Origin: an uncultured Coriobacteriia bacterium
Lineage (GTDB): Bacteria; Actinomycetota; Coriobacteriia; Coriobacteriales; QAMH01
NCBI GenBank assembly: GCA_959608885.1
Contig: CAUHSG010000003.1
Span: 2,276 to 66,275 of the forward strand
DNA: 64,000 nt
Reading direction: 5' to 3'
Position numbers and translations under genes: made by a program
The notes under the pieces: model-generated
Database searches by the model: none
What the model saw: only the letters and a program-made list of their open reading frames with translations
Told to the model about the DNA's origin: nothing
Shown: positions 1 through 64,000 of the stretch, piece by piece
How the letters are laid out: each line of letters starts with the position of its first letter
Numbering within the stretch: the first letter of the stretch is position 1

Positions 1-122
1 CCCTGGTCGGTCGTTTCGAGCAAGATGCCCGAGAGAATGGGGAGCGTCGAGCGTGAGGACATTCCCTTTGAGACGGTGTTGATGGCGTTGAGAAGGTCGT
101 CCTTCGAGATTCTGAATTTCAC
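1..122 (-). CDS. dnaN: DNA polymerase III beta sliding clamp, N-terminal fragment (gene continues past the left edge)
   Basis: Reverse-strand translation from GTG at 122 reads VKFRISKDDLLNAINTVSKGMSSRSTLPILSGILLETTDQ, a typical DnaN N-terminus. A GGGAGAG Shine-Dalgarno lies just upstream. It sits directly downstream of dnaA. It is too short to appear in the ORF track. Confidence 0.8.
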   Translation of the reverse strand, partial: MKFRISKDDLLNAINTVSKGMSSRSTLPILSGILLETTDQ

Positions 123-346
123 GTTTGCTCTCCCTATTATTAATAGTTCTTATTTATATATATCTAGTAATCATAATAAAACAGGTGAATTAGTGGAAAA
201 CCTCTCTTCTACCAGTTCACACCGTCTTTTTTGATTGACGTTCCTTGTCGAAAACCCAATGGGTTATCAACGGATATTTTAGCGGGTAAAACTTATCAAG
301 AAGCCCTCAACCTTCTTTTAACGGGTTTTCTACCTTGTTTTCCACG
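123..346. other. dnaA-dnaN intergenic spacer with an AT-rich tract and degenerate DnaA boxes (possible second oriC module or DNA unwinding element)
   Basis: An almost pure A/T run spans ~134-183 (ctattattaatagttcttatttatatatatctagtaatcataataaaaca). DnaA-box-like 9-mers are AGTGGAAAA at 192-200, TTATCAACG at 264-272 and TTTTCCACG at 338-346. Confidence 0.45.
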
Positions 347-1846
347 TTAGCAGCGCTCCTTTATGAGCAAGTTGAGTTGTTCGAGTTGATCGAAGAGCTG
401 CCTATTGTCCTTTTGGTCACGCTCGATCTTGTTGACGCTGTGCATGACCGTCGTGTGGTCGCGGCCACCAAACTTCTTTCCGATGGACTCGAGAGATTCC
501 TCGGTCATGTAGCGCGAGAGGTAAATCGCGATGTGACGTGGAGTCGTGATACCCTTCGAGCGCTTCGACGAGATCATGTCCTCATGCGAGATGTTAAAGA
601 ATCGTTCGACCTCGCTTTGGATGAGGGCGATGTCGATTTGCTTGTCTTGGATGGTCGGGAAGAAGTCCTGCAAGAGCTCCTGGGCCTCCTCGACGCTGAT
701 GCTGTTCTTCTTGAGTAACGTCATGTTGCTGACCAGACGTGTAATCGCCCCTTCCATCTCTCGTATGTTGGATGTGGCAACCTCCGCGAGATACGACAGC
801 ACATCGTCGGGGATGTTTCCGTAGAAGCTCGTATGCTGGTTCACACGCGAGAGATAGTTCTTGAGGATAGCCAGACGCGTCTCGTAATCGGGTGGTTTGA
901 TATCCGCGAGCAAACCGGAGATGAATCGCGAGCGCATGCGATCATCCATATCGATGTCCTTCGGCGCTCGGTCTGCCGAAAGGACGATTTGCTTGTTCCT
1001 GTTGGTCATCTCGTTGAAGATGTTGAAGAGCTGGTTGATGGTTTCGTCTTTACCTTCGAGGTATTGGACGTCGTCGACAAGAAGAATGTCGACTTGGTGG
1101 TATTTGCTGTTGAAGCTTCCCCATTGGTTGCGCTGCGTTGCCTCCACGTAATCATTGAGGAACTTGTTGGCCGATACATATCGTGTCGCCATGCGGGGAA
1201 AGTTCTGCATGGCGTAGTTTGCGATTGCCACGAGAAGATGAGTCTTTCCCAGGCCCGAGTTTCCGTAGATGAACAGCGGGTTGTAGGCGATGCCAGGTTG
1301 CTCGGCGACGGCAAGGGCGGCGCCGCGTGCGAACTCGTTTGATTTACCGACGACGAAGGTGTCAAAGGTGCATTTCGAGAACAGAGCCTCATCTCCACTC
1401 GTGGGAGAAGAAGCGTATTCGCTTCCCATTCGCTCTGCTTCCTCCGCAGCAGCCATGTTCGACGACGGCATCTGATTTGAGAGACTTGCCGGGTCAACGA
1501 ATTGGTTCATCCAGTCGGGTTCTGTGTTCTGTGCAGTCTCTACCGGCGTAGGCTGAGGAATCTGCGTACTTGCCGCCGATTGTTGGGGTACGTCTTTCGG
1601 CGTGTTGACGCCAAGGCCAACGGTGATGGGATTTCCCGTGACTTGGAGAAGCTTCTCCTGCATCTCCTCGAGGTAATTCTTTCGTACCCACGACTCGACA
1701 GGTGTGCTCTCTGCAATGAGGACGAATTGATCCCCAAAAACTCCAACGGGAGTCAGCAGGTTGAGGAAGACGGTCTTTGGGTCCTCCTCGTCTATATCCT
1801 CGAGAAGGAGGGCGAGCGTCTTGTTCCAGATTTCGTCTTTATCCAT
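347..1846 (-). CDS. dnaA: chromosomal replication initiator protein DnaA
   Basis: 499 aa ORF. It has a Walker A motif (GNSGLGKTHLL), a box VII region, and the C-terminal DNA-binding signature GGRDHTTVMHSVNKI. Confidence 0.97.
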   Translation of the reverse strand: MDKDEIWNKTLALLLEDIDEEDPKTVFLNLLTPVGVFGDQFVLIAESTPVESWVRKNYLEEMQEKLLQVTGNPITVGLGVNTPKDVPQQSAASTQIPQPTPVETAQNTEPDWMNQFVDPASLSNQMPSSNMAAAEEAERMGSEYASSPTSGDEALFSKCTFDTFVVGKSNEFARGAALAVAEQPGIAYNPLFIYGNSGLGKTHLLVAIANYAMQNFPRMATRYVSANKFLNDYVEATQRNQWGSFNSKYHQVDILLVDDVQYLEGKDETINQLFNIFNEMTNRNKQIVLSADRAPKDIDMDDRMRSRFISGLLADIKPPDYETRLAILKNYLSRVNQHTSFYGNIPDDVLSYLAEVATSNIREMEGAITRLVSNMTLLKKNSISVEEAQELLQDFFPTIQDKQIDIALIQSEVERFFNISHEDMISSKRSKGITTPRHIAIYLSRYMTEESLESIGKKFGGRDHTTVMHSVNKIERDQKDNRQLFDQLEQLNLLIKERC

Positions 1847-1855
1847 CTCAAAAGC

Positions 1856-2608
1856 CTATCTGCTCAGGAATGTCAGGCCCTGGTTGGTTAACATTCTCTT
1901 CTTTCCACCCTCTGTCTTCTTCAGAAGACCCATGTCTTCGAGCTTGTTAAGCGCACGATGTCCCGTGGAGAGACTGATATCGAGGTTCTGCTCGACTTCT
2001 GTCGGTCCTATCAATCCCATTTCCTGGGCAAGGACAAGAATATTGTATTCGCGTTCCGTCAATTCCTGCTCTGCGTTTTTACTATGTTGTGGCATCTCGC
2101 GATAGACCACGGGCGCTGCCTGCGGGGTGTTTTGGTCGATCTGAATGGTAACGACCGTTCCCTCTTTGATGTTGTCCTCGATGATGAGGCGGCCATTTGA
2201 GAAACGCAGATAGTCCTTTACCGTGGGAAGACCGGACCCGACGCCGCGTATGTACTTGCGCATCTCGGATGTTGCGGAGGTAAAACCCGGGAGTTGGGCA
2301 CGTTGCTTATCCGCGATTCCCGGTCCTTGATCGGTGAATTTGATGGTGTTCCCATTATCGAGAATCGAGATGCAGGGGTCTCTGAACTGTGCATGAATAA
2401 AGTTTTCGCATACTTCCTTGATAACGGTATACGGGATGGAACTTCCCTTTTGCTGCGCAAGTTCGTAGGTCTTGGCGGCGATTTGCTCGATGTACTGGGC
2501 AATGTCCGTAGGTTCTATATCAAAGATGCGAGGTGCCGCGAGAAGATCATCGTATATAGCGATGCGCGTTGGCGTAAGTTCAGGGATTTCCTCTTCTTGG
2601 TTCCCCAT
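1856..2608 (-). CDS. GHKL (histidine-kinase-like) ATPase domain fused to a C-terminal winged-HTH; function unknown
   Basis: 250 aa ORF. N-box-like EVCENFIHAQF, G1-like DQGPGI and G2-like GVGSGLP motifs are present. The C-terminus (EREYNILVLAQEMGLIGPTEVEQNLDISLSTGHRALNKLEDMGLLKK) looks like a MarR/ArsR-type wHTH. Its stop is 9 nt upstream of the dnaA start on the same strand. Confidence 0.7.
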   Translation of the reverse strand: MGNQEEEIPELTPTRIAIYDDLLAAPRIFDIEPTDIAQYIEQIAAKTYELAQQKGSSIPYTVIKEVCENFIHAQFRDPCISILDNGNTIKFTDQGPGIADKQRAQLPGFTSATSEMRKYIRGVGSGLPTVKDYLRFSNGRLIIEDNIKEGTVVTIQIDQNTPQAAPVVYREMPQHSKNAEQELTEREYNILVLAQEMGLIGPTEVEQNLDISLSTGHRALNKLEDMGLLKKTEGGKKRMLTNQGLTFLSR

Positions 2609-2647
2609 GTTTAGCTGTTCCTTTTCATCAGATATGGAAACTGGGAG

Positions 2648-3091
2648 TTATCCACAATATAAAACACAATTGACAAGGGTTCAGAGTAGCAAATAACCCC
2701 ACGAAACCAAATCTTTCTCATAAGAAATGGAAAAGTTTTCATATAGTTTATCAGGTGATTTCATAGTTATCCACATTATTTTCCACTTATGTTGATAAAT
2801 CAGGGAAAACTTGAAAAGAGAGCTTGGCAAAACGAAAGGAAAAATGATGTCAAGTTGAAAAACGCAGGAGAACAAAAAAGAATCACTTAGTTTTACACGT
2901 ACAAATGTTCCTCAATGTGGAAAACCTTTTTCTCATTGAGGAAATAAACATAGGTATGTGAAAAAGTGATACATGAAAAAGAGAAAAACAGGGAAAAAGA
3001 CTGAAAAGCTGGGGAAAACATCAGAAATATAAACAGAAAAGTTTAGGTTTTCCACACTTTCAACAAAGACAAGCACAGGGATTGTGAATAA
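2648..3091. promoter_or_regulatory. DnaA-box cluster (oriC-like) in the AT-rich spacer between the GHKL/dnaA operon and rpmH
   Basis: Perfect TTATCCACA boxes at 2648-2656 and 2767-2775. TTTTCCACT at 2779-2787, TGTGGAAAA at 2926-2934, TTTTCCACA at 3048-3056 and TGTGAATAA at 3083-3091. No convincing ORF is present and the surrounding sequence is A-rich. Confidence 0.7.
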
Positions 3092-3159
3092 CTAGGGGAA
3101 CAGGTAAAGCTCCTGCTCATGGCAATTTATATTGATTGGGTTGGTATCGAAAAATTATC

Positions 3160-3189
3160 TTGACTCGCATTTCTGCTGCATATTACAAT
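3160..3189 (+). promoter_or_regulatory. candidate sigma-70-type promoter for rpmH
   Basis: TTGACT at 3160-3165, an 18 nt spacer, then TACAAT at 3184-3189. This is ~50 nt upstream of the rpmH ATG, which is preceded by an AGGAGG RBS. Confidence 0.5.
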
Positions 3190-3241
3190 TCTGAAGCTTA
3201 TCAATAAGTACAAGGGGAGTTTCCCTTTAGGAGGAATTGAA

Positions 3242-3376
3242 ATGAAGCGTACCTATCAGCCCAATAAGCGCAAGCGCGCGAAGTGCCATGGTTTTCGTTC
3301 TCGTATGGCCACACGCGGCGGTCGTAATGTTCTCAAGGCACGTCGTGCCAAGGGACGTAAGTGCCTGACGGTTTAA
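3242..3376 (+). CDS. rpmH: 50S ribosomal protein L34
   Basis: Manual translation gives [44 protein letters not shown] (44 aa), which is the canonical L34 sequence. An AGGAGG RBS precedes it. It is below the ORF-track length cut-off. Confidence 0.95.
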
Positions 3377-3418
3377 AACCGTAATCTCGTCAGCTTCTTT
3401 TTCAAGGACTGACTGCCT

Positions 3419-3757
3419 ATGAGGGGCACCATTAAGAGCAAAGAGGACGTAGAGCGTCTCTTCTCAACGGGGAGGCGCTCTACTTCGTCTTCGATGACAA
3501 TCATCATGTGTGAGAGCGACACATCCGATCTTGGTAGGTGTGCCTTTATCGCCGGCAAGAAGCTTGGTTGTGCCCCTCTAAGAAGTCGTTGTAAGCGAGT
3601 AATGCGCGAAGTGGCAAGGGAGCTTGGGGCGCCGTGGAAAGGCTATGATATTGTCTTTCTCGCGCGAAAGGGCGTTGCTCATGAAGATCACGAGGAAGTG
3701 ATCAGGCAAGTGAAACGAAGTCTCGCCAAATTAGGGGTCGTTGATGAGCGCTCCTAA
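3419..3757 (+). CDS. rnpA: ribonuclease P protein component
   Basis: 112 aa basic protein immediately after rpmH. It has the [18 protein letters not shown]-type RNR-like motif and conserved synteny. Confidence 0.85.
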
Positions 3758-3992
3758 GATCCTGCGGGTCATGAGCTCCGTACCCAAGCGAATCGCGATG
3801 ACTCTGGTTGGTTTTTACCGGAAATATATATCTCCGATGTTTCCTCCTTCCTGCCGGTACGTGCCTACTTGCTCCGAATACGCTATGATTGCACTTCAAC
3901 GCTACGGCTTTGTTAAAGGGTCATGGATGGCGATAAAAAGAATTTGTCGTTGTCACCCCTGGCATCCGGGCGGATATGATCCGGTACCGTGA
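3741..3992 (+). CDS. yidD: membrane protein insertion efficiency factor YidD
   Basis: The sequence [58 protein letters not shown] is the YidD signature. The start is ambiguous (TTG at 3741 or ATG at 3744). It overlaps the rnpA end. Confidence 0.9.
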
Positions 3993-4025
3993 TTTTGATT
4001 ACTATCCATTGAGAGGTTCTAATTT

Positions 4026-4790
4026 ATGTGGGATGGAATACTTAATGGCTGTGCAGCCGCACTTTACGAGCTTGCCAAGCTTGTGGGTGACTGGGGTCTT
4101 GCGATTATCATCGTAACCCTCATCATTCGTCTGCTCCTCTTCCCTATCCAGAGGAAGCAGCTCAAGTCCAGCTTCCAAATGCAGCAGGTGCAGCCAAGAA
4201 TGCAGGAGATTCAAACGCTGTATGCTGGCGATCAGGTCAAAATTCAGCAGGAAATGCAGAAGCTCTACCAAGAGACGGGCTTTAACCCTCTTGCTGGCTG
4301 CTTGCCAATGCTCATTCAGATGCCCATTTTCATTATCTTGTTTCAAGTTCTACGCGACAAGATTGGGCAGTACGCTGGTGGAGAACTCTCCGTTAGTTTC
4401 TATAACATTCTGCCGAATCTAACTCAGACTGTGCCTGATGCCTTCAACCAGAACATCGTTTATTCCATCCCATACATCATCATGATGGTTCTGTTCATTG
4501 CTCTGTCTGTTATGCCCATGATTCTGCAGATGAAGCAAAACCCGCAGAATAAAAACCAGATGGTCATGATGATGGGCATCATGGGTATCATGTTTACCTG
4601 GATGGCCTTTATTTCTCCTGCTGGTGTAATGTTGTATTGGGCTCTTTCTTCGGGATTTGCCCTCGTGCAGCAACTTGTCACGCAACGTGTCCTCAAGAAG
4701 GAAGCTGCTGAGAAGGAAGAAATTGCGAGGCCCATCAAGGTTAATGTAGAGCGTCGCGAGAAGAAGAAGCGCCCCACGAAGAAGCATTAA
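4026..4790 (+). CDS. yidC: membrane insertase YidC/Oxa1 family (short Gram-positive type)
   Basis: 254 aa multi-TM protein with a basic C-terminal tail (RREKKKRPTKKH). Motifs include LLFPIQRKQLKS and NPLAGCLPMLIQMPIF. Synteny is conserved. Confidence 0.9.
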   Translation: MWDGILNGCAAALYELAKLVGDWGLAIIIVTLIIRLLLFPIQRKQLKSSFQMQQVQPRMQEIQTLYAGDQVKIQQEMQKLYQETGFNPLAGCLPMLIQMPIFIILFQVLRDKIGQYAGGELSVSFYNILPNLTQTVPDAFNQNIVYSIPYIIMMVLFIALSVMPMILQMKQNPQNKNQMVMMMGIMGIMFTWMAFISPAGVMLYWALSSGFALVQQLVTQRVLKKEAAEKEEIARPIKVNVERREKKKRPTKKH

Positions 4791-4805
4791 AGTGGAGGAA
4801 TCACT

Positions 4806-5375
4806 ATGAGTGAGGAATTCGAGAACGAGGAAACCTTCGAGGTTGAAGAGGAAGCCGGTGTCATCGAGGACGTCGATGAAGATGCAGCCGAGGAAATAGA
4901 GGAAAGAAGTGAGGAAGATCTGGATGCCGTAGCAGATACGGCGATTGAGGTTCTTCGCACTATTCTTGCTCATTTTGACGCTGAAGGTGCAGAAATCAAC
5001 GAATATGAGGGTGATGATCAGGAAATCATCCTTGATGTTGTTGGTGGTGACCTTGCCATTCTGATTGGCAGGAGGGGCCACACGCTCGAGGCAATTCAAA
5101 CGCTTGTCTCGAACATCACTAACCGCAAGCTTGGTTATAGGTATCCCGTTACGATTGATGTTGAGAGCTATAAGCATAGGCAGCGTCAGAAGATTGAGTC
5201 TCTCGCCTATTCTGCGGCCTCTCGTGCTGATCGCCAGGATAGAGAAGTAAGCCTGCGCCCCATGAATCCATACGAGAGGCGTCTTGTTCACATGGCCCTC
5301 CGTGATGATGAGCGCGTTGAGACCTATTCCGTTGGTGAAGAGCCCAACAGGCATGTTGTCGTAGCTCCGGCATGA
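4806..5375 (+). CDS. jag: RNA-binding protein Jag/KhpB (KH + R3H domains)
   Basis: Acidic N-terminus, a KH-like region (GDLAILIGRRGHTLEAIQTLV) and an R3H-like region (MNPYERRLVHMAL). It follows yidC as in most Gram-positives. Confidence 0.85.
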   Translation: MSEEFENEETFEVEEEAGVIEDVDEDAAEEIEERSEEDLDAVADTAIEVLRTILAHFDAEGAEINEYEGDDQEIILDVVGGDLAILIGRRGHTLEAIQTLVSNITNRKLGYRYPVTIDVESYKHRQRQKIESLAYSAASRADRQDREVSLRPMNPYERRLVHMALRDDERVETYSVGEEPNRHVVVAPA

Positions 5376-6043
5376 TTTTCGATACACTAGATATTGATAA
5401 ACAAGAGAAGATACGTTCGTATCTCGAATTAGTCATAGAAAAGAATAAAGAACTCAATCTTACGAGGATTGACACCGAGGAAAAGGGAATGCTTCTTCAT
5501 ATAGAAGATTCCCTTTCTTGTCTTGACGAGTTCTGCAATATGGATGGCGAGTTTCTCGACATCGGTACGGGTGGTGGTTTTCCCGGAGTACCTCTCGCCA
5601 TCGCCTCAAATCGAACAGGTGTTCTGATTGATTCTGTACAGAAAAAGGCCCGCGCTGTCCAGGAAATGATTGAAGAACTAGGCTTAAATAATCAGATTCA
5701 AGCACGAGGAACAAGAAGTGAAGAACTTGCTCTGGAAGTAGGAGAAAGATTCACCACCATTGTTGCTCGTGCCGTTTCATCTCTTCCCGCAGTAATGGAA
5801 CTTGCTGCTCCCCTTCTTGTTATGGACGGAGAGTTAATTGCACTTCGTGGTAAAGAAGATGAAGTTGATCTAGAGACTATTGACACCATTGCTGAAAAGC
5901 TTGGTCTTGAAACGATTTCCAAAAGACACATATATATTAGTGAAACCTACGAGAGAACTATATATGTATTTAAAAAGGTGTCACAGGCAATGATTAAGCT
6001 TCCGCGAAGAAACGGTATAGCACAGAAACGACCTCTTTGCTAA
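5372..6043 (+). CDS. rsmG: 16S rRNA (guanine527-N7)-methyltransferase RsmG/GidB
   Basis: SAM-binding motif FLDIGTGGGFPGVPLAI. ATGA start/stop overlap with jag. Synteny is conserved. Confidence 0.9.
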   Translation: MIFDTLDIDKQEKIRSYLELVIEKNKELNLTRIDTEEKGMLLHIEDSLSCLDEFCNMDGEFLDIGTGGGFPGVPLAIASNRTGVLIDSVQKKARAVQEMIEELGLNNQIQARGTRSEELALEVGERFTTIVARAVSSLPAVMELAAPLLVMDGELIALRGKEDEVDLETIDTIAEKLGLETISKRHIYISETYERTIYVFKKVSQAMIKLPRRNGIAQKRPLC

Positions 6044-6055
6044 GGGTATTTCAGA

Positions 6056-6071
6056 TGTTTCACGTGAAACA
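6056..6071. promoter_or_regulatory. parS centromere-like site (copy 1)
   Basis: TGTTTCACGTGAAACA is a perfect match to the 16-bp palindromic parS consensus. Confidence 0.9.
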
Positions 6072-6093
6072 TTTTGATTGAGATTACTCGGAG

Positions 6094-6109
6094 TGTTTCA
6101 CGTGAAACA
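6094..6109. promoter_or_regulatory. parS centromere-like site (copy 2)
   Basis: A second identical TGTTTCACGTGAAACA lies 38 bp from copy 1, just upstream of parA. Confidence 0.9.
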
Positions 6110-6174
6110 AAAGAAGTGGTGTATATTGTGGCAAGACTAGTTTCCTTTTGTGCCGAGAGAAGGAAAGGAAAGAC

Positions 6175-6990
6175 GTGAACTTTAAAGAAGCAAAAAGAAA
6201 AGACACATCGAAGAATCCTTTAATTCTTGCTGTAATTAACCAAAAAGGTGGTGTCGGCAAGTCAACGACAGCCGTGAATCTTGGTGCAGCACTGGGAGAG
6301 AAAAAATACAAGGTTCTTCTTGTGGATTTAGACGCCCAGGGAAACGCAACGACAGGTGTAGGCTACGATAAGACAAAATGTGAAATCAGCACGTATAACT
6401 GTCTTGTAGACGATGATGTAAAGACTGAAGAAGCAATCAGCAAAACAAACACCAATAACATGTGGTTGCTACCCGCTACAATTGATCTTGCAGGTGCAGA
6501 AACAAAGCTCGTTGATGAGATTGCACGAGAGTTCCGGTTGAGCGACGCTTTGAAGGAGGTAAAGGGTGATTTTGATTTCATCCTTATTGATTGTCCTCCG
6601 TCATTGGGTCTTCTCACTGTGAATGCACTTGCAGCAGCAGACCAACTCATCATTCCAATTCAATGCGAATTTTACGCACTTGAGGGTTTGTCAAAAATCA
6701 TTGATTCAATGAATATGGTCAAAAAGCGCATTAATCCGAATCTTGATGTGTTTGGTGTAGTCATCACAATGTATGACAAGCGCACGACTCTTTCCAAAGA
6801 TGTTGCAAACGAAGTCGAAAACGTGTTTGGAGACAAGGTTTTCAAGACACGTATTCCCAGAACTGTTCGTATATCGGAAGCACCGAGTTATGGTGAGCCG
6901 ATTACCGAGTATGAGCCTAATGGAAAGGGCGCAGAAGCATATAGAGACTTAGCCAAAGAGGCTATCAAGCGCTATAAGAAACTAAGCTAA
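6175..6990 (+). CDS. parA: chromosome partitioning ATPase ParA/Soj
   Basis: Deviant Walker A motif INQKGGVGKSTT. The ORF opens at 6148 (TTG), but GTG at 6175 has an AAGGAAAGG RBS and is the likelier start. Confidence 0.93.
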   Translation: MNFKEAKRKDTSKNPLILAVINQKGGVGKSTTAVNLGAALGEKKYKVLLVDLDAQGNATTGVGYDKTKCEISTYNCLVDDDVKTEEAISKTNTNNMWLLPATIDLAGAETKLVDEIAREFRLSDALKEVKGDFDFILIDCPPSLGLLTVNALAAADQLIIPIQCEFYALEGLSKIIDSMNMVKKRINPNLDVFGVVITMYDKRTTLSKDVANEVENVFGDKVFKTRIPRTVRISEAPSYGEPITEYEPNGKGAEAYRDLAKEAIKRYKKLS

Positions 6991-7003
6991 GACGGAGGAG
7001 TTC

Positions 7004-7852
7004 ATGGCTACAAAAAAAGGTGGGCTTGGTAAGGGCTTAAGCGCCCTCATTGCAGATGCATCAATGGAATCTGGAAGCGGAATCAGTCAGGAAGAACTCG
7101 AGATAACGCTCATCGAACCTAATCCTGACCAACCTCGTAAGGTATTTGATGAGGAAGAGCTTGCAAATCTTGCAGATTCAATTCGGAAAGAGGGCCTCCT
7201 ACAGGCGATTATTGTTCGTCCAAAAGACGGCAAATATCAAATTGTTGCAGGTGAAAGGCGTTGGCAAGCTAGTAAAATTGCCGGTCTCGAGTCCGTTCCC
7301 GTGCGTATTGTTGAGATGGATGATGAGCAAGCGCTGCGAATAGCTCTCGTCGAGAATCTCCAGCGATCTGATTTGAACGCAATCGAAGAAGCGCGTGGAT
7401 ATAAAGATTTGATGGCACGAGGCGACCTCACGCAAGCAGAGCTTGCTGCAGCTGTCTCAAAGTCACGTTCTGCTGTTGCAAACTCGCTCCGGCTTCTCGA
7501 CTTGCCGCAACAAGTGCAGGATTATGTATACGATGGTGCTCTTACCGCGGGCCACGCACGTGCAATTCTCTCGATTCCTGAAGAGGACAAGCGCACTAAC
7601 CTTGCCGATAAGATCATTGCCGAGCATTTGACCGTGCGTGAGGCAGAGAATATTGCGCGCCTTGTTGCTTCCGGTTCGACCGAACGTGCAAAGCGTGCAC
7701 CAATGCCGCGCAGCTATAAACTTGTTGCCAAGGAGCTGCGTCGTGAGCTCGACACGCAGGTGCGCATCAAGTCTTCACGTGGCAAGAACAAGATTGAGAT
7801 TGAATTCAAAGACGAAGACGACCTTCAGAGAATCTTCGGTTTGATTCACTAG
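7004..7852 (+). CDS. parB: chromosome partitioning protein ParB/Spo0J
   Basis: GLGKGLSALI N-terminus, ParB box IVAGERRWQAS and an HTH region. It immediately follows parA. Confidence 0.95.
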   Translation: MATKKGGLGKGLSALIADASMESGSGISQEELEITLIEPNPDQPRKVFDEEELANLADSIRKEGLLQAIIVRPKDGKYQIVAGERRWQASKIAGLESVPVRIVEMDDEQALRIALVENLQRSDLNAIEEARGYKDLMARGDLTQAELAAAVSKSRSAVANSLRLLDLPQQVQDYVYDGALTAGHARAILSIPEEDKRTNLADKIIAEHLTVREAENIARLVASGSTERAKRAPMPRSYKLVAKELRRELDTQVRIKSSRGKNKIEIEFKDEDDLQRIFGLIH

Positions 7853-7866
7853 GCCCAAATGACATA

Positions 7867-8913
7867 TTACCCTTCAACACGTTGACGGAGCTGACCACAG
7901 GCTCCGTCAATGTCTTTTCCGCGCGATTTCCTAACGGAGCTTTCGATGCCACGAACGCTAAGTTCACGGAATACATGCGTAACTCTATCTGAGGGAACCA
8001 TCATGCCATCAGCCTCTTGACCTGGGGTTATAGGGTTCAAGGGAATCAAGTTGACGTGGCAGAGCATCCCCTTGCAAAAGTCAACGAGAGCAGCAACGTG
8101 TTCATCGTCATCGTTTACATCCTTGATGAGTGCATACTCGAAAGAGGGACGTCGCCCGGTGAGCTCACCGTAGTCTTTCACTGCTTTACGAAGTTCTTCG
8201 AGAGAGGTGCTTGAAACGCCAGGCATAAGCTCGTCGCGTGTTTTCTGGATAGCCGAATGAAGAGAGATGGCGAGTGTGAATTGTTCGGGCTCGTGCGAGA
8301 AGCAACGAATGCCCTCAAGCAATCCACAGGTCGAAACCGTGATGTGCCTTGCGCCAATGCCGAGCCCCGTCTTCGCATTCATGCGACGCAAGGCTTCGAG
8401 CAATGCCTCGTAGTTGAGGAAAGGCTCACCCTGACCCATGCAGACGACATTGGTGACACGCATGCCGAAGTCCTCTGATACGAGCTTGACCTGATCGTAC
8501 ATCTCTCCACTCGTGAGGTTGCAGACAAAGCCCGTCCGTCCCGTTGCGCAGAAGGTACATCCCATGGGGCATCCTGCCTGTGAAGAGAAGCAAACGGTCA
8601 GACGTCCATCATTGAGCGAGGGGATGCCCACAGTCTCAACATGTGCTCTGTTGGGAAGTTCGAAGAGGTACTTACGCGTGCCATCTTCAGAAACTTGGCG
8701 CATGACAAGATTGAGCGTGCCGATGAAGAATCGTTCATCAAGCTCTTCCCGCAGTGCCTTAGGTATATTATCCATTTTTGAGATAATAGAGCAGCCGCGA
8801 AGGTATAGCCATTCCTCGATTTGCTTTACGCGAAAACGAGGATGCCCGAGCTCTTCGACAAGAGCTTCGAGCTCAGCGTGGCTCAGCGATTTGATGTCGC
8901 GTTTCTCTTTCAT
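7867..8913 (-). CDS. rlmN: 23S rRNA/tRNA (adenine-C2)-methyltransferase RlmN, radical SAM
   Basis: FRVKQIEEWLY N-terminus, a radical-SAM GCPMGCTFCATG motif and a C-terminal ACGQL motif. Confidence 0.92.
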   Translation of the reverse strand: MKEKRDIKSLSHAELEALVEELGHPRFRVKQIEEWLYLRGCSIISKMDNIPKALREELDERFFIGTLNLVMRQVSEDGTRKYLFELPNRAHVETVGIPSLNDGRLTVCFSSQAGCPMGCTFCATGRTGFVCNLTSGEMYDQVKLVSEDFGMRVTNVVCMGQGEPFLNYEALLEALRRMNAKTGLGIGARHITVSTCGLLEGIRCFSHEPEQFTLAISLHSAIQKTRDELMPGVSSTSLEELRKAVKDYGELTGRRPSFEYALIKDVNDDDEHVAALVDFCKGMLCHVNLIPLNPITPGQEADGMMVPSDRVTHVFRELSVRGIESSVRKSRGKDIDGACGQLRQRVEG

Positions 8914-8995
8914 GAAACCCCGTCTAGACGCAATGACAGCCCTTACGATACCATTTTGCTCGACATATCGCCCGATGCTTCACGAGAGGCCAACC

Positions 8996-9958
8996 ATGAT
9001 TATCACCAAGCAGTGCGAACCCGCAGTGACCAAGGTCGTTTTGCTCAAGGGAGGCAAGAGCGGCGAACGTGAGATTTCCCTCAAGTCCGGAGCAGCCTGC
9101 GCCGAAGCCCTGCGTGGCGAAGGGTTCGAGGTTGTCGAAATCGATCCTGCCGATGATGGCGCACTGCAGCAAATCGCCGACGAGAAGCCTTCCGTCGTAT
9201 TCCTCGCGCTTCACGGCAAGTACGGAGAGGATGGCTGCATACAGGGCTTTTGCGAGCTTTTGGGTGTACCTTACACGGGCTCTGGTGTCCTGGCGAGTGC
9301 CCTTGCGATGGACAAGGAGCGCGCCAAGGTCATCTACAAGGAAGCTGGTCTCAACACCGCACCATGGGTCGTCATCCATCCCGAGGACAAGCGTGATGCC
9401 GCCTCCATCATCGAGGAGCTGGGCGAGAAGGTTGTCGTGAAGGCGGTCCACCAGGGGTCATCTCTCGGGGTCTACATCGTCGAGGGTGCCCTCGAGCTCG
9501 AAGAGGCCATTTCAGACGCGTTTACCTTCGATGACACGGTCATCGTCGAGAAGTACATCCAGGGGACCGAGACGACGGTTGCCGTACTCGGCAACAACGA
9601 GCCCGAAGCGCTTCCCGTCATCGAGATTGTTCCGCAGGGCGAAAGCACCACCTACGACTTTACGGCAAAGTACGCTGCCGGCGGCTCCAAGCACATCATT
9701 CCCGCGCGTCTCGACGATCGTGTAACGGCGGCGTGCCAGGAAATGGCATTGCGTGCCCATGCGGCACTTGGCTGCCGCGGGGTGTCGCGCACGGACATCT
9801 TTGTCGATGAACAAGGCGTATGCTGGGCAATCGAGACGAACACGCTGCCCGGCATGACCGCAACCTCGCTGCTGCCCGACACGGCGGGGACGGTTGGCAT
9901 TTCCTTCGGCGCGCTGTGTCGCATGCTCGTGGAACTTGCTCTCGAAGAGCACGCGTGA
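8996..9958 (+). CDS. ddl: D-alanine--D-alanine ligase
   Basis: From ATG at 8996 (GAGAGG RBS) the protein reads MIITKQCEPAVTKVVLLKGGKSGEREISLKSG...FLALHGKYGEDGCIQG...NTLPGMT. The ORF-track N-terminal extension from 8513 runs antisense through rlmN and is discounted. Confidence 0.92.
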   Translation: MIITKQCEPAVTKVVLLKGGKSGEREISLKSGAACAEALRGEGFEVVEIDPADDGALQQIADEKPSVVFLALHGKYGEDGCIQGFCELLGVPYTGSGVLASALAMDKERAKVIYKEAGLNTAPWVVIHPEDKRDAASIIEELGEKVVVKAVHQGSSLGVYIVEGALELEEAISDAFTFDDTVIVEKYIQGTETTVAVLGNNEPEALPVIEIVPQGESTTYDFTAKYAAGGSKHIIPARLDDRVTAACQEMALRAHAALGCRGVSRTDIFVDEQGVCWAIETNTLPGMTATSLLPDTAGTVGISFGALCRMLVELALEEHA

Positions 9959-10008
9959 GTTTGCTATACTAGCAAACCGCGTCGTAAGGGCGCGCCTAAG
10001 TACATGCG

Positions 10009-10100
10009 GAGGGATGTCCGAGTGGCTTAAGGAGCACGATTGGAAATCGTGTGTGCCGTTTAGAGCGGTACCTAGGGTTCAAATCCCTATCCCTCCGCCA
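10009..10100 (+). tRNA. tRNA-Ser (anticodon GGA), CCA encoded
   Basis: Acceptor stem GGAGGGA/TCCCTCC, D-arm GTCCGAGTGGCTTAAGGAGC, anticodon loop TTGGAAA, long variable arm, T-arm GGTTCAAATCC. Confidence 0.9.
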
Positions 10101-10113
10101 GCATGAACCCGAA

Positions 10114-10137
10114 GGGGCCGCAGTCGCGGCCCCTTTT
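10114..10137 (+). terminator. rho-independent terminator hairpin (potentially bidirectional)
   Basis: GGGGCCGC-agtc-GCGGCCCC followed by TTTT. It lies between the tRNA-Ser and the 3' end of the convergent radical SAM gene. Confidence 0.65.
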
Positions 10138-10188
10138 GACCACCCAAAAGGAGCAGCCAGCACGCGCTGGTTGTTTCTAACGTACCTT

Positions 10189-10908
10189 CTACACATTTCC
10201 CAGGAGCACGTCGTTGAGGTGCTTGCTGGCGACCCCCTGGGCTTTGTAGAGCGTTGCGAGGGGCGTTGCCGGGCAGTCTATGTAGCGATACTGCGGGAAG
10301 AAGCGCGTGAGGTGCAGTGGAATATCCGGGTCGACGCTCGCGAGCCAGGTGGCTTCCTCTTCGAGCAACTCCATGTCATCGTTGAGGCCGGGGATGAGCA
10401 GCGTCGTTACCTCGACATGGGCATCCTCGGATGCCTGTGCAATCGTGTTCTTGACCGTTTCGAGTTTGCCGCCGGCGATATCATAGACGTCTTGCGAAAA
10501 GCCCTTGAGGTCGATGTTGAAGGCATCAAGATAGGGGAGAAGTCGAGCAAGCTTATCGGGAGCAATAAGTCCATTCGTGACCACGATGTTATCGAGGCCA
10601 GCCTCGTGTATGGCCTGGGCACACTCCAGCACCTCATGCCAATGTGCGAACGGCTCGTTATAGGTATAGGCTAAGCCGATGTTCCCCTCGTCTACGAGTG
10701 CGAGCGCCCTGTCAACGAGCTCGTCGATGCTTGTCTCGCGCGTCGGGACGGCTTGTGGCTCATCGGCTTGGGCGATTGTGTGGTTCTGGCACCAGGGACA
10801 ATGCATCGTGCATCCCAAGGTGCCGACTGACAGAATCATTGAGCCGGGTTTATAGCGTGCAAGCGGTTTCTTCTCGATGGGGTCGAGTGCCAATGCCGTG
10901 ATCTTCAT
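10189..10908 (-). CDS. AmmeMemoRadiSam system radical SAM enzyme
   Basis: MKITALALDPIEKKPL N-terminus and a CTMHCPWCQN radical-SAM Cys motif. The start is moved to ATG at 10908, which has a perfect AGGAGG RBS; the ORF-track start at 10935 lies inside a repeat element. It is adjacent to the AMMECR1 fusion gene. Confidence 0.85.
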   Translation of the reverse strand: MKITALALDPIEKKPLARYKPGSMILSVGTLGCTMHCPWCQNHTIAQADEPQAVPTRETSIDELVDRALALVDEGNIGLAYTYNEPFAHWHEVLECAQAIHEAGLDNIVVTNGLIAPDKLARLLPYLDAFNIDLKGFSQDVYDIAGGKLETVKNTIAQASEDAHVEVTTLLIPGLNDDMELLEEEATWLASVDPDIPLHLTRFFPQYRYIDCPATPLATLYKAQGVASKHLNDVLLGNV

Positions 10909-10926
10909 GGGACCTCCTGCAGGCAG

Positions 10927-10957
10927 ATGAGACAAATGACCTGTCCAATTGTCTCAT
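10927..10957. repeat. type-A palindromic intergenic repeat (inverted orientation)
   Basis: atGAGACAAATGACCTGTCCAATTGTCTCat is the reverse complement of the GACAAATGGACAGGTCATTTGTC core, with one mismatch. Confidence 0.8.
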
Positions 10958-10979
10958 TACCAAATGGGACCGATAGAAA

Positions 10980-11012
10980 ATGAGGCAGTTTGGTTTGACC
11001 AAACTGCCTCAT
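10980..11012 (-). terminator. 14-bp-stem hairpin overlapping the stop of the upstream gene
   Basis: ATGAGGCAGTTTGG-tttga-CCAAACTGCCTCAT is a perfect inverted repeat. There is no clear U-tract, so the terminator function is uncertain. Confidence 0.4.
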
Positions 11013-12397
11013 GCGTGGCGGACGACCTCGAAGCGTTGGAGCGTGGTGCCGGGCTCGTCCGGCGCGATACCGGCCTTGCGGCAGGCGATACCAACTTGCT
11101 CCTCGACCGTGTCGACGCCATCGAGCATGGGTAACAGCAGGCCACGTCGCCCACCGCTGCTGACGATGACACCGTAGCGCTGCGGGTCAAGCTCGCCGGG
11201 TGAATCGATGTCCTCCGTCTCGCCAAGTACGTCGACGCTGATCTCGAGCTGATCGAGCTCGTCGGGGCGCACGGGATCGAAACGTGGATCCTCGCTGCAC
11301 GCCGAGATGCCGTTGCGGATGATCTCGTCGGCGATGCAGGACGTGACGGGGCTGATGGTGCCGATGCAACCACGTAGGCGTCCATGCTCGTGTAGGGATA
11401 CGAAGACTCCAGAGCGTTGTGCAAGCATGTCCTCGGGTAAGCCCTCGGGTCGGGGGAGGGGAGAGCGCTCGCGCACGAAGTGCTCGACGCTCGCGCGAGC
11501 CAATGCGACGTACTCGTCCTCATCCGCTCGCGACGCCTGTACGCGGGCGCGCTGCTCATCCTCGTAATGCTTGCCAAAGTGACGCGTGTCATCGTCTTCT
11601 GTCACGACGAACGAAGCGACGGCATAACCCACGCCAAAGGGACCTTCGTACGAGAGCAGGTGCGCCTCGACGCCCTGGCCGTCCAGAGCACCCGCCATGA
11701 TCTGGAACGAGCGCAGGCCGCACTCGGCGGCTTTGTCGGTGAAACTCTCGTCAAAGCTCAGCAGGCGCATGAAGTCGCCCCGTGACATGGCCTCGGTGAT
11801 TTGCTCGTCGAAGACGGGGCCTTCAGGCGCGAAGCCATACGGGCCATCATGGGTGAGCTTGTGCGAAAGGTCGCCGCTCGCGATGAGCACGGCGCGACGC
11901 CCAAGATCGTCGATGGCCCGGGTGATGAGATCGCCCAGGTGATAGTGCTCGACGGGGCCGTAGCCCGACAGTCCGATACGCACGACCTTGTAATCGCGGT
12001 AAAACTTGTTCACGAAGTAGAGTGGGATATAGGTCGCGTGGTCGATGGACGGGTCATGCTCGCCATCGGTGCCGGCGGGAAAGCCCTCAGCAGCGGCAAG
12101 CGACGCGATGCGATCGGCGAGCTCGGTGTCATAGGTACAGGCAAGGTTCGTCTCGCGCGCGCCAAAACGGTGCATGTCACCACGAGCCGACGCGCCCGGT
12201 GAGATGTGGAAGTAGTCGCGATACGCCGTTGCGTGCGGCGAGGTCACGATGATGGTCTGGGGTTCGAGCTCGGCAATCTGATACGCCACCTCGTCGTACG
12301 AATCGATGGTCGACTGGACGAGCTGTTCCTTGCCGCGGCCGACAGCCGGGATTATGAGCGGGGGATGCGGGACGATGAATGCTGCCTGGAGTGACAT
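11009..12397 (-). CDS. fusion of a class-III extradiol dioxygenase/Memo-like domain and an AMMECR1 domain (AmmeMemoRadiSam system protein A/B-like)
   Basis: The N-terminal half (FIVPHPPLIIP...SPHATAY...ASGDLSH) looks like the LigB/Memo fold. The C-terminal half carries the AMMECR1 signature (SGVFVSLHEHGRLRGCIGT). Confidence 0.85.
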   Translation of the reverse strand: MSLQAAFIVPHPPLIIPAVGRGKEQLVQSTIDSYDEVAYQIAELEPQTIIVTSPHATAYRDYFHISPGASARGDMHRFGARETNLACTYDTELADRIASLAAAEGFPAGTDGEHDPSIDHATYIPLYFVNKFYRDYKVVRIGLSGYGPVEHYHLGDLITRAIDDLGRRAVLIASGDLSHKLTHDGPYGFAPEGPVFDEQITEAMSRGDFMRLLSFDESFTDKAAECGLRSFQIMAGALDGQGVEAHLLSYEGPFGVGYAVASFVVTEDDDTRHFGKHYEDEQRARVQASRADEDEYVALARASVEHFVRERSPLPRPEGLPEDMLAQRSGVFVSLHEHGRLRGCIGTISPVTSCIADEIIRNGISACSEDPRFDPVRPDELDQLEISVDVLGETEDIDSPGELDPQRYGVIVSSGGRRGLLLPMLDGVDTVEEQVGIACRKAGIAPDEPGTTLQRFEVVRHA

Positions 12398-12476
12398 GGG
12401 TACCTCCTCGCGCGTGCTGTGGTGCGATTATCCTAGCACGCGGGCAGGGAGAAGGCGGGACAACGTGAGCAAGGAG

Positions 12477-13754
12477 TTACTTCTGCTCCTCGTCAGTGGA
12501 AGAGGCATCGTCTCCGGAAGTATCCTGCTCGTTACCCGGCGTCTTCTCGTGATGCAGCTTATCCTCGACGTCTTCTTGGGCACGCTTGATGAAGCTTGGC
12601 ATCTTGCGGCTCTTCTTCGGCTTGGGGAGCTGGAAGAGGACGCCGTCTTCGGTCGCGATCTTCTTGCCGGTGATGAGCTCGTAATACGCGATGAAGATGC
12701 CTTGCAGCGCACCGATGACGGGAATCGAGAGCAGCATGCCCGGTATGCCACCCAGGGCACTGCCGATGAGGATGGCAACGAGGATGAGTGCGGGGTAGAC
12801 ATTGACCGAGCTCTTCATGAGCTTGGGTGAGACGATGTTGCCGATGACATTGTTGATGACCATGTTGACCACGATTGAGATGATGCAGACGAGTGGCGAG
12901 ACGAAGAGCGCGATGATTGCGACGATCGCGCACGAGACCATGGGGCCGATGTAGGGCACGAAGTACAAGATGCCGCAGAGGAAGCCCAGGACCACGGAGT
13001 AGGGTATGCCGAGGATGAGGAAGCACAGCCAGCTGGCGACGCCTGTGATGAGCGTGCAGAGCAGCGTCGATTTGGCCCAGCCGTAGACCGCGGTGCCGAA
13101 GGCGTTGGTCACGACGTCAATATCGTCCTGGTACTTGTCATCCACGAGACCGCGCACCTCGCGCGAGAGGACAGGGAGGTCGAGGAGAATCCAGAACGAG
13201 CAGATGAACGAGATGAAGGTGACGAGTATGACGTTGCCCGCGCTTACGATGCCGCCCATGACGCCATTTGCCAGACCGCTGGCCAGTGCGCCCGCTTGCT
13301 GGCGAATGAAGGATGCGGCCTGCGTGAGCAGCGAGTTGATGCTCTCGCCGTCGAGGAGCTGCGTCGAGGAGCTCGTCTTGGTGACGAAGTCCTGAATCTG
13401 TGCGAGATAGGCGGGGAGCTGTTGCGTGAACGAGGTGAGCTGCGAGACGATGGCCGGAACGAGCACCATGATGCATGCGACGATGACGGCGATGATGAGC
13501 AGGAAGGCAATCGTCGTGCCCCCCCAACGCGGGATGCCATGGCGTTCGAGTCTATTGACGAAGCCATGCAGCAGGAAGACGAGCAAAGCGGTCACGATGA
13601 TGACGGCGACGGCCTGCCAGATGATGCCGGCAATGTAGAGGATGACGCCGACGAGGATGCAGAGACCGACGATGGTCCAGGTGCGAAACGCCCGCAGACG
13701 CCACTTTGACTCGATGGCCTCTTGTGATTTGGCACTGTCTTGCGGGTTGCTCAT
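12477..13754 (-). CDS. AI-2E family transporter (PerM/UPF0118)
   Basis: 425 aa with about 8 TM segments. It has a GIPGMLLSIPVIGALQGIF-type C-terminal core and an acidic, hydrophilic tail. Confidence 0.85.
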   Translation of the reverse strand: MSNPQDSAKSQEAIESKWRLRAFRTWTIVGLCILVGVILYIAGIIWQAVAVIIVTALLVFLLHGFVNRLERHGIPRWGGTTIAFLLIIAVIVACIMVLVPAIVSQLTSFTQQLPAYLAQIQDFVTKTSSSTQLLDGESINSLLTQAASFIRQQAGALASGLANGVMGGIVSAGNVILVTFISFICSFWILLDLPVLSREVRGLVDDKYQDDIDVVTNAFGTAVYGWAKSTLLCTLITGVASWLCFLILGIPYSVVLGFLCGILYFVPYIGPMVSCAIVAIIALFVSPLVCIISIVVNMVINNVIGNIVSPKLMKSSVNVYPALILVAILIGSALGGIPGMLLSIPVIGALQGIFIAYYELITGKKIATEDGVLFQLPKPKKSRKMPSFIKRAQEDVEDKLHHEKTPGNEQDTSGDDASSTDEEQK

Positions 13755-13780
13755 GGTGACTTCTTACTGCGAGAAAGATC

Positions 13781-13873
13781 TGGCGGAGGAGGAGGGATTC
13801 GAACCCTCGTACCCGGGGTTACCGGGTAAACGGTTTTCGAGACCGCCGCATTCAACCACTCTGCCACCCCTCC
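13781..13873 (-). tRNA. tRNA-Ser (anticodon CGA), CCA encoded
   Basis: The reverse strand reads GGAGGGGTGGCAGAGTGGTTGAATGC...GGTCTCGAAAACC...GGTTCGAATCCCTCCTCCTCCGCCA. It has a long variable arm and an acceptor stem with one G-U pair. Confidence 0.9.
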
Positions 13874-14030
13874 GCTGAGGCCCCGTGTGGGTGCGGGGGT
13901 GATTATAGCGCAAGACTTCGTGAGCTGCCCGAAAATTGCAAGGTTGGCTCTCATCGCGCCAAAACGTATACTTTCGTTGAATGGAAACGACGGAAATGCC
14001 CATATCATGGCGTTCGCACAAGGAGAAGCA

Positions 14031-14564
14031 ATGACAGACCAGGAAAATCTCGAGATGGATGACATTCTCGAGCGCATCACCTTCTATTGCCTCGATACGG
14101 CCCAGACTAAGCTCGAGGCCGGCGAGGAGCTCACTCCGTTCACGGTCATCGTCGACGGTGACCAGATGTTCGAGGAGAACTTTCCCGGTGACGACGTGGT
14201 GAGCTGTCGGCATGCCGCGGAGTCCAACGTCAAGTCCTCGAGCGCGTTTTCGACGCACTACGCGTTTTGCTACGACGGCTTCCTCATGACCGACGACGGC
14301 CAGCTCGACGCCATCATCGTCGAATGTGCCACGACCGAGATGGAGAAGGCCTATGTCATCGCCCGTCTTTACAAGCAGGAGGGAGATGCGCTCGTTGTCG
14401 ACGAGACGCCTGCCTACGTGGATGATGTCGACACGTTCTATGATCTGGCGGCCGTGCGTGCGGCCAAGGCCCGCGCCGAGGTGCTCGCCAAGGATGGCGA
14501 TGAGATGAAGGAGATCCAGCAGCGTATCCAGAACATTCTTGCCGGAGATAAGTCCAAGGAATAG
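14031..14564 (+). CDS. hypothetical cytoplasmic protein
   Basis: ATG at 14031 is preceded by AGGAGA. The composition looks natural and acidic. I recognise no motif. The opposing 333-aa ORF overlaps the tRNA and looks like an antisense shadow. Confidence 0.6.
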   Translation: MTDQENLEMDDILERITFYCLDTAQTKLEAGEELTPFTVIVDGDQMFEENFPGDDVVSCRHAAESNVKSSSAFSTHYAFCYDGFLMTDDGQLDAIIVECATTEMEKAYVIARLYKQEGDALVVDETPAYVDDVDTFYDLAAVRAAKARAEVLAKDGDEMKEIQQRIQNILAGDKSKE

Positions 14565-14591
14565 CCGGTAGAGCAGACGGCGGGTGCGTAC

Positions 14592-15614
14592 ATGAAGACG
14601 ATCAACACATACATGGACCGTGCGTGGAACGACCTTGCCACCGATGATGACTGGTGGAAGGCGACGCTCGTTCTCGGCTTCATGAATTGCGTGCCCATCA
14701 TCGGCCAGATCATCATGTTCGGCTACTTGTTCGATTGGGCGAAGGAGGCCGCCTGGGGCATGCATACGCCGCTGTCACGCAAGTTGGGCGACCTGGGGCG
14801 TTGCACCCGATACGGATTCATCGCCATATGGGTTATGCTCATCTGGATTGCCCCCGTCGTCATCGTGGGCCTCCTGCTGGGCTTCATTCCGGTTGCCGGG
14901 CCCATCCTACGTTTCCTCGTCGAGCTGTTCGCGGTGTTTGTCGCCGCTCTGGCGGCGGCGGGTGCGTTTCGCAGCATCATCTACGAGCGTGTTATGCCGG
15001 GCCTGCAGATCGGGCGTGTCTTCGGGATGTTCCGCCGTGATCCAGGTGGGTTCGGCCAGACCTTCTGCGTCATCATGCTGGTGATTCCGCTGCTCGCGGC
15101 GGCGCTCTTCATCGTACTGCTGCCGACTCTTCCCCTCATCGACGTTATCGCGTCGATGGCCTCGACGAGGGTGCTCGGTACCGACCTTGTACCGCTGGCG
15201 CTGTGGGGCGTGGTCACCATCGTGGTCTCGCTCATTGTGTGGATTGCCGGAGCAATCGTAAGCGCGTTCATCTCCGCGCTCTACATGCGCTCCCTGGGTT
15301 ATTGGATGGAGCAGTTCAAGCCTGGTACTTGGCGTTCGCCATCCGCGACGATGCCATTCGAGGTCGAGGTGGCTGCCGAGAAAGAGGCTAAGCGCGAGGC
15401 GAAGAAGGCCGCGAAGGCCGCCAAGAAAAGGAACGCGAAGCCCGAGGCTCCGGCAGACGAGTCGGTCGAAGATGCCGAGCAGCAGGTCGAGACACAGGTC
15501 GAAGTCGCCGACTGCATCGAGGCGGTGGACTCGGACGACGAGCCTGAGGCGCCTGCGCAGGTCGAAACCGTCGAGGATGAGTCCACGGCAAAAGACGATA
15601 CCGGCCGGGAGTAA
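14592..15614 (+). CDS. multi-TM membrane protein (DUF4013-like) with a Lys/Ala/Glu-rich and acidic C-terminal tail
   Basis: The N-terminus WWKATLVLGFMNCVPIIGQIIMFGYLFDW resembles the DUF4013 family. Several hydrophobic segments follow. The tail reads AAEKEAKREAKKAAKAAKKRNAK and then runs of D/E. Confidence 0.65.
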   Translation: MKTINTYMDRAWNDLATDDDWWKATLVLGFMNCVPIIGQIIMFGYLFDWAKEAAWGMHTPLSRKLGDLGRCTRYGFIAIWVMLIWIAPVVIVGLLLGFIPVAGPILRFLVELFAVFVAALAAAGAFRSIIYERVMPGLQIGRVFGMFRRDPGGFGQTFCVIMLVIPLLAAALFIVLLPTLPLIDVIASMASTRVLGTDLVPLALWGVVTIVVSLIVWIAGAIVSAFISALYMRSLGYWMEQFKPGTWRSPSATMPFEVEVAAEKEAKREAKKAAKAAKKRNAKPEAPADESVEDAEQQVETQVEVADCIEAVDSDDEPEAPAQVETVEDESTAKDDTGRE

Positions 15615-15616
15615 CG

Positions 15617-16444
15617 ATGACAATCGACATCGACTGGGCTGCTGCCTGGAGAGCCGAGCAGAAGCGCAGGAATAGTCCCGACAACGCCGAACATTGGAAC
15701 GAGCGGGCAAAGAGCTACGCGAAAGTGGCCGGCACGAGTTCATACGCGACGACGTTCATCGAGCGCGCGGAAATCGAGCCGGGAGAGACCATCCTCGACG
15801 TGGGATGCGGGTCAGGTGCGCTCGCCTTGCCGCTTGCCCAGGCTGGTCATGAGGTCTATGCGTGCGATTTCTCGCGCGGCATGCTTGACGCGCTTATGGA
15901 GCAGGCATTTCGTGATGGAGTTGCCGAGCACATACATCCCATGCTGGTCGCCTGGGATGACGACTGGGAGCATGCGGGTGTGCCCGTGTGTGACGTGGCA
16001 CTCGCGTCGCGTTCCATCGCGACGGATGATATGCAGGCAGCACTCGCCAAGCTCGATGCTCACGCCCGTCGTCGTGTGTGCATCACGTTGACAATAGGCC
16101 TTTCGCCACGCGTCGACCCCACGTTGCTCGAGGCGATTGGACGCGAGCAACCGCGGTATCCCGACTGCGTCTTCGCCTTCAACATCCTTTGGGGTATGGG
16201 GATCCGTCCCGAGCTTTCCTATATCGACAGCTCGCGCGCGAGCCGCTTCGAGAGCTTTGACGGCGCGATCGACAAGAACGTCCAGATCATGAACGCAAGT
16301 CCCGAAGAACGCGAGATGCTCGTGGCGTATGCACGGCATCATCTGCACGAAAAGCGTGACACCGACGGCGAGACATGGTGGGAGTTCGATCACCAGCGCG
16401 TCACCCCCTGGGCTTTTCTCGCGTGGAACAAACGAGAAATGTGA
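15617..16444 (+). CDS. class I SAM-dependent methyltransferase
   Basis: Motif I ILDVGCGSGALALPLAQAGHEVYACDFS. Confidence 0.85.
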   Translation: MTIDIDWAAAWRAEQKRRNSPDNAEHWNERAKSYAKVAGTSSYATTFIERAEIEPGETILDVGCGSGALALPLAQAGHEVYACDFSRGMLDALMEQAFRDGVAEHIHPMLVAWDDDWEHAGVPVCDVALASRSIATDDMQAALAKLDAHARRRVCITLTIGLSPRVDPTLLEAIGREQPRYPDCVFAFNILWGMGIRPELSYIDSSRASRFESFDGAIDKNVQIMNASPEEREMLVAYARHHLHEKRDTDGETWWEFDHQRVTPWAFLAWNKREM

Positions 16445-16478
16445 CCAGACAAAAATCGCCGGGGCACTTTTGTCTGGT
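16444..16478. repeat. single-hairpin relative of the type-B repeat
   Basis: ACCAGACAAAA-atcgccggggcac-TTTTGTCTGGT shares the CCAGACAA arm and the CGCCGGGGC core with the elements at 17627 and 27513. Confidence 0.65.
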
Positions 16479-16554
16479 TTCGCAGGCCAGAGGCCTTGCC
16501 TATCAATTCCGTTTGCCAATCGGCGGTTTTATGTCATAATGACCGAACTGTTTT

Positions 16555-16630
16555 GTCCCCATCGTCTAGCGGTTAGGACGTCGGCCCTTCAAGCCGAAGA
16601 TCGCGGGTTCGAATCCCGCTGGGGGCGCCA
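16555..16630 (+). tRNA. tRNA-Glu (anticodon UUC by position), CCA encoded
   Basis: GTCCCCATCGTCTAGCGGTTAGGAC...GGTTCGAATCCCGCTGGGGGCGCCA is a typical tRNA-Glu body. The anticodon stem is TCGGC/GCCGA and the loop is CCTTCAA, so position 33 reads C rather than the usual U. Confidence 0.82.
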
Positions 16631-16640
16631 TCGCGTTTTC

Positions 16641-16673
16641 GGGTCCGCCAGGCTGTTGAGCGGACCCTTTTTT
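16641..16673 (+). terminator. rho-independent terminator after tRNA-Glu
   Basis: GGGTCCGC-caggctgttga-GCGGACCC followed by TTTTTT. Confidence 0.78.
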
Positions 16674-16679
16674 ATGAAT

Positions 16680-16706
16680 GAGACAAATGGACAGGTCATT
16701 TGTCTC
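16680..16706. repeat. type-A palindromic intergenic repeat
   Basis: GAGACAAATGGACAGGTCATTTGTCTC. Confidence 0.85.
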
Positions 16707-16786
16707 GTTTTCGACAGGTATCGGTAGCTAATGAGACGGGCTGGTCTGACCAACTGTCCCATCCCATCTTGTCTGGGGGAGCCGTC

Positions 16787-17611
16787 ATGGAGCACATCAT
16801 CACGAAGGCCAACGTGGACGAGGCGGCAGCATTTGTGCGCGGGCGCGTGTCCGTTGACGATGGTGCGCTCGGGCTCGTGCTCGGCAGCGGCTTGGGCGGG
16901 CTCGTTGAGGCAATCGAGGACGCGACTTGCATCGAATATGCCGATGTCCCGCACATGGTGCCGTCAACCGCTCCGTTGCATACCGGACGATTTGTCATCG
17001 GCACGCTGGGCAGCCGTCAGGTCATCTGCATGCAGGGGCGTCTACACGCCTACGAGGGCAACTCGCCACAGCAGATCGCGTTTCCGATCTGCCTCATGCA
17101 TGCGCTGGGCGCCACGGAGCTCGTGGTCACGAACGCCGCCGGAGGCATCAATGCCGGATTTGACGTCGGTGACCTCATGCTCATCGAGGATCATATCAAC
17201 CTGTTGGGCGCCAACCCGCTCGCTGCGCCCGATGAACCCGAGTTGTTTCCCCGCTTCTTCGACATGACCGATGCGTACGCGCCGGCTCTACGTGAGCGTG
17301 CACTGAAAGCTGCGGCTTCCTGCGGGGTTGAGTTGAGAAGCGGCGTGTACATCGCCACCGTGGGGCCATCTTTCGAGACTCCCGCTGAGATACGCGCCTT
17401 TCGCACGCTAGGCGCCGATGCCGTGGGCATGTCGACCGTCTTCGAGGTCATCGCCGCGCGTGCGATGGGTATGGAGGTGCTCGGCATCTCGATGATTTCG
17501 AACCCCGCCGCGGGCGTGCTCGACAAGCCACTGAGCATGGAGGATGTGAACATCGCCGCTCGTGAAGCTGCGCACAAGGTCGAGAAGCTCCTCATCGCCT
17601 TCGCAGGATAA
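16787..17611 (+). CDS. purine nucleoside phosphorylase (PNP family, trimeric PunA type)
   Basis: From ATG at 16787: GLVLGSGLGGLV...VPSTAPLHTGRFVIGTLGSRQVICMQGRLHAYEG...VTNAAGGIN...GMSTVFEVIAARAMG. Confidence 0.9.
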   Translation: MEHIITKANVDEAAAFVRGRVSVDDGALGLVLGSGLGGLVEAIEDATCIEYADVPHMVPSTAPLHTGRFVIGTLGSRQVICMQGRLHAYEGNSPQQIAFPICLMHALGATELVVTNAAGGINAGFDVGDLMLIEDHINLLGANPLAAPDEPELFPRFFDMTDAYAPALRERALKAAASCGVELRSGVYIATVGPSFETPAEIRAFRTLGADAVGMSTVFEVIAARAMGMEVLGISMISNPAAGVLDKPLSMEDVNIAAREAAHKVEKLLIAFAG

Positions 17612-17626
17612 GACAAAAGACGCCGG

Positions 17627-17716
17627 GCCAGACAAAAGCCGCCGGGGCGGAATTGTCTGGTCACGTGACAGGCGTCTCATAACCAGACAATTCCGCCCCG
17701 GCGGCTTTTGTCTGGC
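17627..17716. repeat. type-B ~90-nt nested inverted-repeat element (REP/MITE-like)
   Basis: GCCAGACAAAAGCCGCCGGGGCGGAATTGTCTGGT, then cacgtgacaggcgtctcata, then ACCAGACAATTCCGCCCCGGCGGCTTTTGTCTGGC. The 35-nt arms are perfectly complementary. A partial arm (agacaaaagacgccgggcc) lies just upstream. Confidence 0.85.
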
Positions 17717-17847
17717 TTCACATCCACAGTTCGGAAACGAAACAACCACGCGCCGTCCAAGTTTCTTGTGGAGGGTCGGACGACCGGTTATGGTTACTAC
17801 GGTAAGTTGTCTATAATGAAGCCAAGCCTTTCGAAGGGAGGTGCGCA

Positions 17848-18372
17848 ATGGTACTGGTAAACGTCGAATCGCTGGTCATCGGCCTCCTTCCCATGCCCTC
17901 CGTCATCACCCTGCGTGTTGCAGAGCATCGCGAAGACATCGCCGAAGACCTCGTACTTCCCATCTGGATCGGAACGATGGAGGCTACGGCCATTGCCGCC
18001 GCGCTCGAGGGCAACGCGACCGAGCGTCCCATCACGCACGCCCTCGCCATCGACCTGGTCGGCTCGCTTGGCGGCACCATCAGTCGCGTCGTTATCGATC
18101 GTGTCGAGGGCACGACCTTCTACGCCACCATCTACCTGCGCTGCTCGAATGGCATGTTTACGCGTGTCGATGCGCGTCCAAGCGACGCCATCGCCCTGGC
18201 CGCTCGCGCCAATGCGCCGCTTTTCGTCGAGGAAGACGTCATGCAGTCCGCCGCATGCCCGCGTGCGCTCACGCCGGGACAGGACGAGCAGATCGAACTC
18301 GAGGAGTTCGACAAGTTCATCGAGCATATCAAGCCCGAGGATTTCGTCACGCACAACGGCGGCAAGGACTAG
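17848..18372 (+). CDS. bifunctional nuclease family protein (BFN/DUF151)
   Basis: LPIWIGTMEATAIAAALEG...RPITHAL...FYATIYL...VDARPSDAIALAARANAPLFV matches the DUF151 pattern. An AGGGAGG RBS precedes it. Confidence 0.8.
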   Translation: MVLVNVESLVIGLLPMPSVITLRVAEHREDIAEDLVLPIWIGTMEATAIAAALEGNATERPITHALAIDLVGSLGGTISRVVIDRVEGTTFYATIYLRCSNGMFTRVDARPSDAIALAARANAPLFVEEDVMQSAACPRALTPGQDEQIELEEFDKFIEHIKPEDFVTHNGGKD

Positions 18373-21296
18373 TCTCTATCCTGTATGCTGCCGGGATCTT
18401 GCGTCTCCACCAGCCGGGCTATTTCGCTAATGCTCAGCGTTCGGATGTCCGGGGTTGGCATCGCACGCAGGAACGACTTCGCGTAATTCTTCGTTTGCAG
18501 GCGCGCGTCTGCGAGCACGAGCCAGCCGCTGTCGGTCGAGTTGCGGATGAGACGCCCGGCTGCCTGCTTGAGGTCCATCACCGCTTCGGGCAGCGAGTAG
18601 CGCCCCCAAGCTGCACGGCCATCGCGCACTTGGCGTTCGCATGCGATGGGGTCGTCGGGGCGACTGAAGGGCAAACGCGCGATGATGACGCAGCGCAGGG
18701 TGTCACCCGGGGCGTCAAAGCCCTCCCAGAACGACTTGAGCGCGAACATCGACAGGTTCTTGTCTGCCAGGAAGCGGTCGCGAAGCGACTTCGTGCTCGT
18801 GCCGCGCATTTGCGCGATGAGCTCAATTCCCTCATCCGCAAGGCGTGGCTTGAGCTCGCGATACAGCGCTTCCATCTCGCGGCGGTTGGTGAACAGCGTG
18901 AGCACCGAACCGCCCATCGCGACGTGCGTTTCGTAGAGCAGATGCGCGAAGGCGTCGCGATAGCCGGGGGCGTTCGGTTCCGGTATGTCGCTCGGCAGCA
19001 GGACGGTCATGTTGCGCTCGTAATCGTAGCCGGAAGCGAAGATGTTCGTGTGCACCGGTTTGTCGATGACACGATCGAGGCCGGTCGCACGCAGGAAGTG
19101 ACCGAAGGGCTCGCGCTCGGCAGTGGCGATGGTGGCCGAGGTGAAGACGAGGCTGCGCGTTTGCGGGTAGAGGTCTGCCGCGAGCGACTCGCCGATGTCG
19201 AGCCGCATGGCCTCGAGCGTCTGGTTGGGACGACGCGGGTTGCGATCGAGCTGCAGCGACGTGACGTAACGGTCGTCCGTGCCGTCGAGGATGAGTCTCA
19301 ACGCATCGACGGCGTTCTTGATGTCGCCCGTGATGCCGGAAAGCTCGGCTAGCTGGTTGGCGAATTCGCCCTCGAACTGCTCGAGCATGGAGATGAGGTC
19401 GGCGAGGCGCCCGTTGAGTCCCCAGAGCGCATCTGCGAGCTTGGTGCCCTGCGCACACAGATCACGCCAGGCACTTCCCTCGCGCAACTCGGCGCTAATC
19501 CAGACGGTGACGATGCTATAGCTGCCGTTGTCGCGTGAATCGGAGGTGGAAAGCCCGTTGAGCGCCGTGAAGAAATCGGCAGCGAGCAGTTGGATCTGCC
19601 CGATCCGGTTCTCGATATCGGCCGTGACGCCGTAGAGCATGCCGCCACCTTCGAGCTTGTCGGCTTGCTTGCGCACACGCGCCGTGGCGCCGCTCTTGGG
19701 ATTGATGATGCGATTGAGCTCGAGTTCGAGCTCGCGTGAGGCGATGGAGCTGGAAAGCTGACGGCGCGCCTCTCCCTCGACGCCATGTGCCTCGTCGATA
19801 ATCCAATGCCTGATGGGCGGCAGAATGCCATTGTCTGCCTGCATGTCGCGAAACAGCAGCGCGTGGTTGGTGATGACGATATCGGCGCTGGTGGCGGCGC
19901 GGCGTGTACCATGCAAAAAGCAACGACGCGGGAAGTAGGGACAGCGCTTCTTGAGGCAGTCGTTGGCGTTTGCCTGGATGTCGGCGCGCGGCAGACGCAC
20001 CCAACTTATGTTGAGCGCGTCCAGATCACCCTGACTCGTCTGCGCCGTGAAGCTTAAGAGTGTGGCGGTCATGTTGATAACGTTGCACTCGTCGTCTTGA
20101 TGCGAACGCGCCACATGCTCGAGCTTGCGTAGGCACAGGTAATGGTCGTAGCCCTTAAGCGCGACGTAGGAGAGCTCGCCATCAAGCGCATCGCGCAGAC
20201 GAGGCAGCTCATGGTAGACGAGCTGGTCCATGAGGGCGTTGGTCTTTGTCGCGACACCCATCGTGACCTTGTTCTCGCGCGCGCCAAAGGCGATGGGCAC
20301 GAGATATGCCATCGACTTGCCAACGCCCGTCCCGGCTTCGATGACGCGTATGTCGCCTTCGCGTAGGCACGCAGCGACCTCCTGCGCCATGGCGAGCTGT
20401 TCGGGGCGCTCCTCGTAACCGGGATACATCGCTCCCAATATGCCGGTTGGGGAAAAGGCGTCGTCAACTTGCGCTTCGCCGCAGAACGAAAGCGACACCT
20501 CATCGGCGTCGGCGCGCGGCGGCAGGGCACTCGCCTGCGTGCGTTCGGTACGATTGCGGCGCAGCGAGAAGTCGACACCGGGGTGTTCGAGCGCGGCCTG
20601 CGCGAAGTAGGGGCGAAGGGGCCAGTCGGTCTTTGGCGAGAGGGCGGCGATGGCAGCTGCGAGGCCGGGGGTCATTGCCTGGATGCCTGCGAGCAGGATG
20701 CGCCACAAGGCGCCGAGGCAGACGGTGTCGTCCATCGCGCGATGTGATGGCGCGTGCAGTCCGAACGCGGCGGCGAGGTCGACAAGGCGATGTGACTTGA
20801 GTCGCGGCAGCACGATTTGCGAGAGGGCGAGCGTATCGACCCACGCACCCGGAAGGGCGCCTGGCTCGGCCTGGCGCATGACGAAGTCCCGGTCGAAGCC
20901 GGCGTTGTGCGCGACGAGGTTGCGGCCACCCGCGAACTCGGCCAGTGCGGCGACCGCCTCGCACGGACTCGGGGCGCCCGTTACATCTGCCTGTGTGATG
21001 CCCGTGAGCTCGGTGATCTCTTCTGGAATGGCATATCCGGGATCGACGAACGTGTGAAACTCACCCACGGTCTCGCCGCCGCACATGCGGATGGCGGCAA
21101 TCTCGAGCAACGAGCAGCTTGATGGATTGAGCCCCGTGGTCTCGGTGTCGAGCACGATGACCTCGTCTTCGAGCAGCCCAAACTGCAGGTCGCGCGCACG
21201 CTCGGGAAGCTGCCGGTACATGTTGGCCACATCGTCGTCTGTTCCCGCGATGAGGAAGTCGTCGAGTCGTATTTCGCGTGAAACGTCCATGCGCAA
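18369..21296 (-). CDS. dinG: DinG-family ATP-dependent helicase with an N-terminal DnaQ-like 3'-5' exonuclease domain
   Basis: Exo I motif VLDTETTGL and an HNAGFD motif. The helicase has Walker A EAGTGVGKS, a DEAH box (IIDEAHG) and C-terminal helicase motifs. 975 aa. Confidence 0.9.
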   Translation of the reverse strand: MRMDVSREIRLDDFLIAGTDDDVANMYRQLPERARDLQFGLLEDEVIVLDTETTGLNPSSCSLLEIAAIRMCGGETVGEFHTFVDPGYAIPEEITELTGITQADVTGAPSPCEAVAALAEFAGGRNLVAHNAGFDRDFVMRQAEPGALPGAWVDTLALSQIVLPRLKSHRLVDLAAAFGLHAPSHRAMDDTVCLGALWRILLAGIQAMTPGLAAAIAALSPKTDWPLRPYFAQAALEHPGVDFSLRRNRTERTQASALPPRADADEVSLSFCGEAQVDDAFSPTGILGAMYPGYEERPEQLAMAQEVAACLREGDIRVIEAGTGVGKSMAYLVPIAFGARENKVTMGVATKTNALMDQLVYHELPRLRDALDGELSYVALKGYDHYLCLRKLEHVARSHQDDECNVINMTATLLSFTAQTSQGDLDALNISWVRLPRADIQANANDCLKKRCPYFPRRCFLHGTRRAATSADIVITNHALLFRDMQADNGILPPIRHWIIDEAHGVEGEARRQLSSSIASRELELELNRIINPKSGATARVRKQADKLEGGGMLYGVTADIENRIGQIQLLAADFFTALNGLSTSDSRDNGSYSIVTVWISAELREGSAWRDLCAQGTKLADALWGLNGRLADLISMLEQFEGEFANQLAELSGITGDIKNAVDALRLILDGTDDRYVTSLQLDRNPRRPNQTLEAMRLDIGESLAADLYPQTRSLVFTSATIATAEREPFGHFLRATGLDRVIDKPVHTNIFASGYDYERNMTVLLPSDIPEPNAPGYRDAFAHLLYETHVAMGGSVLTLFTNRREMEALYRELKPRLADEGIELIAQMRGTSTKSLRDRFLADKNLSMFALKSFWEGFDAPGDTLRCVIIARLPFSRPDDPIACERQVRDGRAAWGRYSLPEAVMDLKQAAGRLIRNSTDSGWLVLADARLQTKNYAKSFLRAMPTPDIRTLSISEIARLVETQDPGSIQDRD

Positions 21297-21369
21297 AGCC
21301 TATCATGTTGCAGTGACATCACGCTCGGTCAAATCGGTATACTTGCGGATAGTCGACTGGAGGACCAGC

Positions 21370-22014
21370 ATGCCCGAATCCGAAATCTATTACGCGACGT
21401 ACTGCCGCCTCGACGAGACGAGCGGAGATTCCTGTGTCATCGTGAATCCGAACGCTGTCGTGGTCGCTGCCGAGCTCACCATGGCGAAGCAGGTTCATGT
21501 CACCGAAAGGGGCAAGGAGGTACCGCGCATCTTGCTGAGCCGTGGTGACGTTGCCATGGGGTTCTTGCCCGACAAGGTTTTCGGGCGCGTGGACAAGTTT
21601 CTCGACGAGGGATGGACATGTCGCGCATTTGCAACCGCGGCCATCGTCGACAAGCTTCGCGATGCCAACTACGTGGAGGTCGCGGTCATCTGCTACCGCC
21701 CCGAATACGCCTTCTCGTTCGAGCCCTTCGTCGAGGCGATGCTCAAGCGCATGTCCAAGGGAGACCGCCCCGCCATCGCGCTCTCGCCCAAGGAGGCCGA
21801 CCATGTCGTCGAAAGCGACGGTCAGTGGGCAGACGTCAAATCGCAGAAGCTCCCGAAACTCGAAAAGGGCGTGGCATATTACAAGACCAGACGCATGATG
21901 ACCGAGAGCATGGCCTATGCGGCCGCCGAGGGCAACAAGGGTTGTTACGTCGGGCTCTTCATCGTCGTCTTCCTCATTATCTTCTCGATCGTCAGCTTTT
22001 TCTTCCTACGTTAG
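21370..22014 (+). CDS. hypothetical protein with a C-terminal transmembrane anchor
   Basis: Starts at MPESEIYYATYCRL. The C-terminus is CYVGLFIVVFLIIFSIVSFFFLR. The ORF-track 5' extension from 21085 is antisense to dinG and is discounted. Confidence 0.55.
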   Translation: MPESEIYYATYCRLDETSGDSCVIVNPNAVVVAAELTMAKQVHVTERGKEVPRILLSRGDVAMGFLPDKVFGRVDKFLDEGWTCRAFATAAIVDKLRDANYVEVAVICYRPEYAFSFEPFVEAMLKRMSKGDRPAIALSPKEADHVVESDGQWADVKSQKLPKLEKGVAYYKTRRMMTESMAYAAAEGNKGCYVGLFIVVFLIIFSIVSFFFLR

Positions 22015-22026
22015 GCGAGGTGTCCC

Positions 22027-23346
22027 GTGCTTACCGAACGCGTTCTCTCGCAGGCTATGCGCATGATGAATGGCCACTACCTGAACCTCAGACCGCTTAG
22101 CGAGGGTGAATGGACTCTACCCGCGCCTAAGCCCGGCAAGCGATACATGCTCTACATGCACATCCCCTTCTGCGAGCGTCTGTGCCCCTATTGCTCCTTC
22201 AACAGGTTCCCGTTTGAGGAGGAGAAGGCGCGCAAGTACTTCACGAACCTGCGAGCCGAGATGGATATGGTCGCTCGACTTGGCTATGACTTCGACTCGC
22301 TGTACGTGGGTGGGGGCACGCCGACGATCCTCATTGACGAGCTCGTCGAGACCATCAACAAAGCACGCGACATATTTTCGATTGTTGATGTGTCGAGCGA
22401 GACAAACCCCAACCACCTGCTTCCGGAGTACATCGAAAAGCTCGATGGAGTCGTCCAGCGCCTGTCCGTTGGTGTCCAAAGCTTCGACGACGACTTGCTT
22501 AAACAAATGGACAGATATGAAAAATATGGCAGTGCGGAGCAGATTCTTAACAGGATCATCGATGTAGCCGATGCAAATGTGTTCAAATCGCTCAATGTGG
22601 ATATGATCTTCAATTTTCCCGCTCAGAGCGAGGAAATGCTCATAAACGACATCGCGGCGATACTCGAATCACACACGAATCAGGCCACGTTCTATCCTCT
22701 CATGGCTTCGCCGGCGGTGGAAAAATCACTTGCGGCGACCGTCGGCAAAGTTGATTATGTGCGCGAACGTGAATTCTATGAGCTTATTTGCGATGGGTTG
22801 ACGGGAGGAGACGACCCGGCCTTCACATTTGGTGACGCATGGACGTTCAACGATGCGAAAAGCTCCATGATCGACGAATACATCATCGATTACGAGGAGT
22901 ACCCTGCTCTGGGAAGCGGTGGCATGAGCTTCTTGGACAGGAAGCTTTTCGTGAACACGTTTAGCGTGAGGGAATATGACGAGCGTATCGAAAGCGGACA
23001 TATGTCCGTTGCGCGCATGACGACGTTCAGCAAGCGCGACCACATGCGCTACCGCTTCATGATGCAGCTCTTTGGCCTGAGGCTCGACAAGAGGGCCTGG
23101 GAGCGCGACTTTGGCTGCACTGTGGCTGCGGGACTTCCCACGGAATACGCGTTCTTCAAGACGAGCGGTGCGATTGACGTCGACGATGATGAGCAGATCA
23201 CCCTTACGCCCAAGGGTCGCTACATGATGGTCGCGATGATGAGGCAGTTCTTCATCGGAGTGAATGGCGTGCGTGATGATGCTCGCGCGGCGTTGCCAGG
23301 TGACGAGCGCAACCTGCTCTTCGGAGCTGGCGTACCCATCAAATAA
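22027..23346 (+). CDS. radical SAM protein, HemN/HemW (coproporphyrinogen-III oxidase-like) family
   Basis: YMHIPFCERLCPYCSFN (CxxxCxxC) and YVGGGTPTIL motifs. GTG start. Confidence 0.85.
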   Translation: MLTERVLSQAMRMMNGHYLNLRPLSEGEWTLPAPKPGKRYMLYMHIPFCERLCPYCSFNRFPFEEEKARKYFTNLRAEMDMVARLGYDFDSLYVGGGTPTILIDELVETINKARDIFSIVDVSSETNPNHLLPEYIEKLDGVVQRLSVGVQSFDDDLLKQMDRYEKYGSAEQILNRIIDVADANVFKSLNVDMIFNFPAQSEEMLINDIAAILESHTNQATFYPLMASPAVEKSLAATVGKVDYVREREFYELICDGLTGGDDPAFTFGDAWTFNDAKSSMIDEYIIDYEEYPALGSGGMSFLDRKLFVNTFSVREYDERIESGHMSVARMTTFSKRDHMRYRFMMQLFGLRLDKRAWERDFGCTVAAGLPTEYAFFKTSGAIDVDDDEQITLTPKGRYMMVAMMRQFFIGVNGVRDDARAALPGDERNLLFGAGVPIK

Positions 23347-23377
23347 CCACTTTAATCATATGCATAATCGTGCATAA

Positions 23378-24265
23378 CTACTGTTCAAGCAGCGTACTTG
23401 CGTGGGAATAGCAGGCGTCCACAAGAGCCCGAGGCTCAAGCGGCATCGCATCTCCCATGAGCGAAACGACGTGCTTCGGCAGCCATGAGCTCCCCGTCCA
23501 CGGCACGCTCACGACGCATGAGCCGTCGTCGTTATAACTCGCAACGCGTAGACCACGCCAAGTGGGAAGGGGACAATTCGCTGCGAGACGAACGCGTGTA
23601 CGGGTGCCAGCGTCCAATGCGATGGAGGGACGTGGAGCATCCGTGCGGGGAGAGAAGGTTTCCTCGAGAAGCCGAGTCTCGACAACGCGGTCGACCCTGA
23701 AGGAGCGCCAGCTATCCGAGTTGCGACAGTAGGCCTGGAGATAGCGGTGTCCATCCTCCGAGAAGATGCGCAGGGGCTCGACGACTCTGGTTTGTGGCTC
23801 GACGTCGTCCGTTCCGCGATACGTGATTTCGAGCAGATGATGCTCGAAATCCTCGCAGGCCGCCGCAAGCACTTGCGTGACATCGGATGCTGCGGGCTCC
23901 GTCACGATTCGCAGACGTGGCTTGAGCGAGGTGGCTTCGCTCAGGACGCTCTTCGTGTGCAGTAGGGAGCTCACGAGCTCATCATCAGCTGAGAATCCCG
24001 CAGTCGTGAGCGCGTCGACAAGCGCATCGGCTTCGGGGGCGGTGAGACGCAACAACCGCTGCGTGCCATGAGCTTGGAGCACCGCATACGAGTCATGCAA
24101 GTCGAGGCGTATCGAAGCTGCGTCGTAAGCGAAGACGAGAAGCTCGAGTGCGCCATACACGCCTTGCTCGTCAACGCCGAGCAGCGTCGCGAGCTGCGGG
24201 ATCGAGACGGTTTTCTCGCGCTCGATCTGTGCCATGATGGCGAGGAGAAGCTGCCTATCCTTCAT
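23378..24265 (-). CDS. HTH + WYL domain transcriptional regulator (PafC-like)
   Basis: N-terminal HTH (VSIPQLATLLGVDEQGVYGALELL) and a central WYL-type region (EDGHRYLQAYCRNSDSWRSFRVDRV). The start is taken at MKDRQ (24265) and overlaps the upstream gene's stop by 11 nt. Confidence 0.75.
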   Translation of the reverse strand: MKDRQLLLAIMAQIEREKTVSIPQLATLLGVDEQGVYGALELLVFAYDAASIRLDLHDSYAVLQAHGTQRLLRLTAPEADALVDALTTAGFSADDELVSSLLHTKSVLSEATSLKPRLRIVTEPAASDVTQVLAAACEDFEHHLLEITYRGTDDVEPQTRVVEPLRIFSEDGHRYLQAYCRNSDSWRSFRVDRVVETRLLEETFSPRTDAPRPSIALDAGTRTRVRLAANCPLPTWRGLRVASYNDDGSCVVSVPWTGSSWLPKHVVSLMGDAMPLEPRALVDACYSHASTLLEQ

Positions 24266-25256
24266 GGCACACCTCCCCTGACATGGCGTGCATATAGCGC
24301 TCGACACCTGCGACAAGCGCGTTGTGCGCGGCCGCGGGTTCGGCGATTTCGATTCCCGGGCCGTTTTCGATGCACCAGCGGGCGAGCGCCTGTTCGTCGC
24401 GGCAGCTCACCGTCCAGATGAGACGATCGTCCTCCCATGTGAGCTGCCCCTGCTCCATCGTGAGTTGCTGGACATTCGGAGCTGCCTGCCCGTCAAAAAT
24501 GATGCGTGCCGTGAATTGCTCGTCGCCAAACTGGAAGGGCAGCCCGTAGTAGCTGCTCGCATCGAAGGGGCGCTCCTCGAAGTCGGGCGTCTTGGGATTG
24601 GTGCCGTTGACGCGTAGCTTGCCCATGCGATCGAGGCGAAAGAGGCGGTCGGAGTCCACGCTCGGATCGAAAGCTGCGACATAGCAGATGCCCCGCAGGA
24701 AGAAGCATCCCATGGGCTCGACATCGCGCCGCGATTTTCTGCCGGCGGAGTTTACGTAGTCGAATGAGAGGCGCTTACGCGTGGTGATGGCCTTCTTGAC
24801 CTTCGCGAAGCCTTGCGGCTCATATGCGCGCGCAGAATTGCGGCCCTCGGACTCGATGAGTTGGGGGAGCATGTCGGGAATCTCAAGCTCGTCGCCGAGC
24901 TTGACGAGCACCATGCGCAGCTCCTCCTTGAAAGGGTAGCCATCGTCCTCGAGTAGTGCGCCGCAGAGCAAGCGCAGAAGACTCACCTGCGGCTTCGTGA
25001 GGTTGAGAGGCGCGGCGAGCGTCCTGCTCGCGTCAAGTGTGTAGCGCTGCTGGTCGTCGATGCTGAGGAAGACGCCGCTGTTTTGTAGCGTCTTCTTGTC
25101 ACGTTCGAAGCGTCTGCGCGTGGAATCCTCGCTACCGGCATGCTCGCCGTATTCGTAGGGAAGTGCACGTCGGATGCTGGCAAGGTCGATTGGGCCGCTC
25201 TCGCGTACGAGGAGCATGAGTTTGACGATGCGCTCTGCTTCGCTGATGTGCGTCAT
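24255..25256 (-). CDS. HTH + WYL domain transcriptional regulator (PafB-like)
   Basis: HTH region (AERIVKLMLLVRESGPIDLASIRRAL) and a WYL-type region (LRGICYVAAFDPSVDSDRLFRLDRM). The start is uncertain: M at 25256 is preferred, 25340 and 25445 are possible. Confidence 0.72.
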   Translation of the reverse strand: MTHISEAERIVKLMLLVRESGPIDLASIRRALPYEYGEHAGSEDSTRRRFERDKKTLQNSGVFLSIDDQQRYTLDASRTLAAPLNLTKPQVSLLRLLCGALLEDDGYPFKEELRMVLVKLGDELEIPDMLPQLIESEGRNSARAYEPQGFAKVKKAITTRKRLSFDYVNSAGRKSRRDVEPMGCFFLRGICYVAAFDPSVDSDRLFRLDRMGKLRVNGTNPKTPDFEERPFDASSYYGLPFQFGDEQFTARIIFDGQAAPNVQQLTMEQGQLTWEDDRLIWTVSCRDEQALARWCIENGPGIEIAEPAAAHNALVAGVERYMHAMSGEVCHEG

Positions 25257-25397
25257 AAGGTGGCTCGCTTTGATTCGTCGTTTGCCTGTCGCGTTCGTCG
25301 GCAGGCCGAGAAGCGCGTCTCCCCACATAATATCGCGCATATGCGAAGCGATGCTATAATTGCCAGAACTGATTGATCCTCGAAAGGTACTAATCGC

Positions 25398-26042
25398 ATG
25401 AATAACGAACCCATGTACAACGCGTTCATCAACAATCGAGAGCAAGCAGACAATCGCTCATCAAAATCCAAGAGCAGACGCAGGAACAAGCGCATCAAGG
25501 AAGATGACCTCCCCGAGCTCGACTACGACCTCGAGGAGCCGGGCGAAGGCGACTTCGCGCGCGGTCCCGTCGTCGGCGTCGACAGAACGCTGGGAGGCCA
25601 CCCGGAATTCCTCCGCCACGATGTCGAAGAAGATGCCCCCGATGCGTGCGATGGCCCCATCACTCGCGAGCCGTTCGAATTCGAGGGTGGGTGCGTGAGC
25701 CTACCTCATCCCGATGTCTTCAATTCGTATCCCCCCGAGGTCCAACGCAAGATCATGGAGTGGACCGATCGCGACATTCGTGCTCGCCGTGATGACGAGT
25801 CTCGCCGCCAGGACGCCATCCTGCGTGCGAACATCGCGCGTGAGAAGACGAAGATGGGTGTACCGGTCGCCATCATCATCTTGTCCATCGTCTGCGCCGC
25901 TATCACGGGCTTGTACACGCAAGATGCCGCCTTCGTGTTCGCCTTCCTGGTAGTGGCGATTGTCGTCATCGTCGCCATCTTTGTGAATCGCTGCATGCAG
26001 GGCAAGCGGGGGCGCTCGCAATCACAGCATCCAAAGATGTAG
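25398..26042 (+). CDS. hypothetical membrane protein (DUF2335-like)
   Basis: Basic then acidic N-terminus. The motif LPHPDVFNSYPPEVQRKIMEWTDRD is followed by two TM helices. The family assignment is from memory only. Confidence 0.55.
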   Translation: MNNEPMYNAFINNREQADNRSSKSKSRRRNKRIKEDDLPELDYDLEEPGEGDFARGPVVGVDRTLGGHPEFLRHDVEEDAPDACDGPITREPFEFEGGCVSLPHPDVFNSYPPEVQRKIMEWTDRDIRARRDDESRRQDAILRANIAREKTKMGVPVAIIILSIVCAAITGLYTQDAAFVFAFLVVAIVVIVAIFVNRCMQGKRGRSQSQHPKM

Positions 26043-26064
26043 ACAGCTGGCAAACGAGTTCCTG

Positions 26065-26086
26065 GAGCCCCGCTAGGGGCTCTTTC
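26065..26086 (+). terminator. candidate terminator hairpin
   Basis: GAGCCCC-gcta-GGGGCTC followed by TTTC. The stem is short and the U-tract is weak. Confidence 0.45.
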
Positions 26087-26212
26087 ATATGTACGTCGGC
26101 CATGATGAGTGGTTTGCGATGGTCCCAATGGACAAATTGAACATCGCTTTTACCGTGAGATTTGATACCCTGTCGATTATCAATTCGTTTAACCTTCTGA
26201 GAGGATAATAAG

Positions 26213-27481
26213 ATGAGCCAGGACATGATCAGCGTCGACGAGGCGCGCCGCAGGACGATTGAGCTTGCGAGCCAGGAGCGTTTCAGGACGCATGTCGAGG
26301 AAGTCGACCTCTTCTCTGCTGTCGGTCGCGTTGCTGCTGGCGACCTCACAAGCGACATCGATGTCGCGCCTTTCGATAACACGGCGATGGACGGTTTTGC
26401 CGTCGTCTCCTCCTCCTCGCTCGATGACGCGAGCGAGGATTCCCCCGTCGAGCTCGAGATCGTCGATTGGGTGGGCGCGGGTGTCGTGAGCCAGGTCACT
26501 CTCGAGCCCGGACAGGCAATCCGCATCATGACGGGCGGAATCATGCCCGAGGGCGCCGATGCCGTGGTCAAGATCGAAGACACGACCTTCACCGGTGACG
26601 GTGGCGTGGGTGAGCGCGTGCGCATCTGCGTGCCCGTGACCAAGACCAACGTGCGCAAGGCGGGCGAGGAGGCCAAGGCGGGCGATGTCGTCGTGCGCAA
26701 GGGCGAGGTGATTCGCGCTGCGACGGTCGGCCTGCTCGCAAGCACCGGCAACACGACCGTCCCCGTATACGCGCGCCCCAAGGTTGGCGTCATCAGCATC
26801 GGTACCGAGCTCGTCAAGCCGCCGGCAAAGCCCGAGCCGGGCAAGATTCGCGACGCGAACGCATATGTCCTCGGCGCCTATGCCCTCGAGCTAGGTTGTG
26901 AGGTCGAGCTATACCCGATTGTCGAAGATGACGAATCTGCTATCCATGCGCTGTTCGAGCGTGCTGTCGCCGAGTGCGATTTTGTGGTTTCGAGCGGCGG
27001 TGCAAGCAATGGTGACTTCGACTATGCCATCGAGACCGTGCGCGAGCTTGGCGAGGTCGTTTTCGATTGCGTGAGTCTGAGGCCTGGTAAGGCGCAGGCC
27101 TTCGGTTGCGTGGGCAACACGCTTGTCGAGGTGCTTTCCGGCAACCCCGCCGCCGCCGCGGTGGGCTTTCAGCTCTTCGGTCGTCCCGCGCTTCGCGCTA
27201 TGCAGGGGTTTGCTGATCTCGACCGTCCGGTGAGCGAGGCCATCTTGGCGCAGCCCACGCGCAAGAAGGAGGCGCGTGCCTTCTTTCAGAGGGGTCATCT
27301 CGAGCTTGGTGAGGATGGCCAGCTGTTCGCCTGCCAGGAAGAGAAGCAGTCCTCCGCCCTGCTATCAGAGATGAACCGCAGCACCGTGCTCATCGAGCTT
27401 CCACAGGGCACCGGCACCTTCGAGGCCGGCACTCCCGTTAGGTGCCTTCATCTGGACATCGACGAGGGAACCGTCATCTAG
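26213..27481 (+). CDS. moeA: molybdopterin molybdenumtransferase MoeA
   Basis: DVAPFDNTAMDGFAV, IRIMTGGIMPEGADAVV and SSGGASNGDFDY motifs. 422 aa. Confidence 0.9.
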   Translation: MSQDMISVDEARRRTIELASQERFRTHVEEVDLFSAVGRVAAGDLTSDIDVAPFDNTAMDGFAVVSSSSLDDASEDSPVELEIVDWVGAGVVSQVTLEPGQAIRIMTGGIMPEGADAVVKIEDTTFTGDGGVGERVRICVPVTKTNVRKAGEEAKAGDVVVRKGEVIRAATVGLLASTGNTTVPVYARPKVGVISIGTELVKPPAKPEPGKIRDANAYVLGAYALELGCEVELYPIVEDDESAIHALFERAVAECDFVVSSGGASNGDFDYAIETVRELGEVVFDCVSLRPGKAQAFGCVGNTLVEVLSGNPAAAAVGFQLFGRPALRAMQGFADLDRPVSEAILAQPTRKKEARAFFQRGHLELGEDGQLFACQEEKQSSALLSEMNRSTVLIELPQGTGTFEAGTPVRCLHLDIDEGTVI

Positions 27482-27512
27482 ACGGCCGGGGGGGGACCAG
27501 ACAACCGTCGCC

Positions 27513-27605
27513 GGACCAGACAGAAGTCGCCGGGGCGGAATTGTCTGGTTTCGAGACGCCTGTCACGTAACCAGACAATTCCGCCCCGGCGACTTCTGTC
27601 TGGTC
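27513..27605. repeat. type-B ~90-nt nested inverted-repeat element (inverted relative to the 17627 copy)
   Basis: GGACCAGACAGAAGTCGCCGGGGCGGAATTGTCTGGT, then ttcgagacgcctgtcacgta, then ACCAGACAATTCCGCCCCGGCGACTTCTGTCTGGTCC. The central 20-mer is the reverse complement (17/20) of the centre of the 17627 copy. An extra partial arm lies at 27494-27514. A G8 tract (27488-27495) and a C tract (27605-27610) flank it. Confidence 0.85.
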
Positions 27606-27626
27606 CCCCCAACCTCGGGAGTTTTT

Positions 27627-28448
27627 ATGAGTGACGAGATGCTTGACGCGAAGTACCGGGATCTGCTCGAGCAGCTCCGCTCGTTCGAAAGTGTTGCCGT
27701 TGCCTTCTCGGGCGGCGTCGATTCTGCTCTGTTGCTCCATGCCGCCCGCGAAGCACTTGGCGAATGCGTCGTCGCCATCACGGCGCAGTCCCGCCTCTTT
27801 CCGCAGCGCGAACTCGACGAGGCCATCGCTTTCTGCCGCGAACGCGATATCCCGCAGGTCATCGTGCCCACACACGAGTTCGAGGACGAGGCGTTTCGCC
27901 GGAACCCGCCCGACCGCTGCTATCTGTGCAAAACGGGACTCTTGCAGGCTGTCATCGATGCGGCAAATGAGCGCTGCGTCGAAACCGTTGTCGAGGGGTC
28001 GAACGTCGATGACGAAAGCGATTACCGCCCGGGTTCCCGTGCGATAGCCGAGCTTGACGTGCTCAGCCCGCTTAAAGACGCGGGCCTCACGAAGAGCGAT
28101 ATACGTGAGCTATCACGCGAAAGGGGGCTGCCCACCTGGGACAAGCCATCGTTTGCGTGCCTTGCCACGCGCTTCGCGTTCGGCACCTGTCTGAGCGCAG
28201 ATCATCTCGCCATGATCGATGCTGCAGAGCAGTTTCTCCTCGACCGGGGCTTTCATCAGGTGCGCGTGCGCTATCACGGGTCCACGGCACGCGTCGAGGT
28301 GAGAGCAGACGAGGTCAAGCGACTCGTTCTGCCCGAGAACAGAGAGGCAATGGAGCGCAGGTTCAAGGAGCTCGGCTTCGAGCGGGTGGAGGTTGACCCT
28401 GACGGATATCGCACAGGTAACATGAACGTGGCAAGCGAGGGCATGTAG
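27627..28448 (+). CDS. larE: LarE-family PP-loop ATP-dependent sulfur transferase
   Basis: PP-loop AFSGGVDSALL, GSNVDD, and FACLATRF containing the conserved Cys of the LarE/TIGR00268 family. Confidence 0.82.
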   Translation: MSDEMLDAKYRDLLEQLRSFESVAVAFSGGVDSALLLHAAREALGECVVAITAQSRLFPQRELDEAIAFCRERDIPQVIVPTHEFEDEAFRRNPPDRCYLCKTGLLQAVIDAANERCVETVVEGSNVDDESDYRPGSRAIAELDVLSPLKDAGLTKSDIRELSRERGLPTWDKPSFACLATRFAFGTCLSADHLAMIDAAEQFLLDRGFHQVRVRYHGSTARVEVRADEVKRLVLPENREAMERRFKELGFERVEVDPDGYRTGNMNVASEGM

Positions 28449-28514
28449 GCGGTTCTCGCAAGGTAATGCCCTATACTTGAGATCAAAGCCCATCATTTTG
28501 CAAAAGGAGAATTC

Positions 28515-28949
28515 ATGAGCGAGTCACGCGCCGGATGGTATCCGGACCCATCGGGAGATCCGTCGAAGCTTCGTTACTGGGATGGCACCCAGTGGACGGA
28601 CGACTATGCAGATAGTCCCACGTGCGCCCAGGCTTCGGCAGAGCAAGTCGACCCTGCCGCCGGAGAGGTCGTGTGTCAGGCGCAGATTATCGATGATAGG
28701 CAGCCCACATATAACATGGACTCGCAGGACTCCACGCTGCGCCTCATCGCCTTCGTCTTTTGCGTCATCTCCACCGTGACAGCGGGCTGGATGCTCATCC
28801 CGCTTGCCTGGATGGTTCCCATGACCGTGATTACCTGGGGAATCTACAAGGGCAAGAAGAGGAACACGACGGCGTTCGGCGTCTGCACGCTCATCTTCGT
28901 GAGTCTCGTGGGAGGCATCTTGCTCCTCGTCTCCAAGAAGGACGACTAG
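28515..28949 (+). CDS. DUF2510-type N-terminal domain protein with two C-terminal TM helices
   Basis: GWYPDPSGDPSKLRYWDGTQWTD is the DUF2510 signature. The C-terminal half is hydrophobic. Confidence 0.7.
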   Translation: MSESRAGWYPDPSGDPSKLRYWDGTQWTDDYADSPTCAQASAEQVDPAAGEVVCQAQIIDDRQPTYNMDSQDSTLRLIAFVFCVISTVTAGWMLIPLAWMVPMTVITWGIYKGKKRNTTAFGVCTLIFVSLVGGILLLVSKKDD

Positions 28950-28965
28950 CTCGATATAGTCGAAA

Positions 28966-28996
28966 GTGAGACAAATGGACAGGGCATTTGTCTCAC
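28966..28996. repeat. type-A palindromic intergenic repeat
   Basis: GTGAGACAAATGGACAGGGCATTTGTCTCAC. Confidence 0.85.
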
Positions 28997-29144
28997 CATC
29001 CTACGTAACAAAACGGGGACAGACCTCGCATCTCGTCCGCACTCTATTCAGTTCGGCATATAGTGTGCACGTACGCCACGCAGTGGCCAGCTACTCCGCG
29101 CTCATGACGCCGCGCGGACACGAGAGCGGAAGTGGGTTCATCTC

Positions 29145-30449
29145 ATGAAGACCAGTAAGATCAAGAAGGCGGACGGCAAGGTAATCCTCGAAGTCACCGC
29201 CACGTCCGATGACGTCAACAAGGCATTTTCGCTTGCGGAGCTCGACTTCGCCAACTCGATGGGTATAAACCCCGAACCCGGCAAGACGATTGCGCAAATG
29301 GCCGAAGAGAAGATGGGGATCAAGAATCTCGATTCCATCATCGAGGCAAACGCCATCGAGGCGCTCGCACCCTTTGCGATTGACAAAAGCGGCATCGCTC
29401 CCGCGTTTCCTCCCCATCCCACTCCGAGCACGGCAATCAAGCGCAACCAGGAGTTCAGCTTCACGATGGAAGTGACCCCCAAGCCCGACTACGAGCTCAC
29501 CTCATACGATCCGATCGAGGTCACCCTTCCTCCGTTCACAATCAACGAGGCCGAGGTCGACGCGCAGATTGCGCAGCTTGCCGAGCGCAACACCACTTAT
29601 ACGACCGCCGATCCCAAGCCGCTCGAAAAGGGCGATGCGTGTCTCGTGTCCATCAAATGCTACGAGGATGGCAAGGAGCTCACGGGTCTTACCACCGATG
29701 GTCGCACGTACGTTGCCGGAGAGGGTTTCATGCCCGCCGACTTCGACGCGCATATCTTTGGCATGGAGCCGGGCGAGACACGCAAGTTCGTCTTCGAGGG
29801 TCCGAGTGTCGATGAGAATTACAACGAGATCATGCAGAAGTTCGACTGCGAGGTCACGCTCAAGGAGATCCAGAAGCCGGTCGTCCCCACCGTTGATGAC
29901 GAATGGCTTGCCACCAACCTCCCCATGTACAAGAGCCTCGACGATTTGCGCGGCGATATTCGCAAGAGCATCGAGAAACGCGATTCCGAGCAATACGAGG
30001 AATACAAGCGCCAGATGGTCGCAAGTGCGCTTGGCGCGCGCTTCGAGGGCAAGATTGCCGACGAGGTGTACGAGAACGCACGTGACAACCTCATGAAGAA
30101 CATCCGCATGGGCCTCAAGCAGCAGGGTATGAGCTGGGAAGATTACGTGCAGCAAAACGGTGGCGAGCAGCAGATGAGCATGATGCTCATGCTGCAGACG
30201 CGCGAGATGGTCGTGCAGGGCTACGCGCTCGATGCGATCTTCCGCCACGAGAATCTCGGTCTTTCCGAGGATGACATCGACGAGGCATGTCACATGATGG
30301 CACCTGGCGTTAATCCCAAGCAGGTTCGTCAGCAGATCGAGAACGAGGGCAAGGGCTTCGTGTTGCGCGAGTCTGCCGAGCGTCTGAAGGCGAACAAGTG
30401 GGCAGCCGAGCATGCGAAGGTGACGATACAGGAGCCGGTGCAGGCATAG
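29145..30449 (+). CDS. tig: trigger factor-like chaperone
   Basis: 434 aa with trigger-factor-like architecture. The middle region (VTLPPFTINEAEVDAQIAQLAERNTTY...KGDACLVSIKCYEDGKEL...GEGFMPADFDAHIFGMEPGE) is followed by a long helical C-terminal domain. I could not see the canonical GFRxGxxP ribosome-binding motif. Confidence 0.7.
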   Translation: MKTSKIKKADGKVILEVTATSDDVNKAFSLAELDFANSMGINPEPGKTIAQMAEEKMGIKNLDSIIEANAIEALAPFAIDKSGIAPAFPPHPTPSTAIKRNQEFSFTMEVTPKPDYELTSYDPIEVTLPPFTINEAEVDAQIAQLAERNTTYTTADPKPLEKGDACLVSIKCYEDGKELTGLTTDGRTYVAGEGFMPADFDAHIFGMEPGETRKFVFEGPSVDENYNEIMQKFDCEVTLKEIQKPVVPTVDDEWLATNLPMYKSLDDLRGDIRKSIEKRDSEQYEEYKRQMVASALGARFEGKIADEVYENARDNLMKNIRMGLKQQGMSWEDYVQQNGGEQQMSMMLMLQTREMVVQGYALDAIFRHENLGLSEDDIDEACHMMAPGVNPKQVRQQIENEGKGFVLRESAERLKANKWAAEHAKVTIQEPVQA

Positions 30450-30468
30450 CGGCCGACATACACAGTGC

Positions 30469-30516
30469 AAAGGCACCGGAAAGACCATTGGGCAGAAGCG
30501 GTCTTTTCGGTGCCTT
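30469..30516. terminator. long hairpin between convergent genes (bidirectional terminator candidate)
   Basis: AAGGCACCGGAAAGACC-attgggcagaagc-GGTCTTTTCGGTGCCTT has a 17-bp stem with one mismatch. A G8 tract follows at 30536-30543. Confidence 0.6.
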
Positions 30517-30551
30517 CATGTATGGCAAAGGACACGGGGGGGGTGAAGGGC

Positions 30552-30977
30552 CTAGTCGCTCACGTCGAGCAGCTTTACCCAGTAGACGATGTCCTTGCCT
30601 GCGAGGGGATGGTTGAAGTCGATGGTAGCGACCTGGTTTTCCACGCTCACCACCTTTGCCGGAATGGGCTCGATGTTACGCGGCGAAGTCCACCCGATGT
30701 ATTCGCCAACGGGTAGGTTTTCGCCGTTGGGCACCTTGTAGGTGGGGAAGTGCTGTACGGCGCTCTCGTCGTATTCGCCGTAGGCGTCTGCCGCCGCGAG
30801 TTCGACCGTGCGCTCCTCGCCCGGCTCCATTTCGAGTAGGACGTCTTCCAAGGCTTTCATGACCTGACGCCTGCCGAGGATTATCTCGTGCGGAGTGCCC
30901 TCGCAGTCGTCAAAGACCTCGCCGTCGGGAAAGCTGCCGCGATACAGGAAGCGCGCGGTTTGTCCCTTTTGCGCCAT
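30552..30977 (-). CDS. FKBP-type peptidyl-prolyl cis-trans isomerase, SlyD-like
   Basis: From MAQKGQTARFLYRGSFPDGEVFDD...ILGRRQVMKALEDVLLEMEPGEE...DFNHPLAGKDIVYWVKLLDV. The start is moved to 30977 because the ORF-track start lies inside a repeat. Confidence 0.85.
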   Translation of the reverse strand: MAQKGQTARFLYRGSFPDGEVFDDCEGTPHEIILGRRQVMKALEDVLLEMEPGEERTVELAAADAYGEYDESAVQHFPTYKVPNGENLPVGEYIGWTSPRNIEPIPAKVVSVENQVATIDFNHPLAGKDIVYWVKLLDVSD

Positions 30978-31004
30978 ATGACCGCTCCTTTCGTTGAGCA
31001 TTGG

Positions 31005-31045
31005 CAAAACTGGGACAAATGGACACGTCATTTGTCCCAGTTTTG
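31005..31045. repeat. type-A palindromic intergenic repeat (extended 17-bp stem)
   Basis: CAAAACTGGGACAAATGGACACGTCATTTGTCCCAGTTTTG. Confidence 0.85.
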
Positions 31046-31069
31046 CTCTGCGGTTTCGAGCGGATGCGC

Positions 31070-31237
31070 CTAGTGCCAGCGCTGTGAGGTGAGGAAGAAT
31101 CCCTCGACGGGCTTGATCTCGCTATCGTCGTCAACGAGGTCGGCGGCGAGCTCTTCTGCGTTGTTGCAGATTGCGCTCACGGGAGCCTCGATCTCATCGA
31201 CCTCTACGCTCTCTTCGGTAATCTTCTCGTCAGCCAT
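31070..31237 (-). CDS. hypothetical small acidic protein (55 aa)
   Basis: ATG at 31237 is preceded by a strong AGGAGAGGA RBS. The protein reads MADEKITEESVEVDEIEAPVSAICNNAEELAADLVDDDSEIKPVEGFFLTSQRWH. I recognise no family. Confidence 0.4.
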   Translation of the reverse strand: MADEKITEESVEVDEIEAPVSAICNNAEELAADLVDDDSEIKPVEGFFLTSQRWH

Positions 31238-31447
31238 GGTTCCTCTCCTCTTCATTGAATGCAAGGCTGCCGGACTCCTGCGAACGCCGTCTCATAACCC
31301 ATGGGAAGGCGCCGCGTATGAAATTCCGGCGTCCATCAGATAGTAGTTCCCCGCTCATCGCCTGCCTATCGTATGAAAGGTATGAGATTGGATACAAGCT
31401 ATCAAACTCCCCGCTCGATAGTTCGCCGCGCAACGAGACGATAGGGT

Positions 31448-32728
31448 TTGCTCCAATGGCAGAAGAAGGGAAGGAACCCCGTGGCTCAGGACAACGCAAA
31501 ATCTACTGGTACCATTATGAAAGAAGGGACACCGCAGGACGGGCGCAGGTATCAGAATCCCGTGCTTGTGGGAATCGTGCTGCTCATATCGGGCATTTCG
31601 GTGGCGATGATCCAGTACAAGGTCCCCACCATCATGACAAATCTCATGGGGCTGTTTTCGATGGATGCGTCAACGGCCTCCTGGCTCATGTCGATCTTCA
31701 CGCTCGTGAGCATCTTCGTTGCGTTGCCGGCTGGCGCGCTCGCTCAGCGCTTCGGGGCCAAGCGCATGTTGATCATCGCATGCGGCATCGCCATCGCGGG
31801 TTCCCTCATCGGTCTCGCGTCCGATACGAGTCCCATGCTCATCGTATCGCGTGCCGTCGAGGGTGCGGCCCTCACTATCCTCACGACGTGCGGCCCCATC
31901 ATCGTTCAGCAGAACGTGAGCCCGGACAAGGTGGGAACGTCCATGGGCATATGGGGCATATGGGGCTGCCTGGGGTCAACCGTCGCGGCGGTGCTCACCC
32001 CGACCGTTTTCGGCATGTGGGGCTTCGACGGCCTATGGATTGCATTTGCCGTCGTCACGGCAGTGGCTGCCATGCTCGTGCTCGTTTTCATCCGCAAGCC
32101 GGCGCAGATGCCCGTTGCCGTGGAGGTGCAAGACGCGGTGACGCAGCCTGCTCGGAAACCACGTTATCGTGACATCTTCTCCAAGGACATGTTCCTGTTC
32201 TTCGGGGCGTTCGTCGTCTACAACATCTGCATGCTCGCTATCCTGGCGTTCGTGCCGACCATTCTGCAGATGCAGGGTTTCGACGCGACGCTGTCCGGCA
32301 TCATAAGCACGGCTCCCATGTTGCTTTCGATCATATCCTCGCCGCTGTTCGGCGTGATTTCGGACAAGATCGGCCGCAACAAGCCGCTGCTCATCATCGC
32401 CATGTTCGTCATGGGCCCATGTACGTTCCTGCTCTATACCCAGACGGGGCCGTTGCTCTGGGTCGGTGTCATCGCGATGGGGTTACTCGGCATGGGTGGC
32501 ATTGGCCAGTACCTTTCGGGTTTCACCAAATTGCTACCGAGTCTCGAACTCGCGTCCGTGGGAATGGGCGTCCTTGTCACCTTCCAGGGAGTTGGCCAGT
32601 TCCTCGGTACCTTCTTCGTGCAGATGCTGCTCGGTCCGCAGTTGACCGAGTGGTGGTTTGCCGGAATCGCGCTCATGGTCCTGGGGTTTGCGGGTACCGC
32701 TCTTATCGCCATCTGCAAGCTCCGCTAG
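31448..32728 (+). CDS. MFS transporter
   Basis: 12-TM-like profile with an MFS loop motif (GALAQRFGAKRM). The true start is probably GTG at 31481 (GGGAAGGA RBS) or ATG at 31517. Confidence 0.85.
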   Translation: MLQWQKKGRNPVAQDNAKSTGTIMKEGTPQDGRRYQNPVLVGIVLLISGISVAMIQYKVPTIMTNLMGLFSMDASTASWLMSIFTLVSIFVALPAGALAQRFGAKRMLIIACGIAIAGSLIGLASDTSPMLIVSRAVEGAALTILTTCGPIIVQQNVSPDKVGTSMGIWGIWGCLGSTVAAVLTPTVFGMWGFDGLWIAFAVVTAVAAMLVLVFIRKPAQMPVAVEVQDAVTQPARKPRYRDIFSKDMFLFFGAFVVYNICMLAILAFVPTILQMQGFDATLSGIISTAPMLLSIISSPLFGVISDKIGRNKPLLIIAMFVMGPCTFLLYTQTGPLLWVGVIAMGLLGMGGIGQYLSGFTKLLPSLELASVGMGVLVTFQGVGQFLGTFFVQMLLGPQLTEWWFAGIALMVLGFAGTALIAICKLR

Positions 32729-33027
32729 GGGCGTGTGGCTGGCCTCATACGCCTTCACCCCCACTTTGGCCTGCGTGTTCGTTGCGTGTATCATGTGCGT
32801 CATACTTTTTGTACGATGGTTTCGCCTTTTTGCAGACGATATATTGGCATTGGGGGTTGGGCCTGTGCCCGCGTGTCATTCGCGTCTTGCCGTCCTCTGG
32901 TAGGAGAATTCGCGGCAGCCCGCGTGGGCAGCGCCTGCAACCGCAGATTCTAGATTCAGATGCTTTCCTCGGGGGAGGGGGCTCTCGCAACGCGCAACGC
33001 GCGCTGCGCGAAGCAAGGGGGCGTATC

Positions 33028-34557
33028 ATGAACGAGGCACAATCGGACGCCGACGGTGACATCCAGGCCAATCGCAAGCCCATCGGTGGAAACGAGGCCG
33101 ATTTCGAGGCGGTGCTGATTGATGGCATCCTTGGATTCAGCCTGTCGATCGGCAATGCCATACTGCTGCTCGTCGGTTCCATATCCCATGCGCAGTCCAT
33201 CTTCCAAGCGGCGACCATGCTCGTCGCGTCGGCAGTCGTCGCGGCGCTGTTCTTCAAGATCGTCCAGCTCAAGACGGATGTCATTTCGGCGAACCTGCCG
33301 CGCGTGGTCTACGTATGCGGGCATGCGCTCTGCTTCCTGGTTTCGATCATAGGCATGTTCCTGGGCATCGATTACGTCACGGCTATCGCTGCGGCACTCG
33401 GTCTCGCCGACACCCTCATACTCTACGGGCGCTTTCTGGCCGCCCTTGCCCGAAAGGCCCTCATGCTCGTCGTGGACACGGCCTTTCTATATCCTGGCGT
33501 CTTGATGATGATCATCGTCAACGTTCCCGTTCCCTACGACACGATCGTGCTTTCGGTCATGGTGCTCGTTACGATCGTCGTCGCATTGCTCTTCGTCCGA
33601 CGTCACTACGATTTCGGCGAGCTCATAAGCGCTGCGGATTCAAAGGCCCGTAGCATCAAGGTCAAGGGAAACGTGCACACGCTCTTTCTCGTCGGCTTCA
33701 TGATCGCCGCGTTCCTGCTCTTCAACCCGCTGCCCTTCGGCATCGAAATGTCGAACGTGGCGCTCGGCCTTGCCTTTGCCATCGCGGGTCTGCTTTCCCT
33801 GATCATGCGACAGGTAAACGAACGCGGTTCGAAGGACGCACTCAGAAAGAGCATGGCGCTCGCCTCCGTGGTGCTGCTTTTGCCGCTCGTGCTCGTACCC
33901 GACGAGGTGAAGCTCGTGCTTCTCGCGTGTTATAGCTGCTTTGTCATTTTGGAGACGTTGACCATCCTCGATGCGATCGTTGAGACCGTGCGCTTCAACC
34001 TCATCGCCGCCATGTGGCTCATCGGCAAGGAGTGCTCGGTATTCTTCGCGGGCATGGGTGTGGGAGGATTGCTCTTCTCGCTGTTTCCATTCCTGGCGCA
34101 GTTGGTCGGTGACGTCGACGCGACGCTCATGCTCTGCATCGTGGTCGCGGTAATCTGCGCGTGGATGCAGATAAACGTTAACTATCAGATCTATCCTTTC
34201 GAGCCCATCATCGAAGAACCGGTTGATGACGAGGTGACTGCGCACATCGAACGCACGGGACGTCGCAAGGCCCAGTGGCATCAGAAGATCGATGCGGTGT
34301 GCGAGCAGTATCATCTCTCGCCGCGCGAGTGCGAGATTCTTCCCATCTTGCTCAGGGGACGCGACGCCAAGTACATCATGGACACCTTTTACATCTCACA
34401 GTCAACTGCGAAGACGCACATATATAACATCTATCGCAAGTTCGGCATCCACTCCCGTCAAGAGCTGCTCGACTTTGTCGAGGACATCGAGTTCATCGAT
34501 TTCGGCGTTTCCGATGAGCCCGTGGAGCGGGATGAGACGGATCAGGAGAAGAGCTGA
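33028..34557 (+). CDS. membrane-embedded LuxR-family transcriptional regulator (multi-TM N-terminal domain + C-terminal LuxR HTH)
   Basis: From ATG at 33028 there are ~400 aa of repeated hydrophobic helices, followed by LSPRECEILPILLRGRDAKYIMDTFYISQSTAKTHIYNIYRKFGIHSRQEL. The 5' part of the ORF-track entry (32419-33027) overlaps the MFS gene and is discounted. Confidence 0.85.
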   Translation: MNEAQSDADGDIQANRKPIGGNEADFEAVLIDGILGFSLSIGNAILLLVGSISHAQSIFQAATMLVASAVVAALFFKIVQLKTDVISANLPRVVYVCGHALCFLVSIIGMFLGIDYVTAIAAALGLADTLILYGRFLAALARKALMLVVDTAFLYPGVLMMIIVNVPVPYDTIVLSVMVLVTIVVALLFVRRHYDFGELISAADSKARSIKVKGNVHTLFLVGFMIAAFLLFNPLPFGIEMSNVALGLAFAIAGLLSLIMRQVNERGSKDALRKSMALASVVLLLPLVLVPDEVKLVLLACYSCFVILETLTILDAIVETVRFNLIAAMWLIGKECSVFFAGMGVGGLLFSLFPFLAQLVGDVDATLMLCIVVAVICAWMQINVNYQIYPFEPIIEEPVDDEVTAHIERTGRRKAQWHQKIDAVCEQYHLSPRECEILPILLRGRDAKYIMDTFYISQSTAKTHIYNIYRKFGIHSRQELLDFVEDIEFIDFGVSDEPVERDETDQEKS

Positions 34558-34825
34558 GCTCGTCCCCAGACCTCTCTGACAGAGGGGTCGAAACACCTCA
34601 TACTTCAGGTTCGATGCTTTGACCGGGAGCTTTCCGAACCTCTCACAGAATTTCCACATTTGCGACCAATTCTCGTCCGGAAATAAACCCAGGACAATTT
34701 TGCCCACGGAGACGTGCGCCCATACGCACGCATTCGACTCCGGGTTGTGCGGCTCGGAGCGACCGATGTCCCAAAGGGATGTCGGTTGGGGAGGGAATGT
34801 GGTAATTGATAGAAGAGGAGGAGTT

Positions 34826-36064
34826 ATGTCTGATCAATCACTTGATAAGTCCAAGTGCATAGACGGCAGCTATGGGTGGGTAGTCGTGCTGTTCACCATG
34901 TTGGTGGGCTTCGTTCCGGGCTCCAACATGGCCAAGGCGATTTCGCTCGCACCAATTGTCTGCATGAACTTCCAGATCAACGAGGCAACCTTCGGTCTGA
35001 TCGTCGCGTCTTTCTACATCATGGGCTTCATCATGGCGTTCCCCACCACGGGCTTGGTTAACAAGCTCGGCATGAAGGGGTCCGTCGCCATCGCCGTCGG
35101 CTGCGGCATCATCGGCTCCATCATGGGCGCCATGGCCGGTACCAACCTCACGGTCTTCGTCGTCAGCCGCGTTATCGAGGGTGCGTCGTTCGGCATCATG
35201 GGCGTCGTTGGCGCATCGTCAATCGGCCCGTGGTTCTCGCCCAAGAAGCGCTCGCTTCCGCTGTCCATCTGGTCCATGTGGGTTGCCGTCTGCATGTGCG
35301 TCTGCCCGATTCTCTTCGGCTGGCTCAACGAGTCCATGGGCGTCGACATGGCGGGCATCTGGTGGGGTACCGCGGTCTACGACCTCGTCGTCGGCATCCT
35401 GTTCATCCTGTTCTATCGCAGGCCGCTCGACCTCGACAAGGTCGAGAACGAGGAGGATCCCACGGGTACCAAGAAGGCAAGCATCAGCCGCGCTCTGAAG
35501 AGCCCGATGCTGTGGGCGCTCGCCCTCATCTTCCTGTTCGACGAGGCCGCGTTCATGGCAATCAACGGCTTCATCGTCCAGTACCTTACGACGCAGCTCG
35601 ATGCGTCACTCGTTCTGGCAAACGCCATCTTCTCGTTGTTCGGCTTGATGGGTGCTCTCACGCCCCCCATTTCCGGCTGGATTACCCAGAAGTGGAACAA
35701 CCATCGCTGGGTCCTGCTCGTCGGCCTGTTCGTCGCGGTCATCTACACCGCCCTGGTCTTCCAGCTTAAAGACCCGATGCTCTACTATCCGCTGTCCATC
35801 CTTGCCGGTATCGTCGGCGGCGCCGTGCCCTCCATCCTGTGGCAGTTCACGCCCAACACGGTCGAGGATGCCGATATCCCCGCGGCTAACGCCTTCATGG
35901 CGTTTACGCAGAACATCGGCATGACCATCGGCGCGCTCATCATCGGCAACGCGATCGTCATGTGGGGTTGGAGCATGGGCTCCCTCATCGGCATGGTGCC
36001 CCTGTACATCATCTGCCTCATCATCTACTTCGCCTTTGGCGTCCAGAAGAAGCTCAAGCTCTAG
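34826..36064 (+). CDS. MFS transporter (oxalate/formate antiporter-like)
   Basis: ATG at 34826 follows an AGAGGAGGAG RBS. 412 aa with 12 hydrophobic segments. Confidence 0.85.
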   Translation: MSDQSLDKSKCIDGSYGWVVVLFTMLVGFVPGSNMAKAISLAPIVCMNFQINEATFGLIVASFYIMGFIMAFPTTGLVNKLGMKGSVAIAVGCGIIGSIMGAMAGTNLTVFVVSRVIEGASFGIMGVVGASSIGPWFSPKKRSLPLSIWSMWVAVCMCVCPILFGWLNESMGVDMAGIWWGTAVYDLVVGILFILFYRRPLDLDKVENEEDPTGTKKASISRALKSPMLWALALIFLFDEAAFMAINGFIVQYLTTQLDASLVLANAIFSLFGLMGALTPPISGWITQKWNNHRWVLLVGLFVAVIYTALVFQLKDPMLYYPLSILAGIVGGAVPSILWQFTPNTVEDADIPAANAFMAFTQNIGMTIGALIIGNAIVMWGWSMGSLIGMVPLYIICLIIYFAFGVQKKLKL

Positions 36065-36435
36065 TTTGCTTCGCGTGCGATGGGGTGCGCCGCTTGGGGC
36101 GGCCACCCCATTCGCGCGTTCTTTGTCCTTTGTGTAACTGGAACGGAATCCGAGATCGTTCATGTAAATCACCCGTTCACGGCCTTGTCTATAACCGACA
36201 TCAGCCGTGGAGTACGAGGGGATTTCGCAGGGGGACCATGATTTCCGCACCCATGTACGATTCTCAACTTGCGTCTCGGAACCGTAATTTTTGCATGTGC
36301 CGTGTTCCCTCGACGGCAATTGCAAATTCGAGCTGGGACGTGTCCTGGCTCAATGGACCGCCTTCCTCGCACAACGGCACGGGATTGTCCCGAGCCGCGG
36401 AAGGCATCCCGCCTCTTTTGAAAGGAGAGACGTGT

Positions 36436-36642
36436 ATGTGTTTCAGACCCGCAAGCTTTGAGTCCGAAGGTGACAACCCCTATTTCGTTCCCGGAGATCC
36501 CGAGGATGCCGCAGCCCCCGGTGCCCCCGGAGCCCCCGGCGCACCCGGCGCACCCGGAGCTCCCGCGGCACCTGGTGCCCCCACCGCTCCCGGAGCTCCC
36601 GCGGCACCGGGCGCACCCGCCGCGCCGGGCCAGCCGTCTTAA
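36436..36642 (+). CDS. small protein (68 aa): N-terminus MCFRPAS followed by 14 consecutive P-x-A triplets
   Basis: An AGGAG RBS lies 8 nt upstream of ATG at 36436. The protein reads MCFRPASFESEGDNPYFVPGDPEDAAAPGAPGAPGAPGAPGAPAAPGAPTAPGAPAAPGAPAAPGQPS. The N-terminus and synteny are shared with the 61160-61387 protein. It is hidden in the ORF track inside a spurious 226-aa ORF. Confidence 0.55.
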   Translation: MCFRPASFESEGDNPYFVPGDPEDAAAPGAPGAPGAPGAPGAPAAPGAPTAPGAPAAPGAPAAPGQPS

Positions 36643-36755
36643 TCGAGATGTCTCGTCGGGCACGTTCCGGTGCAGGCGCCCCCCCCGGTCGGTGAAAGCC
36701 GACTTGGGACACGAAGTGACAAGACAGGTTGAGAGAGAAGAGGAAAGGAAAGAGC

Positions 36756-39095
36756 ATGAAGATTTTCAAAGGTCAGGGCACTGCCGATCTTGGCAAGCCG
36801 TGGCGCTTCGAAGAAGACGGCCTCACCGTCACCCGCGGTTGCGCATGGTCTCCTCCGGGATGTCATCCGACCGGATGCGGTATCAAGACCTACGTGAACT
36901 CCAACGGCGAGCTCGTGCGCGTCGAGGGCGATGAGAACCATCCCATCACAAACGGCCGCCTCTGCGTCCGTTGCCTGACCATCCGCGATTACGTCTACAA
37001 TCCCGATCGCGTCCTGTATCCCATGAAGCGCGCTCGCGAGGACCGCGGCAAGAACAAGTGGGAGCGTATCACTTGGGACGAGGCGTATGACACCATCGCC
37101 GAGAAGGTAAAGTACTTCAAGGACAAGTATGGTGCCGAATCCATCCTGGTCATGGGCGGCACCGGTCGCGAGGGTGGCCCCATGCTTCCCGCATACGCGC
37201 ACGCATGCCTGGGTACCCCCAACGCGTGCTATACGCAGTCCGGCTATTCCTGCTACATTCCGCGTGTCGCGGGCACGACCTACGTCATGGGCGCGACCTA
37301 TCCCGAGATGGACTATGCCGGCGGTCTGCCCGGCCGCTATGACGACCCGATGTTCAAGCTTCCCGAGCTCATCGTGTTCTGGGGCAAGGAGCCCCTTCCG
37401 TCCAACGGCGACGGCCTGTTCGGTCACGCCGCCATCGACATGATGCGCCGCGGCTCCAAGCTCATGAGCATCGACCCGCGCGTCAACTGGGTCTCCACGC
37501 GTGCCGACTGGCACCTGCGCCTGCGTCCCGGCACCGACGCGGCCCTGGGCATGGCGATGCTCAACGTTATCATCGAGGAGGACCTCTACGACCACGACTT
37601 CGTCGACAAGTGGTGCTACGGCTTCGAGCAGCTCGCCGAGCGCGTCAAGGAGATGCCCGCCGAGAAGGCCGCCGAGATCTGCGACCTCGACGCGAACCAG
37701 ATTCGCGAAGCCGCTCGCGTCTACGCCGCGGCCAAGCCCGCGCAGATCGCGTGGGGCCTGGCCATCGACCAGAAGTCCAATGGCGTCCAGGCCGGCCACT
37801 GCATCATGGCCCTCGAGGCCATCACCGGCAACATCGACGTTCCCGGCGGCCAGCTCATCGGTGATGTCAACGACGGACTCGAGCTCGGCTTTGGCTGGAA
37901 CAACCTCGGCCCCGAGCTTCAGAGCAAGATCCTGGGCATCAAGGAGTACCCGGCCTATGTCGGCCTCGTTCTCAACGCGCAGTGCGACATGGTCCTCGAC
38001 GCGCTCGAGGCGGGCGACGACGCCAAGTACTATCCGTTCAAGATGGGCGTCTTCGAGGACACCAACTTCCTGGCCGGCACCTGTGCCGCCCAGCCCAAGC
38101 GCTGGCACGATGCCATGGTCAAGAACCTCGAGTGGTGCTTTGGCATCGACGTGTGGATGACCCCGACGATTCAGGCCACCTGCGAGATCTTCCTGCCGCT
38201 GTCGTCGACCGTGGAGCATGATACCGTCGTGTACACGCACTACGGCGCATCGCCGATCATGGCCGGTGCCGTCAACAAGTCCATCACGGTGGGTGACTGC
38301 AAGGGCGATTGCGAGATCTTCTACGAGCTCGGCCTGCGCTGCATGCCCATCAACTTCGAGAAGTACAAGGACTACTACGACTTCCTGGCCGATTACCGCC
38401 TTGCCTATAAGAAGTCCTTCGAGGAGCTGCGCGAGGAGGTCGTCCACCAGAAGACCGAGATGTGCGGCTACTACAAGTACGAGTCCGGTCGCCTGCGTCC
38501 CGACGGCATGCCCGGCTTCAACACCCCGACCGGCCGCGTCGAGCTCTACTCGACGATGTTCCGCCAGTTCGGCGAGGATCCTTTGCCGTACTACGAGGAG
38601 CCGCAGCTCTCGCCGGTGTCCACGCCCGAGAAGATGGAGGAGTATCCCTTTGTCCTCACGACGGGTGCCCGTACCTATTGCTACTTCCACTCGGAGGGCA
38701 AGCAGATCCCGTACCTGCGCGAGATGAATCCCGACCCCCTGATCGAGATCAACCCCGAAGACGCGCTCAAGCATGGCATCACCGATGGCCAGTGGGTCGA
38801 GGTTGCAAGCCCGTTTGGCAAATGCGTCTTGAAGGCCAAGGTTTCCCAGATCGTCAAGCCGGGTGTCGTGCATGCGCAGCATGGTTTCTGGTTCCCCGAG
38901 AAGGATCCCGAGGAGCCCAGCCTGTACGAGGTATGGCGTTCCAACATCAACGAGCTCATCCCTCACTTCATGGTCGGAAAGCTCGGATTCGGCGCGCCGT
39001 TCAAGTGCCTGATCTGCAGCGTGAAACCGGTGTCGGAGAACTATGACACCGACATGATGGAGGTTTGGGACCACTTCGGAAAGTTGGTGATCTAG
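36756..39095 (+). CDS. molybdopterin (bis-MGD) oxidoreductase catalytic subunit, paralog A; cytoplasmic; acetylene-hydratase-like clade (inferred)
   Basis: 779 aa from MKIFKGQ with no twin-arginine signal. The N-terminal Cys motif is CAWSPPGCHPTGCG...CVRC. MopB-type regions include YPMKRAREDRGKNKWERITWDEAY, GGTGREGG and LYDHDFVDKWCYGFEQLAERV. The C-terminal beta-barrel region contains VLTTGARTYCYFHSE...INPEDA...DGQWV. Confidence 0.92.
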   Translation: MKIFKGQGTADLGKPWRFEEDGLTVTRGCAWSPPGCHPTGCGIKTYVNSNGELVRVEGDENHPITNGRLCVRCLTIRDYVYNPDRVLYPMKRAREDRGKNKWERITWDEAYDTIAEKVKYFKDKYGAESILVMGGTGREGGPMLPAYAHACLGTPNACYTQSGYSCYIPRVAGTTYVMGATYPEMDYAGGLPGRYDDPMFKLPELIVFWGKEPLPSNGDGLFGHAAIDMMRRGSKLMSIDPRVNWVSTRADWHLRLRPGTDAALGMAMLNVIIEEDLYDHDFVDKWCYGFEQLAERVKEMPAEKAAEICDLDANQIREAARVYAAAKPAQIAWGLAIDQKSNGVQAGHCIMALEAITGNIDVPGGQLIGDVNDGLELGFGWNNLGPELQSKILGIKEYPAYVGLVLNAQCDMVLDALEAGDDAKYYPFKMGVFEDTNFLAGTCAAQPKRWHDAMVKNLEWCFGIDVWMTPTIQATCEIFLPLSSTVEHDTVVYTHYGASPIMAGAVNKSITVGDCKGDCEIFYELGLRCMPINFEKYKDYYDFLADYRLAYKKSFEELREEVVHQKTEMCGYYKYESGRLRPDGMPGFNTPTGRVELYSTMFRQFGEDPLPYYEEPQLSPVSTPEKMEEYPFVLTTGARTYCYFHSEGKQIPYLREMNPDPLIEINPEDALKHGITDGQWVEVASPFGKCVLKAKVSQIVKPGVVHAQHGFWFPEKDPEEPSLYEVWRSNINELIPHFMVGKLGFGAPFKCLICSVKPVSENYDTDMMEVWDHFGKLVI

Positions 39096-39443
39096 ATGAC
39101 AGCCTACGGACTGCTTATCGATTACGAGTTTTGCACGGGCTGCCAGTCTTGCGAGGTTGCGTGCAAGGAGATTCATAACATCCCCGTGGGGCAGTGGGGC
39201 ATTCGCGTTCTCGACGATGGCCCCTGGGAGTGCTCGGACGGCAAGTTCAACTGGAACAAGATTCCGACCCCGACCCGCCTATGCGACCTGTGCGTGGAGC
39301 GTACGGAAAAGGGCCAGCAGCCCTTCTGCGTGCATCATTGCCTGGCCGGCGTCATGCAATGGGGCACGGTCGAGGACCTTGCAAAGGAGCTCGAGGAGAA
39401 GCCGAACCAGGTGCTCTTCGTACCCAAGCCCTACCAGTATTAG
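39096..39443 (+). CDS. small 8-Cys ferredoxin-like subunit (115 aa) partnered with paralog A
   Basis: The ATG abuts the stop of paralog A. First motif is CTGCQSCEVAC (Cx2Cx2Cx3C). The second set is CDLC-x11-CVHHC. Confidence 0.9.
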   Translation: MTAYGLLIDYEFCTGCQSCEVACKEIHNIPVGQWGIRVLDDGPWECSDGKFNWNKIPTPTRLCDLCVERTEKGQQPFCVHHCLAGVMQWGTVEDLAKELEEKPNQVLFVPKPYQY

Positions 39444-39537
39444 CAAACCCGTCGCGTGACGAGAGGTGCATGCGGGAGAGCAAGCGACCCCGCGTGCATC
39501 CCACGCGACAAGAGGCGAGCGAGAACAGGACGCCTTC

Positions 39538-40245
39538 ATGGACCAGCGGGAACTCGAAGTTCAAACCGAGGACAGATGCGACAACTATGCCATGCTGTCG
39601 CGCCTGTTTCGGAGCGAGGTCGACAAGGAACTCCTTGCCGACCTGATCGAAAGCCCCGTCGCCGAGTCGACGGGTAACGAGCTCTTTGACTCGGGCTACG
39701 CGCGCGTACGCGCATATCTGGACGCGATTGACGATCTCGATCGATTCAAGTCGGTGCTTGCCATTGACTACTGCCTGGCATTTCTGGGCTATGGCGTCGA
39801 CCCCGACAAGGCGGACGAGGCGGGTAGCAATGCCGCCTACCCATACGAGTCGATCTACCGTACCGGAAGCAAATCGCTGGGCGGAGACCACTGCGCCGAA
39901 GTGTCCGATGCGTTCCGCGCATGCATGTTCGCGCCCACGAGAGATCGCCTCATCGCGGACGACCACATCGCGTGCGAGCTCGAGTTCATGCAGTACCTGG
40001 CCAATAGCGAGCTTACCGCCCTGCGCGCGGGCGAGCTGGCGGCCGCCGCCGGGACGCGGAAAAAGGAACTCGAGTTTCTGGAGGGCCATCTGCTTGCGTG
40101 GATCGGCTCCTTCGGGGAAGTGGTCGCGAAGTTCGCCGAGACGGATTTCTACACCGGCCTGCTCGCCATGACGCAGGGTTGGCTCGAGCTCGATGCCGAG
40201 TATCTGCGCGAGGTCTGTACGACGGAGAGGGAGGGGGCGCGATGA
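39538..40245 (+). CDS. TorD/DmsD-family molybdoenzyme maturation chaperone
   Basis: NYAMLSRLFRSEVDKELLADL and EDHIACELEFMQYLA are TorD-like motifs. The start is taken at ATG 39538. Confidence 0.8.
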   Translation: MDQRELEVQTEDRCDNYAMLSRLFRSEVDKELLADLIESPVAESTGNELFDSGYARVRAYLDAIDDLDRFKSVLAIDYCLAFLGYGVDPDKADEAGSNAAYPYESIYRTGSKSLGGDHCAEVSDAFRACMFAPTRDRLIADDHIACELEFMQYLANSELTALRAGELAAAAGTRKKELEFLEGHLLAWIGSFGEVVAKFAETDFYTGLLAMTQGWLELDAEYLREVCTTEREGAR

Positions 40246-40562
40246 CGCAGGATCACGGGCCAGATGGCCGCAGCTGGAACAAGAGCGAGGTCGAGTATGA
40301 CCTTGGCGTTGCTGGCCCCGGTCAGAGCATCGTCATCACCATCACCCGTTCTGTCGGGGTCAAGATCATGGACCACGAGAATTACGAGCTCTACAAGGCA
40401 GATGAGGACTGCAGGGCCTTTTCGGGCCAGCTGACCTCGTCACCGTATCGATTCAAGGTGCCCCGCGAAGCGCGCTGGCACGTGATCATCAATCCGCACA
40501 CGTACTCGGGAACCGCCGAGTTCAACGTGAAGCTCATCGATGACGCGGTGCTTGGCGCCTGA
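40242..40562 (+). CDS. DUF1883-like small protein (106 aa)
   Basis: ATGA start/stop overlap with the TorD-like gene. The region EVEYDLGVAGPGQSIVITITRSVGVKIMDHENYELYKADEDCRAFSG...PYRFKVPREARWHVIIN resembles the DUF1883 pattern (recalled, not searched). Confidence 0.62.
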   Translation: MTQDHGPDGRSWNKSEVEYDLGVAGPGQSIVITITRSVGVKIMDHENYELYKADEDCRAFSGQLTSSPYRFKVPREARWHVIINPHTYSGTAEFNVKLIDDAVLGA

Positions 40563-40645
40563 TCGCGCGGATACGCACGTTTGGTTATGACGGTCCGGTA
40601 CAGACAAGAGCCGGGCCGTGAAAGAAGGAGAAGGAGAGTGAAGCA

Positions 40646-43012
40646 ATGGAGTTAAGTGATTACAAGGCAGCTCCAGTCGTGAAGCTGGATTCCCTTGCCG
40701 ACGTCAACGACATCGGCAAGCCCTGGCGCTACGAGGATGGCGATTACATCGTCACCCGCACCTGCCCGTGGTCGCCTCCGGGATGCCATCCCGTCGGCTG
40801 CGGTCTCAAGCTCTACGTCAACGAGGACGGCAGGCTCGAGCACGTCGAGGGCGACGAGAACCATCCCGTCACCCAGGGTCGTCTGTGCCCGAGGTGCATC
40901 ACGCTGAAGGACTACGTCTACAGCCCCGCCCGCATCCTCACCCCGATGAAGCGCGATCGCTCCCAGCGTGGCAACGCGGATGCCTGGGAAGAGTGCTCCT
41001 GGGACGAGGCCTTTGCCATCATCAAGGAGAACTACGAGCGCATCGTCGACCAGTACGGCCCCGAGTCCATCATCGGCATGTCCGGCACCGGCCGCGAGGG
41101 TGGCACCATGTCGCTGTATCCTACGATGGTGTTCGGCACGCCCAACTACTGCTACATGCAGTCTGGCTATGCCTGCTACACTCCGCGTCTCGCGGCTGCC
41201 GCCTACATCACGGGTTCCACCTATTCCGAGTGGGATTACGCGGGTGCGCTGCCCGACCGCTGGGATGACGAGCGCTACACGCTGACCGAGGTTCTGGTCA
41301 TGTGGGGCAAGGCTCCGCTCGAGTCCAACCCGGACGGCTTCTTCGGCCATGCGGTCGTCGACGCCATGCGCCGCGGCACGCGTCTCATCCAGATCGACCC
41401 GCGTGTCAACTGGCTGTCCGCCCGCGCCGACATCTTCATCCAGCTGCGCGCCGGCACGGATACGGCCCTGGCCATGGCGATGCTCGACATCATCATCAAG
41501 GAGGACCTCTACGATCACGAGTTTGTCGAGTACTGGTGCTACGGCTTCGAGCAGCTCGCCGAGCGCGTCGCCACGATGCCCCCCGAAAAGGCCGCCGAGA
41601 TCTGCCAGGTTCCCGTCGAGAAGATCTACGCCGCCGCACGCATGTACGCGAAGGCCAAGCCGGCCGCCATCATGTGGGGTCTTGCCGTCGACCAGAAGAC
41701 CGACGGCATGCAGAACAGCCAGTGCATCATCGCGCTGCAGGCCATCACCGGCAACTTCGACCGTCCGGGTGGCCAGCTCGTTCCTGGTGCCGATGCCGGT
41801 CACAACGAGCTCGGCTTTGGCTACAAGGAATGCATCCCCGACGAGCTCTTCCAGAAGATGATTGGCATGGACCAGTACCCCGCGTACTGCAACATGATCC
41901 TCAACTCGCAGGTTGACCTCATGCTCGAGGCCCTCGAGACCGACAAGCCCTATCCCATCCGCATGGGCTTTTACATGGCCTCCAACCCGCTGTCGAACAC
42001 CTCGATGGAGCCCAAGCGCTGGCATGACGCCCTGTGCAAGTCCCTCGAGTTCTGCATCGGCATCGACCTGTTCATGAACGCCTCCATCCAGGCGACCTGC
42101 GACATCTTCCTGCCCATCGCTACCATCGCCGAGCGCGAGGGCACCGTCTTCACGCACTATGCGCCCTGCACGGTTACCGCCGGCTTCATGCACAAGGCTG
42201 TCGATTGTGGTGGCCTGCCCTCCGACATGGAGCTCGCCTATCGCCTGGGCAAGTACCTGCATCCGGAACGCTTCTCCAAGTGGGCCAACGAGCACGAGCT
42301 CGTCGAGGCCTTCCGTCTGGGTGTCGAGAACCACGGCGAGACCTTCGACGAGGTTTCCAAGTGCGTCGTCGCCCAGGTGCCCATCGAGTACTACAAGTAC
42401 GAGAAGGGCCTGCTGCGTCAGGACGGCCAGGTTGGCTTTGCCACCCCGACCGGTCGCGTCGAGCTTTGGTCGACCGCGTACAACCAGTTTGGCGAGGATC
42501 CGCTGCCGTACTACATCGAGCCGGAGTTCAGCCCGGTCAGCAAGCCGGAGCTCATGGACGAGTATCCCCTCATCCTCACGACCGGCGCGCGCACCACGGC
42601 GTTCTTCCACTCCGAGAACCGTCAGATTCCCTACACGCGCGAGCTCAATCCCGATCCGCTGCTCGAAATCAATCCCAAGACGGCGCAGGAGAAAGGCATC
42701 GCCGATGGTCAGTGGGTGCGTGTCTGGAACATGTTCGGCGAGGCCGTCATGAAGGCCAAGGTCTCCGAGGCTGTGGACGAGAAGACCGTTCATGGTCAGC
42801 ACGGCTGGTGGTTCCCCGAAGAGGATGGCAGCGAACCGAACCTCTACGGCACCTTCCGCTCGCAGATTAATAACCTGTGCCCCAACGGCCGCATGGGCAA
42901 GCTGGGATTCGGCGCTCCCAACAAGTGCCTGATCTGCAACGTCGAGCCCGTGAGCGAGTCGTATGACACCGACATGAATCTCATCTGGGAAAAATTCGGA
43001 AAGCTGGTGTAA
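40646..43012 (+). CDS. molybdopterin (bis-MGD) oxidoreductase catalytic subunit, paralog B
   Basis: 788 aa with a GGAGAAGGAG RBS and no TAT signal. Motifs are CPWSPPGCHPVGCG...CPRC and LYDHEFVEYWCYGFEQLAERV. It is colinear with paralogs A, C and D. Confidence 0.92.
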   Translation: MELSDYKAAPVVKLDSLADVNDIGKPWRYEDGDYIVTRTCPWSPPGCHPVGCGLKLYVNEDGRLEHVEGDENHPVTQGRLCPRCITLKDYVYSPARILTPMKRDRSQRGNADAWEECSWDEAFAIIKENYERIVDQYGPESIIGMSGTGREGGTMSLYPTMVFGTPNYCYMQSGYACYTPRLAAAAYITGSTYSEWDYAGALPDRWDDERYTLTEVLVMWGKAPLESNPDGFFGHAVVDAMRRGTRLIQIDPRVNWLSARADIFIQLRAGTDTALAMAMLDIIIKEDLYDHEFVEYWCYGFEQLAERVATMPPEKAAEICQVPVEKIYAAARMYAKAKPAAIMWGLAVDQKTDGMQNSQCIIALQAITGNFDRPGGQLVPGADAGHNELGFGYKECIPDELFQKMIGMDQYPAYCNMILNSQVDLMLEALETDKPYPIRMGFYMASNPLSNTSMEPKRWHDALCKSLEFCIGIDLFMNASIQATCDIFLPIATIAEREGTVFTHYAPCTVTAGFMHKAVDCGGLPSDMELAYRLGKYLHPERFSKWANEHELVEAFRLGVENHGETFDEVSKCVVAQVPIEYYKYEKGLLRQDGQVGFATPTGRVELWSTAYNQFGEDPLPYYIEPEFSPVSKPELMDEYPLILTTGARTTAFFHSENRQIPYTRELNPDPLLEINPKTAQEKGIADGQWVRVWNMFGEAVMKAKVSEAVDEKTVHGQHGWWFPEEDGSEPNLYGTFRSQINNLCPNGRMGKLGFGAPNKCLICNVEPVSESYDTDMNLIWEKFGKLV

Positions 43013-43014
43013 AT

Positions 43015-43506
43015 ATGGCAACCTACGGACTTCTTATCGATTACGAGTACTGCACGAACTGCGGTTCGTGCCAGGTCTCCTGCAAGGAAGAGCATGGTTA
43101 CCCGGTAGGCAAGACGGGCATCGCCGTCCATGCCGATGGCCCGTGGTACATCGATGACGATAACATCAACTTCAACTACTTCCCCCTGCCGACGGATCTG
43201 TGCGACCTGTGTAAGGATCGCACCGCGCGTGGCCGCGAGCCCATCTGCGTGCATCACTGCCTCGCCAACATCCTCTACTACGGCACGGTCGAGGAGCTGT
43301 CGAAGAAGCTTGAGGAAAAGCCCAAGCAGATGCTCATCGTTCCGCAGTTCATGCCGCGCGAGGCCAAGGGCGAGTTCGTCCATCAGGAGAACGCGACCGA
43401 CGCGCACAAGGCAGCGGCCATGGAGGTCACCGGCACTGGTGCCTCGACGTTTGGCGCGCACCGTGCGGACGCCAAGGTCGGCGAGTACGAGGAGGACGCC
43501 GTCTAG
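43015..43506 (+). CDS. small 8-Cys ferredoxin-like subunit with a ~50-aa C-terminal extension (163 aa), partner of paralog B
   Basis: CTNCGSCQVSC plus CDLC-x11-CVHHC. It starts 2 nt after the stop of paralog B. Confidence 0.9.
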   Translation: MATYGLLIDYEYCTNCGSCQVSCKEEHGYPVGKTGIAVHADGPWYIDDDNINFNYFPLPTDLCDLCKDRTARGREPICVHHCLANILYYGTVEELSKKLEEKPKQMLIVPQFMPREAKGEFVHQENATDAHKAAAMEVTGTGASTFGAHRADAKVGEYEEDAV

Positions 43507-43639
43507 GACGGATTCCGATTCGTGACATTTTCACAGTCTCCACGGGGGCGTCTCGCATGGTCGGGTCGCCCCCTTGGGGGGAGATGGAAGGCAAGAGCCG
43601 CCGGGGCGGTTTTGTCTCATTGGCTTGGAAGGGGGATGC

Positions 43640-44083
43640 ATGGAAGAGACCGAATCAGAAGAGAACCGCACGGGTATGTTGGCCTACATCCGCTATGAGG
43701 GGGGCATACTCGGCGAACGCCACGTGGACAAGCACCTGGACGAGCCGTTGCCCGTCCGCATCGGGGCGGGCCGCGTGGTCAAGGGCATTGACGATGCCCT
43801 GCACAAGATGCAGGTTGGCGAAAGCGCCACGCTCATCATTCCCCCCGAAGAGGGGTACGGCGATGCCGACCCCAAGCAGGTCAAGTGGTATCCGCGTTCG
43901 ATCATTCCGCATGGTTACGAAATCAAGAAGGACACGATGATCATGTGGGAAAGCGCTGATGGCCTCGCCAAGCGCCCCGCCATGGTGGTGGACGCGACCG
44001 AAGACACGGTGAAGATTGACATGAATCATCCCTATGCGGGCAAGACGCTCGAATACTGGGTCGAGCTCGTCGACCTCCAGTAG
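43640..44083 (+). CDS. FKBP-type peptidyl-prolyl isomerase, SlyD-like, embedded in the molybdoenzyme array
   Basis: From MEETESE: VRIGAGRVVKGIDDALHKMQVGESATLIIPPEEGYG...DMNHPYAGKTLEYWVELVDLQ. Confidence 0.85.
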   Translation: MEETESEENRTGMLAYIRYEGGILGERHVDKHLDEPLPVRIGAGRVVKGIDDALHKMQVGESATLIIPPEEGYGDADPKQVKWYPRSIIPHGYEIKKDTMIMWESADGLAKRPAMVVDATEDTVKIDMNHPYAGKTLEYWVELVDLQ

Positions 44084-44095
44084 GGAGCGGATGCA

Positions 44096-44374
44096 ATGTG
44101 CTATCCGTGCACGAACTGCGGGCGCTGCGGAAAGTTCGATCCCAGCAGCCCTCTGTATACCCCTCCGCCGAGCATTCCGTGCCTGAAGTGCGGCGGCATC
44201 GTCGACGCCACGACGGGCATATGCGAGCAGTGCGGAGACCAGGCGTTCACGCCCACGGGCGGCATGATGGCCAGCGCAAATAGCCTGCGTCCTGATGCCG
44301 TCGACGGCGATGACGCCGAGCATCCCCTGGGGGTGCGCGAGGAGAATCCGATCGAAGGAGGGATTGCCTCATGA
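44096..44374 (+). CDS. 8-Cys mini-protein (92 aa): CxxCxxCxxC plus a zinc-ribbon/rubredoxin-like CxxCG-x9-CxxCG
   Basis: MCYPCTNCGRCGKF...PCLKCGGIVDATTGICEQCGD. ATGA start/stop overlap with paralog C. Confidence 0.6.
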   Translation: MCYPCTNCGRCGKFDPSSPLYTPPPSIPCLKCGGIVDATTGICEQCGDQAFTPTGGMMASANSLRPDAVDGDDAEHPLGVREENPIEGGIAS

Positions 44375-46704
44375 AGCTGTTCAAAGGCCAGGGAACTGCC
44401 GATCTTGGCAAGCCGTGGCGCTTCGAGGAAGACAGCCTCACCGTCACCCGCGGTTGCGCGTGGTCTCCTCCGGGATGCCACCCCGTTGGCTGCGGCATCA
44501 AGACCTACGTGAACTCCAACGGCGAGCTGGTCAGAATCGAAGGAGACGAGAACCATCCCGTCACGGGAGGCCGTCTGTGCGTTCGTTGCCTGACCATGCG
44601 CGATTACGTCTACAATCCCGATCGCGTGCTCTACCCGATGAAGCGCGCCCGCGAGGACCGCAGCAAGAACAAGTGGGAGCGCATCACCTGGGACGAGGCC
44701 TTCGACACCATTGCCGAGAAGGTCGCGTATTACAAGGAAAACTACGGGGCGGAGTCCATCCTCATGCAAGGCGGCACGGGCCGCGAGGGTGGCCCCATGC
44801 TTCCCGCGTACGCACAGGCCGCATTGGGAACGCCTAATGCTTCCCAACCGCTCAGCGGCTACTCGTGCTATATTCCGCGCGTCGCGGGCACGACCTACGT
44901 CACAGGCGTCGTCTATCCCGAGATGGACTACGCTGGCGGCCTGCCCGGCCGCTATGACGATCCCGCCTTCAAGCTTCCCGAGCTCATCGTATTCTGGGGC
45001 AAGGACCCACTGCCCACGAACGGTGACGGGCTATTCGGTCACGCCGCCATCGACATGATGCGCCGCGGCTCCAAGCTGATGAGCATCGACCCGCGCGTCA
45101 ACTGGGTGGCGACCCGCGCCGACTGGCATTTGCGCCTGCGCCCCGGTACGGATACCGCCTTGGGCATGGCGATGCTCAACGTCATCATCGAGGAGGATCT
45201 CTACGACCACGACTTCGTCGAGCGCTGGTGCTACGGCTTCGAGCAGCTCGCCGAGCGTGTCGAGGAGATGCCAGCCGAGAAGGCCGCCGAGATCACCGGT
45301 GTGGATGCCGGCCTCATCACCGAGGCCGCCCGCGTCTACGCTGCGGCCAAGCCCGCGCAGATCGCGTGGGGCCTGGCCATCGACATGAAGTCGAACGGCA
45401 TGCAAGCCGGGCACTGCATCCTCGCGCTCGAGGCCATCACAGGCAACCTCGACGTTCCCGGCGGCCAGCTCGTAGGTGACGTCAACGACGGACTCGAGCT
45501 CGGCTTTGGCTGGAAGGAGCTCGGCCCCGAGCTGCAGGAGAAGATACTCGGCCTCAAGCGCTACCCGGCCATGGTCAGCTTCGTGCTCAACGCACATTGC
45601 GACATGGTTCTCGACGCGCTCGAGACCGGTGAGCCCTATGCCTTCAAGATGGCGGGTTTCGAGGATTGCAACGGTCTGGCCGGCACGGATTGTGCCCAAC
45701 CGCAGCGCTGGCACGATGCGTACCAGAACCTCGAGTGGTGCTTCGGCATTGACGTGTGGCTCACGCCCACCATCCAGGCGACATGCGAGCTGTTCCTGCC
45801 GCTTTCTTCGACGGTCGAGTATGACAGCGTGGTCTATAGCCATTACGGCGCCTCGCCCATCACCATGGGCGCCGTCAACAAGTCCATCACGGTGGGCGAA
45901 GGCAAGGGCGATGCCGAGATCATGTACGAGATCGGCCGTCGGTGCATGCCCATCAATTTCGGACGCTTTGCGAATTTCTACGAGTTTCTCGAGTATTACC
46001 GCCTCAACGGCAAAACCACCTTCGAGGAGCTGCGCGAGGAGGTCGTCCACCAGAAGACCGAGACGCTATCCTATCGCAAATACGAGACGGGCAAGCTGCG
46101 TCCCGACGGCATGCCCGGCTTCAACACCCCGACCGGCCGCGTCGAGCTCTATTCGACGATGTTCCGTCAGTTCGGGGTCGATCCGTTGCCGTACTACGAG
46201 GAGCCTCAGCTCTCGCCGGTATCCACGTCCGAGAAGATGGAGGAGTACCCGTTCGTGCTCACCACGGGCGCCCGTACCTACTGCTACTTCCACTCGGAGG
46301 GCAAGCAGATCCCGTACCTGCGAGAGATCAATCCGGACCCGCTCATCGAGATCAATCCGCAGGATGCCCTCGAGCTCGGAATCGCAGACGGCCAATGGGT
46401 GCGCGTAAGCAACCCCTTTGGTTCATGCGTGCTCAAGGCTAAGGTCACCCAGACGGTATATCCGGGGCTGGTCATGGCCCAGCACGGCTTCTGGTTCCCC
46501 GAGGAGGACGGCGAGGAGCCGCATCTCTACGACGTATGGCGTTCCAACATCAACCTGCTCATGCCCCATTTCTACGTGGGCGAGCTCGGCTTCGGCGCGC
46601 CGTACAAGTGCCTGATCTGCAAGGTCGAGCCCATCGAGGAGAGCCACGACACCGACATGCAGGCGATTTGGAATCGCTACAGCCAGCTCGCCACACCGGA
46701 GTAG
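44371..46704 (+). CDS. molybdopterin (bis-MGD) oxidoreductase catalytic subunit, paralog C (closest to A; no ferredoxin gene follows)
   Basis: 777 aa. The N-terminus MKLFKGQGTADLGKPWRFEEDSLTVTRGCAWSPPGCHPVGCGIKTYVNSNGELVRIEGDENHP is nearly identical to paralog A. Confidence 0.92.
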   Translation: MKLFKGQGTADLGKPWRFEEDSLTVTRGCAWSPPGCHPVGCGIKTYVNSNGELVRIEGDENHPVTGGRLCVRCLTMRDYVYNPDRVLYPMKRAREDRSKNKWERITWDEAFDTIAEKVAYYKENYGAESILMQGGTGREGGPMLPAYAQAALGTPNASQPLSGYSCYIPRVAGTTYVTGVVYPEMDYAGGLPGRYDDPAFKLPELIVFWGKDPLPTNGDGLFGHAAIDMMRRGSKLMSIDPRVNWVATRADWHLRLRPGTDTALGMAMLNVIIEEDLYDHDFVERWCYGFEQLAERVEEMPAEKAAEITGVDAGLITEAARVYAAAKPAQIAWGLAIDMKSNGMQAGHCILALEAITGNLDVPGGQLVGDVNDGLELGFGWKELGPELQEKILGLKRYPAMVSFVLNAHCDMVLDALETGEPYAFKMAGFEDCNGLAGTDCAQPQRWHDAYQNLEWCFGIDVWLTPTIQATCELFLPLSSTVEYDSVVYSHYGASPITMGAVNKSITVGEGKGDAEIMYEIGRRCMPINFGRFANFYEFLEYYRLNGKTTFEELREEVVHQKTETLSYRKYETGKLRPDGMPGFNTPTGRVELYSTMFRQFGVDPLPYYEEPQLSPVSTSEKMEEYPFVLTTGARTYCYFHSEGKQIPYLREINPDPLIEINPQDALELGIADGQWVRVSNPFGSCVLKAKVTQTVYPGLVMAQHGFWFPEEDGEEPHLYDVWRSNINLLMPHFYVGELGFGAPYKCLICKVEPIEESHDTDMQAIWNRYSQLATPE

Positions 46705-46815
46705 GGGAGGGGAGGATTCTGGGAGATTGCCATTTTGGCCGGGGCGGTCACGCATCGCGAGACATCCTCGTCCAGGCAGAGAGACAAGCACGATAAGAGA
46801 GGAAAGGAAGGAAAC

Positions 46816-49107
46816 GTGACTACAACAGCCAAGATCGATAGCGGCATCGAGAACTTCAAGAACGACTTGGGCAAGCCGTGGCGTTACGAGGAAGACGGAT
46901 ATACCGTCACCCGTGCGTGCGCCTGGTCGGCTCCGGGTTGCCATCCCGTCGGATGCGGCGTCAAGCTCTACGTGAACAAGGACGGCATTCTCGAGAAGGT
47001 CGAGGGTGACGAGAACCAGCCCATCACGCAGGGTCGCCTCTGCATGCGCTGCCTGACCCTCACCGACTTCACCTATCATCCGGACCGCGTCATCTATCCC
47101 ATGAAGCGCGCCAAGGAGGATCGCGGCAAGGACAAGTGGGAGCGCATCACCTGGGACGAGGCCTATGACATCATCGAGGAGAACATCCAGGGTCTCAAGG
47201 AGAAGTACGGTCCCGAGTCCATCGTCGTCTTCGGTGGTACCGGTCGCGAGGGTGGTCCCATGTGCGGTCCCTATGGCGCCGCAATGATCGGCACGCCCAA
47301 CGCCTGCTACACCCAGTCCGGCTATGCCTGCTACATCCCGCGTGTCGCCGCTGGTACGTACGTCGCGGGCGTGACCTATCCCGAGATGGACTACGCCGGC
47401 GGCCTGCCCGGCCGCTACGACGACCCGATGTACAAGATTCCCGAGGTCATGATCACCTGGGGCAAGGAGCCGCTTCCCTCCAACGGCGATGGCTTCTTCG
47501 GGCATTCCGTCATCGACGTCATGAAGCGCGGCAGCAAGCTCATCTCGATTGACCCGCGTTCCAACTGGCTGTCCACGCGTGCGGTTTACCATCTGCAGCT
47601 TCGCCCCGGTACGGATACCGCCCTGGGCATGGCGATGCTCAACATCATCATCTCCGAGGACCTCTACGATCACGAGTTCGTCGACAAGTACTGCTACGGG
47701 TTCGAGCAGCTTGCCGAGCGCGTGAAGACCATGACCCCCGAAATGGCCGCAGAGATCTGCGACCTGGATGTCGAGGACATCTACGGCGCGACGCGCATGT
47801 ATGCGAATGCCGAAAACGCCGCAATTTTGTGGGGCCTCGCCACCGACCAGAAGGCAAACGGCACCCAATCCGGTCACACCATCATCGCGCTCGAGGCCAT
47901 CACCGGCAATCTCGACGTTCCCGGCGGCCAGTTGCTCGGTGACGTGAGCGATTCACTCGGAGACCTCGGCTTTGGCTGGAAGGAGCTCGGCCCCGAGCTG
48001 CAGAACAAGATCATCGGCCTGTACGAGTATCCCGCCTATGTCGGTATGGTGCTCAACTCTCATGCCGACCTCACGCTCGAGGCGATGGAGACGGGCGAGC
48101 CGTACGAGATTCACGGTGGCTTCATCGCATCGACCAACCTGCTTGCCGGAACCTGCGCCGCCCAACCCAAGCGCTGGCATGACGCCATGGTCAAGCTCGA
48201 CTTCGTCTTCGCGGCCGACTGCTGGATTACCCCGACCGTCCAGTGCTGCGCCGACGTCATCCTGCCGCTCGCAACGTACGCCGAGCGCCAGTCTATGGTC
48301 GGCACGCATTACGGAGCGTCGCCCAACATGCTCGGTGCCGTCGTCGATGCCGTCAAGGTGGGCGAGACCAAGGGCGACCTCGAGATTCAATACGAGCTCG
48401 GTTGCCGCCTCAATCCTGGCACCTACGAGCGCTTCAGGGATTTCGAGGACTTCCGTTCCGAGTTCCGCCTGGGCAATCTTGGCATGAGCTACGAGGAGCT
48501 GCGCGAGAAGGTCGTCGTCCAGCGCAACGTCAGCTACAAGAAGTACGAGACCGGCAAGCTGCGTCCCGACGGCAAGCCCGGCTTCAACACGCCGACCGGC
48601 CGCGTCGAGCTCTACTCGACGATGTACAAGCAGTTTGGCGAGGACCCGCTGCCGTACTATGAGGAGCCGCAGCGCTCGCCGGTCTCCACGCCCGAGCTCA
48701 TGGAGGAGTACCCGTTCGTGCTCACGACCGGTGCGCGCACCTATGCGTATTTCCACTCCGAGGGCAAGCAGATTCCCCTGCTGCGCGAGGTTAATCCCGA
48801 CCCCCTGCTCGAAATCAATCCCAAGGACGCGGAGGAGCTCGGCATCGTCGACGGCGAGTGGGTCAACGTCGAGAACGAGTTTGGAAAGTGCCAGCTCAAG
48901 GCGAAACTCACCCCGATCGTGAAGCGTGGCGTCGTGCACGCCCAGCATGGGTTCTGGTTCCCCGAGGAAGATGGCGAGGAGCCGCATCTGTTCGGCGTCT
49001 GGCGTTGCAACATCAACGAGCTCATTCCGCACAAGTTCGTTGGCAAGCTCGGCTTCGGCGCGCCATTCAAATGCGTCATCTGCAAGGTCGAGAAGCTGGG
49101 TAAATAG
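46816..49107 (+). CDS. molybdopterin (bis-MGD) oxidoreductase catalytic subunit, paralog D
   Basis: GTG at 46816 is preceded by GGAAAGGAAGGA. The protein reads VTTTAKIDSGIENFKNDLGKPWRYEEDGYTVTRACAWSAPGCHPVGCG...CMRC. It is colinear with A to C. Confidence 0.9.
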   Translation: MTTTAKIDSGIENFKNDLGKPWRYEEDGYTVTRACAWSAPGCHPVGCGVKLYVNKDGILEKVEGDENQPITQGRLCMRCLTLTDFTYHPDRVIYPMKRAKEDRGKDKWERITWDEAYDIIEENIQGLKEKYGPESIVVFGGTGREGGPMCGPYGAAMIGTPNACYTQSGYACYIPRVAAGTYVAGVTYPEMDYAGGLPGRYDDPMYKIPEVMITWGKEPLPSNGDGFFGHSVIDVMKRGSKLISIDPRSNWLSTRAVYHLQLRPGTDTALGMAMLNIIISEDLYDHEFVDKYCYGFEQLAERVKTMTPEMAAEICDLDVEDIYGATRMYANAENAAILWGLATDQKANGTQSGHTIIALEAITGNLDVPGGQLLGDVSDSLGDLGFGWKELGPELQNKIIGLYEYPAYVGMVLNSHADLTLEAMETGEPYEIHGGFIASTNLLAGTCAAQPKRWHDAMVKLDFVFAADCWITPTVQCCADVILPLATYAERQSMVGTHYGASPNMLGAVVDAVKVGETKGDLEIQYELGCRLNPGTYERFRDFEDFRSEFRLGNLGMSYEELREKVVVQRNVSYKKYETGKLRPDGKPGFNTPTGRVELYSTMYKQFGEDPLPYYEEPQRSPVSTPELMEEYPFVLTTGARTYAYFHSEGKQIPLLREVNPDPLLEINPKDAEELGIVDGEWVNVENEFGKCQLKAKLTPIVKRGVVHAQHGFWFPEEDGEEPHLFGVWRCNINELIPHKFVGKLGFGAPFKCVICKVEKLGK

Positions 49108-49118
49108 GAGGAGACGTC

Positions 49119-49466
49119 ATGAGAAACGGACTGTTAATCGATTACGAGTTTTGCACGGGCTGCCAGTCCTGCGAGGTCGCCTGCCAGAAGGAGCACGGTT
49201 TCGAGGCCGGCACCTGGGGTATTCGCGTGCTTGACGAAGGTCCTTGGGAGGTCGACGAGAAGACCATGAACTGGAACAAGATTCCCACGCCCACGACCTT
49301 GTGCGACCTGTGCGCTGACCGTACGGCGAAGGGCAAGCTTCCCACGTGCGTGCATCACTGCCTGGCTGCCGTCATGAAGTACGGCCCCATCGACGAGCTC
49401 GTCAAGGAGATGGACAAGAAACCGAACCAGGTCATGTTCGTACCAGGACCCTATATCTGCAAGTGA
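49119..49466 (+). CDS. small 8-Cys ferredoxin-like subunit (115 aa), partner of paralog D
   Basis: AGGAGGA RBS. CTGCQSCEVAC plus CDLC-x11-CVHHC. It closely resembles the paralog-A ferredoxin. Confidence 0.9.
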   Translation: MRNGLLIDYEFCTGCQSCEVACQKEHGFEAGTWGIRVLDEGPWEVDEKTMNWNKIPTPTTLCDLCADRTAKGKLPTCVHHCLAAVMKYGPIDELVKEMDKKPNQVMFVPGPYICK

Positions 49467-49567
49467 CGTTTCGAGGGCCGGGTCTCGTACCCGGCCCTCT
49501 CCGTTCGCCCTGCCGCGGGACACGGTCCCCGCCCGTTTGTCCTGCGCCCATCTACCAAGGAGGGAAC

Positions 49568-51517
49568 ATGGCATCTTTCAATGATTACGAGTACGTCTTC
49601 ACGCCACTTAAGGTGGGGCGTCAGGTCCTGAAGAATCGCATCATCTTCTCGCCGATGGTTTCCGATTACACCACCGCCAACGGCGAGCCCACCCAGGGAT
49701 ACATCGACTTCGTCGAGGAGCAGGCAAAGACCGGGGCGGCACTCATCACGCTGGGTGCGACGCCGGTCAACTGGGATACCGCGCCTGACTATCCCGCCGA
49801 GCTCAACGTTACCGAGGACACGCGCATCAACGGTCTCGTGTTGCTATCCGAGGTCGCCCATCGCCATGGTGCCAAGATTTCGGTCGAGCTCGTCCATGCC
49901 GGTCGTGGCGTGCATCCCGAGCTCATCCAGAGCGAGTACGGTCTTGCGCCCACGCCGCTGCCCATTCCCGGGCAGTACCCCTATCTCAAGGAGATGGAGT
50001 TCCGCGACATGGAGAATATCATCGCGGACTACGTTGACTGCGCGGTGCGGTTGAAGAAGGCCCAGTTCGACGGCGTGAACATCCACGCTGCCCACGGTAA
50101 CCTGATTGCCGCTTTCCTGTCTCCGCTCACCAATCATCGCAACGACAACTTCGGCGGCAGCTTCGAGAACCGCTGCCGGTTCCCGCTCATGCTGCTCAAG
50201 GCCGTGCGCGAAGCCGTCGGCGACGATTTCATGCTCGACATGCGCATCAGCGGTGACGAGATGGTCGATGGTGGCATGAGGGTCGAGGAGGTCATCGAGT
50301 TTCTCAAGCTTGCACAGGAGTATCTCGACATGGTCAACATCTCGGCCGGGCTCATCGTCGATTGGCGCGCGCAGTTCTTCACCATGCCGCCGTACTATCA
50401 GCCCCATTGTCTCAACCGCGAGCTTTCCCGCAAGGTCAAGGAATGCAAGGACATCACCATTCCCGTCTCCGTCGTCGGATGCATCACCAACACCGACGAG
50501 GCCGAGGACATCATCGCAAGCGGGGCTGCCGATGCATGCTACATCGCGCGTGCGCTGCTGGCCGACACCGAGATTCTCAAGAAGTCGTATCGCGGCGAAC
50601 CCGAGACGGTGCGTCCGTGCCTGCGCTGCCATTCGTGTGCGGCAGGTGGGGGCAATCACATGTCGTGCGCGGTCAACCCCCAACTCGGACGCGGGTATCG
50701 CTACTGGGAAATCCTGCCGGCGTCCAAGAGCAAGAAGGTCGTCATCATTGGCGGCGGCCCGGCCGGCATGATGGCCGCACAGACCGCCATCAAACGCGGT
50801 CACGAGGTCGTCTTGTTCGAGAAGTCCGCATCGTTGGGCGGGGCGCTCAATGACATCAACAAGCTGCCGTTCAAGGGCGACTTGCTGAGGTATACCGATT
50901 GGGATGTCAAGCAGACCATGGAATGCGGCGCCGACGTGCGTCTCAACACCGAGGCGACCCCGGACCTCGTCATGGCCGAGAATCCCGACGCCCTCATCGT
51001 CGCGCTTGGCTCCAAGCCCTTCGACCCGCCGGTGCCCGGGCTTGACCGTGACAACGTCTATGGCGTGCGCGACGTCGACTCGGGTCGCAAGAAGGTCAGC
51101 GGCAAAGTCGTCGTCTGCGGCGGCGGGGCGAGTGGTTGCGAATCGGCCCTGGCCCTTGCCATGGAGGGCTGCGAGGTCACGCTCGTCGATCACGTCGAGG
51201 CCGACAGATTTGCCGGCGGCATGATCCACATCACGCGCGGCATGCTCATGGCGCTGCTCGAGGAATACGGCGTGCGCATCCTGGACGACCGCAATGTCGA
51301 GGCAATCGACGAAGACGGCGTGCACATCCAGGACAGGAACTGGCGCCGCGAGGTCATCCCGGCCGACTACGTCGTCAATGCCATGGGCATCATCCCCGTC
51401 GCGCCCGACGAGTTCCGTGAGCTCGTTCCCGAGACTTATGTCGTGGGCGACTGTTCCGACATCGGGACCATCAAGAAGGCGAATCACAGCGGATTCGACG
51501 CTGCCATGGAGATATAG
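49568..51517 (+). CDS. OYE-type FMN domain + [4Fe-4S] + FAD/NAD(P) domain oxidoreductase (2-enoate reductase / 2,4-dienoyl-CoA reductase family)
   Basis: From MASFNDYEY (AAGGAGGGA RBS): NRIIFSPM, HAAHGNLIAAFLSP..N.R.D.FGGS, Cys motif RPCLRCHSCAAGGGNHMSCAVNP, and VVIIGGGPAGMMAAQTA. Confidence 0.9.
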   Translation: MASFNDYEYVFTPLKVGRQVLKNRIIFSPMVSDYTTANGEPTQGYIDFVEEQAKTGAALITLGATPVNWDTAPDYPAELNVTEDTRINGLVLLSEVAHRHGAKISVELVHAGRGVHPELIQSEYGLAPTPLPIPGQYPYLKEMEFRDMENIIADYVDCAVRLKKAQFDGVNIHAAHGNLIAAFLSPLTNHRNDNFGGSFENRCRFPLMLLKAVREAVGDDFMLDMRISGDEMVDGGMRVEEVIEFLKLAQEYLDMVNISAGLIVDWRAQFFTMPPYYQPHCLNRELSRKVKECKDITIPVSVVGCITNTDEAEDIIASGAADACYIARALLADTEILKKSYRGEPETVRPCLRCHSCAAGGGNHMSCAVNPQLGRGYRYWEILPASKSKKVVIIGGGPAGMMAAQTAIKRGHEVVLFEKSASLGGALNDINKLPFKGDLLRYTDWDVKQTMECGADVRLNTEATPDLVMAENPDALIVALGSKPFDPPVPGLDRDNVYGVRDVDSGRKKVSGKVVVCGGGASGCESALALAMEGCEVTLVDHVEADRFAGGMIHITRGMLMALLEEYGVRILDDRNVEAIDEDGVHIQDRNWRREVIPADYVVNAMGIIPVAPDEFRELVPETYVVGDCSDIGTIKKANHSGFDAAMEI

Positions 51518-51539
51518 CGAACGTATGTGAGGGACAGGT

Positions 51540-51573
51540 CGATGTGTCAGGGGCCCGGTCCCCTGACACATCG
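51540..51573 (+). terminator. 14-bp-stem hairpin between the first enoate reductase and the SDR
   Basis: CGATGTGTCAGGGG-cccggt-CCCCTGACACATCG. There is no U-tract, so it may be an RNA stability or processing element rather than a terminator. Confidence 0.4.
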
Positions 51574-51607
51574 AATCGCACGTGAGAGAACGAGGAAGGG
51601 AACCGAC

Positions 51608-52426
51608 ATGGACAAGATCATCATCGAGCCCATCACCAGCATGAAGAACGCGTTTTCCGTTGCCGGCCAAAACGTCGTCATCACCGGTGGCAATCGCGGC
51701 CTGGGACGTGGCATCGCGCAGGCGTTCGCAGAGTGCGGCGCCAACGTCGCCATCCTGTGCCGTAACGAGGCCTCCGGCAACGAGGCCGCCGAGCAACTGC
51801 GCTTGCTTGGATTGCGCGCCCTCGCCGTGAAGTGCGACGTGGGGGACTTCGATTCCGTGCTGAGGGCCAAGGAGGTCGTCGCCAGGGAGTTCGACCATAT
51901 CGACACGCTTGTCAACAACGCGGGCATTGACGGCAAGCACGGCGTCTTCGACGATGCGCGCCTCGAGGAGTTCAAGCGCGTCATGAACGTTAACCTCGAT
52001 GGTGTCGCGGCGATGATCCAGGTCTTTGGCCAGTGGATGATGGACGAGGGGCGCGGTGGCGAGATCATCAACATCTCGTCGATTGGCGGCCAGGCCATTG
52101 GCGATCCGCGCGCGCATCCCATGCCCTCGTACAACGCATCGAAGGCGGCGCTTGATCATCTGACCAGGCACCTGAGCATCGTCATGGGCGATTACGGCAT
52201 TCGCGTGAACGCCATCGCCCCTGGTCCTACGCATTCGGATCTGGATGCCGGCCTTCCGCCGTCCATCACGCAGTTCATCGACGAGACCATGCCCATGCAT
52301 CGCTTTGGTGAGCCGCTCGAAATTGGTGCCCTGGCGGTGTTCCTGGCCTCGCCTGCCGCTGCGCAGATTACGGGCGTCGTCGCCAACCATGACGGCGGCA
52401 CCATGTGCGTTGGCCTGACGTTCTAG
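51608..52426 (+). CDS. short-chain dehydrogenase/reductase (SDR)
   Basis: VITGGNRGLGRGIA, NNAG and YNASKAAL (YxxxK) motifs. Confidence 0.9.
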   Translation: MDKIIIEPITSMKNAFSVAGQNVVITGGNRGLGRGIAQAFAECGANVAILCRNEASGNEAAEQLRLLGLRALAVKCDVGDFDSVLRAKEVVAREFDHIDTLVNNAGIDGKHGVFDDARLEEFKRVMNVNLDGVAAMIQVFGQWMMDEGRGGEIINISSIGGQAIGDPRAHPMPSYNASKAALDHLTRHLSIVMGDYGIRVNAIAPGPTHSDLDAGLPPSITQFIDETMPMHRFGEPLEIGALAVFLASPAAAQITGVVANHDGGTMCVGLTF

Positions 52427-52489
52427 GAGAATAGCCCGCACGGGAGGCGCGCCAGCGCAGTCCGCATTTCGAAGAATCGAGGAGTCGCC

Positions 52490-54445
52490 ATGCCCAGTTT
52501 TAACGATTTTCCGCACATTTTCACGCCGATCAAGATTCGCAATGTCGAGCTGAAGAACCGTCTCGTCTTCTCGCCGGTCGTATCGGGGCATGCGGGTGTT
52601 GTCGATGGGCAGGTCACCGAGGCACTCGTCCAGTTTCTCGGCGCTCAGGCCCGAAGCGGCGTGGGCATGGTGACCATCGGCGCCTCTCCCGTCGATCAGG
52701 GCAGGGCACGCGACTTCTTCGGCAGCCTCTCCGTCTGCAAGGACGAGGACATTCCGGGGTTGCACCGCCTTGTCGAGGAAGTACACCGATACGGGGCAGC
52801 AATTTCGTGCGAGATTCTGCACGCCGGGCGCATCGCGCAGCCCAATGCGCTCGCCGGACGCAAGGCGTGGGTGCCGTGGCTCACGCCCGACATGGACCCC
52901 GACCTTTTCGAGGAGATCACCGAGGAGCAAATGGACGAGGTCATCGATCTCTTCTGCAAGGCGGCCGTGCGTCTGCGCGATGCGGGTTTCGACATGGTGC
53001 TCATCCACGGTGCGCATGGCAACCTGGTGAGCGCGTTCTTCTCGCCGCTTACCAACCAGCGTACCGATGAGTACGGCGGATCCTTCGAGAACCGCATGCG
53101 CTTCCCGCTCAGGCTCGTGAAGGCCGTGCGTGAGGCCGTGGGCGACAACATGGCCATCGACTTCCGCATCAGCCAGAACGAATACGTCGAAGGCGGCACC
53201 ACGCTCGAGGACGTCATCACCTTTCTCAAGGCGGCGCAAGAGTACATTGATGACGCGAACCTGTCGGGCGGCTGGATCTTCGACCCGGTCTACGTCAAGT
53301 ACATGATGCCAGGCTATCCGCAGGAGCTGTGCCTCAACATCCCGCGCACCGCCATCGTCCGCGAACAGCTTGACATCCCCGTGACCTGCGTCGGCAACAT
53401 TCCCGATGTCAAGACGGCCGAGCATATCCTTGCCGAGGGCAAGGCCGACATCGTCGCTTTCGCCCGCAACATCCTCGCCGACATGGACCTGGTGAACAAG
53501 GCGTATCGCGGCGAGGAGGACACCATCCGGCCGTGCTTGCGCTGCATCGAGTGCGCGTCGCGTCCTGCCGTGGGCGGTGGCGTGCGTTGCTCGGTCAATC
53601 CGCAGCTCGGCCGCGAGCTCTACTACCGCGAGGTTCCCGAGGCGCGCGTGAAAAAGAAAGTGGTCGTCATCGGGGGTGGTCCGGCCGGCATGATGGCGGC
53701 GCAGACCGCCGTCAAGCGCGGTCACGACGTCGTCCTCTTCGAGCGTGACAAAGAGCTGGGAGGACGCCTCAAGGAGGCATCGGTGCTCTTCTGCAAGGAG
53801 CCGTACCACAAGCGCTACCTTGCCTGGGACCGTCGCGAGACGCTTGGATGCGGCGCGGACATTCGGTTGGGTGTCGAGGCGACTCCGGATCTCGTCATGG
53901 CGGAGAATCCCGACGAGGTCATCGTCGCCATCGGCGGCGAGCACATCTGCCCGCTGATTCCCGGTGCAAACGGGGACAATGTCATCACCGTAACGGAAGC
54001 GGATTTGGGACTTGCGCCCATTGGCAAGCGTGTCGTCATCGTGGGTGGCGGTTTTTCCGCGCTCGAATGCGGCATCCAGCTCGCCTACGAAGGGCATGCT
54101 GTCACGGCCATCGATGCGCAGCCCGAGGACAAGCTCTGGCGCGAGGTCATGAACGAGCTGCGCAGCGGCCTCATCGAGCTACGCGATCGTTACGGCGTGC
54201 AACTCGTCGACGAGGCCATGGTGAAGGAGATTCGCGAAGGGTCCGTCGTGTACACGCGTGGTGGCGAGGATTTCGAGATTCCCGCCGACACGGTGGTCAT
54301 GGCCTGCGGCCTGCGTCCCAACAAGGAGCTCGTAGGCCAGTTTGTGGAGATGATGCCTCAGGTCACGGTCGTAGGCGATGCGCGCCAGACGGGCAACATC
54401 TTCTCGGCGAACATGAGCGCCTTCGACGCGGCGGTGGAGCTGTAG
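52490..54445 (+). CDS. second OYE-type FMN/[4Fe-4S]/FAD oxidoreductase (2-enoate reductase family)
   Basis: MPSFNDFPHIFTPIKIRNVELKNRLVFSP, HGAHGNLVSAFFSPLTNQRTDEYGGS, RPCLRCIECASRPAVGGGVRCSVNP and VVVIGGGPAGMMAAQTA. It is a paralog of the 49568 gene. Confidence 0.9.
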   Translation: MPSFNDFPHIFTPIKIRNVELKNRLVFSPVVSGHAGVVDGQVTEALVQFLGAQARSGVGMVTIGASPVDQGRARDFFGSLSVCKDEDIPGLHRLVEEVHRYGAAISCEILHAGRIAQPNALAGRKAWVPWLTPDMDPDLFEEITEEQMDEVIDLFCKAAVRLRDAGFDMVLIHGAHGNLVSAFFSPLTNQRTDEYGGSFENRMRFPLRLVKAVREAVGDNMAIDFRISQNEYVEGGTTLEDVITFLKAAQEYIDDANLSGGWIFDPVYVKYMMPGYPQELCLNIPRTAIVREQLDIPVTCVGNIPDVKTAEHILAEGKADIVAFARNILADMDLVNKAYRGEEDTIRPCLRCIECASRPAVGGGVRCSVNPQLGRELYYREVPEARVKKKVVVIGGGPAGMMAAQTAVKRGHDVVLFERDKELGGRLKEASVLFCKEPYHKRYLAWDRRETLGCGADIRLGVEATPDLVMAENPDEVIVAIGGEHICPLIPGANGDNVITVTEADLGLAPIGKRVVIVGGGFSALECGIQLAYEGHAVTAIDAQPEDKLWREVMNELRSGLIELRDRYGVQLVDEAMVKEIREGSVVYTRGGEDFEIPADTVVMACGLRPNKELVGQFVEMMPQVTVVGDARQTGNIFSANMSAFDAAVEL

Positions 54446-54457
54446 GGAGACGGTTTT

Positions 54458-54919
54458 CTATCGTCCCCGCCAGCGCTTCAACTGGGGCAACACGGCGCCG
54501 AGAAGCGATACGGCCTCGTCGACGGTCTTGAACGATCCGGACTCGACCATGTATGGGGCGCAGCGCTCGATGAGCTCTTCCATGCTCTCCTCGGGGTTCA
54601 CGAGCTCTCCGTCTTCCACGCACCACTTGCACCAGTCCGTCTCGGGTGTCCCGTCTGCGGCTTGCGCACGGTCTTCGTCGTTCGCGAGATACATTCCGCA
54701 GCTTTGGCAGAATGTCCCTTTAGGTGGCATGTCGAGCAGTTCGGCTATGGGCACGTCGAGCGTCGCGGCGATGAGCTTCGTCATGTCGATGCCCGGCGTG
54801 GTCTCACCGGTCTCCCAGCGCGAGACGGCTTGCCTGGTGATGTAGAGGCGTTCGGCGAGCTGTTGCTGAGTCATTCCGCGGGCCTCGCGGTGCGCCTTGA
54901 TTGATTCGCTTATCGGCAT
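54458..54919 (-). CDS. XRE-family HTH regulator fused to a zinc-ribbon domain
   Basis: The N-terminal region MTQQQLAERLYITRQAVSRWETGETTP is an XRE HTH. The C-terminus has CQSCGMYL...DWCKWCVEDGELV...MEELIERCAPYM, a zinc-ribbon pattern. Confidence 0.8.
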   Translation of the reverse strand: MPISESIKAHREARGMTQQQLAERLYITRQAVSRWETGETTPGIDMTKLIAATLDVPIAELLDMPPKGTFCQSCGMYLANDEDRAQAADGTPETDWCKWCVEDGELVNPEESMEELIERCAPYMVESGSFKTVDEAVSLLGAVLPQLKRWRGR

Positions 54920-55013
54920 GGTGATTCCCTTCGTCGGATGTCCGAATCATTACAGCATGACAGTGCCCGCGGAGTAAAGAAACGCTCCGTTGCGTTTCTC
55001 CGACACCGACAGG

Positions 55014-55042
55014 TGGGACAAGTGGACAGGTCATTTGTCCCA
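55014..55042. repeat. type-A palindromic intergenic repeat
   Basis: TGGGACAAGTGGACAGGTCATTTGTCCCA, with one stem mismatch. Confidence 0.8.
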
Positions 55043-55242
55043 TTTTCTTCTTTGCAAACACATTGAGTGTGATGTCATTCACGTAGCCATCGATGATTCT
55101 TTTCCTAACGAGTCATATGTCTTGGTCCACTATCAGTTTCAATAATGAGGACGCATAACGGGAAACCGCGCGAACGGGAGAGCCGAAGCCTAAAAAGAGG
55201 GAGGGGTGTTTTGTCAGGCAGAACAAAAATGTGATCAAAAAT

Positions 55243-55278
55243 CTTGTAAAATCCGGAATGGATTCCGGAATTTACAAG
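55243..55278. promoter_or_regulatory. 36-bp inverted repeat immediately upstream of the ATPase RBS (operator or leader hairpin candidate)
   Basis: CTTGTAAAATCCGGAAT-gg-ATTCCGGAATTTACAAG, with one mismatch between the arms. It ends 5 nt before the AAGGAG RBS. Confidence 0.45.
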
Positions 55279-55293
55279 ATTTAAGGAGTCGCG

Positions 55294-56565
55294 ATGTATA
55301 TCGAGCGAGCACTTGAACCTCTCGTGAGACGATATTCTTTGTACTTTAAAGCCGTCGTGGTGACGGGTCCTCGTCAGGTGGGCAAAACCACAATGCTCAA
55401 GCACATGATGGAGCAAGATGCCGAGCGCGGCTTCAAACGAAACTATGTCACGATGGACGACACCGCCCTGAGGATGGCAGCGCAAGAGGACCCGGCCCTT
55501 TTCCTCCAGAGATACAAGGCTCCCATCCTCATCGATGAGATTCAGAAAGCGCCGGAGCTTCTTCCCTATATCAAGATCGCGCTCGACTCCAGTGATGAGA
55601 ACGGGTCTTTTTGGCTTACCGGATCACAGCCGTTCCACCTCATGAAACACGTCTCCGAGACGCTTGCGGGGCGAGTCGGCATCATCGAAATGCTCGGTTT
55701 ATCTAACTCCGAGATAGCCGGCGTGCAATCGCAACCATTTGATCCGGGGAAGGGATATTTTGAAAGTCGCGTCGGGGTGACCAAGCCCTTTGACGTAACG
55801 GAGGCTTACGAGCGTATTGCCGCGGGATCGCTTCCGGGAATTCGTGCGTTACCGGCCGATCTGCGTGCCGGTGCCTATGAATCATATCTCGACACATACA
55901 TCATGCGCGACATACGGGATTTGGCACAAGTTGCAGACGAGTTGAAGTTCAGGCGGTTTATGTCTGCTTGTGCGGCACTTACGTCGAAGCCGATTGTATA
56001 TGCGGACTTGGCGAGGATGGCAGACATCGACGAGAAGACGGCAAAATCGTGGCTTTCTCTGCTTACTAGCTCCTATCTGGTGAAAATTGTCTCTCCATAT
56101 GCGAATAACCTGCTCAAAAGACTGAACAAGCAGCCAATAATGCACTTCACAGATACGGGCCTTGCATCTTATCTCGCGGGTTGGCAAGACGCCCGGACGC
56201 TTGAGCTTGGCGCCATGGCGGGTCAGATGTTCGAAACCTATGCATTTGGGGAAATATGCAAGAGCTTTGCAAATGCCGGCATCAAGCCCGCCCTCTACTT
56301 CTTCAGGACCACTTCCCAACGAGAAATTGATCTTGTCCTGGAGCGGAACGGAACTCTCTTTCCCATTGAGGTAAAGAAAAGCGCCTCTCCTACCCGAGCA
56401 GACGTGAAGAACTTTCGGGCACTAGAGCCTGTCGAAGAGACGAACGTCTCCGACGAATTGCGCACGAGGCGCCGCATGGTTGGTGTCGGGACGGAGATAT
56501 GCATGGCGAGTGACGCGTTCCCCATAAGCGAGAACGCGTGGGCATTCCCGATTTGGGCAATTTAG
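55294..56565 (+). CDS. AAA-type ATPase with a DUF4143 C-terminal domain
   Basis: Walker A VVTGPRQVGKTT and Walker B-like ILIDEIQ. The C-terminal REIDLVLERNGTLFPIEVK region is restriction-endonuclease-fold-like, as is typical of the AAA_14/DUF4143 family. Confidence 0.85.
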   Translation: MYIERALEPLVRRYSLYFKAVVVTGPRQVGKTTMLKHMMEQDAERGFKRNYVTMDDTALRMAAQEDPALFLQRYKAPILIDEIQKAPELLPYIKIALDSSDENGSFWLTGSQPFHLMKHVSETLAGRVGIIEMLGLSNSEIAGVQSQPFDPGKGYFESRVGVTKPFDVTEAYERIAAGSLPGIRALPADLRAGAYESYLDTYIMRDIRDLAQVADELKFRRFMSACAALTSKPIVYADLARMADIDEKTAKSWLSLLTSSYLVKIVSPYANNLLKRLNKQPIMHFTDTGLASYLAGWQDARTLELGAMAGQMFETYAFGEICKSFANAGIKPALYFFRTTSQREIDLVLERNGTLFPIEVKKSASPTRADVKNFRALEPVEETNVSDELRTRRRMVGVGTEICMASDAFPISENAWAFPIWAI

Positions 56566-56632
56566 AATGCTCGTCAAAAGTCGCAATTTGCGACCTTATA
56601 ATGCCCCCGCGCTCAAGATTCGAGCGCGCCTT

Positions 56633-56956
56633 TTACGCGTGCCGGAAAGCGAACGCATTGTTCTCGCTGGTTGGGGAGGGCTTCGGGTTACGAAATCCGT
56701 ACGTTATATCCATGTCGAGCGCACATTCCAGCTTTGCTATTGTCTTTAGGGTCATGTTTTGATTGCCCTTGATTATCTTGGTGATTTGTGCCGGAGATAC
56801 GCCCATGCGCTCAGCCAGCTCTCGTTTGCTTATGCCGAGCTCCTCCATGCGCGCATAGACTGCTCCCGATATGTCCATAGAGTAAAAATAGGCCATGTCT
56901 TCGGGTGGCAGTCGTTCGTCGAGCAGGTGCTCTAGGCTTCCTCCATCTTCAATCAT
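56633..56956 (-). CDS. XRE-family HTH antitoxin (HigA-like)
   Basis: ISKRELAERMGVSPAQITKIIKGNQNMTLKTIAKLECAL. Its start overlaps the stop of the upstream toxin-like reading frame by 8 nt. Confidence 0.8.
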   Translation of the reverse strand: MIEDGGSLEHLLDERLPPEDMAYFYSMDISGAVYARMEELGISKRELAERMGVSPAQITKIIKGNQNMTLKTIAKLECALDMDITYGFRNPKPSPTSENNAFAFRHA

Positions 56957-57343
56957 CGTGCCCCTCCATTATCAATCCTGCGGCAATCGCCGTCAGCTTC
57001 TTTCCCCTGTCCATGACATGCTTGGGTATGCCCGCATGCTTGCCCTGGTGTTCATCAAAGTCGAATAGATAGACGGGCGTGGCATCATGATGCACGTAAG
57101 TCATTATGCGTATAACCTTTCCATCTACCTTTAGCTCGTAAAGAGAAAGACTGGTGCCTAGAAATCTGAGCTTGTTCGCCTGCCGTGCCCACTTTGTGCC
57201 GTTGCCTTGACGATAGCGTTCGCTCTCTGGCGTGTCTTTGGGTCGCCAGCGAGCTTCTCGATGAAAGACTTGGTATGCGCAGGCGCGAGAACAATGGCGG
57301 ATTGTCCTGCTCCCAGATCGTACGCAATCAGCCTATGTGCCAC
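56949..57343 (-). pseudogene. HigB/Gp49-like (DUF891-type) toxin gene, apparently frameshifted
   Basis: Two reading frames are needed. The frame from GTG 57343 (AAAGGA RBS) reads VAHRLIAYDLGAGQSAIVLAPAHTKSFIEKLAGDPKTRQRANAIVKATAQ and stops at 57158. Another frame continues as WARQANKLRFLGTSLSLYELKVDGKVIRIMTYVHHDATPVYLFDFDEHQGKHAGIPKHVMDRGKKLTAIAAGLIMEG to the stop at 56949. The switch lies near 57185-57200. Confidence 0.5.
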
Positions 57344-57363
57344 TACCGTTCCTTTGTTTGATA

Positions 57364-57381
57364 TTTTACTTATAAGTAAAA
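57364..57381. promoter_or_regulatory. perfect 18-bp AT-rich palindrome upstream of the toxin-antitoxin pair (operator candidate)
   Basis: TTTTACTTATAAGTAAAA lies ~20 nt upstream of the putative toxin start. Confidence 0.5.
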
Positions 57382-57646
57382 TAATTGCAATATGAGAACC
57401 TGTCCTTCCGCTATGTGTTTCATAGTTGGCAAGGACTGCTATCTGCATATCGTAGTGGCTCGACCTAACAGTTTCGTCGAATGGTTTGGTCGAATCACCA
57501 TATGAACCCGGGGTAAAATCGGGCATTTATCGGGCATTTGCTCGAGTAAGCTCCAACTCCGCCATCGACAAGAAAGGGGCGGCCCCATCGGTCGGGAGGC
57601 CGCCCCCAGGCCCGGCTTTTAACCGGTCGAGCAGAGTGATACGTGC

Positions 57647-58468
57647 TTAGCCGGCCGCGTAGAGTGACACGGGACCCATGTTGCGATCCTCGTCGACGGT
57701 CGACGCCTCGACCATGCGGGTCATGTAACCTTCGGCCTCGAAGTACACCTGCCAGTTACCGGCAGCGATCTGGTGGAACCAGAAGTCCCCGAAGTCGTCG
57801 GTCTGCGTGACCAGCACCTCACCGGTATCGACGTTCTGCGCCGTCACCTTGGCGCCAATCAGGACCTCGTCCTCTTCAGGATCGATGACGATTCCCGCCA
57901 GGAAGCGCTTGGGCAGGTTCAGGTAATGCATGCGTGGCCTGTCGCGATCGGCGCGCTCGGGCATGAGCGCCTCGGCCTGCTCGAGCTCCTCAGCGAACTC
58001 CTCCTCGTCGCCAAAGCGAATGGCTCCGTGCGGACATACGTCAACGCAATGGGGGATTTCGCCAGCGTCGATGAGATGGGCGCAGCCCGTGCACTTCTGG
58101 GGAATCTCGAGCTCCTCGTTCCAGAAAATCGCACCGTAGGGGCAGGCCTCCACGAGTTCCTTGTGGCCTTTCGCCTTGGAGGGGTCAATGATCACAAGGC
58201 CGTCGTCACGCTTGTACACCGCTTCGGGGGCGGCGCTCATGCATGGGGCGCCATCGCAATGCTGGCACATGTGCATGATGTATGCGATCTTTACCTTGGG
58301 GACTTGCCCGCGAATCCTTTCCTCGATGCGCGTCCAGAACTGGCCCGTGTCGGGCTGGGGTTTCGAATAGGGAAGCCACTCGTTATCGACGTGCTCGTCC
58401 TTGCAGGCCAGCTGGCAGTTGCGGCAACCGTTGCACTTGGCTGCGTCAAAGATGAAAGTCTTACCCAT
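57647..58468 (-). CDS. pyrogallol hydroxytransferase small (beta) subunit-like iron-sulfur protein with a C-terminal beta-sandwich domain
   Basis: 273 aa. CNGCRNCQLAC, CQHCDGAPC and CTGCAHL...CVDVCP ferredoxin motifs are followed by LAGIVIDPEEDEVLIGAKVTAQNVDTGE...DFGDFWF. The layout matches the BthL subunit of Pelobacter transhydroxylase as I recall it. Confidence 0.88.
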   Translation of the reverse strand: MGKTFIFDAAKCNGCRNCQLACKDEHVDNEWLPYSKPQPDTGQFWTRIEERIRGQVPKVKIAYIMHMCQHCDGAPCMSAAPEAVYKRDDGLVIIDPSKAKGHKELVEACPYGAIFWNEELEIPQKCTGCAHLIDAGEIPHCVDVCPHGAIRFGDEEEFAEELEQAEALMPERADRDRPRMHYLNLPKRFLAGIVIDPEEDEVLIGAKVTAQNVDTGEVLVTQTDDFGDFWFHQIAAGNWQVYFEAEGYMTRMVEASTVDEDRNMGPVSLYAAG

Positions 58469-58470
58469 GG

Positions 58471-61080
58471 TTATTCCCCCTCAACGATACGAGCTGTGGC
58501 AACGAGGCCGCATGCCGGGTCATACGCGCGCTCAAATGCCTCGGGATATTCCTGTGCGAGCTTGAAGACGTCTACTTTCTCCACGTTAACCAGGAAGCCC
58601 GAGGTAACCTCTCCGGCCGCGTTCTTGGAGGTGGTGGGGGTGGGGGCGATGAGGTTGTTCGCCCCACCGCGGTCAAGACCGCCCTCACCCAAGACGATGG
58701 TGTCGCAACGCGCACCGTGATCCTGATAGACGGCACCGGGCATGATGCGCTCGGAAACGAGCACGCCACCCAGGACGGCGCCACGTTCGTTGTAGATTTT
58801 CGCGACATCGCCCGTTTCGAGGCCGAGTTTGCCGGCATCGATGGGGTTGACCCAAAGGGGCTCATACAGATAGCCGTCGGGACCCTTCACCTTGCACGTC
58901 TCTATCTCGCGGAACCATGTGACGTCGTCATGTTGTGCGTGGACGCGGAAGTGTGGATGGTTGCTCACCAGAAGGAAGGGATACTTTCGACCACGCTCCA
59001 GGTATTGCCTTTCCTGATGTCCGGCGCCTTCGTCAATCCAGTGGGGGATGGGACCTCGCTCCTTGTCATCCGGGAAGTAGCTGGCGAGCGTCGTGGAGTA
59101 GTACTCCAGCTTGCCAGATGGGGTGCGGAGCGGATGACCTTCGGGATCCTCGTAGAACTCGATGAGGCCCGCCGGTATCTCCTTCCAATCCTCGCGGGTC
59201 GGGAAGGCGTAGTACTGGCGCTCCACGAACTCGTCGAAACTCAGGTCCTCGGGCGCACCGGAGGATTCGAAGCCAACCCTGATCCACTCCTCATCCGTCT
59301 TGCCACCCAGGTACTTGTCGTAGATGCCCTCGTAGATGCCCCCGTAGCTCTCCAGCTTCTTCGCGACGATGCCCACGGCCTCCTTGTCGGAGACGGATTC
59401 CCCGATGGGCTTGATGGCCTGCTTCTCGTAGAACACGACATTCCACTGGCCCGAGTCGTTGTCCGTGCCGATGTCCGCCGTCTCGAACTTGGTGTTGGTG
59501 GGCAGGATGATGTCGGCGAACATGGTGTCGTTCTCCATCCAGGGATGCTGGACGATGACCGTCTCGATGCTCTCGTGCCGAAGGGCGTCTTGCATCTTGA
59601 ATCCGCCGTTCCAGCAGGTTTCCCAGCAAGGCGAGTCGGACCAAACCATGTGGATGCGGCTTCCGCCCTCGGGCGGGAACGTGAACTCGAGGAACTGGTC
59701 CTCTCTCGGAAGACCGGCGTTTACGTGGCCATACCAGCTGATGGGCGGGTTCATGATGGCTTCGGGGATGCGGGTCTTGGGAATGAACGAGGGCTTGGTG
59801 CCGGTGACGAAACCTCGATAGGCGGCACCCAGGCTGGGGATGTTGGTGGAGGGGGGAAGCACATCCAGCGTCGGGATGCCGAAAAGCGTCCACTCGAGGA
59901 ACTTGAACTGGTTCGCTCCGGGTTTGCCAACGCCTTGCATGCCCAGGAGCGCTACCTCCAGACGTGCCGGCTCGTGGGCGAAGCAGCTGCGGATGAAGCT
60001 ACCGCCGTTGCAATGCGCGATGGATACCGCATGCTTTGCCCAGTAACGCGCGAGGGCCTTGATGGTGTATGCGGGAATCCCGCAGATCTTCTCGGCCCAC
60101 TTGGGCGTCTTGGGCACGCCGTCCTCGCCGCCCAGGACATAGTACTTGAAGTTCTCGAAGCCCACGGCATGCGTCTCGAGGTAGTCCTTGTCGTACGTAT
60201 CTTCCTTGATCCAGGTGTAGGCGATTGCGAGCTGCAGGGCGGCGTCGGTGTTGGGAAGCACGGGAATCCACTTGTCCGCATGGACGCCGTTGGCATAGTT
60301 GACGTCGGGCGCGATGTGGATTTGCCTCACGCCGATTTCCGTAAACCAGAAGCACAGGCGGCTTGCCATCTGTCCGCCCCATCCCAGTGGCGTCGTCTCG
60401 GGGTCGCATCCCCAGAACAGCACGGCATCGCCGTTTTCCGAGATGTCCTTGATGATGTTGTTCTGGAGGTTTTGCTGGCCGAGGGGATCCATGCCCCAGA
60501 TGTGCTTGGCGCCCCAGTACCAGCCTTCCCAGGAGTCCGGCTGACGGGATTGGATCGTGAATCCACCGCAAAGGTCCAGCAGCTGGGAGATGCAGCCGTG
60601 CGAGGCGTGGACGACCTTCGTCTCGCCGTGGCCGTCGATTTCCAGCAAGATGGATTCCGGACCGTATTCGTCGTGCATGCGCTTTATCTCGGCAGCGCAA
60701 ATCTCGGCCGCCTCGTCCCAGGAAATGCGCTCGTAATCAGACGACCCGCGGTTCTGGGGGTTGCGCTCGCCATCGGGGTCCCAATCGACGCGCTTCATGG
60801 GGTAGGGGATGCGGTTCTTGGAGTAGACGCGCTTTTTGTAGCATAGCGAGAGCGGGGACATGTGGGTCTTGAAGCCCGGCTCGAATACATGGCCCCTTGC
60901 CTCGATCTTCCAGGCATTCAGCTCCTCGGGGGTCTGATGCTCGTCAAAGTGGAAGGGACGAATGCGGATGATCTTATCGTTCTCCTCGTCGATGTCGACA
61001 GTGCAGGCGTTGCTCCCCAGGCCAAAGCTGTCAAAGCCCAGGCCCTTGATTATGGGAGTGCCCTTCACATCGTTGCTCAT
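58471..61080 (-). CDS. pyrogallol hydroxytransferase large (alpha) subunit-like molybdopterin oxidoreductase (no N-terminal Fe-S motif)
   Basis: 869 aa. RIPYPMKRVDWDPDGERNPQNRGSSDYERISWDEAAEI and PDSWEGWYWGAKHIWG closely parallel the AthL sequence as I recall it. There is no TAT signal. A strong GAGAGGAGAAGGAG RBS precedes it. Confidence 0.88.
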   Translation of the reverse strand: MSNDVKGTPIIKGLGFDSFGLGSNACTVDIDEENDKIIRIRPFHFDEHQTPEELNAWKIEARGHVFEPGFKTHMSPLSLCYKKRVYSKNRIPYPMKRVDWDPDGERNPQNRGSSDYERISWDEAAEICAAEIKRMHDEYGPESILLEIDGHGETKVVHASHGCISQLLDLCGGFTIQSRQPDSWEGWYWGAKHIWGMDPLGQQNLQNNIIKDISENGDAVLFWGCDPETTPLGWGGQMASRLCFWFTEIGVRQIHIAPDVNYANGVHADKWIPVLPNTDAALQLAIAYTWIKEDTYDKDYLETHAVGFENFKYYVLGGEDGVPKTPKWAEKICGIPAYTIKALARYWAKHAVSIAHCNGGSFIRSCFAHEPARLEVALLGMQGVGKPGANQFKFLEWTLFGIPTLDVLPPSTNIPSLGAAYRGFVTGTKPSFIPKTRIPEAIMNPPISWYGHVNAGLPREDQFLEFTFPPEGGSRIHMVWSDSPCWETCWNGGFKMQDALRHESIETVIVQHPWMENDTMFADIILPTNTKFETADIGTDNDSGQWNVVFYEKQAIKPIGESVSDKEAVGIVAKKLESYGGIYEGIYDKYLGGKTDEEWIRVGFESSGAPEDLSFDEFVERQYYAFPTREDWKEIPAGLIEFYEDPEGHPLRTPSGKLEYYSTTLASYFPDDKERGPIPHWIDEGAGHQERQYLERGRKYPFLLVSNHPHFRVHAQHDDVTWFREIETCKVKGPDGYLYEPLWVNPIDAGKLGLETGDVAKIYNERGAVLGGVLVSERIMPGAVYQDHGARCDTIVLGEGGLDRGGANNLIAPTPTTSKNAAGEVTSGFLVNVEKVDVFKLAQEYPEAFERAYDPACGLVATARIVEGE

Positions 61081-61159
61081 GCTCCTTCTCCTCTCATGCG
61101 TGGTTCTTGCTATCGGTCATGATGGCGCCGCGAGCCGTGCGTCCAGACAGTCCGGATGC

Positions 61160-61387
61160 CTATGCGCCCGGCTTGGGCGGGGTCGGCACCGTGGGGACCT
61201 TGATTCCCGGGGCGGGAACGGCCGGAGCGCCGGGAGCGCCGGGTACGGTCGGGATGCCGGCCGAAGGAGGTGCGGGGTCGGCCTTGGCTCCGCAGTTGGG
61301 ACACTGGTCCAAGGTGGGATCGACCTCTGCCCCACATTTGGGGCATTTCACGGGGCCGGCATCAAGGGAAGGCGGTCTGAAGCACAT
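61160..61387 (-). CDS. small zinc-ribbon protein (75 aa): N-terminus MCFRPPS and a Pro-rich tail
   Basis: From ATG 61387 (AAAGGAAAG RBS): MCFRPPSLDAGPVKCPKCGAEVDPTLDQCPNCGAKADPAPPSAGIPTVPGAPGAPAVPAPGIKVPTVPTPPKPGA. It shares the MCFRP start and the PGAPGAP tail with the 36436 protein. Confidence 0.6.
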   Translation of the reverse strand: MCFRPPSLDAGPVKCPKCGAEVDPTLDQCPNCGAKADPAPPSAGIPTVPGAPGAPAVPAPGIKVPTVPTPPKPGA

Positions 61388-61493
61388 GATCTTTCCTTTC
61401 TTTTTTGTGCCCTCCTTGTCAGGGGGAGGCAAATTTCACGGTAATTGAGCGCCGGCGGATGGGCTGGATGGCACCCGCCGGCACAAGGAGGGC

Positions 61494-61817
61494 CTAGGTA
61501 AAGAGCGCCATTTTTGGCTTGTCTAACTTGTCCTTCAGCTCTTCGAAGGTTCCGACGTAGATGCAGCCAGCTTGGCAATGTTGCATGCAGCTTGGGGCCT
61601 TGCCCGCGGCCTGCCGGGGTGCGCAGCGGTTGCAGCGGTCTGTGGGAACGGGAACGAACTCGTATTGCCACTTTCGCTCGCTGAGCTGGTCGGGACCGAT
61701 CTGATGCAGCTTGATGCCGTATTTGTCGGGCCCGAGGCCGTTTTCCTGCTGGCAGGCTATCTCACAGGTGTGGCAGCCGGAGCAGTACTCGTAGTCGATG
61801 GCGATCATCTGTCTCAT
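61494..61817 (-). CDS. small 8-Cys ferredoxin-like subunit (107 aa), partner of paralog E
   Basis: CSGCHTCEIAC plus CNRC-x11-CMQHC. It has the same architecture as the three plus-strand mini-ferredoxins and starts 6 nt after the upstream stop. Confidence 0.88.
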   Translation of the reverse strand: MRQMIAIDYEYCSGCHTCEIACQQENGLGPDKYGIKLHQIGPDQLSERKWQYEFVPVPTDRCNRCAPRQAAGKAPSCMQHCQAGCIYVGTFEELKDKLDKPKMALFT

Positions 61818-61823
61818 CTCTCG

Positions 61824-64000
61824 TCACTCCCCAATCTTCTCGATGCTGCAAAGCTGCGATTTGTACGAGGCACCCAATCCGACCTTGCCGGGGCGCATGG
61901 GAACCAGCTTGTTCACGTTGGACTCCATGACGCCGAAGAGCGTGCCGTCTTCCGGTCCCCGCTCCGGGAACCACCAGGCATGGTCAGCGGATACGGTGTC
62001 CTTGCGGATGCGTACGGTGAGGTGCGCCTTGTGCTTGCACGATCCGTACTGGTTTTCGAGCTTCACCCAGTCGCCTTCGTCGATGCCGTACTTCGCCGCG
62101 GTTTCGGGGTGAATCAGCACGGTCGGTTCCGGGTGCAGTCTGCGCATGGAAGGGCTCTGGCGATGTTCGGAGTGGAAGAAGCCCCAGGGGCGGGCGCCGG
62201 TCGTGAGCACCAGGGGGTACTTCTCGGCAAGTTCCGGGCAGGATACCGGGCTTTCCGGCGGCTCTTCGTAGTCTGCCAGAGGCGACAGGCCGAACTTGAC
62301 CATCTCGGGACAATAGAAGTTGTAGCGACCCGTCGACGTGGCAAACCCGACGCTTCCATCCCAGCGGAGCATGCCCTTCTCGTTCTTGTTGTACTCGAAC
62401 TCGGGATAGGCCCAGGTGCGCTCTCGCAGTTCCTCGTAGGTGTAGCCGGTATCGCGCAGCAGGTAGTCGTAGAAACCCTCCTCGTCATCCCACTGCTTGT
62501 ATTCGTCTGTCGTGAAGTGGCTTCCGACCTCGTAGATGATTCGCTGGTCGGACTTGCATTCGCCAAGGGGCTCGACGGCCTGGGCAATGGCGCCAAGGGC
62601 GTAGGGCTGGTGTCCTGTGATGCCGATGCGCTCGGCGAAGCACGCTGCGGGCAAGACGATGTCTGCGCATGCCAGTGCCGTCGGCGTCATGAACAGGTCC
62701 ACGACGACGTTGAAGTCCATGTTCTGCAGCGCCGGCAGAATGCGCTGGGGCTGGGCACCCATGCACGCGATGGCGTTGTTCTGCATCATGAACATCGCCT
62801 TGATGGGATAGGGCTCGCCGGTTTCCATCGCCTTGAGCAACATGTCGGGGCTGATTGCCGCCATCGCCTTGAGGGCCGGATAGTCGAAGTTCATGGTTCG
62901 GCCCTGGTCCTTCACGGGCTCCGAACACTCGGCCCACACCCTGTCACGCGGCATCCACGTCACGCTCATGTCCCATACCGGATTGGCGGCGACCATCGTG
63001 CCGGGCTTTTCGAAATTGCCCGTCAAGGCCATGAGGTCGAAGCAGGCCATGCCGGTGATGAAGCCCTCGGAAGTGTGGTCCATGGCCACGCCCCACTGCA
63101 GGCAGGCGTTCTTGGCGCGACCGAGCGCACAGGCAGCCTCGACTATCAGGTCCGCATCGACCCCGCAGGTCTCAGCTGCGAACTCGGGCGTGTATTTGGC
63201 GACGTTCTCCTTGAACTCATCGTATCCGTAGCACCAGTAGTCGATGAAGTGCTGGTCCTGCAGGTCGTTCTGGATGATGACGTTGCACATGGCGAGTGCG
63301 AGGGCGCAGTCCGTGCCGGGGCGCACCTGGAACCAGTATTCGGCCTTGCCGGCAAGCCAGGTAAGGGTGGGATCCATGACCATGAGCTTGCTGCCGCGTT
63401 TCATGCACTCGACGATCCAGTGGCCCAGGGTGCCGTCGGAGTTGGCGACCACGGGATTGTTGCCCCAGACCAGAATGTACTCGGGGCGTTCCCACTCGGG
63501 ATTATCGTAGCGGTCGGGGAAGAACTGCGAGTAGTCGCAGATGTAGAGGCCACCAGCCTTCAGGGCCGTGGAGAAGATGCGGGGCGCGTAGCATGCCTGG
63601 CCGGAGAGGAAACCCGTGCCGTAGTTGGGGGTGCCGAAGTACTGCGCCATGAGGGGTCCGTACCCGTTGATGTCTCGACCGGTTCCCTGGGTGACCCAGA
63701 TCGCCTCGGGGCCATAGGTATCGATGACCTTCTTCATCTCGCGTTCGATGATTTCGTATGCCTCGTCCCAGCTGATCTGGGTAAACGCGTTCTTGCCGCG
63801 GTCCTTCCTGTCCCGCTTCAGCGGATGGCGCAGACGGTCGGGATGGTAGAGCATTTCCTTGAAGGCGAGGCACCGCGGACACAGGCGACCTTGGTTGTAC
63901 GGGTTCTCGGGATCGCCCTCAATCTTCTCCAGGACGCCGTCTTTGACGTACATGAGAACACCGCAATTGTCGTGGCATCCCGGTCCCGAGCGCGCGTTCG
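61824..64000 (-). CDS. molybdopterin (bis-MGD) oxidoreductase catalytic subunit, paralog E (5' end beyond the right edge)
   Basis: The ORF-track M at 63953 is internal. The frame stays open to 64000 and reads ...SGPGCHDNCGVLMYVKDGVLEKIEGDPENPYNQGRLCPRC, which is the same N-terminal Cys motif region as paralogs A to D. Confidence 0.9.
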   Translation of the reverse strand, partial: NARSGPGCHDNCGVLMYVKDGVLEKIEGDPENPYNQGRLCPRCLAFKEMLYHPDRLRHPLKRDRKDRGKNAFTQISWDEAYEIIEREMKKVIDTYGPEAIWVTQGTGRDINGYGPLMAQYFGTPNYGTGFLSGQACYAPRIFSTALKAGGLYICDYSQFFPDRYDNPEWERPEYILVWGNNPVVANSDGTLGHWIVECMKRGSKLMVMDPTLTWLAGKAEYWFQVRPGTDCALALAMCNVIIQNDLQDQHFIDYWCYGYDEFKENVAKYTPEFAAETCGVDADLIVEAACALGRAKNACLQWGVAMDHTSEGFITGMACFDLMALTGNFEKPGTMVAANPVWDMSVTWMPRDRVWAECSEPVKDQGRTMNFDYPALKAMAAISPDMLLKAMETGEPYPIKAMFMMQNNAIACMGAQPQRILPALQNMDFNVVVDLFMTPTALACADIVLPAACFAERIGITGHQPYALGAIAQAVEPLGECKSDQRIIYEVGSHFTTDEYKQWDDEEGFYDYLLRDTGYTYEELRERTWAYPEFEYNKNEKGMLRWDGSVGFATSTGRYNFYCPEMVKFGLSPLADYEEPPESPVSCPELAEKYPLVLTTGARPWGFFHSEHRQSPSMRRLHPEPTVLIHPETAAKYGIDEGDWVKLENQYGSCKHKAHLTVRIRKDTVSADHAWWFPERGPEDGTLFGVMESNVNKLVPMRPGKVGLGASYKSQLCSIEKIGE

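Follow-up and report, generated by a model that had tools for sequence, protein, structure and literature searches.

An array of four soluble molybdoenzymes, very probably Gordonibacter-type catechol dehydroxylases, in an uncultured Coriobacteriia bacterium

The window, i.e., the whole stretch of 64,000 nucleotides that was analysed, carries four intact MopB genes arranged head-to-tail on the + strand, each an uninterrupted open reading frame: catalytic subunits A (36756-39095, 779 aa, a Gordonibacter-type bis-MGD enzyme), B (40646-43012, 788 aa), C (44371-46704, 777 aa, a paralogue of A that lacks its own ferredoxin gene) and D (46816-49107, 763 aa, with a GTG start). The same genes were recovered by independent gene calls on metagenome contigs, and the Pfam domains Molybdop_Fe4S4, Molybdopterin and Molydop_binding were detected in each product. 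Pairwise identities are 82% for A/C, 69% for A/D, 67% for C/D, 58% for B/D, 56% for A/B and 55% for B/C. Re-inspection of the N-termini and of the in-frame upstream sequence revealed no twin-arginine motif or hydrophobic stretch, no NrfD/DmsC-type membrane-anchor gene was called in the cluster, and A-D contain no in-frame TGA. These results bear out the first-pass annotation, which had described four colinear bis-MGD subunits of ~765-790 aa (763-788 aa as called here) on one strand, cytoplasmic, devoid of a Tat signal and unaccompanied by a membrane-anchor subunit. Terminator-like sites in the region occur about as often as shuffled sequence would give, or less often, and do not define an operon structure.

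Three of the catalytic genes are followed on the same strand by a mini-ferredoxin gene, with spacings of 0 nt after A (FdA, 39096-39443, 115 aa, two Cys groups of four, matching Pfam Fer4_11 and Fer4_2), 2 nt after B (FdB, 43015-43506, 163 aa, with a C-terminal extension) and 11 nt after D (FdD, 49119-49466, 115 aa, eight conserved Cys, 68% identical to FdA), just as had been proposed for eight-Cys proteins of 115-163 aa lying within 0-11 nt. The eight Cys residues are invariant across the four mini-ferredoxin copies in the window. A ferredoxin gene after C is absent both here and in every related genome examined, including the C orthologues in loci L002, L003, L015, L016, L021-L024 and L026. 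The N-terminus of the mini-ferredoxins aligns to Cys group I, and the C-terminus to group IV, of DmsB-, FdnH- and TtrB-type beta subunits. The Cx2C-x11-Cx3C set, earlier regarded as atypical, matches the final Cys group in the beta subunits of DmsB, FdnH and FDH and is the canonical group IV motif. Judged from these alignments, the mini-ferredoxin is a DmsB-type beta subunit cut down to groups I and IV: it shares the first (CxxCxxCxxxC) and last (CxxC-x11-CxxxC) Cys groups with four-cluster beta subunits of the DmsB/NrfC/FdnH type but lacks the middle part bearing groups II and III, so that two clusters at most can be bound.

Several accessory genes, all on the + strand, are interleaved with the array. 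Upstream of A lies a mini-protein gene (36436-36642, 68 aa; MCFRP followed by (APG)n repeats) preceded by an RBS-like AAAGGAGAG rated good and containing a tandem repeat of 9/36 nt at 36509-36623. It is not among the gene calls on metagenome contigs; its orthologues upstream of A elsewhere combine a zinc ribbon, PYF(I/V)PG and APG repeats, and a paralogue is located at 61160-61387. A TorD/NarJ-family chaperone (39538-40245, 235 aa; PF02613, E = 1.9e-18; NCBIfam TorD, E = 1.5e-20, under the family cut-off) is overlapped by 4 nt at its end by the start of a DUF1883 gene (40242-40562, 106 aa; PF08980, E = 7e-16), which is found in 14 of 81 loci, solely beside orthologous A-B clusters, and whose protein-database matches are close orthologues only. 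Between FdB and C are a SlyD/FkpB-like FKBP peptidyl-prolyl isomerase (43640-44083, 147 aa; PF00254, E = 4e-14; matches to NCBIfam PRK15095 and PRK10737, each under cut-off) and a Cys-rich zinc-ribbon mini-protein (44096-44374, 92 aa) with a weak DZR match and the motifs CLKCG...CEQCG, the end of its gene overlapping the start of C by 4 nt. The set of TorD-like, DUF1883-like, FKBP and two mini-protein genes listed initially is thereby confirmed. An FKBP homologue occurs at most 10 kb from a dehydroxylase gene in 69 of the 81 related loci, and zinc-ribbon homologues occur in 44, mostly directly downstream of the FKBP gene; neither gene is mentioned in the literature examined on Gordonibacter-type enzymes. 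Help with cofactor insertion and with folding is the probable role of the chaperone-like genes, assigned to FKBP, DUF1883 and the zinc-ribbon proteins from gene neighbourhood only.

Immediately upstream of the array, again on the + strand, lie genes for MFS transporter 1 (31517-32728, 403 aa, ~9 hydrophobic segments), a membrane-embedded LuxR-type regulator (33028-34557, 509 aa; ~7 hydrophobic stretches within residues 28-386 and a GerE HTH at residues 430-483) and MFS transporter 2 (34826-36064, 412 aa, ~10 hydrophobic segments), both transporters matching Pfam MFS_1. Downstream, on the same strand, follow an OYE/2,4-dienoyl-CoA-reductase-family flavoenzyme (OYE1, 49568-51517, 649 aa; Pfam Oxidored_FMN and Pyr_redox_2), whose top PDB matches are 2-naphthoyl-CoA reductase 6qkg (E = 1e-82) and DCR 1ps9, a short-chain dehydrogenase/reductase (SDR, 51608-52426, 272 aa, adh_short) that is conserved after OYE1, and a second OYE/DCR-family flavoenzyme (52490-54445, 651 aa) with 47% identity to OYE1. 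OYE1 also lies downstream of D-FdD in L015, L016, L022 and L024, and the second flavoenzyme is conserved in L015, L016, L024 and L026. MFS transporter 1 is kept upstream of A orthologues across many genomes, and the position of the LuxR gene is likewise conserved. Gordonibacter and Raoultibacter show synteny for the core MFS-LuxR-MFS-A-Fd-B-Fd-FKBP, most of which is also retained in Adlercreutzia sp., Ellagibacter and several animal-gut MAGs. The genome also contains a fifth catalytic copy and a pyrogallol-hydroxytransferase-like pair.

At the residue level, the N-terminal pattern C-x6-C-x4-C-x28-C-x2-C was indeed found in all four catalytic subunits, as first described, but its first Cys is present in just 64 of 137 homologues and is therefore unlikely to be a cluster ligand; the residues invariant in 137/137 homologues are C36, H37, C41, C70, C73 and C166. 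Similarly, the block LYDH[DE]FV..WCYGFEQLAERV, attributed to all four, is carried by A, B and C, whereas D reads KYCYGF (W to Y). The counterpart in acetylene hydratase is LYDKEFVENWCVGFEELKERV, in agreement with the resemblance noted in the first-pass annotation, and C166 sits at the metal-ligand position of that enzyme. In a PDB search, acetylene hydratase of Pelobacter acetylenicus (2e7z) was the top solved structure (E = 7e-83, vs 1e-46 for the next match), with overall fold-level sequence similarity over ~680 aligned residues, and the suggested relatedness is thus upheld.

Such resemblance raises the question of whether A-D might be hydratases that use no redox chemistry and act on alkynes or other unsaturated substrates. 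Besides a cytoplasmic location, features common to these proteins and acetylene hydratase are the Cys that ligates the metal, cluster Cys two to four and a LYD..FV..WC.GFE.L.ERV block. However, they lack its first cluster Cys, carry the additional invariant C73, and have an invariant His at the position of Asp13, the catalytic residue of acetylene hydratase. The latter is a monomer that is not known to have an electron-transfer partner, whereas three of the four catalytic subunits here have a dedicated ferredoxin subunit. The chemistry expected of A-D is redox rather than hydration. Moreover, identity to a fragment of the dehydroxylase Dodh (44-46%) appears higher than that to acetylene hydratase, and the orthologues sit within published catechol dehydroxylase clusters. 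Hydratase activity is consequently considered highly improbable, and acetylene hydratase has also been published as the nearest structure for catechol dehydroxylases (PMC7028382).

Routine annotation points elsewhere. The top NCBIfam matches of A-D are Fdh-alpha, dmsA_ynfE and PhsA (E = 1e-61 to 1e-79), and JGI names a near-identical protein "anaerobic selenocysteine-containing dehydrogenase", labels that would suit cytoplasmic, FdhF-like formate dehydrogenases or thiosulfate/polysulfide- or DMSO-type reductases. Yet the scores fall far under the curated cut-offs (257 vs 666 bits for Fdh-alpha, 239 vs 778 bits for dmsA_ynfE), formate dehydrogenase structures match at least 35 orders of magnitude worse than acetylene hydratase, and the absence of an in-frame TGA, Tat signal or membrane anchor also argues against these functions, which are scarcely credible for A-D.

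The subunit and accessory composition, initially thought to be undescribed, has in fact been published in its essentials. Dodh and similar Gordonibacter enzymes were reported to be smaller, to lack a Tat signal, to have genes for a small 4Fe-4S protein and for MFS transporters as neighbours, and to be probably soluble (PMC7028382); "Gordonibacter-type catechol dehydroxylases" have been defined as having two cytoplasmic subunits (PMC11887054); and clusters combining two or three such enzymes with 4Fe-4S proteins, MFS transporters and LuxR have been described, catechol dehydroxylase genes being controlled by LuxR-type regulators (PMC12771579). In the published type, MFS and LuxR or LysR neighbours are accompanied by substrate-induced expression. 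The region is therefore very probably a polyphenol-metabolism cluster encoding four soluble Gordonibacter-type bis-MGD catechol dehydroxylases, in an uncultured human-gut Coriobacteriia bacterium that probably belongs to the Eggerthellaceae. Since A-D are additional copies of an already described enzyme type, each itself uncharacterised, the cluster is real but largely expected.

Close orthologues are readily found. A matches C1877_07290 of G. pamelaeae and C1878_02695 of Gordonibacter sp. 28C at 86-87% identity, and B matches C1877_07280 and C1878_02685 of the same organisms at 86%. An Ellagibacter orthologue in L008 shares 86% identity with D, and L081 holds an incomplete D orthologue that falls into the same protein cluster. 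The proteins are abundant in gut metagenomes: a single sequence almost identical to A was seen on 310 contigs, and the protein clusters to which B, C and D belong comprise 786, 297 and 920 members, respectively. Supplementary Table 4 of PMC11887054 includes these four orthologues of A and B; it catalogues 419 sequences from the Eggerthella-type and Gordonibacter-type similarity clusters, which between them contain all characterised catechol dehydroxylases. This substantiates the proposed link to catechol dehydroxylases of gut Coriobacteriia. The locus tags of the orthologues are not mentioned in the literature searched. A is 45.7% identical to the N-terminal Dodh fragment over a 361-residue alignment, and the N-terminal 400 aa of Dodh are 44-46% identical to A-D over 361-404 residues, a range that, comparing a fragment with full-length proteins, falls within the 44-48% between full-length Dodh and (-)-Eddh or (+)-Eldh1/2 (Supplementary Table 5).

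Only some ten enzymes out of a family of hundreds have been characterised (PMC11887054, PMC12771579); the Gordonibacter type includes Dodh, Cldh/(-)-Eddh, Gp Hcdh, Gs Vadh, (+)-Eldh1/2 and Eadh1/2/3 (PMC7028382, PMC11585353, PMC11887054, PMC12771579). No characterised enzyme nearer to A than ~57% identity was found. The A/B orthologues of Gordonibacter sp. 28C are WP_114600179 and WP_114600177, not Eadh1 (WP_114602618) or Eadh2 (WP_114601864). The D-type partner ferredoxin ends in PYICK or PYTCKA, not QIPAS as with Eadh3, so D is probably not Eadh3. By sequence comparison, none of A-D (in the case of D, probably) and none of their Gordonibacter and Ellagibacter orthologues is one of the characterised enzymes, and hence no substrate can be assigned, as the first-pass annotation had already concluded.

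This distance from characterised members (at most ~46% identity to the Dodh fragment, and no characterised enzyme found closer than ~57% to A), the small characterised share of the family and the adjoining ene-reductase-like and SDR genes, which hint at a multi-step reductive pathway, leave some room for a different target, for example some other substituent on the aromatic ring, a phenol that is not a catechol, or an N- or S-oxide; the family name would then be misleading. Nevertheless, a catechol is required by every member characterised to date and loses one hydroxyl in the reaction, the layout of MFS, membrane LuxR and alpha/beta pairs is that of proven dehydroxylases, and the setting is a gut Coriobacteriia genome with the extra catalytic copy and pyrogallol-hydroxytransferase-like genes noted above; a non-catechol target is accordingly judged unlikely.

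Under catechol dehydroxylation, by analogy with characterised systems, the MFS transporters would import a catechol-containing plant metabolite, which the LuxR protein would sense, leading to induction of the genes. Electrons from a cytoplasmic donor may travel via the small subunit, with its two [4Fe-4S] clusters, and then the cluster of the catalytic subunit to Mo, where one catechol hydroxyl would be reductively removed as water. What distinguishes the four paralogues is most likely their regio-, stereo- or substrate selectivity towards related compounds, as has been shown for (+)-Eldh1/2 and Eadh1-3, adjacent paralogues with complementary site selectivity having precedents; C probably borrows FdA or FdD, and the carbon skeleton concerned is probably also the target of the flavoenzymes and the SDR. 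Enzymes of the Gordonibacter type strip hydroxyl groups from dietary polyphenols.

Among known systems, the Eggerthella-type enzymes (Dadh, Cadh, El Hcdh) resemble A-D in expected reaction class, superfamily and multi-paralogue clusters, and their clusters include shared, experimentally required accessory genes such as a TorD-like chaperone. However, these enzymes exceed 1000 aa, are Tat-exported, are joined by a membrane anchor and by a beta subunit with four clusters, and are only ~16-23% identical to the Gordonibacter type. The eam cluster of Gordonibacter and Ellagibacter (PMC12771579), homologues of which have been reported in uncultivated gut Coriobacteriia (PMC12771579), is inducible and likewise combines several Gordonibacter-type dehydroxylases with 4Fe-4S partners, MFS and LuxR genes. 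The present cluster differs in having no Eah decarboxylase gene: none was detected in the window or any fetched locus, no decarboxylase-type gene was among those called in the cluster and its surroundings, and neither the Eah ends known from primers nor the ends of the Eadh1/2/3 ferredoxins occurred in the window or the fetched loci. The closest correspondence is with the Gordonibacter type in general, which shares the bis-MGD catalytic subunit of ~770-790 aa, the lack of a Tat signal and membrane anchor, the small 4Fe-4S partner encoded directly downstream, adjoining paralogues in one cluster, and acetylene hydratase as the nearest relative outside the family. Against this background, the window is distinguished by an array of four copies in which C has no ferredoxin gene, by the TorD-like, DUF1883, SlyD-like FKBP and zinc-ribbon genes within the array, and by the two enoate-reductase-like genes and the SDR attached to it.

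The array of molybdoenzyme genes reported in the first-pass annotation is real and correctly placed. It comprises four plus-strand MopB genes within 36.4-49.5 kb, each an intact ORF, encoding catalytic subunits A (36756-39095, 779 aa), B (40646-43012, 788 aa), C (44371-46704, 777 aa) and D (46816-49107, 763 aa, with a GTG start). Their boundaries match independent gene calls on metagenome contigs encoding the same proteins, and all four contain the Molybdop_Fe4S4, Molybdopterin and Molydop_binding domains. A and C are 82% identical, A and D 69%, and C and D 67%, while B shares 55-58% identity with the others. The sequence block previously ascribed to all four subunits is present in A, B and C, but in D it reads KYCYGF rather than WCYGF. 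Direct reading of the N-termini and in-frame upstream sequence revealed no twin-arginine (RR) motif, hydrophobic h-region or TM-like segment in the array proteins, and the gene calls of the cluster include no NrfD/DmsC-type membrane anchor. A-D are predicted to be cytoplasmic.

Genes A, B and D are each followed, after 0, 2 and 11 nt, respectively, by a gene for a small protein with eight Cys residues in two groups of four. These mini-ferredoxins (FdA, FdB and FdD; 115, 163 and 115 aa) represent the small iron-sulfur partner expected of Gordonibacter-type catechol dehydroxylases, with C as the exception: no ferredoxin gene directly follows C in the window or in the related loci L002, L003, L015, L016, L021-L024 and L026 from other genomes and metagenomes. 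The position of C within the array varies by lineage, as it follows the DUF1883 gene in the MAGs from ruminants and precedes D in the human lineage. The second Cys motif of the mini-ferredoxins had been considered atypical, a description that does not hold, as CxxC-x11-CxxxC has its aligned counterpart in the final Cys group of the DmsB, FdnH and FDH beta subunits; the other motif, at the N-terminal side, corresponds in alignments to Cys group I of DmsB-type subunits. Compared with a DmsB/NrfC-type four-cluster subunit, only groups I and IV are kept, with 8 conserved Cys, and by alignment the mini-ferredoxins are DmsB-type subunits minus the middle part that carries groups II and III. Since these two groups are missing, at most two clusters would be bindable by a mini-ferredoxin. 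A predicted structure of FdA, based on a 4-sequence alignment, had a mean pLDDT of 49.7, too low for a fold search.

The closest solved structure to the catalytic subunits is that of acetylene hydratase (2e7z, E = 7e-83, about 680 residues aligned), and the next match has an E value of 1e-46. Matches to the NCBIfam models for formate dehydrogenase, DmsA and PhsA were also obtained, but all of them lie far below the curated cut-offs, and an identification as formate dehydrogenase or DMSO/thiosulfate reductase fails on this ground and on the lack of a Tat signal, membrane anchor or selenocysteine features. On the other hand, the N-terminal 400 aa of Dodh, a characterised Gordonibacter-type enzyme, show 44-46% identity to A-D, the same range as that between Dodh and the lignan enzymes over their full length. 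In addition, A and B have orthologues with 86-87% identity in Gordonibacter pamelaeae (C1877_07290/07280) and Gordonibacter sp. 28C (C1878_02695/02685), and these orthologues appear in Supplementary Table 4 of PMC11887054, a set of 419 sequences in Eggerthella-type and Gordonibacter-type similarity clusters that includes all characterised catechol dehydroxylases. On the basis of the Dodh alignment and this listing, the array proteins cluster with characterised members of the family.

Architecture and gene context agree with this placement. Gordonibacter-type catechol dehydroxylases have been defined as enzymes of two cytoplasmic subunits (PMC11887054). Neither Dodh nor similar Gordonibacter enzymes have a Tat signal; they are smaller than their Eggerthella counterparts and probably soluble, and their genes adjoin those for a small 4Fe-4S protein and MFS transporters (PMC7028382). 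The sizes of A-D (763-788 aa) correspond to the about 770-790 aa expected of the bis-MGD (MopB) subunit. Directly upstream of the array lie two MFS transporter genes (MFS1, 31517-32728, and MFS2, 34826-36064, both on the plus strand), between which a 509-aa LuxR-type regulator is encoded (33028-34557, plus strand) that has a GerE helix-turn-helix C-terminal to about seven hydrophobic stretches; two MFS genes and one membrane-embedded GerE/LuxR protein thus supply the transporter and LuxR/LysR neighbours of a Gordonibacter-type cluster. Taken together, sequence, architecture and context make the membership of A-D in this family well supported. The family has hundreds of members, most of them with no substrate assigned, and the only serious alternative to a catechol dehydroxylase function is that some members of the clade have a target other than a catechol hydroxyl.

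What is established at the level of sequence is a set of soluble alpha/beta enzymes with a cluster in the catalytic subunit, Cys as a ligand at the Mo-bisMGD site and a partner for two clusters, encoded beside transporters, a membrane-bound regulator and chaperone-like genes. By analogy with characterised family members, the MFS proteins would import the substrate, and the LuxR protein would sense it and then induce the genes. A cytoplasmic donor would supply electrons, which would reach Mo by way of the small subunit, and one catechol hydroxyl would leave as water. The four paralogues probably offer complementary regio-, stereo- or substrate selectivity, with C probably using the ferredoxin of A or D.

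Residue conservation was counted over 137 distinct homologues taken from L001-L081, a collection of 81 related loci. In the numbering of A (residues 29-73 and 166, window about 36840-37255), C36, H37, C41, C70, C73 and C166 are invariant (137/137). The N-terminal Cys pattern proposed in the first-pass annotation is accordingly borne out for C36, C41, C70 and C73, but its first position, C29, is a Cys in only 64 of the homologues. When aligned with acetylene hydratase, C36, C41 and C70 fall on the second, third and fourth cluster Cys residues, respectively, and H37 takes the place of Asp13, the catalytic residue of that enzyme, which directly follows the second cluster Cys. C166 aligns with 2e7z chain residue 138, which is Cys141 in literature numbering and the metal-ligand Cys. 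The acetylene hydratase motif, C-x2-C-x3-C-x29-C with Asp after the second Cys, is not shared by A-D, in which the invariant His occupies the Asp position, the first Cys position of the canonical cluster set is not Cys, and an additional invariant Cys (C73) follows the fourth. This arrangement suggests that C73 has taken over from the first canonical cluster ligand, and H37 may participate in protonating the leaving hydroxyl.

These differences also bear on the possibility that the array encodes acetylene-hydratase-like hydratases, as the closest structural match might imply. Acetylene hydratase is a stand-alone enzyme that is not known to have an electron-transfer partner, whereas the array contains dedicated mini-ferredoxin genes; together with the His in place of Asp13 and the clustering with dehydroxylases, these ferredoxin partners make a hydratase function unlikely. 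The invariant C/H/C...C-x2-C signature is a family-wide observation without mention in the cited catechol dehydroxylase literature, and it offers a lead on the mechanism of dehydroxylation, which is an open problem of the field.

Several small genes on the plus strand are interleaved with the catalytic subunits. A TorD/NarJ-family protein (39538-40245) is followed, with a 4-nt overlap, by a DUF1883 protein (40242-40562), and a SlyD/FkpB-like FKBP (43640-44083) precedes a Cys-rich, 92-aa zinc-ribbon protein that begins with MCYPC and whose gene (44096-44374) overlaps the start of C. Homologues are encoded at most 10 kb from a dehydroxylase gene in 69 of the 81 loci for the FKBP, 44 for the zinc-ribbon protein and 14 for the DUF1883 protein, the homologue search for the last of these returning close orthologues only. 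The FKBP gene typically lies right after the B-type alpha/beta pair, with the zinc-ribbon gene next. For Gordonibacter-type enzymes, no mention of the FKBP and zinc-ribbon genes was found in the cited catechol dehydroxylase papers. Gene neighbourhood suggests putative maturation or chaperone roles for the DUF1883, FKBP and zinc-ribbon proteins. As for the TorD-like protein, experiments have shown that the Eggerthella-type enzyme Dadh needs an accessory protein of this kind, and NarJ, which serves the non-exported NarG, provides a precedent for a TorD/NarJ-family chaperone acting without a Tat signal. The conserved FKBP and zinc-ribbon neighbours constitute a lead for the heterologous production of dehydroxylases, another open problem. 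A second FKBP-type gene (30552-30977, minus strand), about 30% identical to the in-cluster FKBP, is located just upstream of MFS1 on the opposite strand, where most A-B cluster loci also have a counterpart.

Mini-proteins starting with MCFRP are encoded just upstream of dehydroxylase genes, and they also occur in L003, L004, L005 and L006 at about 9.6-9.95 kb. The one upstream of A (36436-36642, plus strand, 68 aa) contains PYFVPG and (APG)n but has lost its zinc ribbon; a second one (61160-61387, minus strand, 75 aa) combines a zinc ribbon (CPKCG..CPNCG) with a VPGAPG tail. Orthologues in other genomes possess both the zinc ribbon and the PYF..PG/APG part, and the 92-aa zinc-ribbon protein resembles these mini-proteins at its N-terminus. 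A 9/36-nt tandem repeat (36509-36623) codes for the (APG)n tail. In the closely related strain represented by contig L076, this stretch is 36 nt shorter, in frame, judging by an offset in coordinates and a protein match of reduced length.

Downstream of the array, on the same strand and with gaps of 60-100 nt, are genes for two flavoenzymes of the 2,4-dienoyl-CoA-reductase/enoate-reductase type, OYE1 (49568-51517) and OYE2 (52490-54445), and for a short-chain dehydrogenase (SDR) between them (51608-52426). The module formed by D, its ferredoxin, flavoenzyme, SDR and flavoenzyme recurs in several related genomes. The presence of the flavoenzymes and the SDR suggests C=C and carbonyl reduction on the same skeleton as that acted on by the dehydroxylases. 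A homologue search with OYE1 yielded only generic "2,4-dienoyl-CoA reductase-like" names. A scan for promoters and terminators found sites no commoner than in shuffled sequence, so no operon limits were set.

A more ambitious reading, which should be regarded as tentative and rather doubtful as a whole, would combine an undescribed maturation set, rearranged [4Fe-4S] ligands with a His donor and a complete pathway for an unassigned polyphenol. The dehydroxylases of this clade would depend on the FKBP and on "MC(F/Y)xP..." zinc-ribbon mini-proteins for maturation or assembly and, in the A-B cluster, on a Tat-independent TorD/NarJ-type chaperone coupled to the DUF1883 protein. The proximal [4Fe-4S] ligands would be C-x3/4-C...C-x2-C, with the first canonical Cys replaced by a new one, and the invariant His at the Asp13 position may donate the proton when the hydroxyl is removed. 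The array, the SDR and the two enoate-reductase-like enzymes would jointly provide a complete pathway for one common dietary polyphenol.

The best species-level genome match is the uncultured human-gut "Coriobacteriaceae bacterium UMGS650" (L018), whose cluster genes are 98-100% identical to those of the window. The trigger-factor gene (29145-30449), however, is only 88% identical in UMGS650, compared with 98.8% in L076; the window therefore derives from a close relative of UMGS650 and not from UMGS650 itself. In the comparison with UMGS650, the cluster (31517-44374) is better conserved than its adjacent flank, a gap that might reflect recombination or transfer. One near-identical A sequence is present on 310 metagenome contigs, and there are 786, 297 and 920 members, respectively, in the protein clusters containing B, C and D. 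Gordonibacter pamelaeae, Gordonibacter sp. 28C and Raoultibacter massiliensis share a syntenic MFS-LuxR-MFS-A-Fd-B-Fd-FKBP core with the window, and most of this core is also kept in an Adlercreutzia sp., Ellagibacter and several animal-gut MAGs, with orthologue identities in syntenic clusters of 84-94% for A and 71-91% for B. The TorD-like and DUF1883 genes are found in only part of the syntenic A-B clusters. Among the genomes examined, C and D are restricted to the lineage of the window and its ruminant relatives, D occurring additionally in Ellagibacter. Catechol dehydroxylases decide which metabolites of polyphenols and catecholamines the host receives, among them enterolignans, urolithins, hydrocaffeate and products of dopamine. 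The bacterium is common in gut metagenomes, and the A-B core is common to cultivable, genetically tractable Gordonibacter, which offers a practical route to substrates.

Elsewhere in the window, a second polyphenol-type module occupies 57647-64000 on the minus strand, containing a hydroxytransferase-like pair, an MCFRP mini-protein and a fifth Gordonibacter-type dehydroxylase gene (from 61824, cut off by the window boundary) with its own mini-ferredoxin of 107 aa (61494-61817). A gene for MoeA, a molybdopterin molybdotransferase, lies about 9 kb upstream of the array (26213-27481, plus strand). The G+C content is 46% at about 2000-8000 and about 60% elsewhere in the window, and this low-G+C stretch may be a foreign insert.

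With regard to individual characterised enzymes, published primer sequences and gene ends were compared with the window and its relatives. The qPCR primers for cldh, GPA_25810, GPA_25800 and C1878_02750 have no match in the G. pamelaeae and sp. 28C loci holding the A and B orthologues, and the accessions of the sp. 28C orthologues differ from those of Eadh1 and Eadh2. The 3' ends of the partner ferredoxins of Eadh1/2/3, taken from published cloning primers, are absent from the window and all loci; likewise, neither end of the gene for Eah, the decarboxylase of the eam cluster, has a DNA or peptide match there, and no decarboxylase-type gene is present among the called genes of the cluster and its surroundings. 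The array thus differs from the eam cluster in both the Eah gene and the Eadh1/2/3-orthologous subunits, which were not found in it. Gp Hcdh has 770 aa and is about 34% identical to Dodh, compared with 776 and 788 aa for the A and B orthologues and about 45% identity of A-D to the Dodh N-terminal fragment. Based on primers, gene ends, accessions and, for Hcdh, length and distance from Dodh, identity of the cluster with eam, the lignan cluster, Dodh, Vadh or Hcdh was rejected. D has an 86% identical orthologue in an Ellagibacter MAG (L008) and, within its protein cluster, a partial one on an E. isourolithinifaciens contig, both adjoining an A-B cluster. D-type ferredoxins end in PYICK or PYTCKA (the latter in L008), compared with QIPAS in the Eadh3 partner, and no Eah or decarboxylase gene lies near the D orthologues; on these indirect grounds Eadh3 was rejected as a candidate, and D is probably a different enzyme. 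In the literature library searched, no paper mentions the locus tags and accessions of the A and B orthologues, and no evidence was found that A-D are identical to any characterised enzyme.

At the level of enzyme classes, pyrogallol-phloroglucinol hydroxytransferase (AthL/BthL) has an AhtL-like first domain in its large subunit, where A-D have Molybdop_Fe4S4, and a CarboxypepD_reg-like C-terminal domain in its beta subunit; A-D match its structure (4v4c) only at E = 3e-14. Unlike A-D, the minus-strand pair at 57647-61080 shows both features, with an AhtL-like first domain in the alpha subunit (58471-61080, 869 aa) and Fer4_11 plus CarboxypepD_reg in the beta subunit (57647-58468, 273 aa). A-D likewise differ from Eggerthella-type (Dadh-like) enzymes, which feature a Tat signal, a catalytic subunit of >1000 aa, a four-cluster beta subunit and a membrane anchor. 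The ellagic-acid cluster comprises two or three Gordonibacter-type enzymes, 4Fe-4S proteins, MFS transporters and a LuxR regulator, and homologous clusters have been reported from uncultivated gut Coriobacteriia (PMC12771579). Since Gordonibacter and Ellagibacter strains typically encode >30 uncharacterised members of the enzyme family (PMC12771579), the cluster itself will not surprise specialists, and it reveals no new kind of system. It represents a known enzyme class, to which it adds four uncharacterised members, one of them without a ferredoxin of its own.

Follow-up and report, generated by a model that had tools for sequence, protein, structure and literature searches.

We find that positions 36436-36642 on the forward strand of a 64,000-nucleotide stretch of DNA from an uncultured Coriobacteriia bacterium (the whole of which we call the window) hold a small gene whose product belongs to a family of proteins beginning with Met-Cys-Phe-Arg-Pro (MCFRP). 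Comparison with relatives shows this open reading frame (ORF) to be a genuine gene, translated as judged from the selection on its codons, with a 68-residue product that is predicted to be largely disordered. The family as a whole is encoded in operons of cytoplasmic Mo/W-bisPGD enzymes (MopB) that lack a twin-arginine (TAT) signal and resemble acetylene hydratase (AH) or pyrogallol transhydroxylase. The window copy is a variant without the zinc ribbon of its relatives, and its exact sequence is new to the protein collection that we searched. The features of the window to which we refer are as follows.

33028-34557, forward strand: LuxR/GerE-type regulator, 509 aa (gene calls and Pfam GerE on L122 and L123, mapped to the window)
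34826-36064, forward strand: MFS transporter upstream of the small ORF (MFS_1; gene calls mapped from L122 and L123)
36421-36427, forward strand: ribosome-binding site AAAGGAG, read from the sequence, with 8 nt between its end and the ATG
36436-36642, forward strand: ribbon-less MCFRP-family ORF, 68 aa (translation, purifying selection)
36436-36450, forward strand: N-terminal head Met-Cys-Phe-Arg-Pro, invariant in the family alignment and in 121 listed genome loci
36475-36495, forward strand: NPYFVPG motif (protein and DNA alignments), SPYFVPG in ribbon-bearing orthologs, at the 3' edge of the ribbon deletion
36509-36639, forward strand: imperfect 9/18/27/36-nt repeat encoding the (P-G/A/T-A)n tail (Tandem Repeats Finder); tail predicted to be disordered
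36643-36755, forward strand: spacer of 113 nt to MopB A, with no intrinsic terminator and no Rfam element
36756-39095, forward strand: MopB A, acetylene-hydratase-like Mo/W-bisPGD enzyme, 779 aa (Molybdop_Fe4S4, Molybdopterin, Molydop_binding)
39096-39443, forward strand: small 4Fe-4S subunit, 115 aa (Pfam Fer4_11, Fer4_2)
39538-40245, forward strand: NarJ/TorD-type chaperone (Nitrate_red_del), 235 aa (PF02613, E = 1.9e-18)
57647-58468, reverse strand: beta subunit of MopB E, BthL-like (Fer4_11 and CarboxypepD_reg)
58471-61080, reverse strand: MopB E, homologous to the large subunit of pyrogallol transhydroxylase (AhtL-like_1st)
61160-61387, reverse strand: second MCFRP member, 75 aa, zinc ribbon (CPxCG...CPxCG) intact (translation; Pfam Zn_Ribbon_1)

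Evidence for a protein-coding gene

The ORF at 36436-36642 is translated as MCFRPASFESEGDNPYFVPGDPEDAAAPGAPGAPGAPGAPGAPAAPGAPTAPGAPAAPGAPAAPGQPS followed by the stop codon, which the coordinates include. Its 68 residues are laid out as the MCFRP head, an acidic linker, the NPYFVPG motif and a (PGA)n tail, with Cys2 as the only cysteine. The original prediction, made from the letters alone, described the gene as hidden in a longer ORF, furnished with a good ribosome-binding site and placed 113 nt from MopB A, and all of this is what we see: a mechanical 226-aa ORF (35962-36642) contains it, AAAGGAG ends 8 nt before the ATG, and MopB A starts at 36756, the distance being counted from the stop of the small ORF. 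An AGGAG-type site at equal spacing is present in every MCFRP family member that we inspected. The triplet periodicity claimed for the tail also holds, but its extent needs correcting on two points: strictly P-x-A triplets number 12, followed by PGQ and PS, and not 14, and the periodic C-terminus is 41 residues long (P28-S68) and not 42. The proline phase itself begins as early as P19. The imperfect 9/18-nt DNA repeat proposed to lie behind the tail was recovered by Tandem Repeats Finder at 36509-36630, with 27- and 36-nt periods in addition.

On four metagenome contigs that carry a 100%-identical MopB A, the gene caller leaves the ORF uncalled and a 655-nt 'intergenic' gap stands in its place; the exact 68-aa sequence has no match in a collection of about 15 billion proteins. 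Nevertheless, the ORF is intact in all the relatives that we found, namely three contigs with an identical MopB A and seven further relatives (L140-L146), obtained by scanning metagenomes for the pattern of the ribbon-less form. In all seven of these scan relatives, the ribbon-less ORF lies directly upstream of a MopB A ortholog (90.6-100% identical).

The way in which these sequences differ is what identifies the reading frame. Compared with the window, L140 and L146 carry 2/0/35 and 2/0/38 nucleotide differences at codon positions 1/2/3, which amounts to 34-37 synonymous codon changes against 2 non-synonymous ones. Over codons 1-27, the non-repetitive part, the counts are 11-12 synonymous and 0 non-synonymous, and in the 60 nt directly upstream of the ORF 26 sites differ. 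Judged by these counts, purifying selection in the 36436 frame is strong, and it includes the tail. Two outcomes had been named in advance as marks of a spurious ORF, conservation of the DNA only and a repeat that varies in non-multiples of three. What we find is the reverse on both counts: it is the protein that is conserved, as the excess of synonymous codon changes indicates, and the repeat copy-number changes between strains, which give proteins of 56, 62, 68 and 71 aa, are all multiples of three and stay in frame. The claim that the ORF is real is thus borne out by selection on the protein, and further by a head that is invariant across a large family. That the stretch is no gene at all, only a GC-rich tandem DNA repeat fortuitously open in several frames, could be argued from the overlapping ORFs in other frames and on the opposite strand and from its being skipped by gene callers, but it is effectively excluded by the distribution of differences over codon positions, and the ribosome-binding site, the in-frame indels and homology to more than 230 proteins count against it as well.

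The MCFRP family and its ribbon-less member

A second copy of the same kind of gene is found in the window at 61387-61160 on the reverse strand, where the translation begins MCFRPPSLDAGPVKCPKCGAEVDPTLDQCPNCGAK and has a PGAPGAP tail. The recurrence of the MCFRP head and this tail just upstream of a molybdopterin gene had been noted from the sequence, and it stands: the DNA pattern for MCFRP occurs in the window only at the 36436 and 61387 sites (0 expected in 100 shuffles), and the second copy lies 79 nt upstream of MopB E, between MopB E and the Fer4 partner of MopB F. Its zinc ribbon scores 26.8 bits with PF13240 (Zn_Ribbon_1), for which the cut-off is 25, and a protein 99% identical to it (P0001) is called on L120 and L121. 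In an AF2 monomer model of this copy, the ribbon is predicted with moderate confidence (pLDDT about 75) and the tail is predicted to be disordered (pLDDT below 55).

We define the MCFRP family in this analysis by an exact Met-Cys-Phe-Arg-Pro start. Homology searches with both copies return more than 130 small proteins, nearly all of them starting with MCFRP, and when one genome per species is scanned for the pattern at least 119 loci appear, virtually all of which are small ORFs of the family build. Among 1.84 billion cluster representatives, a profile search finds 296 matches at E <= 1e-10, and the best 150 of these contain 81 additional MCFRP proteins; altogether we fetched more than 230 family sequences. 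The usual architecture is the MCFRP head, one to four zinc ribbons of the form CPxCG...CPxC(G/K), an acidic linker and a tail, the number of ribbons over the whole family ranging from 0 to 4. Tails in Coriobacteriia are rich in A-P-G-A-P-K, and those in Bacillota, Desulfobacterota and Chloroflexota are short and K/E-rich.

The head is the invariant part of these proteins, being more conserved in the family alignment than the ribbon cysteines. At the 121 listed loci, both synonymous codons are used for Cys2 and for Phe3, in a ratio of roughly 50/50, and therefore the constraint on MCFRP acts at the level of the protein. We considered a programmed frameshift at UUU-AGA and rejected it, TGC/TTC being used in half of the genes.

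Neither the family nor its invariant head, nor its link to enzymes of the catechol-dehydroxylase type, seems to have been described before. There is no dedicated Pfam or NCBIfam model; a PDB sequence search gives no matching chain and no solved relative; and Pfam, NCBIfam and PDB searches return only generic zinc-ribbon, collagen or ribosomal-protein noise. The window 68-aa protein has no match at E <= 1 to PF13240, PF13248 or PF12773. A literature search for the 'MCFRP' motif turns up only unrelated uses (carbon-fibre composites and a Babesia antigen, for example), and one combining dehydroxylase, molybdopterin and zinc ribbon returns nothing. The original prediction knew of no described function for such a protein, and we likewise find none published in the libraries and literature searched. 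Family members go by database names such as 'zinc-ribbon domain-containing protein' or 'hypothetical protein', and because ribbon-bearing relatives are already databased under these generic names the family does not count as something categorically new.

Two long sequences were considered as possible fusions and set aside. A 550-aa ORF (L040) that could be read as a Rosetta-stone fusion of an MCFRP ribbon to a flavoprotein-like segment is probably a rearrangement; judged by eye, the FAD-binding N-terminus of that segment is apparently missing. A protein of 884 aa (P0155) has neither the MCFRP head nor a ribbon and looks like a clustering artefact.

How did the window copy come to have no ribbon? 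The answer lies in three relatives (P0044, P0076 and the protein of L012) in which the head is followed by a ribbon and then by SPYF(V/I)PG. Their loci share the gene order of the window, which runs FKBP (on the reverse strand), LuxR, MFS, the small gene, MopB, a 115-aa Fer4 protein and a NarJ-like protein, and further along MopB, Fer4 and FKBP, and the MopB proteins are 90% (beside P0076) and 94% (in L012) identical to MopB A. When the window protein is aligned with these ribbon-bearing orthologs, at the protein and at the DNA level, a gap of about 28 residues appears that corresponds exactly to the ribbon, with MCFRPA, NPYFVPG and the tail retained. The same three elements are kept in L141, a more divergent ribbon-less ortholog (beginning MCFRPATIETSGDEDNPYFVPGTPGAPG...). 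Taken at the level of alignment and gene order, the window protein is shown to be a positional ortholog whose Cys4 zinc ribbon was lost when about 28 codons were deleted in frame, and the earlier remark that the 36436 copy lacks the CPxCG knuckles of the other copy is correct. Among the fetched proteins, only P0071 is ribbon-less besides the window form and its L140-L146 orthologs. Because selection maintains a form that has no ribbon, at least some of the function does not require one; this natural minimal version, being still selected, suggests that what is essential lies in the head and the tail and not in the ribbon.

Operon context and possible function

We now consider what lies around the family members. 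A MopB homolog is found within the same 8-kb block at 90 of the 121 listed loci, and where at least 3 kb of sequence is available on both sides, a same-strand MopB lies within 3 kb at 24 of 25 loci. At 84 loci the nearest MopB shares the strand of the small gene, and at 6 it lies on the opposite one (p = 1e-18), so that the proposed link to the enzymes, for which a check of enrichment next to MopB genes had been suggested, is strongly upheld. The MopB proteins encoded directly downstream are without exception (27 of 27) AH-like or AhtL-like and carry no twin-arginine signal. A single match to the TAT regular expression, in L026, falls in ORF sequence upstream of the aligned region. The commonest upstream neighbour among the listed loci is a small 4Fe-4S subunit (24 loci); other recurrent neighbours are trigger-factor-like proteins, MFS transporters and LuxR regulators, and NarJ-like, FKBP and trigger-factor-like genes recur in MCFRP-bearing operons. 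Not every small gene precedes its enzyme, and about 45 of the 121 listed members lie downstream of a MopB-Fer4 pair with no MopB after them. The linkage is seen in Bacillota, Desulfobacterota and Chloroflexota too, and each small-protein subfamily follows a single MopB clade (Mantel r = 0.85, 0 of 2000 permutations).

Within the window there are six MopB genes, A-D on the forward strand and E and F on the reverse strand. An MCFRP gene stands beside two of the six, and a small protein of another type, MCYPC, is encoded beside a third. MopB A has no TAT signal. Acetylene hydratase (2e7z) is its best PDB match, at E = 7e-83, and MopB A retains a Cys in alignment with the tungsten ligand of AH.

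Outside the window, published expression data bear on the locus of dodh, the gene of a known catechol dehydroxylase, in G. pamelaeae (L057), where an MCFRP gene lies about 225 nt upstream of a MopB whose N-terminus is identical to that of the published Dodh sequence. The order of genes is LuxR, a Trigger_C-like protein (241 aa), the MCFRP protein P0135 (78 aa), Dodh (788 aa), Fer4 (118 aa), a second 78-aa zinc-ribbon protein, MFS and an 83-aa protein, and this order matches the locus tags C1877_13920 down to C1877_13885. In the published RNA-seq tables, C1877_13910 ('Hypothetical_protein') responds to DOPAC with log2 fold-changes of 10.27 and 7.33, dodh with 10.81 and 7.2, and C1877_13915, just upstream of C1877_13910, with only 3.39 (PMC7028382). 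Mapped by gene order alone, C1877_13910 appears to be the MCFRP gene P0135, induced about 1000-fold by DOPAC, and because of this mapping the MCFRP gene would be the first gene of the inducible dodh transcript. More generally, the small gene may often be first in a substrate-induced transcript; at dodh we infer this from gene order. For a related system, the Eggerthella lenta dehydroxylase Dadh, the accessory proteins DadhD-H are required for activity (PMC11887054). The small protein goes unmentioned in the dehydroxylase papers that we examined, PMC11887054 included. In the literature, Gordonibacter-type dehydroxylases figure as enzymes of two subunits that have an MFS transporter close by, which would count against a subunit role for the small protein.

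Our preferred reading, to which we give about an even chance, is that the MCFRP protein serves these enzymes in trans, as an accessory factor or as one of their small subunits, and works through its N-terminal cysteine head. It would act on the enzyme complex either as a biogenesis or assembly factor or as a small extra subunit. By analogy with other small maturation proteins, removal of the Met would free the N-terminal Cys as the working end, which may then bind a metal or cofactor or dock into the catalytic subunit. The Pro-rich tail and the ribbon or ribbons would be modules for docking or spacing, which a protein can lose or carry in several copies. Only two of the six window MopB genes have an MCFRP gene, which makes a strict 1:1 subunit role doubtful. 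We also considered, and rejected, the idea that Cys2 replaces in trans a ligand missing from MopB A: no such ligand is needed because MopB A carries a Cys metal ligand of its own.

Other functions can be proposed for the same genes. One is that of a regulatory adaptor: the disordered protein would have as its partner the LuxR-type sensor in the membrane, a PPIase of FKBP or trigger-factor-like type, or a protease adaptor, and would so control induction or turnover and not the assembly of the enzyme. It draws on the recurrence of LuxR, FKBP and trigger-factor-like genes as neighbours, on the PxxP-rich tail and on the co-induction of a rimI-like N-acetyltransferase (C1877_13865) in the dodh regulon; N-terminal residues, moreover, often serve as degradation or modification signals. 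We consider it unlikely, however, given that the linkage to MopB persists beyond Coriobacteriia in small proteins that have no PGA tail and that the small-protein subfamily tracks the MopB clade.

If the peptide were instead functionless in trans, the ORF could serve as a cis-acting leader (uORF), whose translation, for instance through slow decoding at the rare AGA codon or in the Pro-rich repeat, tunes how much the downstream MopB is transcribed or translated. Such a role would fit a small gene that is the first operon ORF both in the window and at dodh, with a short spacer of 113 nt to MopB and with a head in which Arg4 is encoded by AGA at 102 and Pro5 by CCA at 66 of the 121 listed loci, in hosts presumed to be mostly high-GC. 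Several observations make us regard it as quite improbable. Purifying selection covers the whole 68 aa, tail included, and most family members carry a zinc ribbon that is predicted to fold; no terminator-like site is found in 35900-36900, nor any attenuator, and there is no Rfam match in 35500-37500. EF-P-dependent stalling in particular was rejected, as the 68-aa protein contains no consecutive prolines. Action in trans, and not as a leader, is indicated by the roughly 45 listed members that follow MopB-Fer4 and have no MopB to regulate after them, and it is indicated again by a spacer without terminator or riboswitch together with selection over the whole protein.

A third possibility assigns the activity to the ribbon, which would bind Fe as a mini-rubredoxin and make the protein a small redox or electron carrier that feeds the 4Fe-4S subunit. 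The knuckles (CPxCG...CPxCG) are of rubredoxin/zinc-ribbon type, the small gene often comes directly after the Fer4 gene, and these enzymes need an electron donor that is not yet identified (PMC7028382). This is hard to square with a ribbon-less window form under strong purifying selection, with a head conserved beyond the ribbon cysteines and with a number of ribbons that varies from 0 to 4, and neither a Pfam rubredoxin match at threshold nor a solved relative in the PDB was found; we hold the carrier to be very doubtful.

Returning to the accessory factor or subunit, a broader form of the proposal is that small proteins with a Met-Cys-aromatic head, namely the MCFRP family and the neighbouring MCYPC family, form a new class and are partners dedicated to cytoplasmic Mo/W enzymes of the acetylene-hydratase type. 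They would be cofactor-insertion factors acting by way of a free N-terminal cysteine, or an unrecognised third subunit, and would be required for the activity of Gordonibacter-type catechol dehydroxylases. We put this forward tentatively and think it somewhat unlikely as a whole. Among the substrates of the catechol dehydroxylases found in gut Coriobacteriia are dopamine, DOPAC, lignans, catechins and hydrocaffeic acid, and the difficulty of making active enzyme limits the field. If such a class of partners exists, it would help to explain why the enzymes are difficult to produce in standard hosts. Should the MCFRP protein be an assembly factor or subunit, adding its gene to expression constructs would be an immediate and cheap test, and the five residues of its strictly invariant N-terminus would form a new functional motif. 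For the hypothesis, which bears on the active-enzyme bottleneck, a genetic system suited to testing it already exists.

Comparison with known systems

The closest database entries are uncurated ones such as WP_123673494.1 and P0135, from Gordonibacter, Raoultibacter, Adlercreutzia and Enterorhabdus, which share with the window protein the same head, a P/A/G-rich tail and the position in an AH-like MopB operon. They differ from it in being called and ribbon-bearing, whereas the window copy is ribbon-less and skipped by callers.

The (PGA)n tail, read as (G-A-P)n, places Gly at every third residue across much of its length and so resembles the (G-X-Y)n of bacterial collagen-like proteins. The match of the window protein to Pfam Collagen (PF01391) is 21.8 bits, below the cut-off of 27.2. 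Unlike collagen, 4 of the 13 window triplets (PAA, PTA, PAA and PAA) have no Gly, and the tail consists of these 13 triplets only, has no trimerisation domain and is predicted to be disordered. Attenuation and leader systems always lie upstream of the gene they regulate and come with a terminator/antiterminator or riboswitch structure; many MCFRP members lie downstream of MopB, and the spacer after the window ORF has no such structure.

Among enzyme-specific helpers of the DMSO-reductase superfamily, NarJ, TorD, DmsD and DadhD-H (PMC11887054) are operon-encoded, like the MCFRP proteins. The redox-enzyme maturation proteins (REMPs; PF02613), in contrast, are all-helical and some 200 aa long, one of them is encoded separately in the window operon (39538-40245), and the window small ORF has no match to this family (Nitrate_red_del). 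Nor do we find homology of the MCFRP proteins to the HypC (PF01455), CooT or REMP families (Pfam at E <= 1, NCBIfam at E <= 0.01).

In mechanism it is nevertheless HypC and CooT that offer the closest analogy. HypC/HybG, which act in NiFe-hydrogenase maturation, and CooT, a CODH nickel chaperone, are small proteins in which a conserved Cys2 is the working residue; HypC has an OB-fold and CooT an Sm-like fold. The MCFRP family, being a zinc ribbon or disordered, is related to neither of them in sequence or fold, and the analogy is one of mechanism only. All of them, however, are alike in size (60-90 aa), in a strictly conserved Met-Cys start with a Pro soon after, and in having their genes beside those of a complex metalloenzyme and of other maturation proteins.

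Arrangement and head codons of the MCFRP genes

We find that the genes for the MCFRP family (small proteins starting Met-Cys-Phe-Arg-Pro, encoded beside AH-like, that is acetylene hydratase-like, molybdopterin enzymes, MopB) are biased at the codons of their shared head. Among the 121 MCFRP genes in the matches listed (loci L001-L119), the Arg4 codon is AGA in 102, AGG in 13 and CGN in 6, and that of Pro5 is CCA in 66 of the 121. If the hosts are mostly high-GC, as we presume, both AGA and CCA would be rare codons. Possible causes of the bias are AT-richness at the 5' ends and a constraint on decoding or on the RNA.

Three loci (L054, L061 and L084) hold a head-to-head pair of different MCFRP genes, and each of the two precedes an AH-like MopB of its own, with the opposite-strand MopB of the other unit roughly 720-800 nt upstream; these pairs are divergent twin units. 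A further arrangement, in Raoultibacter timonensis (L040, NZ_LT964679.1, oriented start 4746), is a 550-aa ORF in which a flavoprotein-like segment is fused to an MCFRP head with ribbon and Pro-rich linker. Judged by eye, the FAD-binding N-terminus of that segment is apparently absent, and the ORF is probably not a genuine fusion but the result of a rearrangement, or a pseudogene.

Variation among the associated MopB enzymes

The MopB genes downstream of small proteins of the P0064 type (loci L066, L073, L077, L082, L094 and L130-L133) form a clade in which the cysteines of the N-terminal Fe4S4 domain are substituted, with SNTWSPPGSHPVGYG in place of CAWSPPGCHPVGCG, and a Pfam search of this clade returned no Molybdop_Fe4S4 domain. 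Members of this clade may be AH-like enzymes that lack the FS0 cluster.

Two further genes of the window were compared with related contigs:

61824-64000 (-): MopB F, extending past the window end (comparison with related contig L120)
40242-40562 (+): DUF1883 protein, 106 aa (E = 7e-16), flanked by the genes for the NarJ-like chaperone and MopB B

Because the full-length MopB F on L120 is 762 aa, the 709-aa ORF in the window begins at an internal ATG. The DUF1883 gene is also kept on related contigs.

Folding helpers and induced small proteins

FKBP-type PPIases and trigger-factor-like proteins (Trigger_C) occur repeatedly inside MCFRP-linked MopB operons, in the window and at L126, L127, L134, L135 and L138. 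The window genes of this kind are:

43640-44083 (+): FKBP-type PPIase / trigger-factor-like gene
30552-31031 (-): FKBP-type PPIase / trigger-factor-like gene

Among the matches listed, a trigger-factor-like gene immediately adjoins the MCFRP gene in 11 loci, and it may be no mere coincidence that such dedicated folding helpers lie beside a Pro-rich small protein.

The G. pamelaeae operon of the DOPAC dehydroxylase gene dodh (L138) encodes two more small zinc-ribbon proteins besides the MCFRP protein, listed jointly:

L138:11195-11431 and L138:13351-13602: MARQEKGGFRPPPLGKILWKCTECG... and MSAIICPFCGK...

Inside the first protein named is a GFRPP similar to the MCFRP head; the C-terminal part of the second includes a hydrophobic stretch resembling a transmembrane helix. 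Matched on gene order, the two genes correspond to C1877_13895 and C1877_13885, with log2FC of 10.1 and 8.9 in DOPAC induction (PMC7028382). The same regulon of G. pamelaeae 3C includes, within that gene neighbourhood, a rimI-like N-acetyltransferase (C1877_13865, log2FC 8.92) and, in addition, a G3E-family GTPase metallochaperone (C1877_07205, log2FC 8.99) (PMC7028382, supplementary file 2d/2e). These two are possible leads, towards N-terminal modification or metal delivery.

A second small Cys-rich protein before MopB C

A second small ORF shares 4 nt with the start of MopB C:

44096-44374 (+): Cys-rich protein, 92 aa, MCYPCTNCGRCGKFDPSSPLYTPPPSIPCLKCGG...CEQCG...

A Pfam search with this protein gave no family above threshold. 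It has 16 homologs, one of them, in Gordonibacter sp. 28C, named 'hypothetical protein'. All 14 homolog sequences examined start with MCYPC, and the pattern CGRCGKF...PLYxPPP...C-x-x-CG...C-x-x-CG is likewise kept in 14/14. Compared with the MCFRP family, the MCYPC protein has in common a Met-Cys-aromatic start.

What the first reader, a model, noticed from the sequence alone, without database searches (positions are those of the whole stretch)
57647..64000. Reverse-strand operon joining an acetylene-hydratase-like module to a pyrogallol-transhydroxylase-like alpha/beta pair
The order on the minus strand is: paralog E (truncated by the window edge), an 8-Cys mini-ferredoxin, the MCFRP zinc-ribbon protein, an 869-aa alpha subunit and a 273-aa beta subunit.

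The alpha/beta pair shows striking motif-level similarity to the Pelobacter acidigallici transhydroxylase subunits. The alpha subunit has RIPYPMKR...DPDGERNPQNRG...YERISWDEA and PDSWEGWYWG. The beta subunit has three ferredoxin Cys motifs plus a C-terminal beta-sandwich.

Gene spacings are 2-106 nt, consistent with one transcript. Two mechanistically different molybdoenzyme types (hydroxyl-transfer type and hydratase/dehydroxylase-like) in one operon suggest a sequential aromatic-hydroxyl editing pathway.
Basis: partly seen in the sequence, partly recalled or inferred. Interest (0 to 1): 0.6.

Follow-up and report, generated by a model that had tools for sequence, protein, structure and literature searches.

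The report
Paired molybdenum enzymes for polyphenol hydroxyl editing
A gut Gordonibacter-like bacterium places a catechol-dehydroxylase-type molybdenum enzyme next to a distant, uncharacterised cousin of pyrogallol transhydroxylase, together with a tiny conserved 'MCFRP' zinc-ribbon protein, which suggests a second, unstudied class of polyphenol-modifying enzymes in gut and anaerobic bacteria.

Summary
On the minus strand lie E (61824 to beyond 64000, acetylene-hydratase-like), a 107-aa di-cluster ferredoxin, a 75-aa MCFRPP zinc-ribbon protein, an 869-aa alpha and a 273-aa beta. The gaps are 6, 106, 79 and 2 nt, and a terminator-like hairpin follows beta.

Alpha and beta hit the Pelobacter transhydroxylase subunits best (4V4C; 1.5e-128 and 3e-51). 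Alpha is nevertheless only 34% identical to AthL. It belongs to a separate, deep sister lineage (NJ bootstrap 100%). That lineage keeps the Mo-Ser, Asp and His residues but lacks the Tyr404 loop, His145, Trp147 and Arg153, which are invariant in true transhydroxylases.

E with its ferredoxin matches the published 'Gordonibacter-type' catechol dehydroxylases.

Near-identical contigs show a divergent LysR regulator plus MFS and DASS transporters upstream. Orthologues of E and of alpha/beta stay linked through four different rearrangements, but closely related alpha/beta pairs sit beside a different E lineage or none.

Best reading: an inducible cytoplasmic two-enzyme cluster that edits the hydroxyls of an imported polyphenolic acid, not a pyrogallol-phloroglucinol pathway.

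Side finding: MCFRP small proteins form an undescribed cross-phylum family adjacent to both enzyme types.

The parts
61824..64000 (-). E: catalytic subunit of a Gordonibacter-type (acetylene-hydratase-like) bis-MGD enzyme, cut by the window edge. The full length is 762 aa in the near-identical contig L083.
   Evidence: Pfam gives Molybdop_Fe4S4, Molybdopterin and Molydop_binding. The best PDB hit is 2E7Z acetylene hydratase at 2.5e-81, and the Cys aligns with the W/Mo-ligand Cys. The N-terminus recovered from L083 has no twin-arginine signal. Fragments of its orthologue are in the published catechol-dehydroxylase alignment.
61494..61817 (-). 107-aa di-cluster ferredoxin, the electron-transfer partner of E.
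   Evidence: It matches Fer4_11 and Fer4, and the first and last cluster motifs of DmsB/PsrB-type proteins. It follows E-like genes in nearly all related loci. The same kind of gene follows window paralogues A, B and D.
61409..61493 (-). Strongly structured RNA segment in the 106-nt gap between the ferredoxin gene and the MCFRP gene.
   Evidence: Minimum free energy is -42.5 kcal/mol with z=-3.5; 0 of 200 shuffles folded as well. No U-tract follows it and there is no Rfam match. Its function is unknown; it could be a terminator, an attenuator or a processing site.
61160..61387 (-). 75-aa MCFRPP zinc-ribbon protein with a Pro/Ala-rich tail.
   Evidence: Only generic zinc-ribbon Pfam hits and no NCBIfam hit. 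M-C-F-R-P and four Cys are invariant in homologues across phyla. In the closest relatives that lack E it stays directly upstream of alpha.
58471..61080 (-). Alpha: Ser-ligated bis-MGD subunit without an N-terminal Fe-S cluster, from a deep sister lineage of AthL/PgtL.
   Evidence: Pfam gives AhtL-like_1st, Molybdopterin and Molydop_binding. 4V4C_A scores 1.5e-128. Identity to an AthL-type protein is 34%.
57647..58468 (-). Beta: subunit with three [4Fe-4S] clusters and a C-terminal beta-sandwich.
   Evidence: Fer4_11 plus CarboxypepD_reg. 4V4C_B scores 3e-51 over residues 5-249. It has 12 Cys in the BthL pattern. It follows alpha in almost every related locus.
57570..57607 (-). Terminator-like hairpin (GGGGGCGGCC...GGCCGCCCC followed by TTTCTT) that closes the gene row.
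   Evidence: Read from the sequence and folded. It is conserved in L083 even though the downstream DNA differs.

Best explanation
The region is the distal part of a substrate-inducible, cytoplasmic gene cluster of a Gordonibacter-like Eggerthellaceae bacterium. The cluster modifies the hydroxyl pattern of an imported, probably anionic, polyphenol using two different bis-MGD molybdenum enzymes.

Shown:
- E plus its 107-aa ferredoxin has the anatomy of the published Gordonibacter-type catechol dehydroxylases. It resembles acetylene hydratase, has a Cys metal ligand and no export signal, and is followed by a small two-cluster partner.
- Alpha/beta belongs to the transhydroxylase/resorcinol-hydroxylase superfamily. 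It has a Ser ligand in PDSWEGW, conserved His and Asp, no Fe-S cluster in alpha, and three clusters plus a beta-sandwich in beta.
- Alpha/beta nevertheless sits in a separate, uncharacterised lineage that lacks the Tyr404 loop, His145, Trp147 and Arg153 of true transhydroxylases.
- In the same species a divergent LysR regulator, an MFS transporter and a DASS transporter lie just upstream of E.

Inferred:
- E reductively removes one hydroxyl of a catechol or pyrogallol group.
- Alpha/beta binds a phenolic oxygen at Mo. It either adds or removes a ring hydroxyl, exchanging electrons through beta, rather than swapping hydroxyls with a tetrahydroxybenzene co-substrate.
- The two enzymes act on the same compound or on successive intermediates.
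- The MCFRP protein is an accessory factor of alpha/beta.
For: - Family assignments.
- Separate lineage: identity is at least 52% within the window clade, at least 59% within the AthL clade, and only 30-39% between them. In NJ bootstrap the window clade gets 100% and AthL plus the proteobacterial clade gets 100%.
- Site comparison over 81 sequences.
- Cluster context from contigs L082-L085 (same species): LysR | E-fdx-MCFRP-alpha-beta, with MFS and DASS upstream.
- Linkage of E orthologues (73-88% identical) with alpha/beta orthologues (77-87%) persists in four arrangements. These are co-directional (window), beta then E (L087), divergent (L096, L099, L101), and convergent with LysR-MFS-DASS in between (L092, L095, L103).
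- Similar alpha-beta-E-fdx rows occur in Anaerolineales, Peptococcaceae and Syntrophomonadaceae.
- Neighbours of window-clade alpha in 78 species-representative loci are regulators (LuxR, LysR) and transporters (MFS, DASS). This is the same pattern described for catechol dehydroxylases (PMC12771579).
- True AthL loci have different neighbours.
- In Desulfitobacterium, alpha/beta is followed by HdrD-like CCG proteins. That suits a redox-active enzyme.
Against: - No substrate, activity or transcript data exist for these genes.
- About 75% of window-clade alpha/beta loci have no E-like neighbour, so alpha/beta must be able to work alone.
- The alpha orthogroup (78-84% identical) sits beside two different E lineages (46-49% identical to each other) or none.
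- E homologues at 53-68% identity have no alpha/beta nearby.
- These genomes carry roughly 60 molybdoenzyme genes each (305 in five strains, PMC12771579), so some adjacency is expected by chance.
- A very stable hairpin in the 106-nt gap could end the E-fdx transcript.
- The catalytic roles I attach to AthL residues rest on my memory of Messerschmidt et al. 2004, which I could not open.
Confidence: 0.5

Rival explanations
1. Two-step reductive dehydroxylation. Alpha/beta runs in the reductive direction, like the second half-reaction of transhydroxylase or the reverse of resorcinol hydroxylase, and removes a hydroxyl that catechol dehydroxylases cannot. E removes a catecholic hydroxyl. Both serve as electron sinks for a hydrogen- or formate-oxidising gut bacterium. 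This is a specific version of the best explanation.
For: The physiology of Eggerthellaceae is dominated by inducible reductive dehydroxylations (PMC7028382, PMC12771579). Beta keeps all 12 cluster Cys. There are several alpha/beta paralogues per genome, each with its own regulator and transporter, as for catechol dehydroxylases. HdrD-like partners lie next to alpha/beta in Firmicutes and Dehalococcoidia.
Against: No member of the AthL/RhL superfamily is known to act as a net reductase. No electron donor is encoded in the cluster. The direction of the reaction cannot be read from sequence.
Confidence: 0.3
2. Chance or loosely linked neighbours. E-fdx and MCFRP-alpha-beta are independent units with unrelated substrates that lie together only because the genome is packed with molybdoenzyme genes.
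For: There are about 60 molybdoenzyme genes per Gordonibacter genome (PMC12771579). The window itself holds four more paralogues. The nearest alpha/beta orthologues in G. pamelaeae-like loci L002 and L003 have no E within 10 kb. Different E lineages sit next to the same alpha orthogroup. A stable hairpin lies between the units. L086 has the E orthologue (88% identical) but no alpha/beta within 7.5 kb.
Against: Linkage survives four distinct rearrangements together with the same LysR, MFS and DASS genes. Only one regulator is visible for both units in this species. Comparable pairings occur in Chloroflexota and Bacillota, where such paralogue crowds are not expected. Alpha and E identities co-vary, Mantel r=0.78, although this is inflated by shared ancestry.
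Confidence: 0.25
3. Alpha/beta is a genuine pyrogallol-phloroglucinol transhydroxylase that feeds a phloroglucinol degradation route, with E supplying or trimming trihydroxybenzenes.
For: The best solved-structure matches are AthL and BthL. The Ser, Asp and His equivalents are conserved. The sizes are nearly identical: 869/273 aa against 875/274 aa.
Against: Identity is 34% and the lineage is separate with 100% bootstrap. The AthL-invariant His145, Trp147, Arg153 and the Tyr404 loop are missing. AthL-clade loci have flavodoxin-like and UbiD neighbours and no E or ferredoxin. The nearby SDR is generic, not phloroglucinol-reductase-like. Ring-cleaving polyphenol catabolism is not reported for Eggerthellaceae in the papers read.
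Confidence: 0.07

Closest known systems
Pyrogallol-phloroglucinol transhydroxylase AthL/BthL (PgtL) of Pelobacter acidigallici, PDB 4V4C
   Same: Cytoplasmic alpha/beta architecture. Alpha has an AthL-like first domain and no Fe-S cluster. The Ser Mo ligand lies in PDSWEGW, and the His144, Asp174, Trp176 and Arg359 equivalents are conserved. Beta has three [4Fe-4S] clusters and a C-terminal beta-sandwich. The subunit sizes are almost identical.
   Different: Only 34% identity, and a separate deep lineage. The window protein lacks His145, Trp147, Arg153 and the 12+15-residue Tyr404 loop, and the Tyr560 segment is shortened. The genomic context differs: no flavodoxin-like or UbiD genes, but regulator, transporter, MCFRP and sometimes E-fdx genes instead.
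Resorcinol hydroxylase RhLS (Azoarcus anaerobius) and 3,5-dihydroxybenzoate hydroxylase DbhLS (Thauera aromatica AR-1)
   Same: Same Ser-ligated cytoplasmic alpha/beta superfamily (PMC10100899). These are net redox enzymes that pass electrons through beta, which is the behaviour I infer for the window pair.
   Different: Proteobacterial relatives that I could fetch (Ensifer, Burkholderia megaplasmids) group with AthL, not with the window clade. They keep the Tyr404 loop.
Gordonibacter-type catechol dehydroxylases (Dodh, Cldh, Gp Hcdh, Eadh1-3)
   Same: E is a catalytic subunit of about 760 aa that is closest to acetylene hydratase. It has no export signal and is followed by a small 4Fe-4S protein, with an MFS transporter and a transcription regulator nearby. 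Its orthologue fragments appear in the published alignment of putative catechol dehydroxylases.
   Different: The substrate is unknown. The regulator is of LysR type rather than LuxR type. E lacks the first Cys that its window paralogues have in the N-terminal cluster motif. It is joined to an AthL-like pair, which the papers read here do not describe.
eam (ellagic acid metabolism) gene cluster of Gordonibacter/Ellagibacter
   Same: An inducible cluster that combines two molybdenum enzymes acting in sequence on one polyphenol, plus transporters and a regulator (PMC12771579).
   Different: Both eam enzymes are catechol dehydroxylases of the same class. Here the second enzyme comes from a different branch of the superfamily, and no decarboxylase is present.

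Membership tests
Pyrogallol-phloroglucinol transhydroxylase sensu stricto (AthL/BthL clade) | Alpha with bis-MGD fold, AthL-like first domain and no N-terminal Fe-S cluster | tested here: met
   Pfam PF21423, PF00384 and PF01568; no Cys motif at the N-terminus.
Pyrogallol-phloroglucinol transhydroxylase sensu stricto (AthL/BthL clade) | Ser175 Mo ligand with neighbouring Asp174, and His144 | tested here: met
   The window residues are H151, D182 and S183. They are invariant in 41 window-clade and 40 AthL-clade sequences.
Pyrogallol-phloroglucinol transhydroxylase sensu stricto (AthL/BthL clade) | Residues invariant in the AthL clade: His145, Trp147, Arg153, the Tyr404 loop and the Tyr560 segment | tested here: not met
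   The window has Gly, Thr and Ser at the first three positions. The Tyr404 loop is absent and the Tyr560 segment is 10 residues shorter, with Trp in place of Tyr. The functional roles of these residues are from my memory of the 2004 structure paper.
Pyrogallol-phloroglucinol transhydroxylase sensu stricto (AthL/BthL clade) | Phylogenetic placement inside the AthL clade | tested here: not met
   Between-clade identity is 30-39%, against at least 59% within the AthL clade. In NJ bootstrap the window clade gets 100% and AthL plus the proteobacterial clade gets 100%.
Pyrogallol-phloroglucinol transhydroxylase sensu stricto (AthL/BthL clade) | Beta subunit with three [4Fe-4S] clusters and a C-terminal beta-sandwich | tested here: met
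   12 Cys in the BthL pattern, a CarboxypepD_reg hit, and 4V4C_B at 3e-51.
Pyrogallol-phloroglucinol transhydroxylase sensu stricto (AthL/BthL clade) | Pyrogallol to phloroglucinol conversion with a 1,2,3,5-tetrahydroxybenzene co-substrate | not testable with these tools
   Needs an enzyme assay.
PgtL/RhL superfamily (Ser-ligated cytoplasmic alpha/beta bis-MGD enzymes acting on phenols) | Groups with AthL and relatives to the exclusion of TorA/BisC-type S-/N-oxide reductases, and shares the D-S-W motif | tested here: met
   Rooted NJ tree with two outgroups, 100% bootstrap for the joint clade. PDB scores are 433 bits to AthL against 242 bits to DMSO reductase.
Gordonibacter-type catechol dehydroxylase (for E plus ferredoxin) | Catalytic subunit of about 750-780 aa that is closest to acetylene hydratase among characterised enzymes, with no TAT signal | tested here: met
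   2E7Z at 2.5e-81. The 762-aa full length and its N-terminus without a twin-arginine motif come from L083.
Gordonibacter-type catechol dehydroxylase (for E plus ferredoxin) | Adjacent small 4Fe-4S protein, with transporter and regulator nearby | tested here: met
   The ferredoxin starts 6 nt downstream of E. LysR and MFS are upstream in L083.
Gordonibacter-type catechol dehydroxylase (for E plus ferredoxin) | Placement in the published catechol-dehydroxylase clade alongside Cldh and Dodh | tested here: inconclusive
   Orthologue fragment '3C-NODE_8' and relative '28C-NODE_2 3' are in the eLife Fig. 7 source alignment.
Gordonibacter-type catechol dehydroxylase (for E plus ferredoxin) | Reductive removal of a catecholic hydroxyl | not testable with these tools
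   Needs an enzyme assay.
Acetylene hydratase | Cys metal ligand, plus the Asp directly after the second cluster Cys (Asp13, from my memory of the AH structure) | tested here: not met
   The ligand Cys aligns. However, E has C-H-D-N-C where acetylene hydratase has C-D-I-N-C, so His follows the Cys. Identity is low, so E is not a hydratase orthologue.

The most novel reading that the evidence does not exclude
Alpha/beta and E-ferredoxin form an electron-coupled 'split transhydroxylase'. Alpha/beta hydroxylates the ring with oxygen from water, and the two electrons released pass through beta and the small ferredoxin to E, which removes a neighbouring hydroxyl. A hydroxyl group is thereby relocated without any tetrahydroxybenzene co-substrate.

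In addition, the MCFRP proteins would be a previously unrecognised third component, either a subunit or a maturation factor. They would be shared by cytoplasmic phenol-editing molybdenum enzymes across Actinomycetota, Bacillota and Chloroflexota.
Probability: 0.12. Interest if true: 0.8.

Novelty: new variant of a known kind. Interest (0 to 1): 0.55.

Why it matters
Work on gut polyphenol metabolism has so far focused on catechol dehydroxylases and, recently, on xanthine-oxidase-type dehydroxylases. AthL has served only as a tree outgroup in that work.

This locus shows that Gordonibacter and many other anaerobes carry a large lineage of AthL-related alpha/beta enzymes. The lineage is multi-paralogue, each copy has its own regulator and transporter, and no member has been characterised.

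If these enzymes add, remove or move ring hydroxyls at positions that catechol dehydroxylases cannot reach, they could account for currently unassigned steps in the metabolism of dietary phenolics and drugs.

The locus offers a concrete test case: five genes, one LysR regulator, and a genetically tractable relative.

The MCFRP small-protein family is a separate lead on how these cytoplasmic molybdenum enzymes are assembled or wired.

Tried and rejected
- **Structure and resorcinol papers.** I tried to read the 2004 transhydroxylase structure paper and the 2007 resorcinol-hydroxylase paper to confirm residue roles and RhL identities. Neither is held. A text search for the residue names found nothing relevant.
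- **Phloroglucinol reductase.** I tested whether the nearby SDR (51527-52426) is a phloroglucinol reductase. It gives only generic SDR hits, so I dropped the idea.
- **Known RNA families.** I scanned 56500-64000 against Rfam, including for a Moco riboswitch. There were no matches at E up to 1.
- **Promoters and terminators.** The consensus scan found no internal signals on the minus strand and missed the hairpin after beta because its loop is long. I found that hairpin by eye and by folding.
- **Neighbour-gene clustering.** A first pass picked longest ORFs and was contaminated by antisense ORFs of this high-GC DNA. One cluster of 25 loci was antisense to alpha/beta. I kept only clusters with Pfam support.
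- **Is E the DOPAC dehydroxylase Dodh?** The published dodh cluster has a LuxR regulator and a different gene list, so this is unlikely, but it is not excluded.
- **Prior literature.** Searches for Gordonibacter with hydroxytransferase, pyrogallol, resorcinol or gallic acid dehydroxylation gave no study of these alpha/beta genes.
- **RhL and DbhL.** I could not include these sequences in the tree because no tool gave access to them.


Full report
**1. What is in the sequence**

The minus strand between 57647 and the window end carries five co-directional genes.
- E, 61824 to beyond 64000. The frame is open to the edge.
- A 107-aa ferredoxin, 61494-61817.
- A small zinc-ribbon protein. Its likely start is the ATG at 61387, giving MCFRPP... 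and 75 aa. This ATG has a Shine-Dalgarno sequence.
- Alpha, 58471-61080, 869 aa.
- Beta, 57647-58468, 273 aa.

The gaps are 6, 106, 79 and 2 nt. A GC-rich hairpin followed by TTTCTT lies 40-77 nt after the beta stop codon. It is conserved in a near-identical contig whose downstream DNA differs.

The 106-nt gap between the ferredoxin gene and the MCFRP gene folds into an unusually stable structure: -42.5 kcal/mol, z=-3.5. It has no U-tract and no Rfam match. Whether there is one transcript remains open.

**2. Family assignments**

Alpha has the AthL-like first domain plus the two molybdopterin domains and no Fe-S motif. Its best solved relative is the large subunit of pyrogallol hydroxytransferase (4V4C_A, E=1.5e-128, 434 bits). 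The best DMSO reductase scores 242 bits.

Beta matches the small subunit (4V4C_B, 3e-51). The match includes the C-terminal CarboxypepD_reg-like sandwich. Beta has 12 Cys in the three-cluster pattern.

E has an Fe4S4 domain plus the molybdopterin domains. It is closest to acetylene hydratase (2E7Z, 2.5e-81), and its Cys aligns with the metal-ligand Cys.

The ferredoxin corresponds to the first and last cluster motifs of DmsB/PsrB-type proteins.

**3. Organism and the missing upstream part**

Alpha is 99% identical to a contig of an uncultured Coriobacteriaceae MAG and 79-87% identical to Gordonibacter species.

Metagenome contigs L081-L085 are 99-100% identical to the window and extend it. They show the following.
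- E is 762 aa and has no twin-arginine signal.
- A promoter-like TATAAT and a Shine-Dalgarno sequence precede E.
- A LysR regulator is transcribed divergently.
- Beyond the LysR gene lie an MFS transporter, a DASS (Na_sulph_symp/CitMHS) transporter, an FAD oxidoreductase and an AMP-dependent ligase.

**4. Alpha is not a transhydroxylase orthologue**

I rebuilt AthL residues 16-869 from the HMMER alignments and searched with that sequence. AthL has its own large clade at 61-96% identity.

In a joint alignment of 81 sequences both clades keep His144, Asp174, Ser175, Trp176 and Arg359. The following are invariant in the AthL clade and absent from all 41 window-clade sequences:
- His145, Trp147 and Arg153
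- a 12+15-residue loop carrying Tyr404
- a 10-residue segment around Tyr560

Identity is at least 52% within the window clade, at least 59% within the AthL clade, and 30-39% between them. BLASTP against an AthL-type protein gives 34% identity over 873 residues.

Proteobacterial relatives on megaplasmids lie beside ring-cleavage-type genes. They share the AthL-specific features. TorA/BisC-type outgroups lack them, as the window clade does.

NJ bootstrapping with 200 replicates gives the following support:

| Grouping | Bootstrap support |
|---|---|
| Window clade | 100% |
| AthL clade | 99.5% |
| AthL plus the proteobacterial clade | 100% |

The window alpha therefore represents a deep sister lineage that never acquired the Tyr404 loop. 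The catalytic roles of these residues come from my memory of Messerschmidt et al. 2004, which I could not open.

**5. E is a known kind**

The literature describes 'Gordonibacter-type' catechol dehydroxylases. They are smaller than the Eggerthella enzymes, lack a TAT signal and are closest to acetylene hydratase. They are paired with a small 4Fe-4S protein and flanked by MFS transporters and regulators (PMC7028382, PMC11887054, PMC12771579). E fits all of these points.

The source alignment of putative catechol dehydroxylases in the eLife paper contains a G. pamelaeae 3C fragment ('3C-NODE_8') that closely matches E, and a Gordonibacter 28C relative. The window holds four more paralogues: A at 36729-39095, B at 40646-43012, C at 44371-46704 and D at 46735-49107. 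They are 39-43% identical to E, and a ferredoxin gene follows A, B and D.

The DOPAC-induced dodh cluster has a LuxR regulator and a different gene list, so E is probably not Dodh.

**6. Is the pairing meaningful?**

*Seeded by alpha.* Among 80 species-representative loci, beta almost always follows alpha. An E-like gene with a ferredoxin lies within 10 kb in 19 loci. These include Anaerolineales, Peptococcaceae and Syntrophomonadaceae.

*Seeded by E.* Among 80 metagenome loci, orthologues at 73-88% identity keep alpha/beta orthologues (77-87%) nearby in four arrangements, together with LysR, MFS and DASS genes:
- co-directional, as in the window
- beta followed by E (L087)
- divergent (L096, L099, L101)
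- convergent, with LysR-MFS-DASS in between (L092, L095, L103)

One orthologue, L086, has no alpha/beta within 7.5 kb. Homologues at 53-68% identity have none.

*Partner swapping.* Within one alpha orthogroup (78-84% identical) the adjacent E belongs to two different lineages that are 46-49% identical to each other. The closest G. pamelaeae-type loci have no E at all.

*Background density.* Five strains carry 305 molybdoenzyme genes, about 60 per genome (PMC12771579). Some adjacency is therefore expected by chance.

I read this as moderate evidence for a functional cluster in this lineage. It is clear evidence that alpha/beta does not depend on E in general.

**7. Context of the window clade**

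The commonest neighbours of window-clade alpha are MFS transporters, LuxR and LysR regulators, and DASS transporters. HdrD-like CCG proteins also appear in some anaerobes. This is the same pattern as for substrate-inducible catechol dehydroxylases.

True AthL loci look different. AthL-BthL is followed by a flavodoxin-like protein, with UbiD decarboxylase nearby and no E or ferredoxin.

No phloroglucinol-pathway gene is evident near the window genes. The nearby SDR is generic.

**8. Mechanism**

Best-supported reading: an inducible cytoplasmic cluster in which a catechol-dehydroxylase-type enzyme and an AthL-superfamily enzyme both act on the hydroxyl pattern of one imported, probably anionic, aromatic compound.

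What is shown is limited to the families, the conserved metal-site residues, the cofactor-binding motifs, the lack of export signals, and the regulator and transporter context.

What is inferred is that alpha/beta is redox-active, acting as a hydroxylase or a reductive dehydroxylase that uses beta's clusters, rather than a co-substrate-dependent transhydroxylase.

The most novel reading is a redox-neutral 'split transhydroxylase' in which alpha/beta hydroxylates and E dehydroxylates with internal electron transfer. It is possible but unsupported beyond gene adjacency.

**9. The MCFRP protein**

The small protein between the two units belongs to a family that I found in about 40 distinct loci. 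The family has the following features.
- The N-terminus M-C-F-R-P is invariant.
- A CPxCG...CxxCG ribbon usually follows.
- The tail is Pro/Ala/Lys-rich in Eggerthellaceae and Lys/Glu-rich in Firmicutes.

A profile search returned 144 proteins. Of the 120 listed, 104 start with MCFRP, and they are named only 'zinc-ribbon domain-containing' or 'hypothetical'.

Starting from the small protein alone, 6 of 7 genomic places lie next to a bis-MGD enzyme. Two are AthL-like alpha/beta pairs (Desulfitobacterium, Formimonas). Four are an E-like enzyme plus ferredoxin (D. hafniense, Moorella, Sporomusa, Syntrophomonas).

Of 45 distinct copies, 33 are co-oriented with and within 1.5 kb of such a gene. This count is biased, because most of the loci were chosen around those enzymes.

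Cys and Phe codons vary synonymously, so selection acts on the peptide. Arg4 is encoded by AGA in 37 of 47 copies, although AGA makes up 2% of Arg codons in the window's molybdoenzyme genes.

A second copy at 36436-36639, just upstream of paralogue A, keeps MCFRPA and the PGAP repeats but lacks the ribbon Cys. 'MCFRP' gives no relevant hit in the paper library. The function is unknown.

**10. Verdict**

- E plus ferredoxin is a new member of a known kind.
- Alpha/beta is a member of an uncharacterised deep lineage of a known superfamily.
- Its pairing with a catechol dehydroxylase and the MCFRP accessory protein are not described in the literature I could search.

Interest is moderate. A specialist in gut polyphenol metabolism would find a concrete, testable lead rather than a surprise.

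Noticed in passing
window 61160-61387 (-) and 36436-36639 (+); also L002-L170 (about 40 distinct loci): There is a family of small proteins with an invariant MCFRP N-terminus, usually a zinc ribbon, and a Pro/Ala/Lys-rich tail. It is found across Actinomycetota, Bacillota, Chloroflexota and Syntrophorhabdales next to AthL-like or acetylene-hydratase-like molybdenum enzymes. There is no specific Pfam or NCBIfam model and no relevant literature hit. The second window copy, upstream of paralogue A, lacks the ribbon cysteines.
   Followed up: yes
window 61376-61378 (codon 4 of the MCFRP gene) and homologues: Arg4 is encoded by AGA in 37 of 47 copies, although AGA is about 2% of Arg codons in the window's molybdoenzyme genes. 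The neighbouring Cys and Phe codons vary freely. This may reflect a translation-initiation or rare-codon effect.
   Followed up: partly
window 61409-61493 (-): An unusually stable RNA structure (-42.5 kcal/mol, z=-3.5) fills the gap between the ferredoxin gene and the MCFRP gene. Its outer stem pairs GCCCUCCUUGU with ACAAGGAGGGC. There is no U-tract and no Rfam family. The upstream sequence is not conserved in relatives.
   Followed up: partly
window about 54999-57556: A roughly 2.55-kb lower-GC insertion is absent from the otherwise near-identical contig L083. It carries an AAA/DUF4143 ATPase (55294-56565), an HTH protein (56633-56956) and a 122-aa ORF. It is flanked by an imperfect 14-bp direct repeat, TGTCG(A/G)TG(G/T)CGGAG, and is probably a small integrated element.
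   Followed up: partly
L083 3699-5114 and many related loci (L005, L007, L008, L017, L054, L086, L092, L096, L101, L104, L164): DASS-family (Na_sulph_symp/CitMHS) transporters recur next to window-clade alpha/beta and E genes, sometimes in two copies. This hints that the substrates are anionic, for example aromatic acids or sulfated or sulfonated compounds.
   Followed up: partly
window 49346-54445 (+): Two Old-Yellow-Enzyme/2,4-dienoyl-reductase-like flavoproteins (723 and 651 aa) flank an SDR, convergent with the operon. An OYE-like gene also follows beta in L014, and SDR genes flank the pair in L020. A link to the molybdenum enzymes is possible but was not tested.
   Followed up: no
window 31448-49107 (+): A row of MFS, LuxR, MFS, MCFRP-like protein, molybdenum enzyme A with ferredoxin, a TorD-like chaperone (39466-40245), then molybdenum enzymes B, C and D. 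It is a dense island of Gordonibacter-type dehydroxylase paralogues that are 39-43% identical to E.
   Followed up: partly
L083 7887-8130 (N-terminus of E) compared with window paralogues A-D: E and a Gordonibacter 28C relative lack the first Cys of the N-terminal cluster motif: RSNARSGPGCHDNCG against RGCAWSPPGCHPxGCG in A-D. They still have four Cys in total because of a downstream CPRC.
   Followed up: partly
eLife 2020 supplementary file 2d/2e (G. pamelaeae 3C, C1877_13910): A 'hypothetical protein' gene immediately upstream of the DOPAC dehydroxylase gene is induced about 1000-fold together with it. By position it could be an MCFRP-family member. I had no sequence to check this.
   Followed up: no
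L171 (Ensifer pT173c) and L172 (Burkholderia plasmid): There is a proteobacterial branch of the AthL family with an alpha of about 995 aa carrying an N-terminal extension. It sits on megaplasmids beside VOC-type dioxygenases, fumarylacetoacetate hydrolase and acyl-CoA synthetase. It is annotated only as 'molybdopterin-dependent oxidoreductase'.
   Followed up: partly
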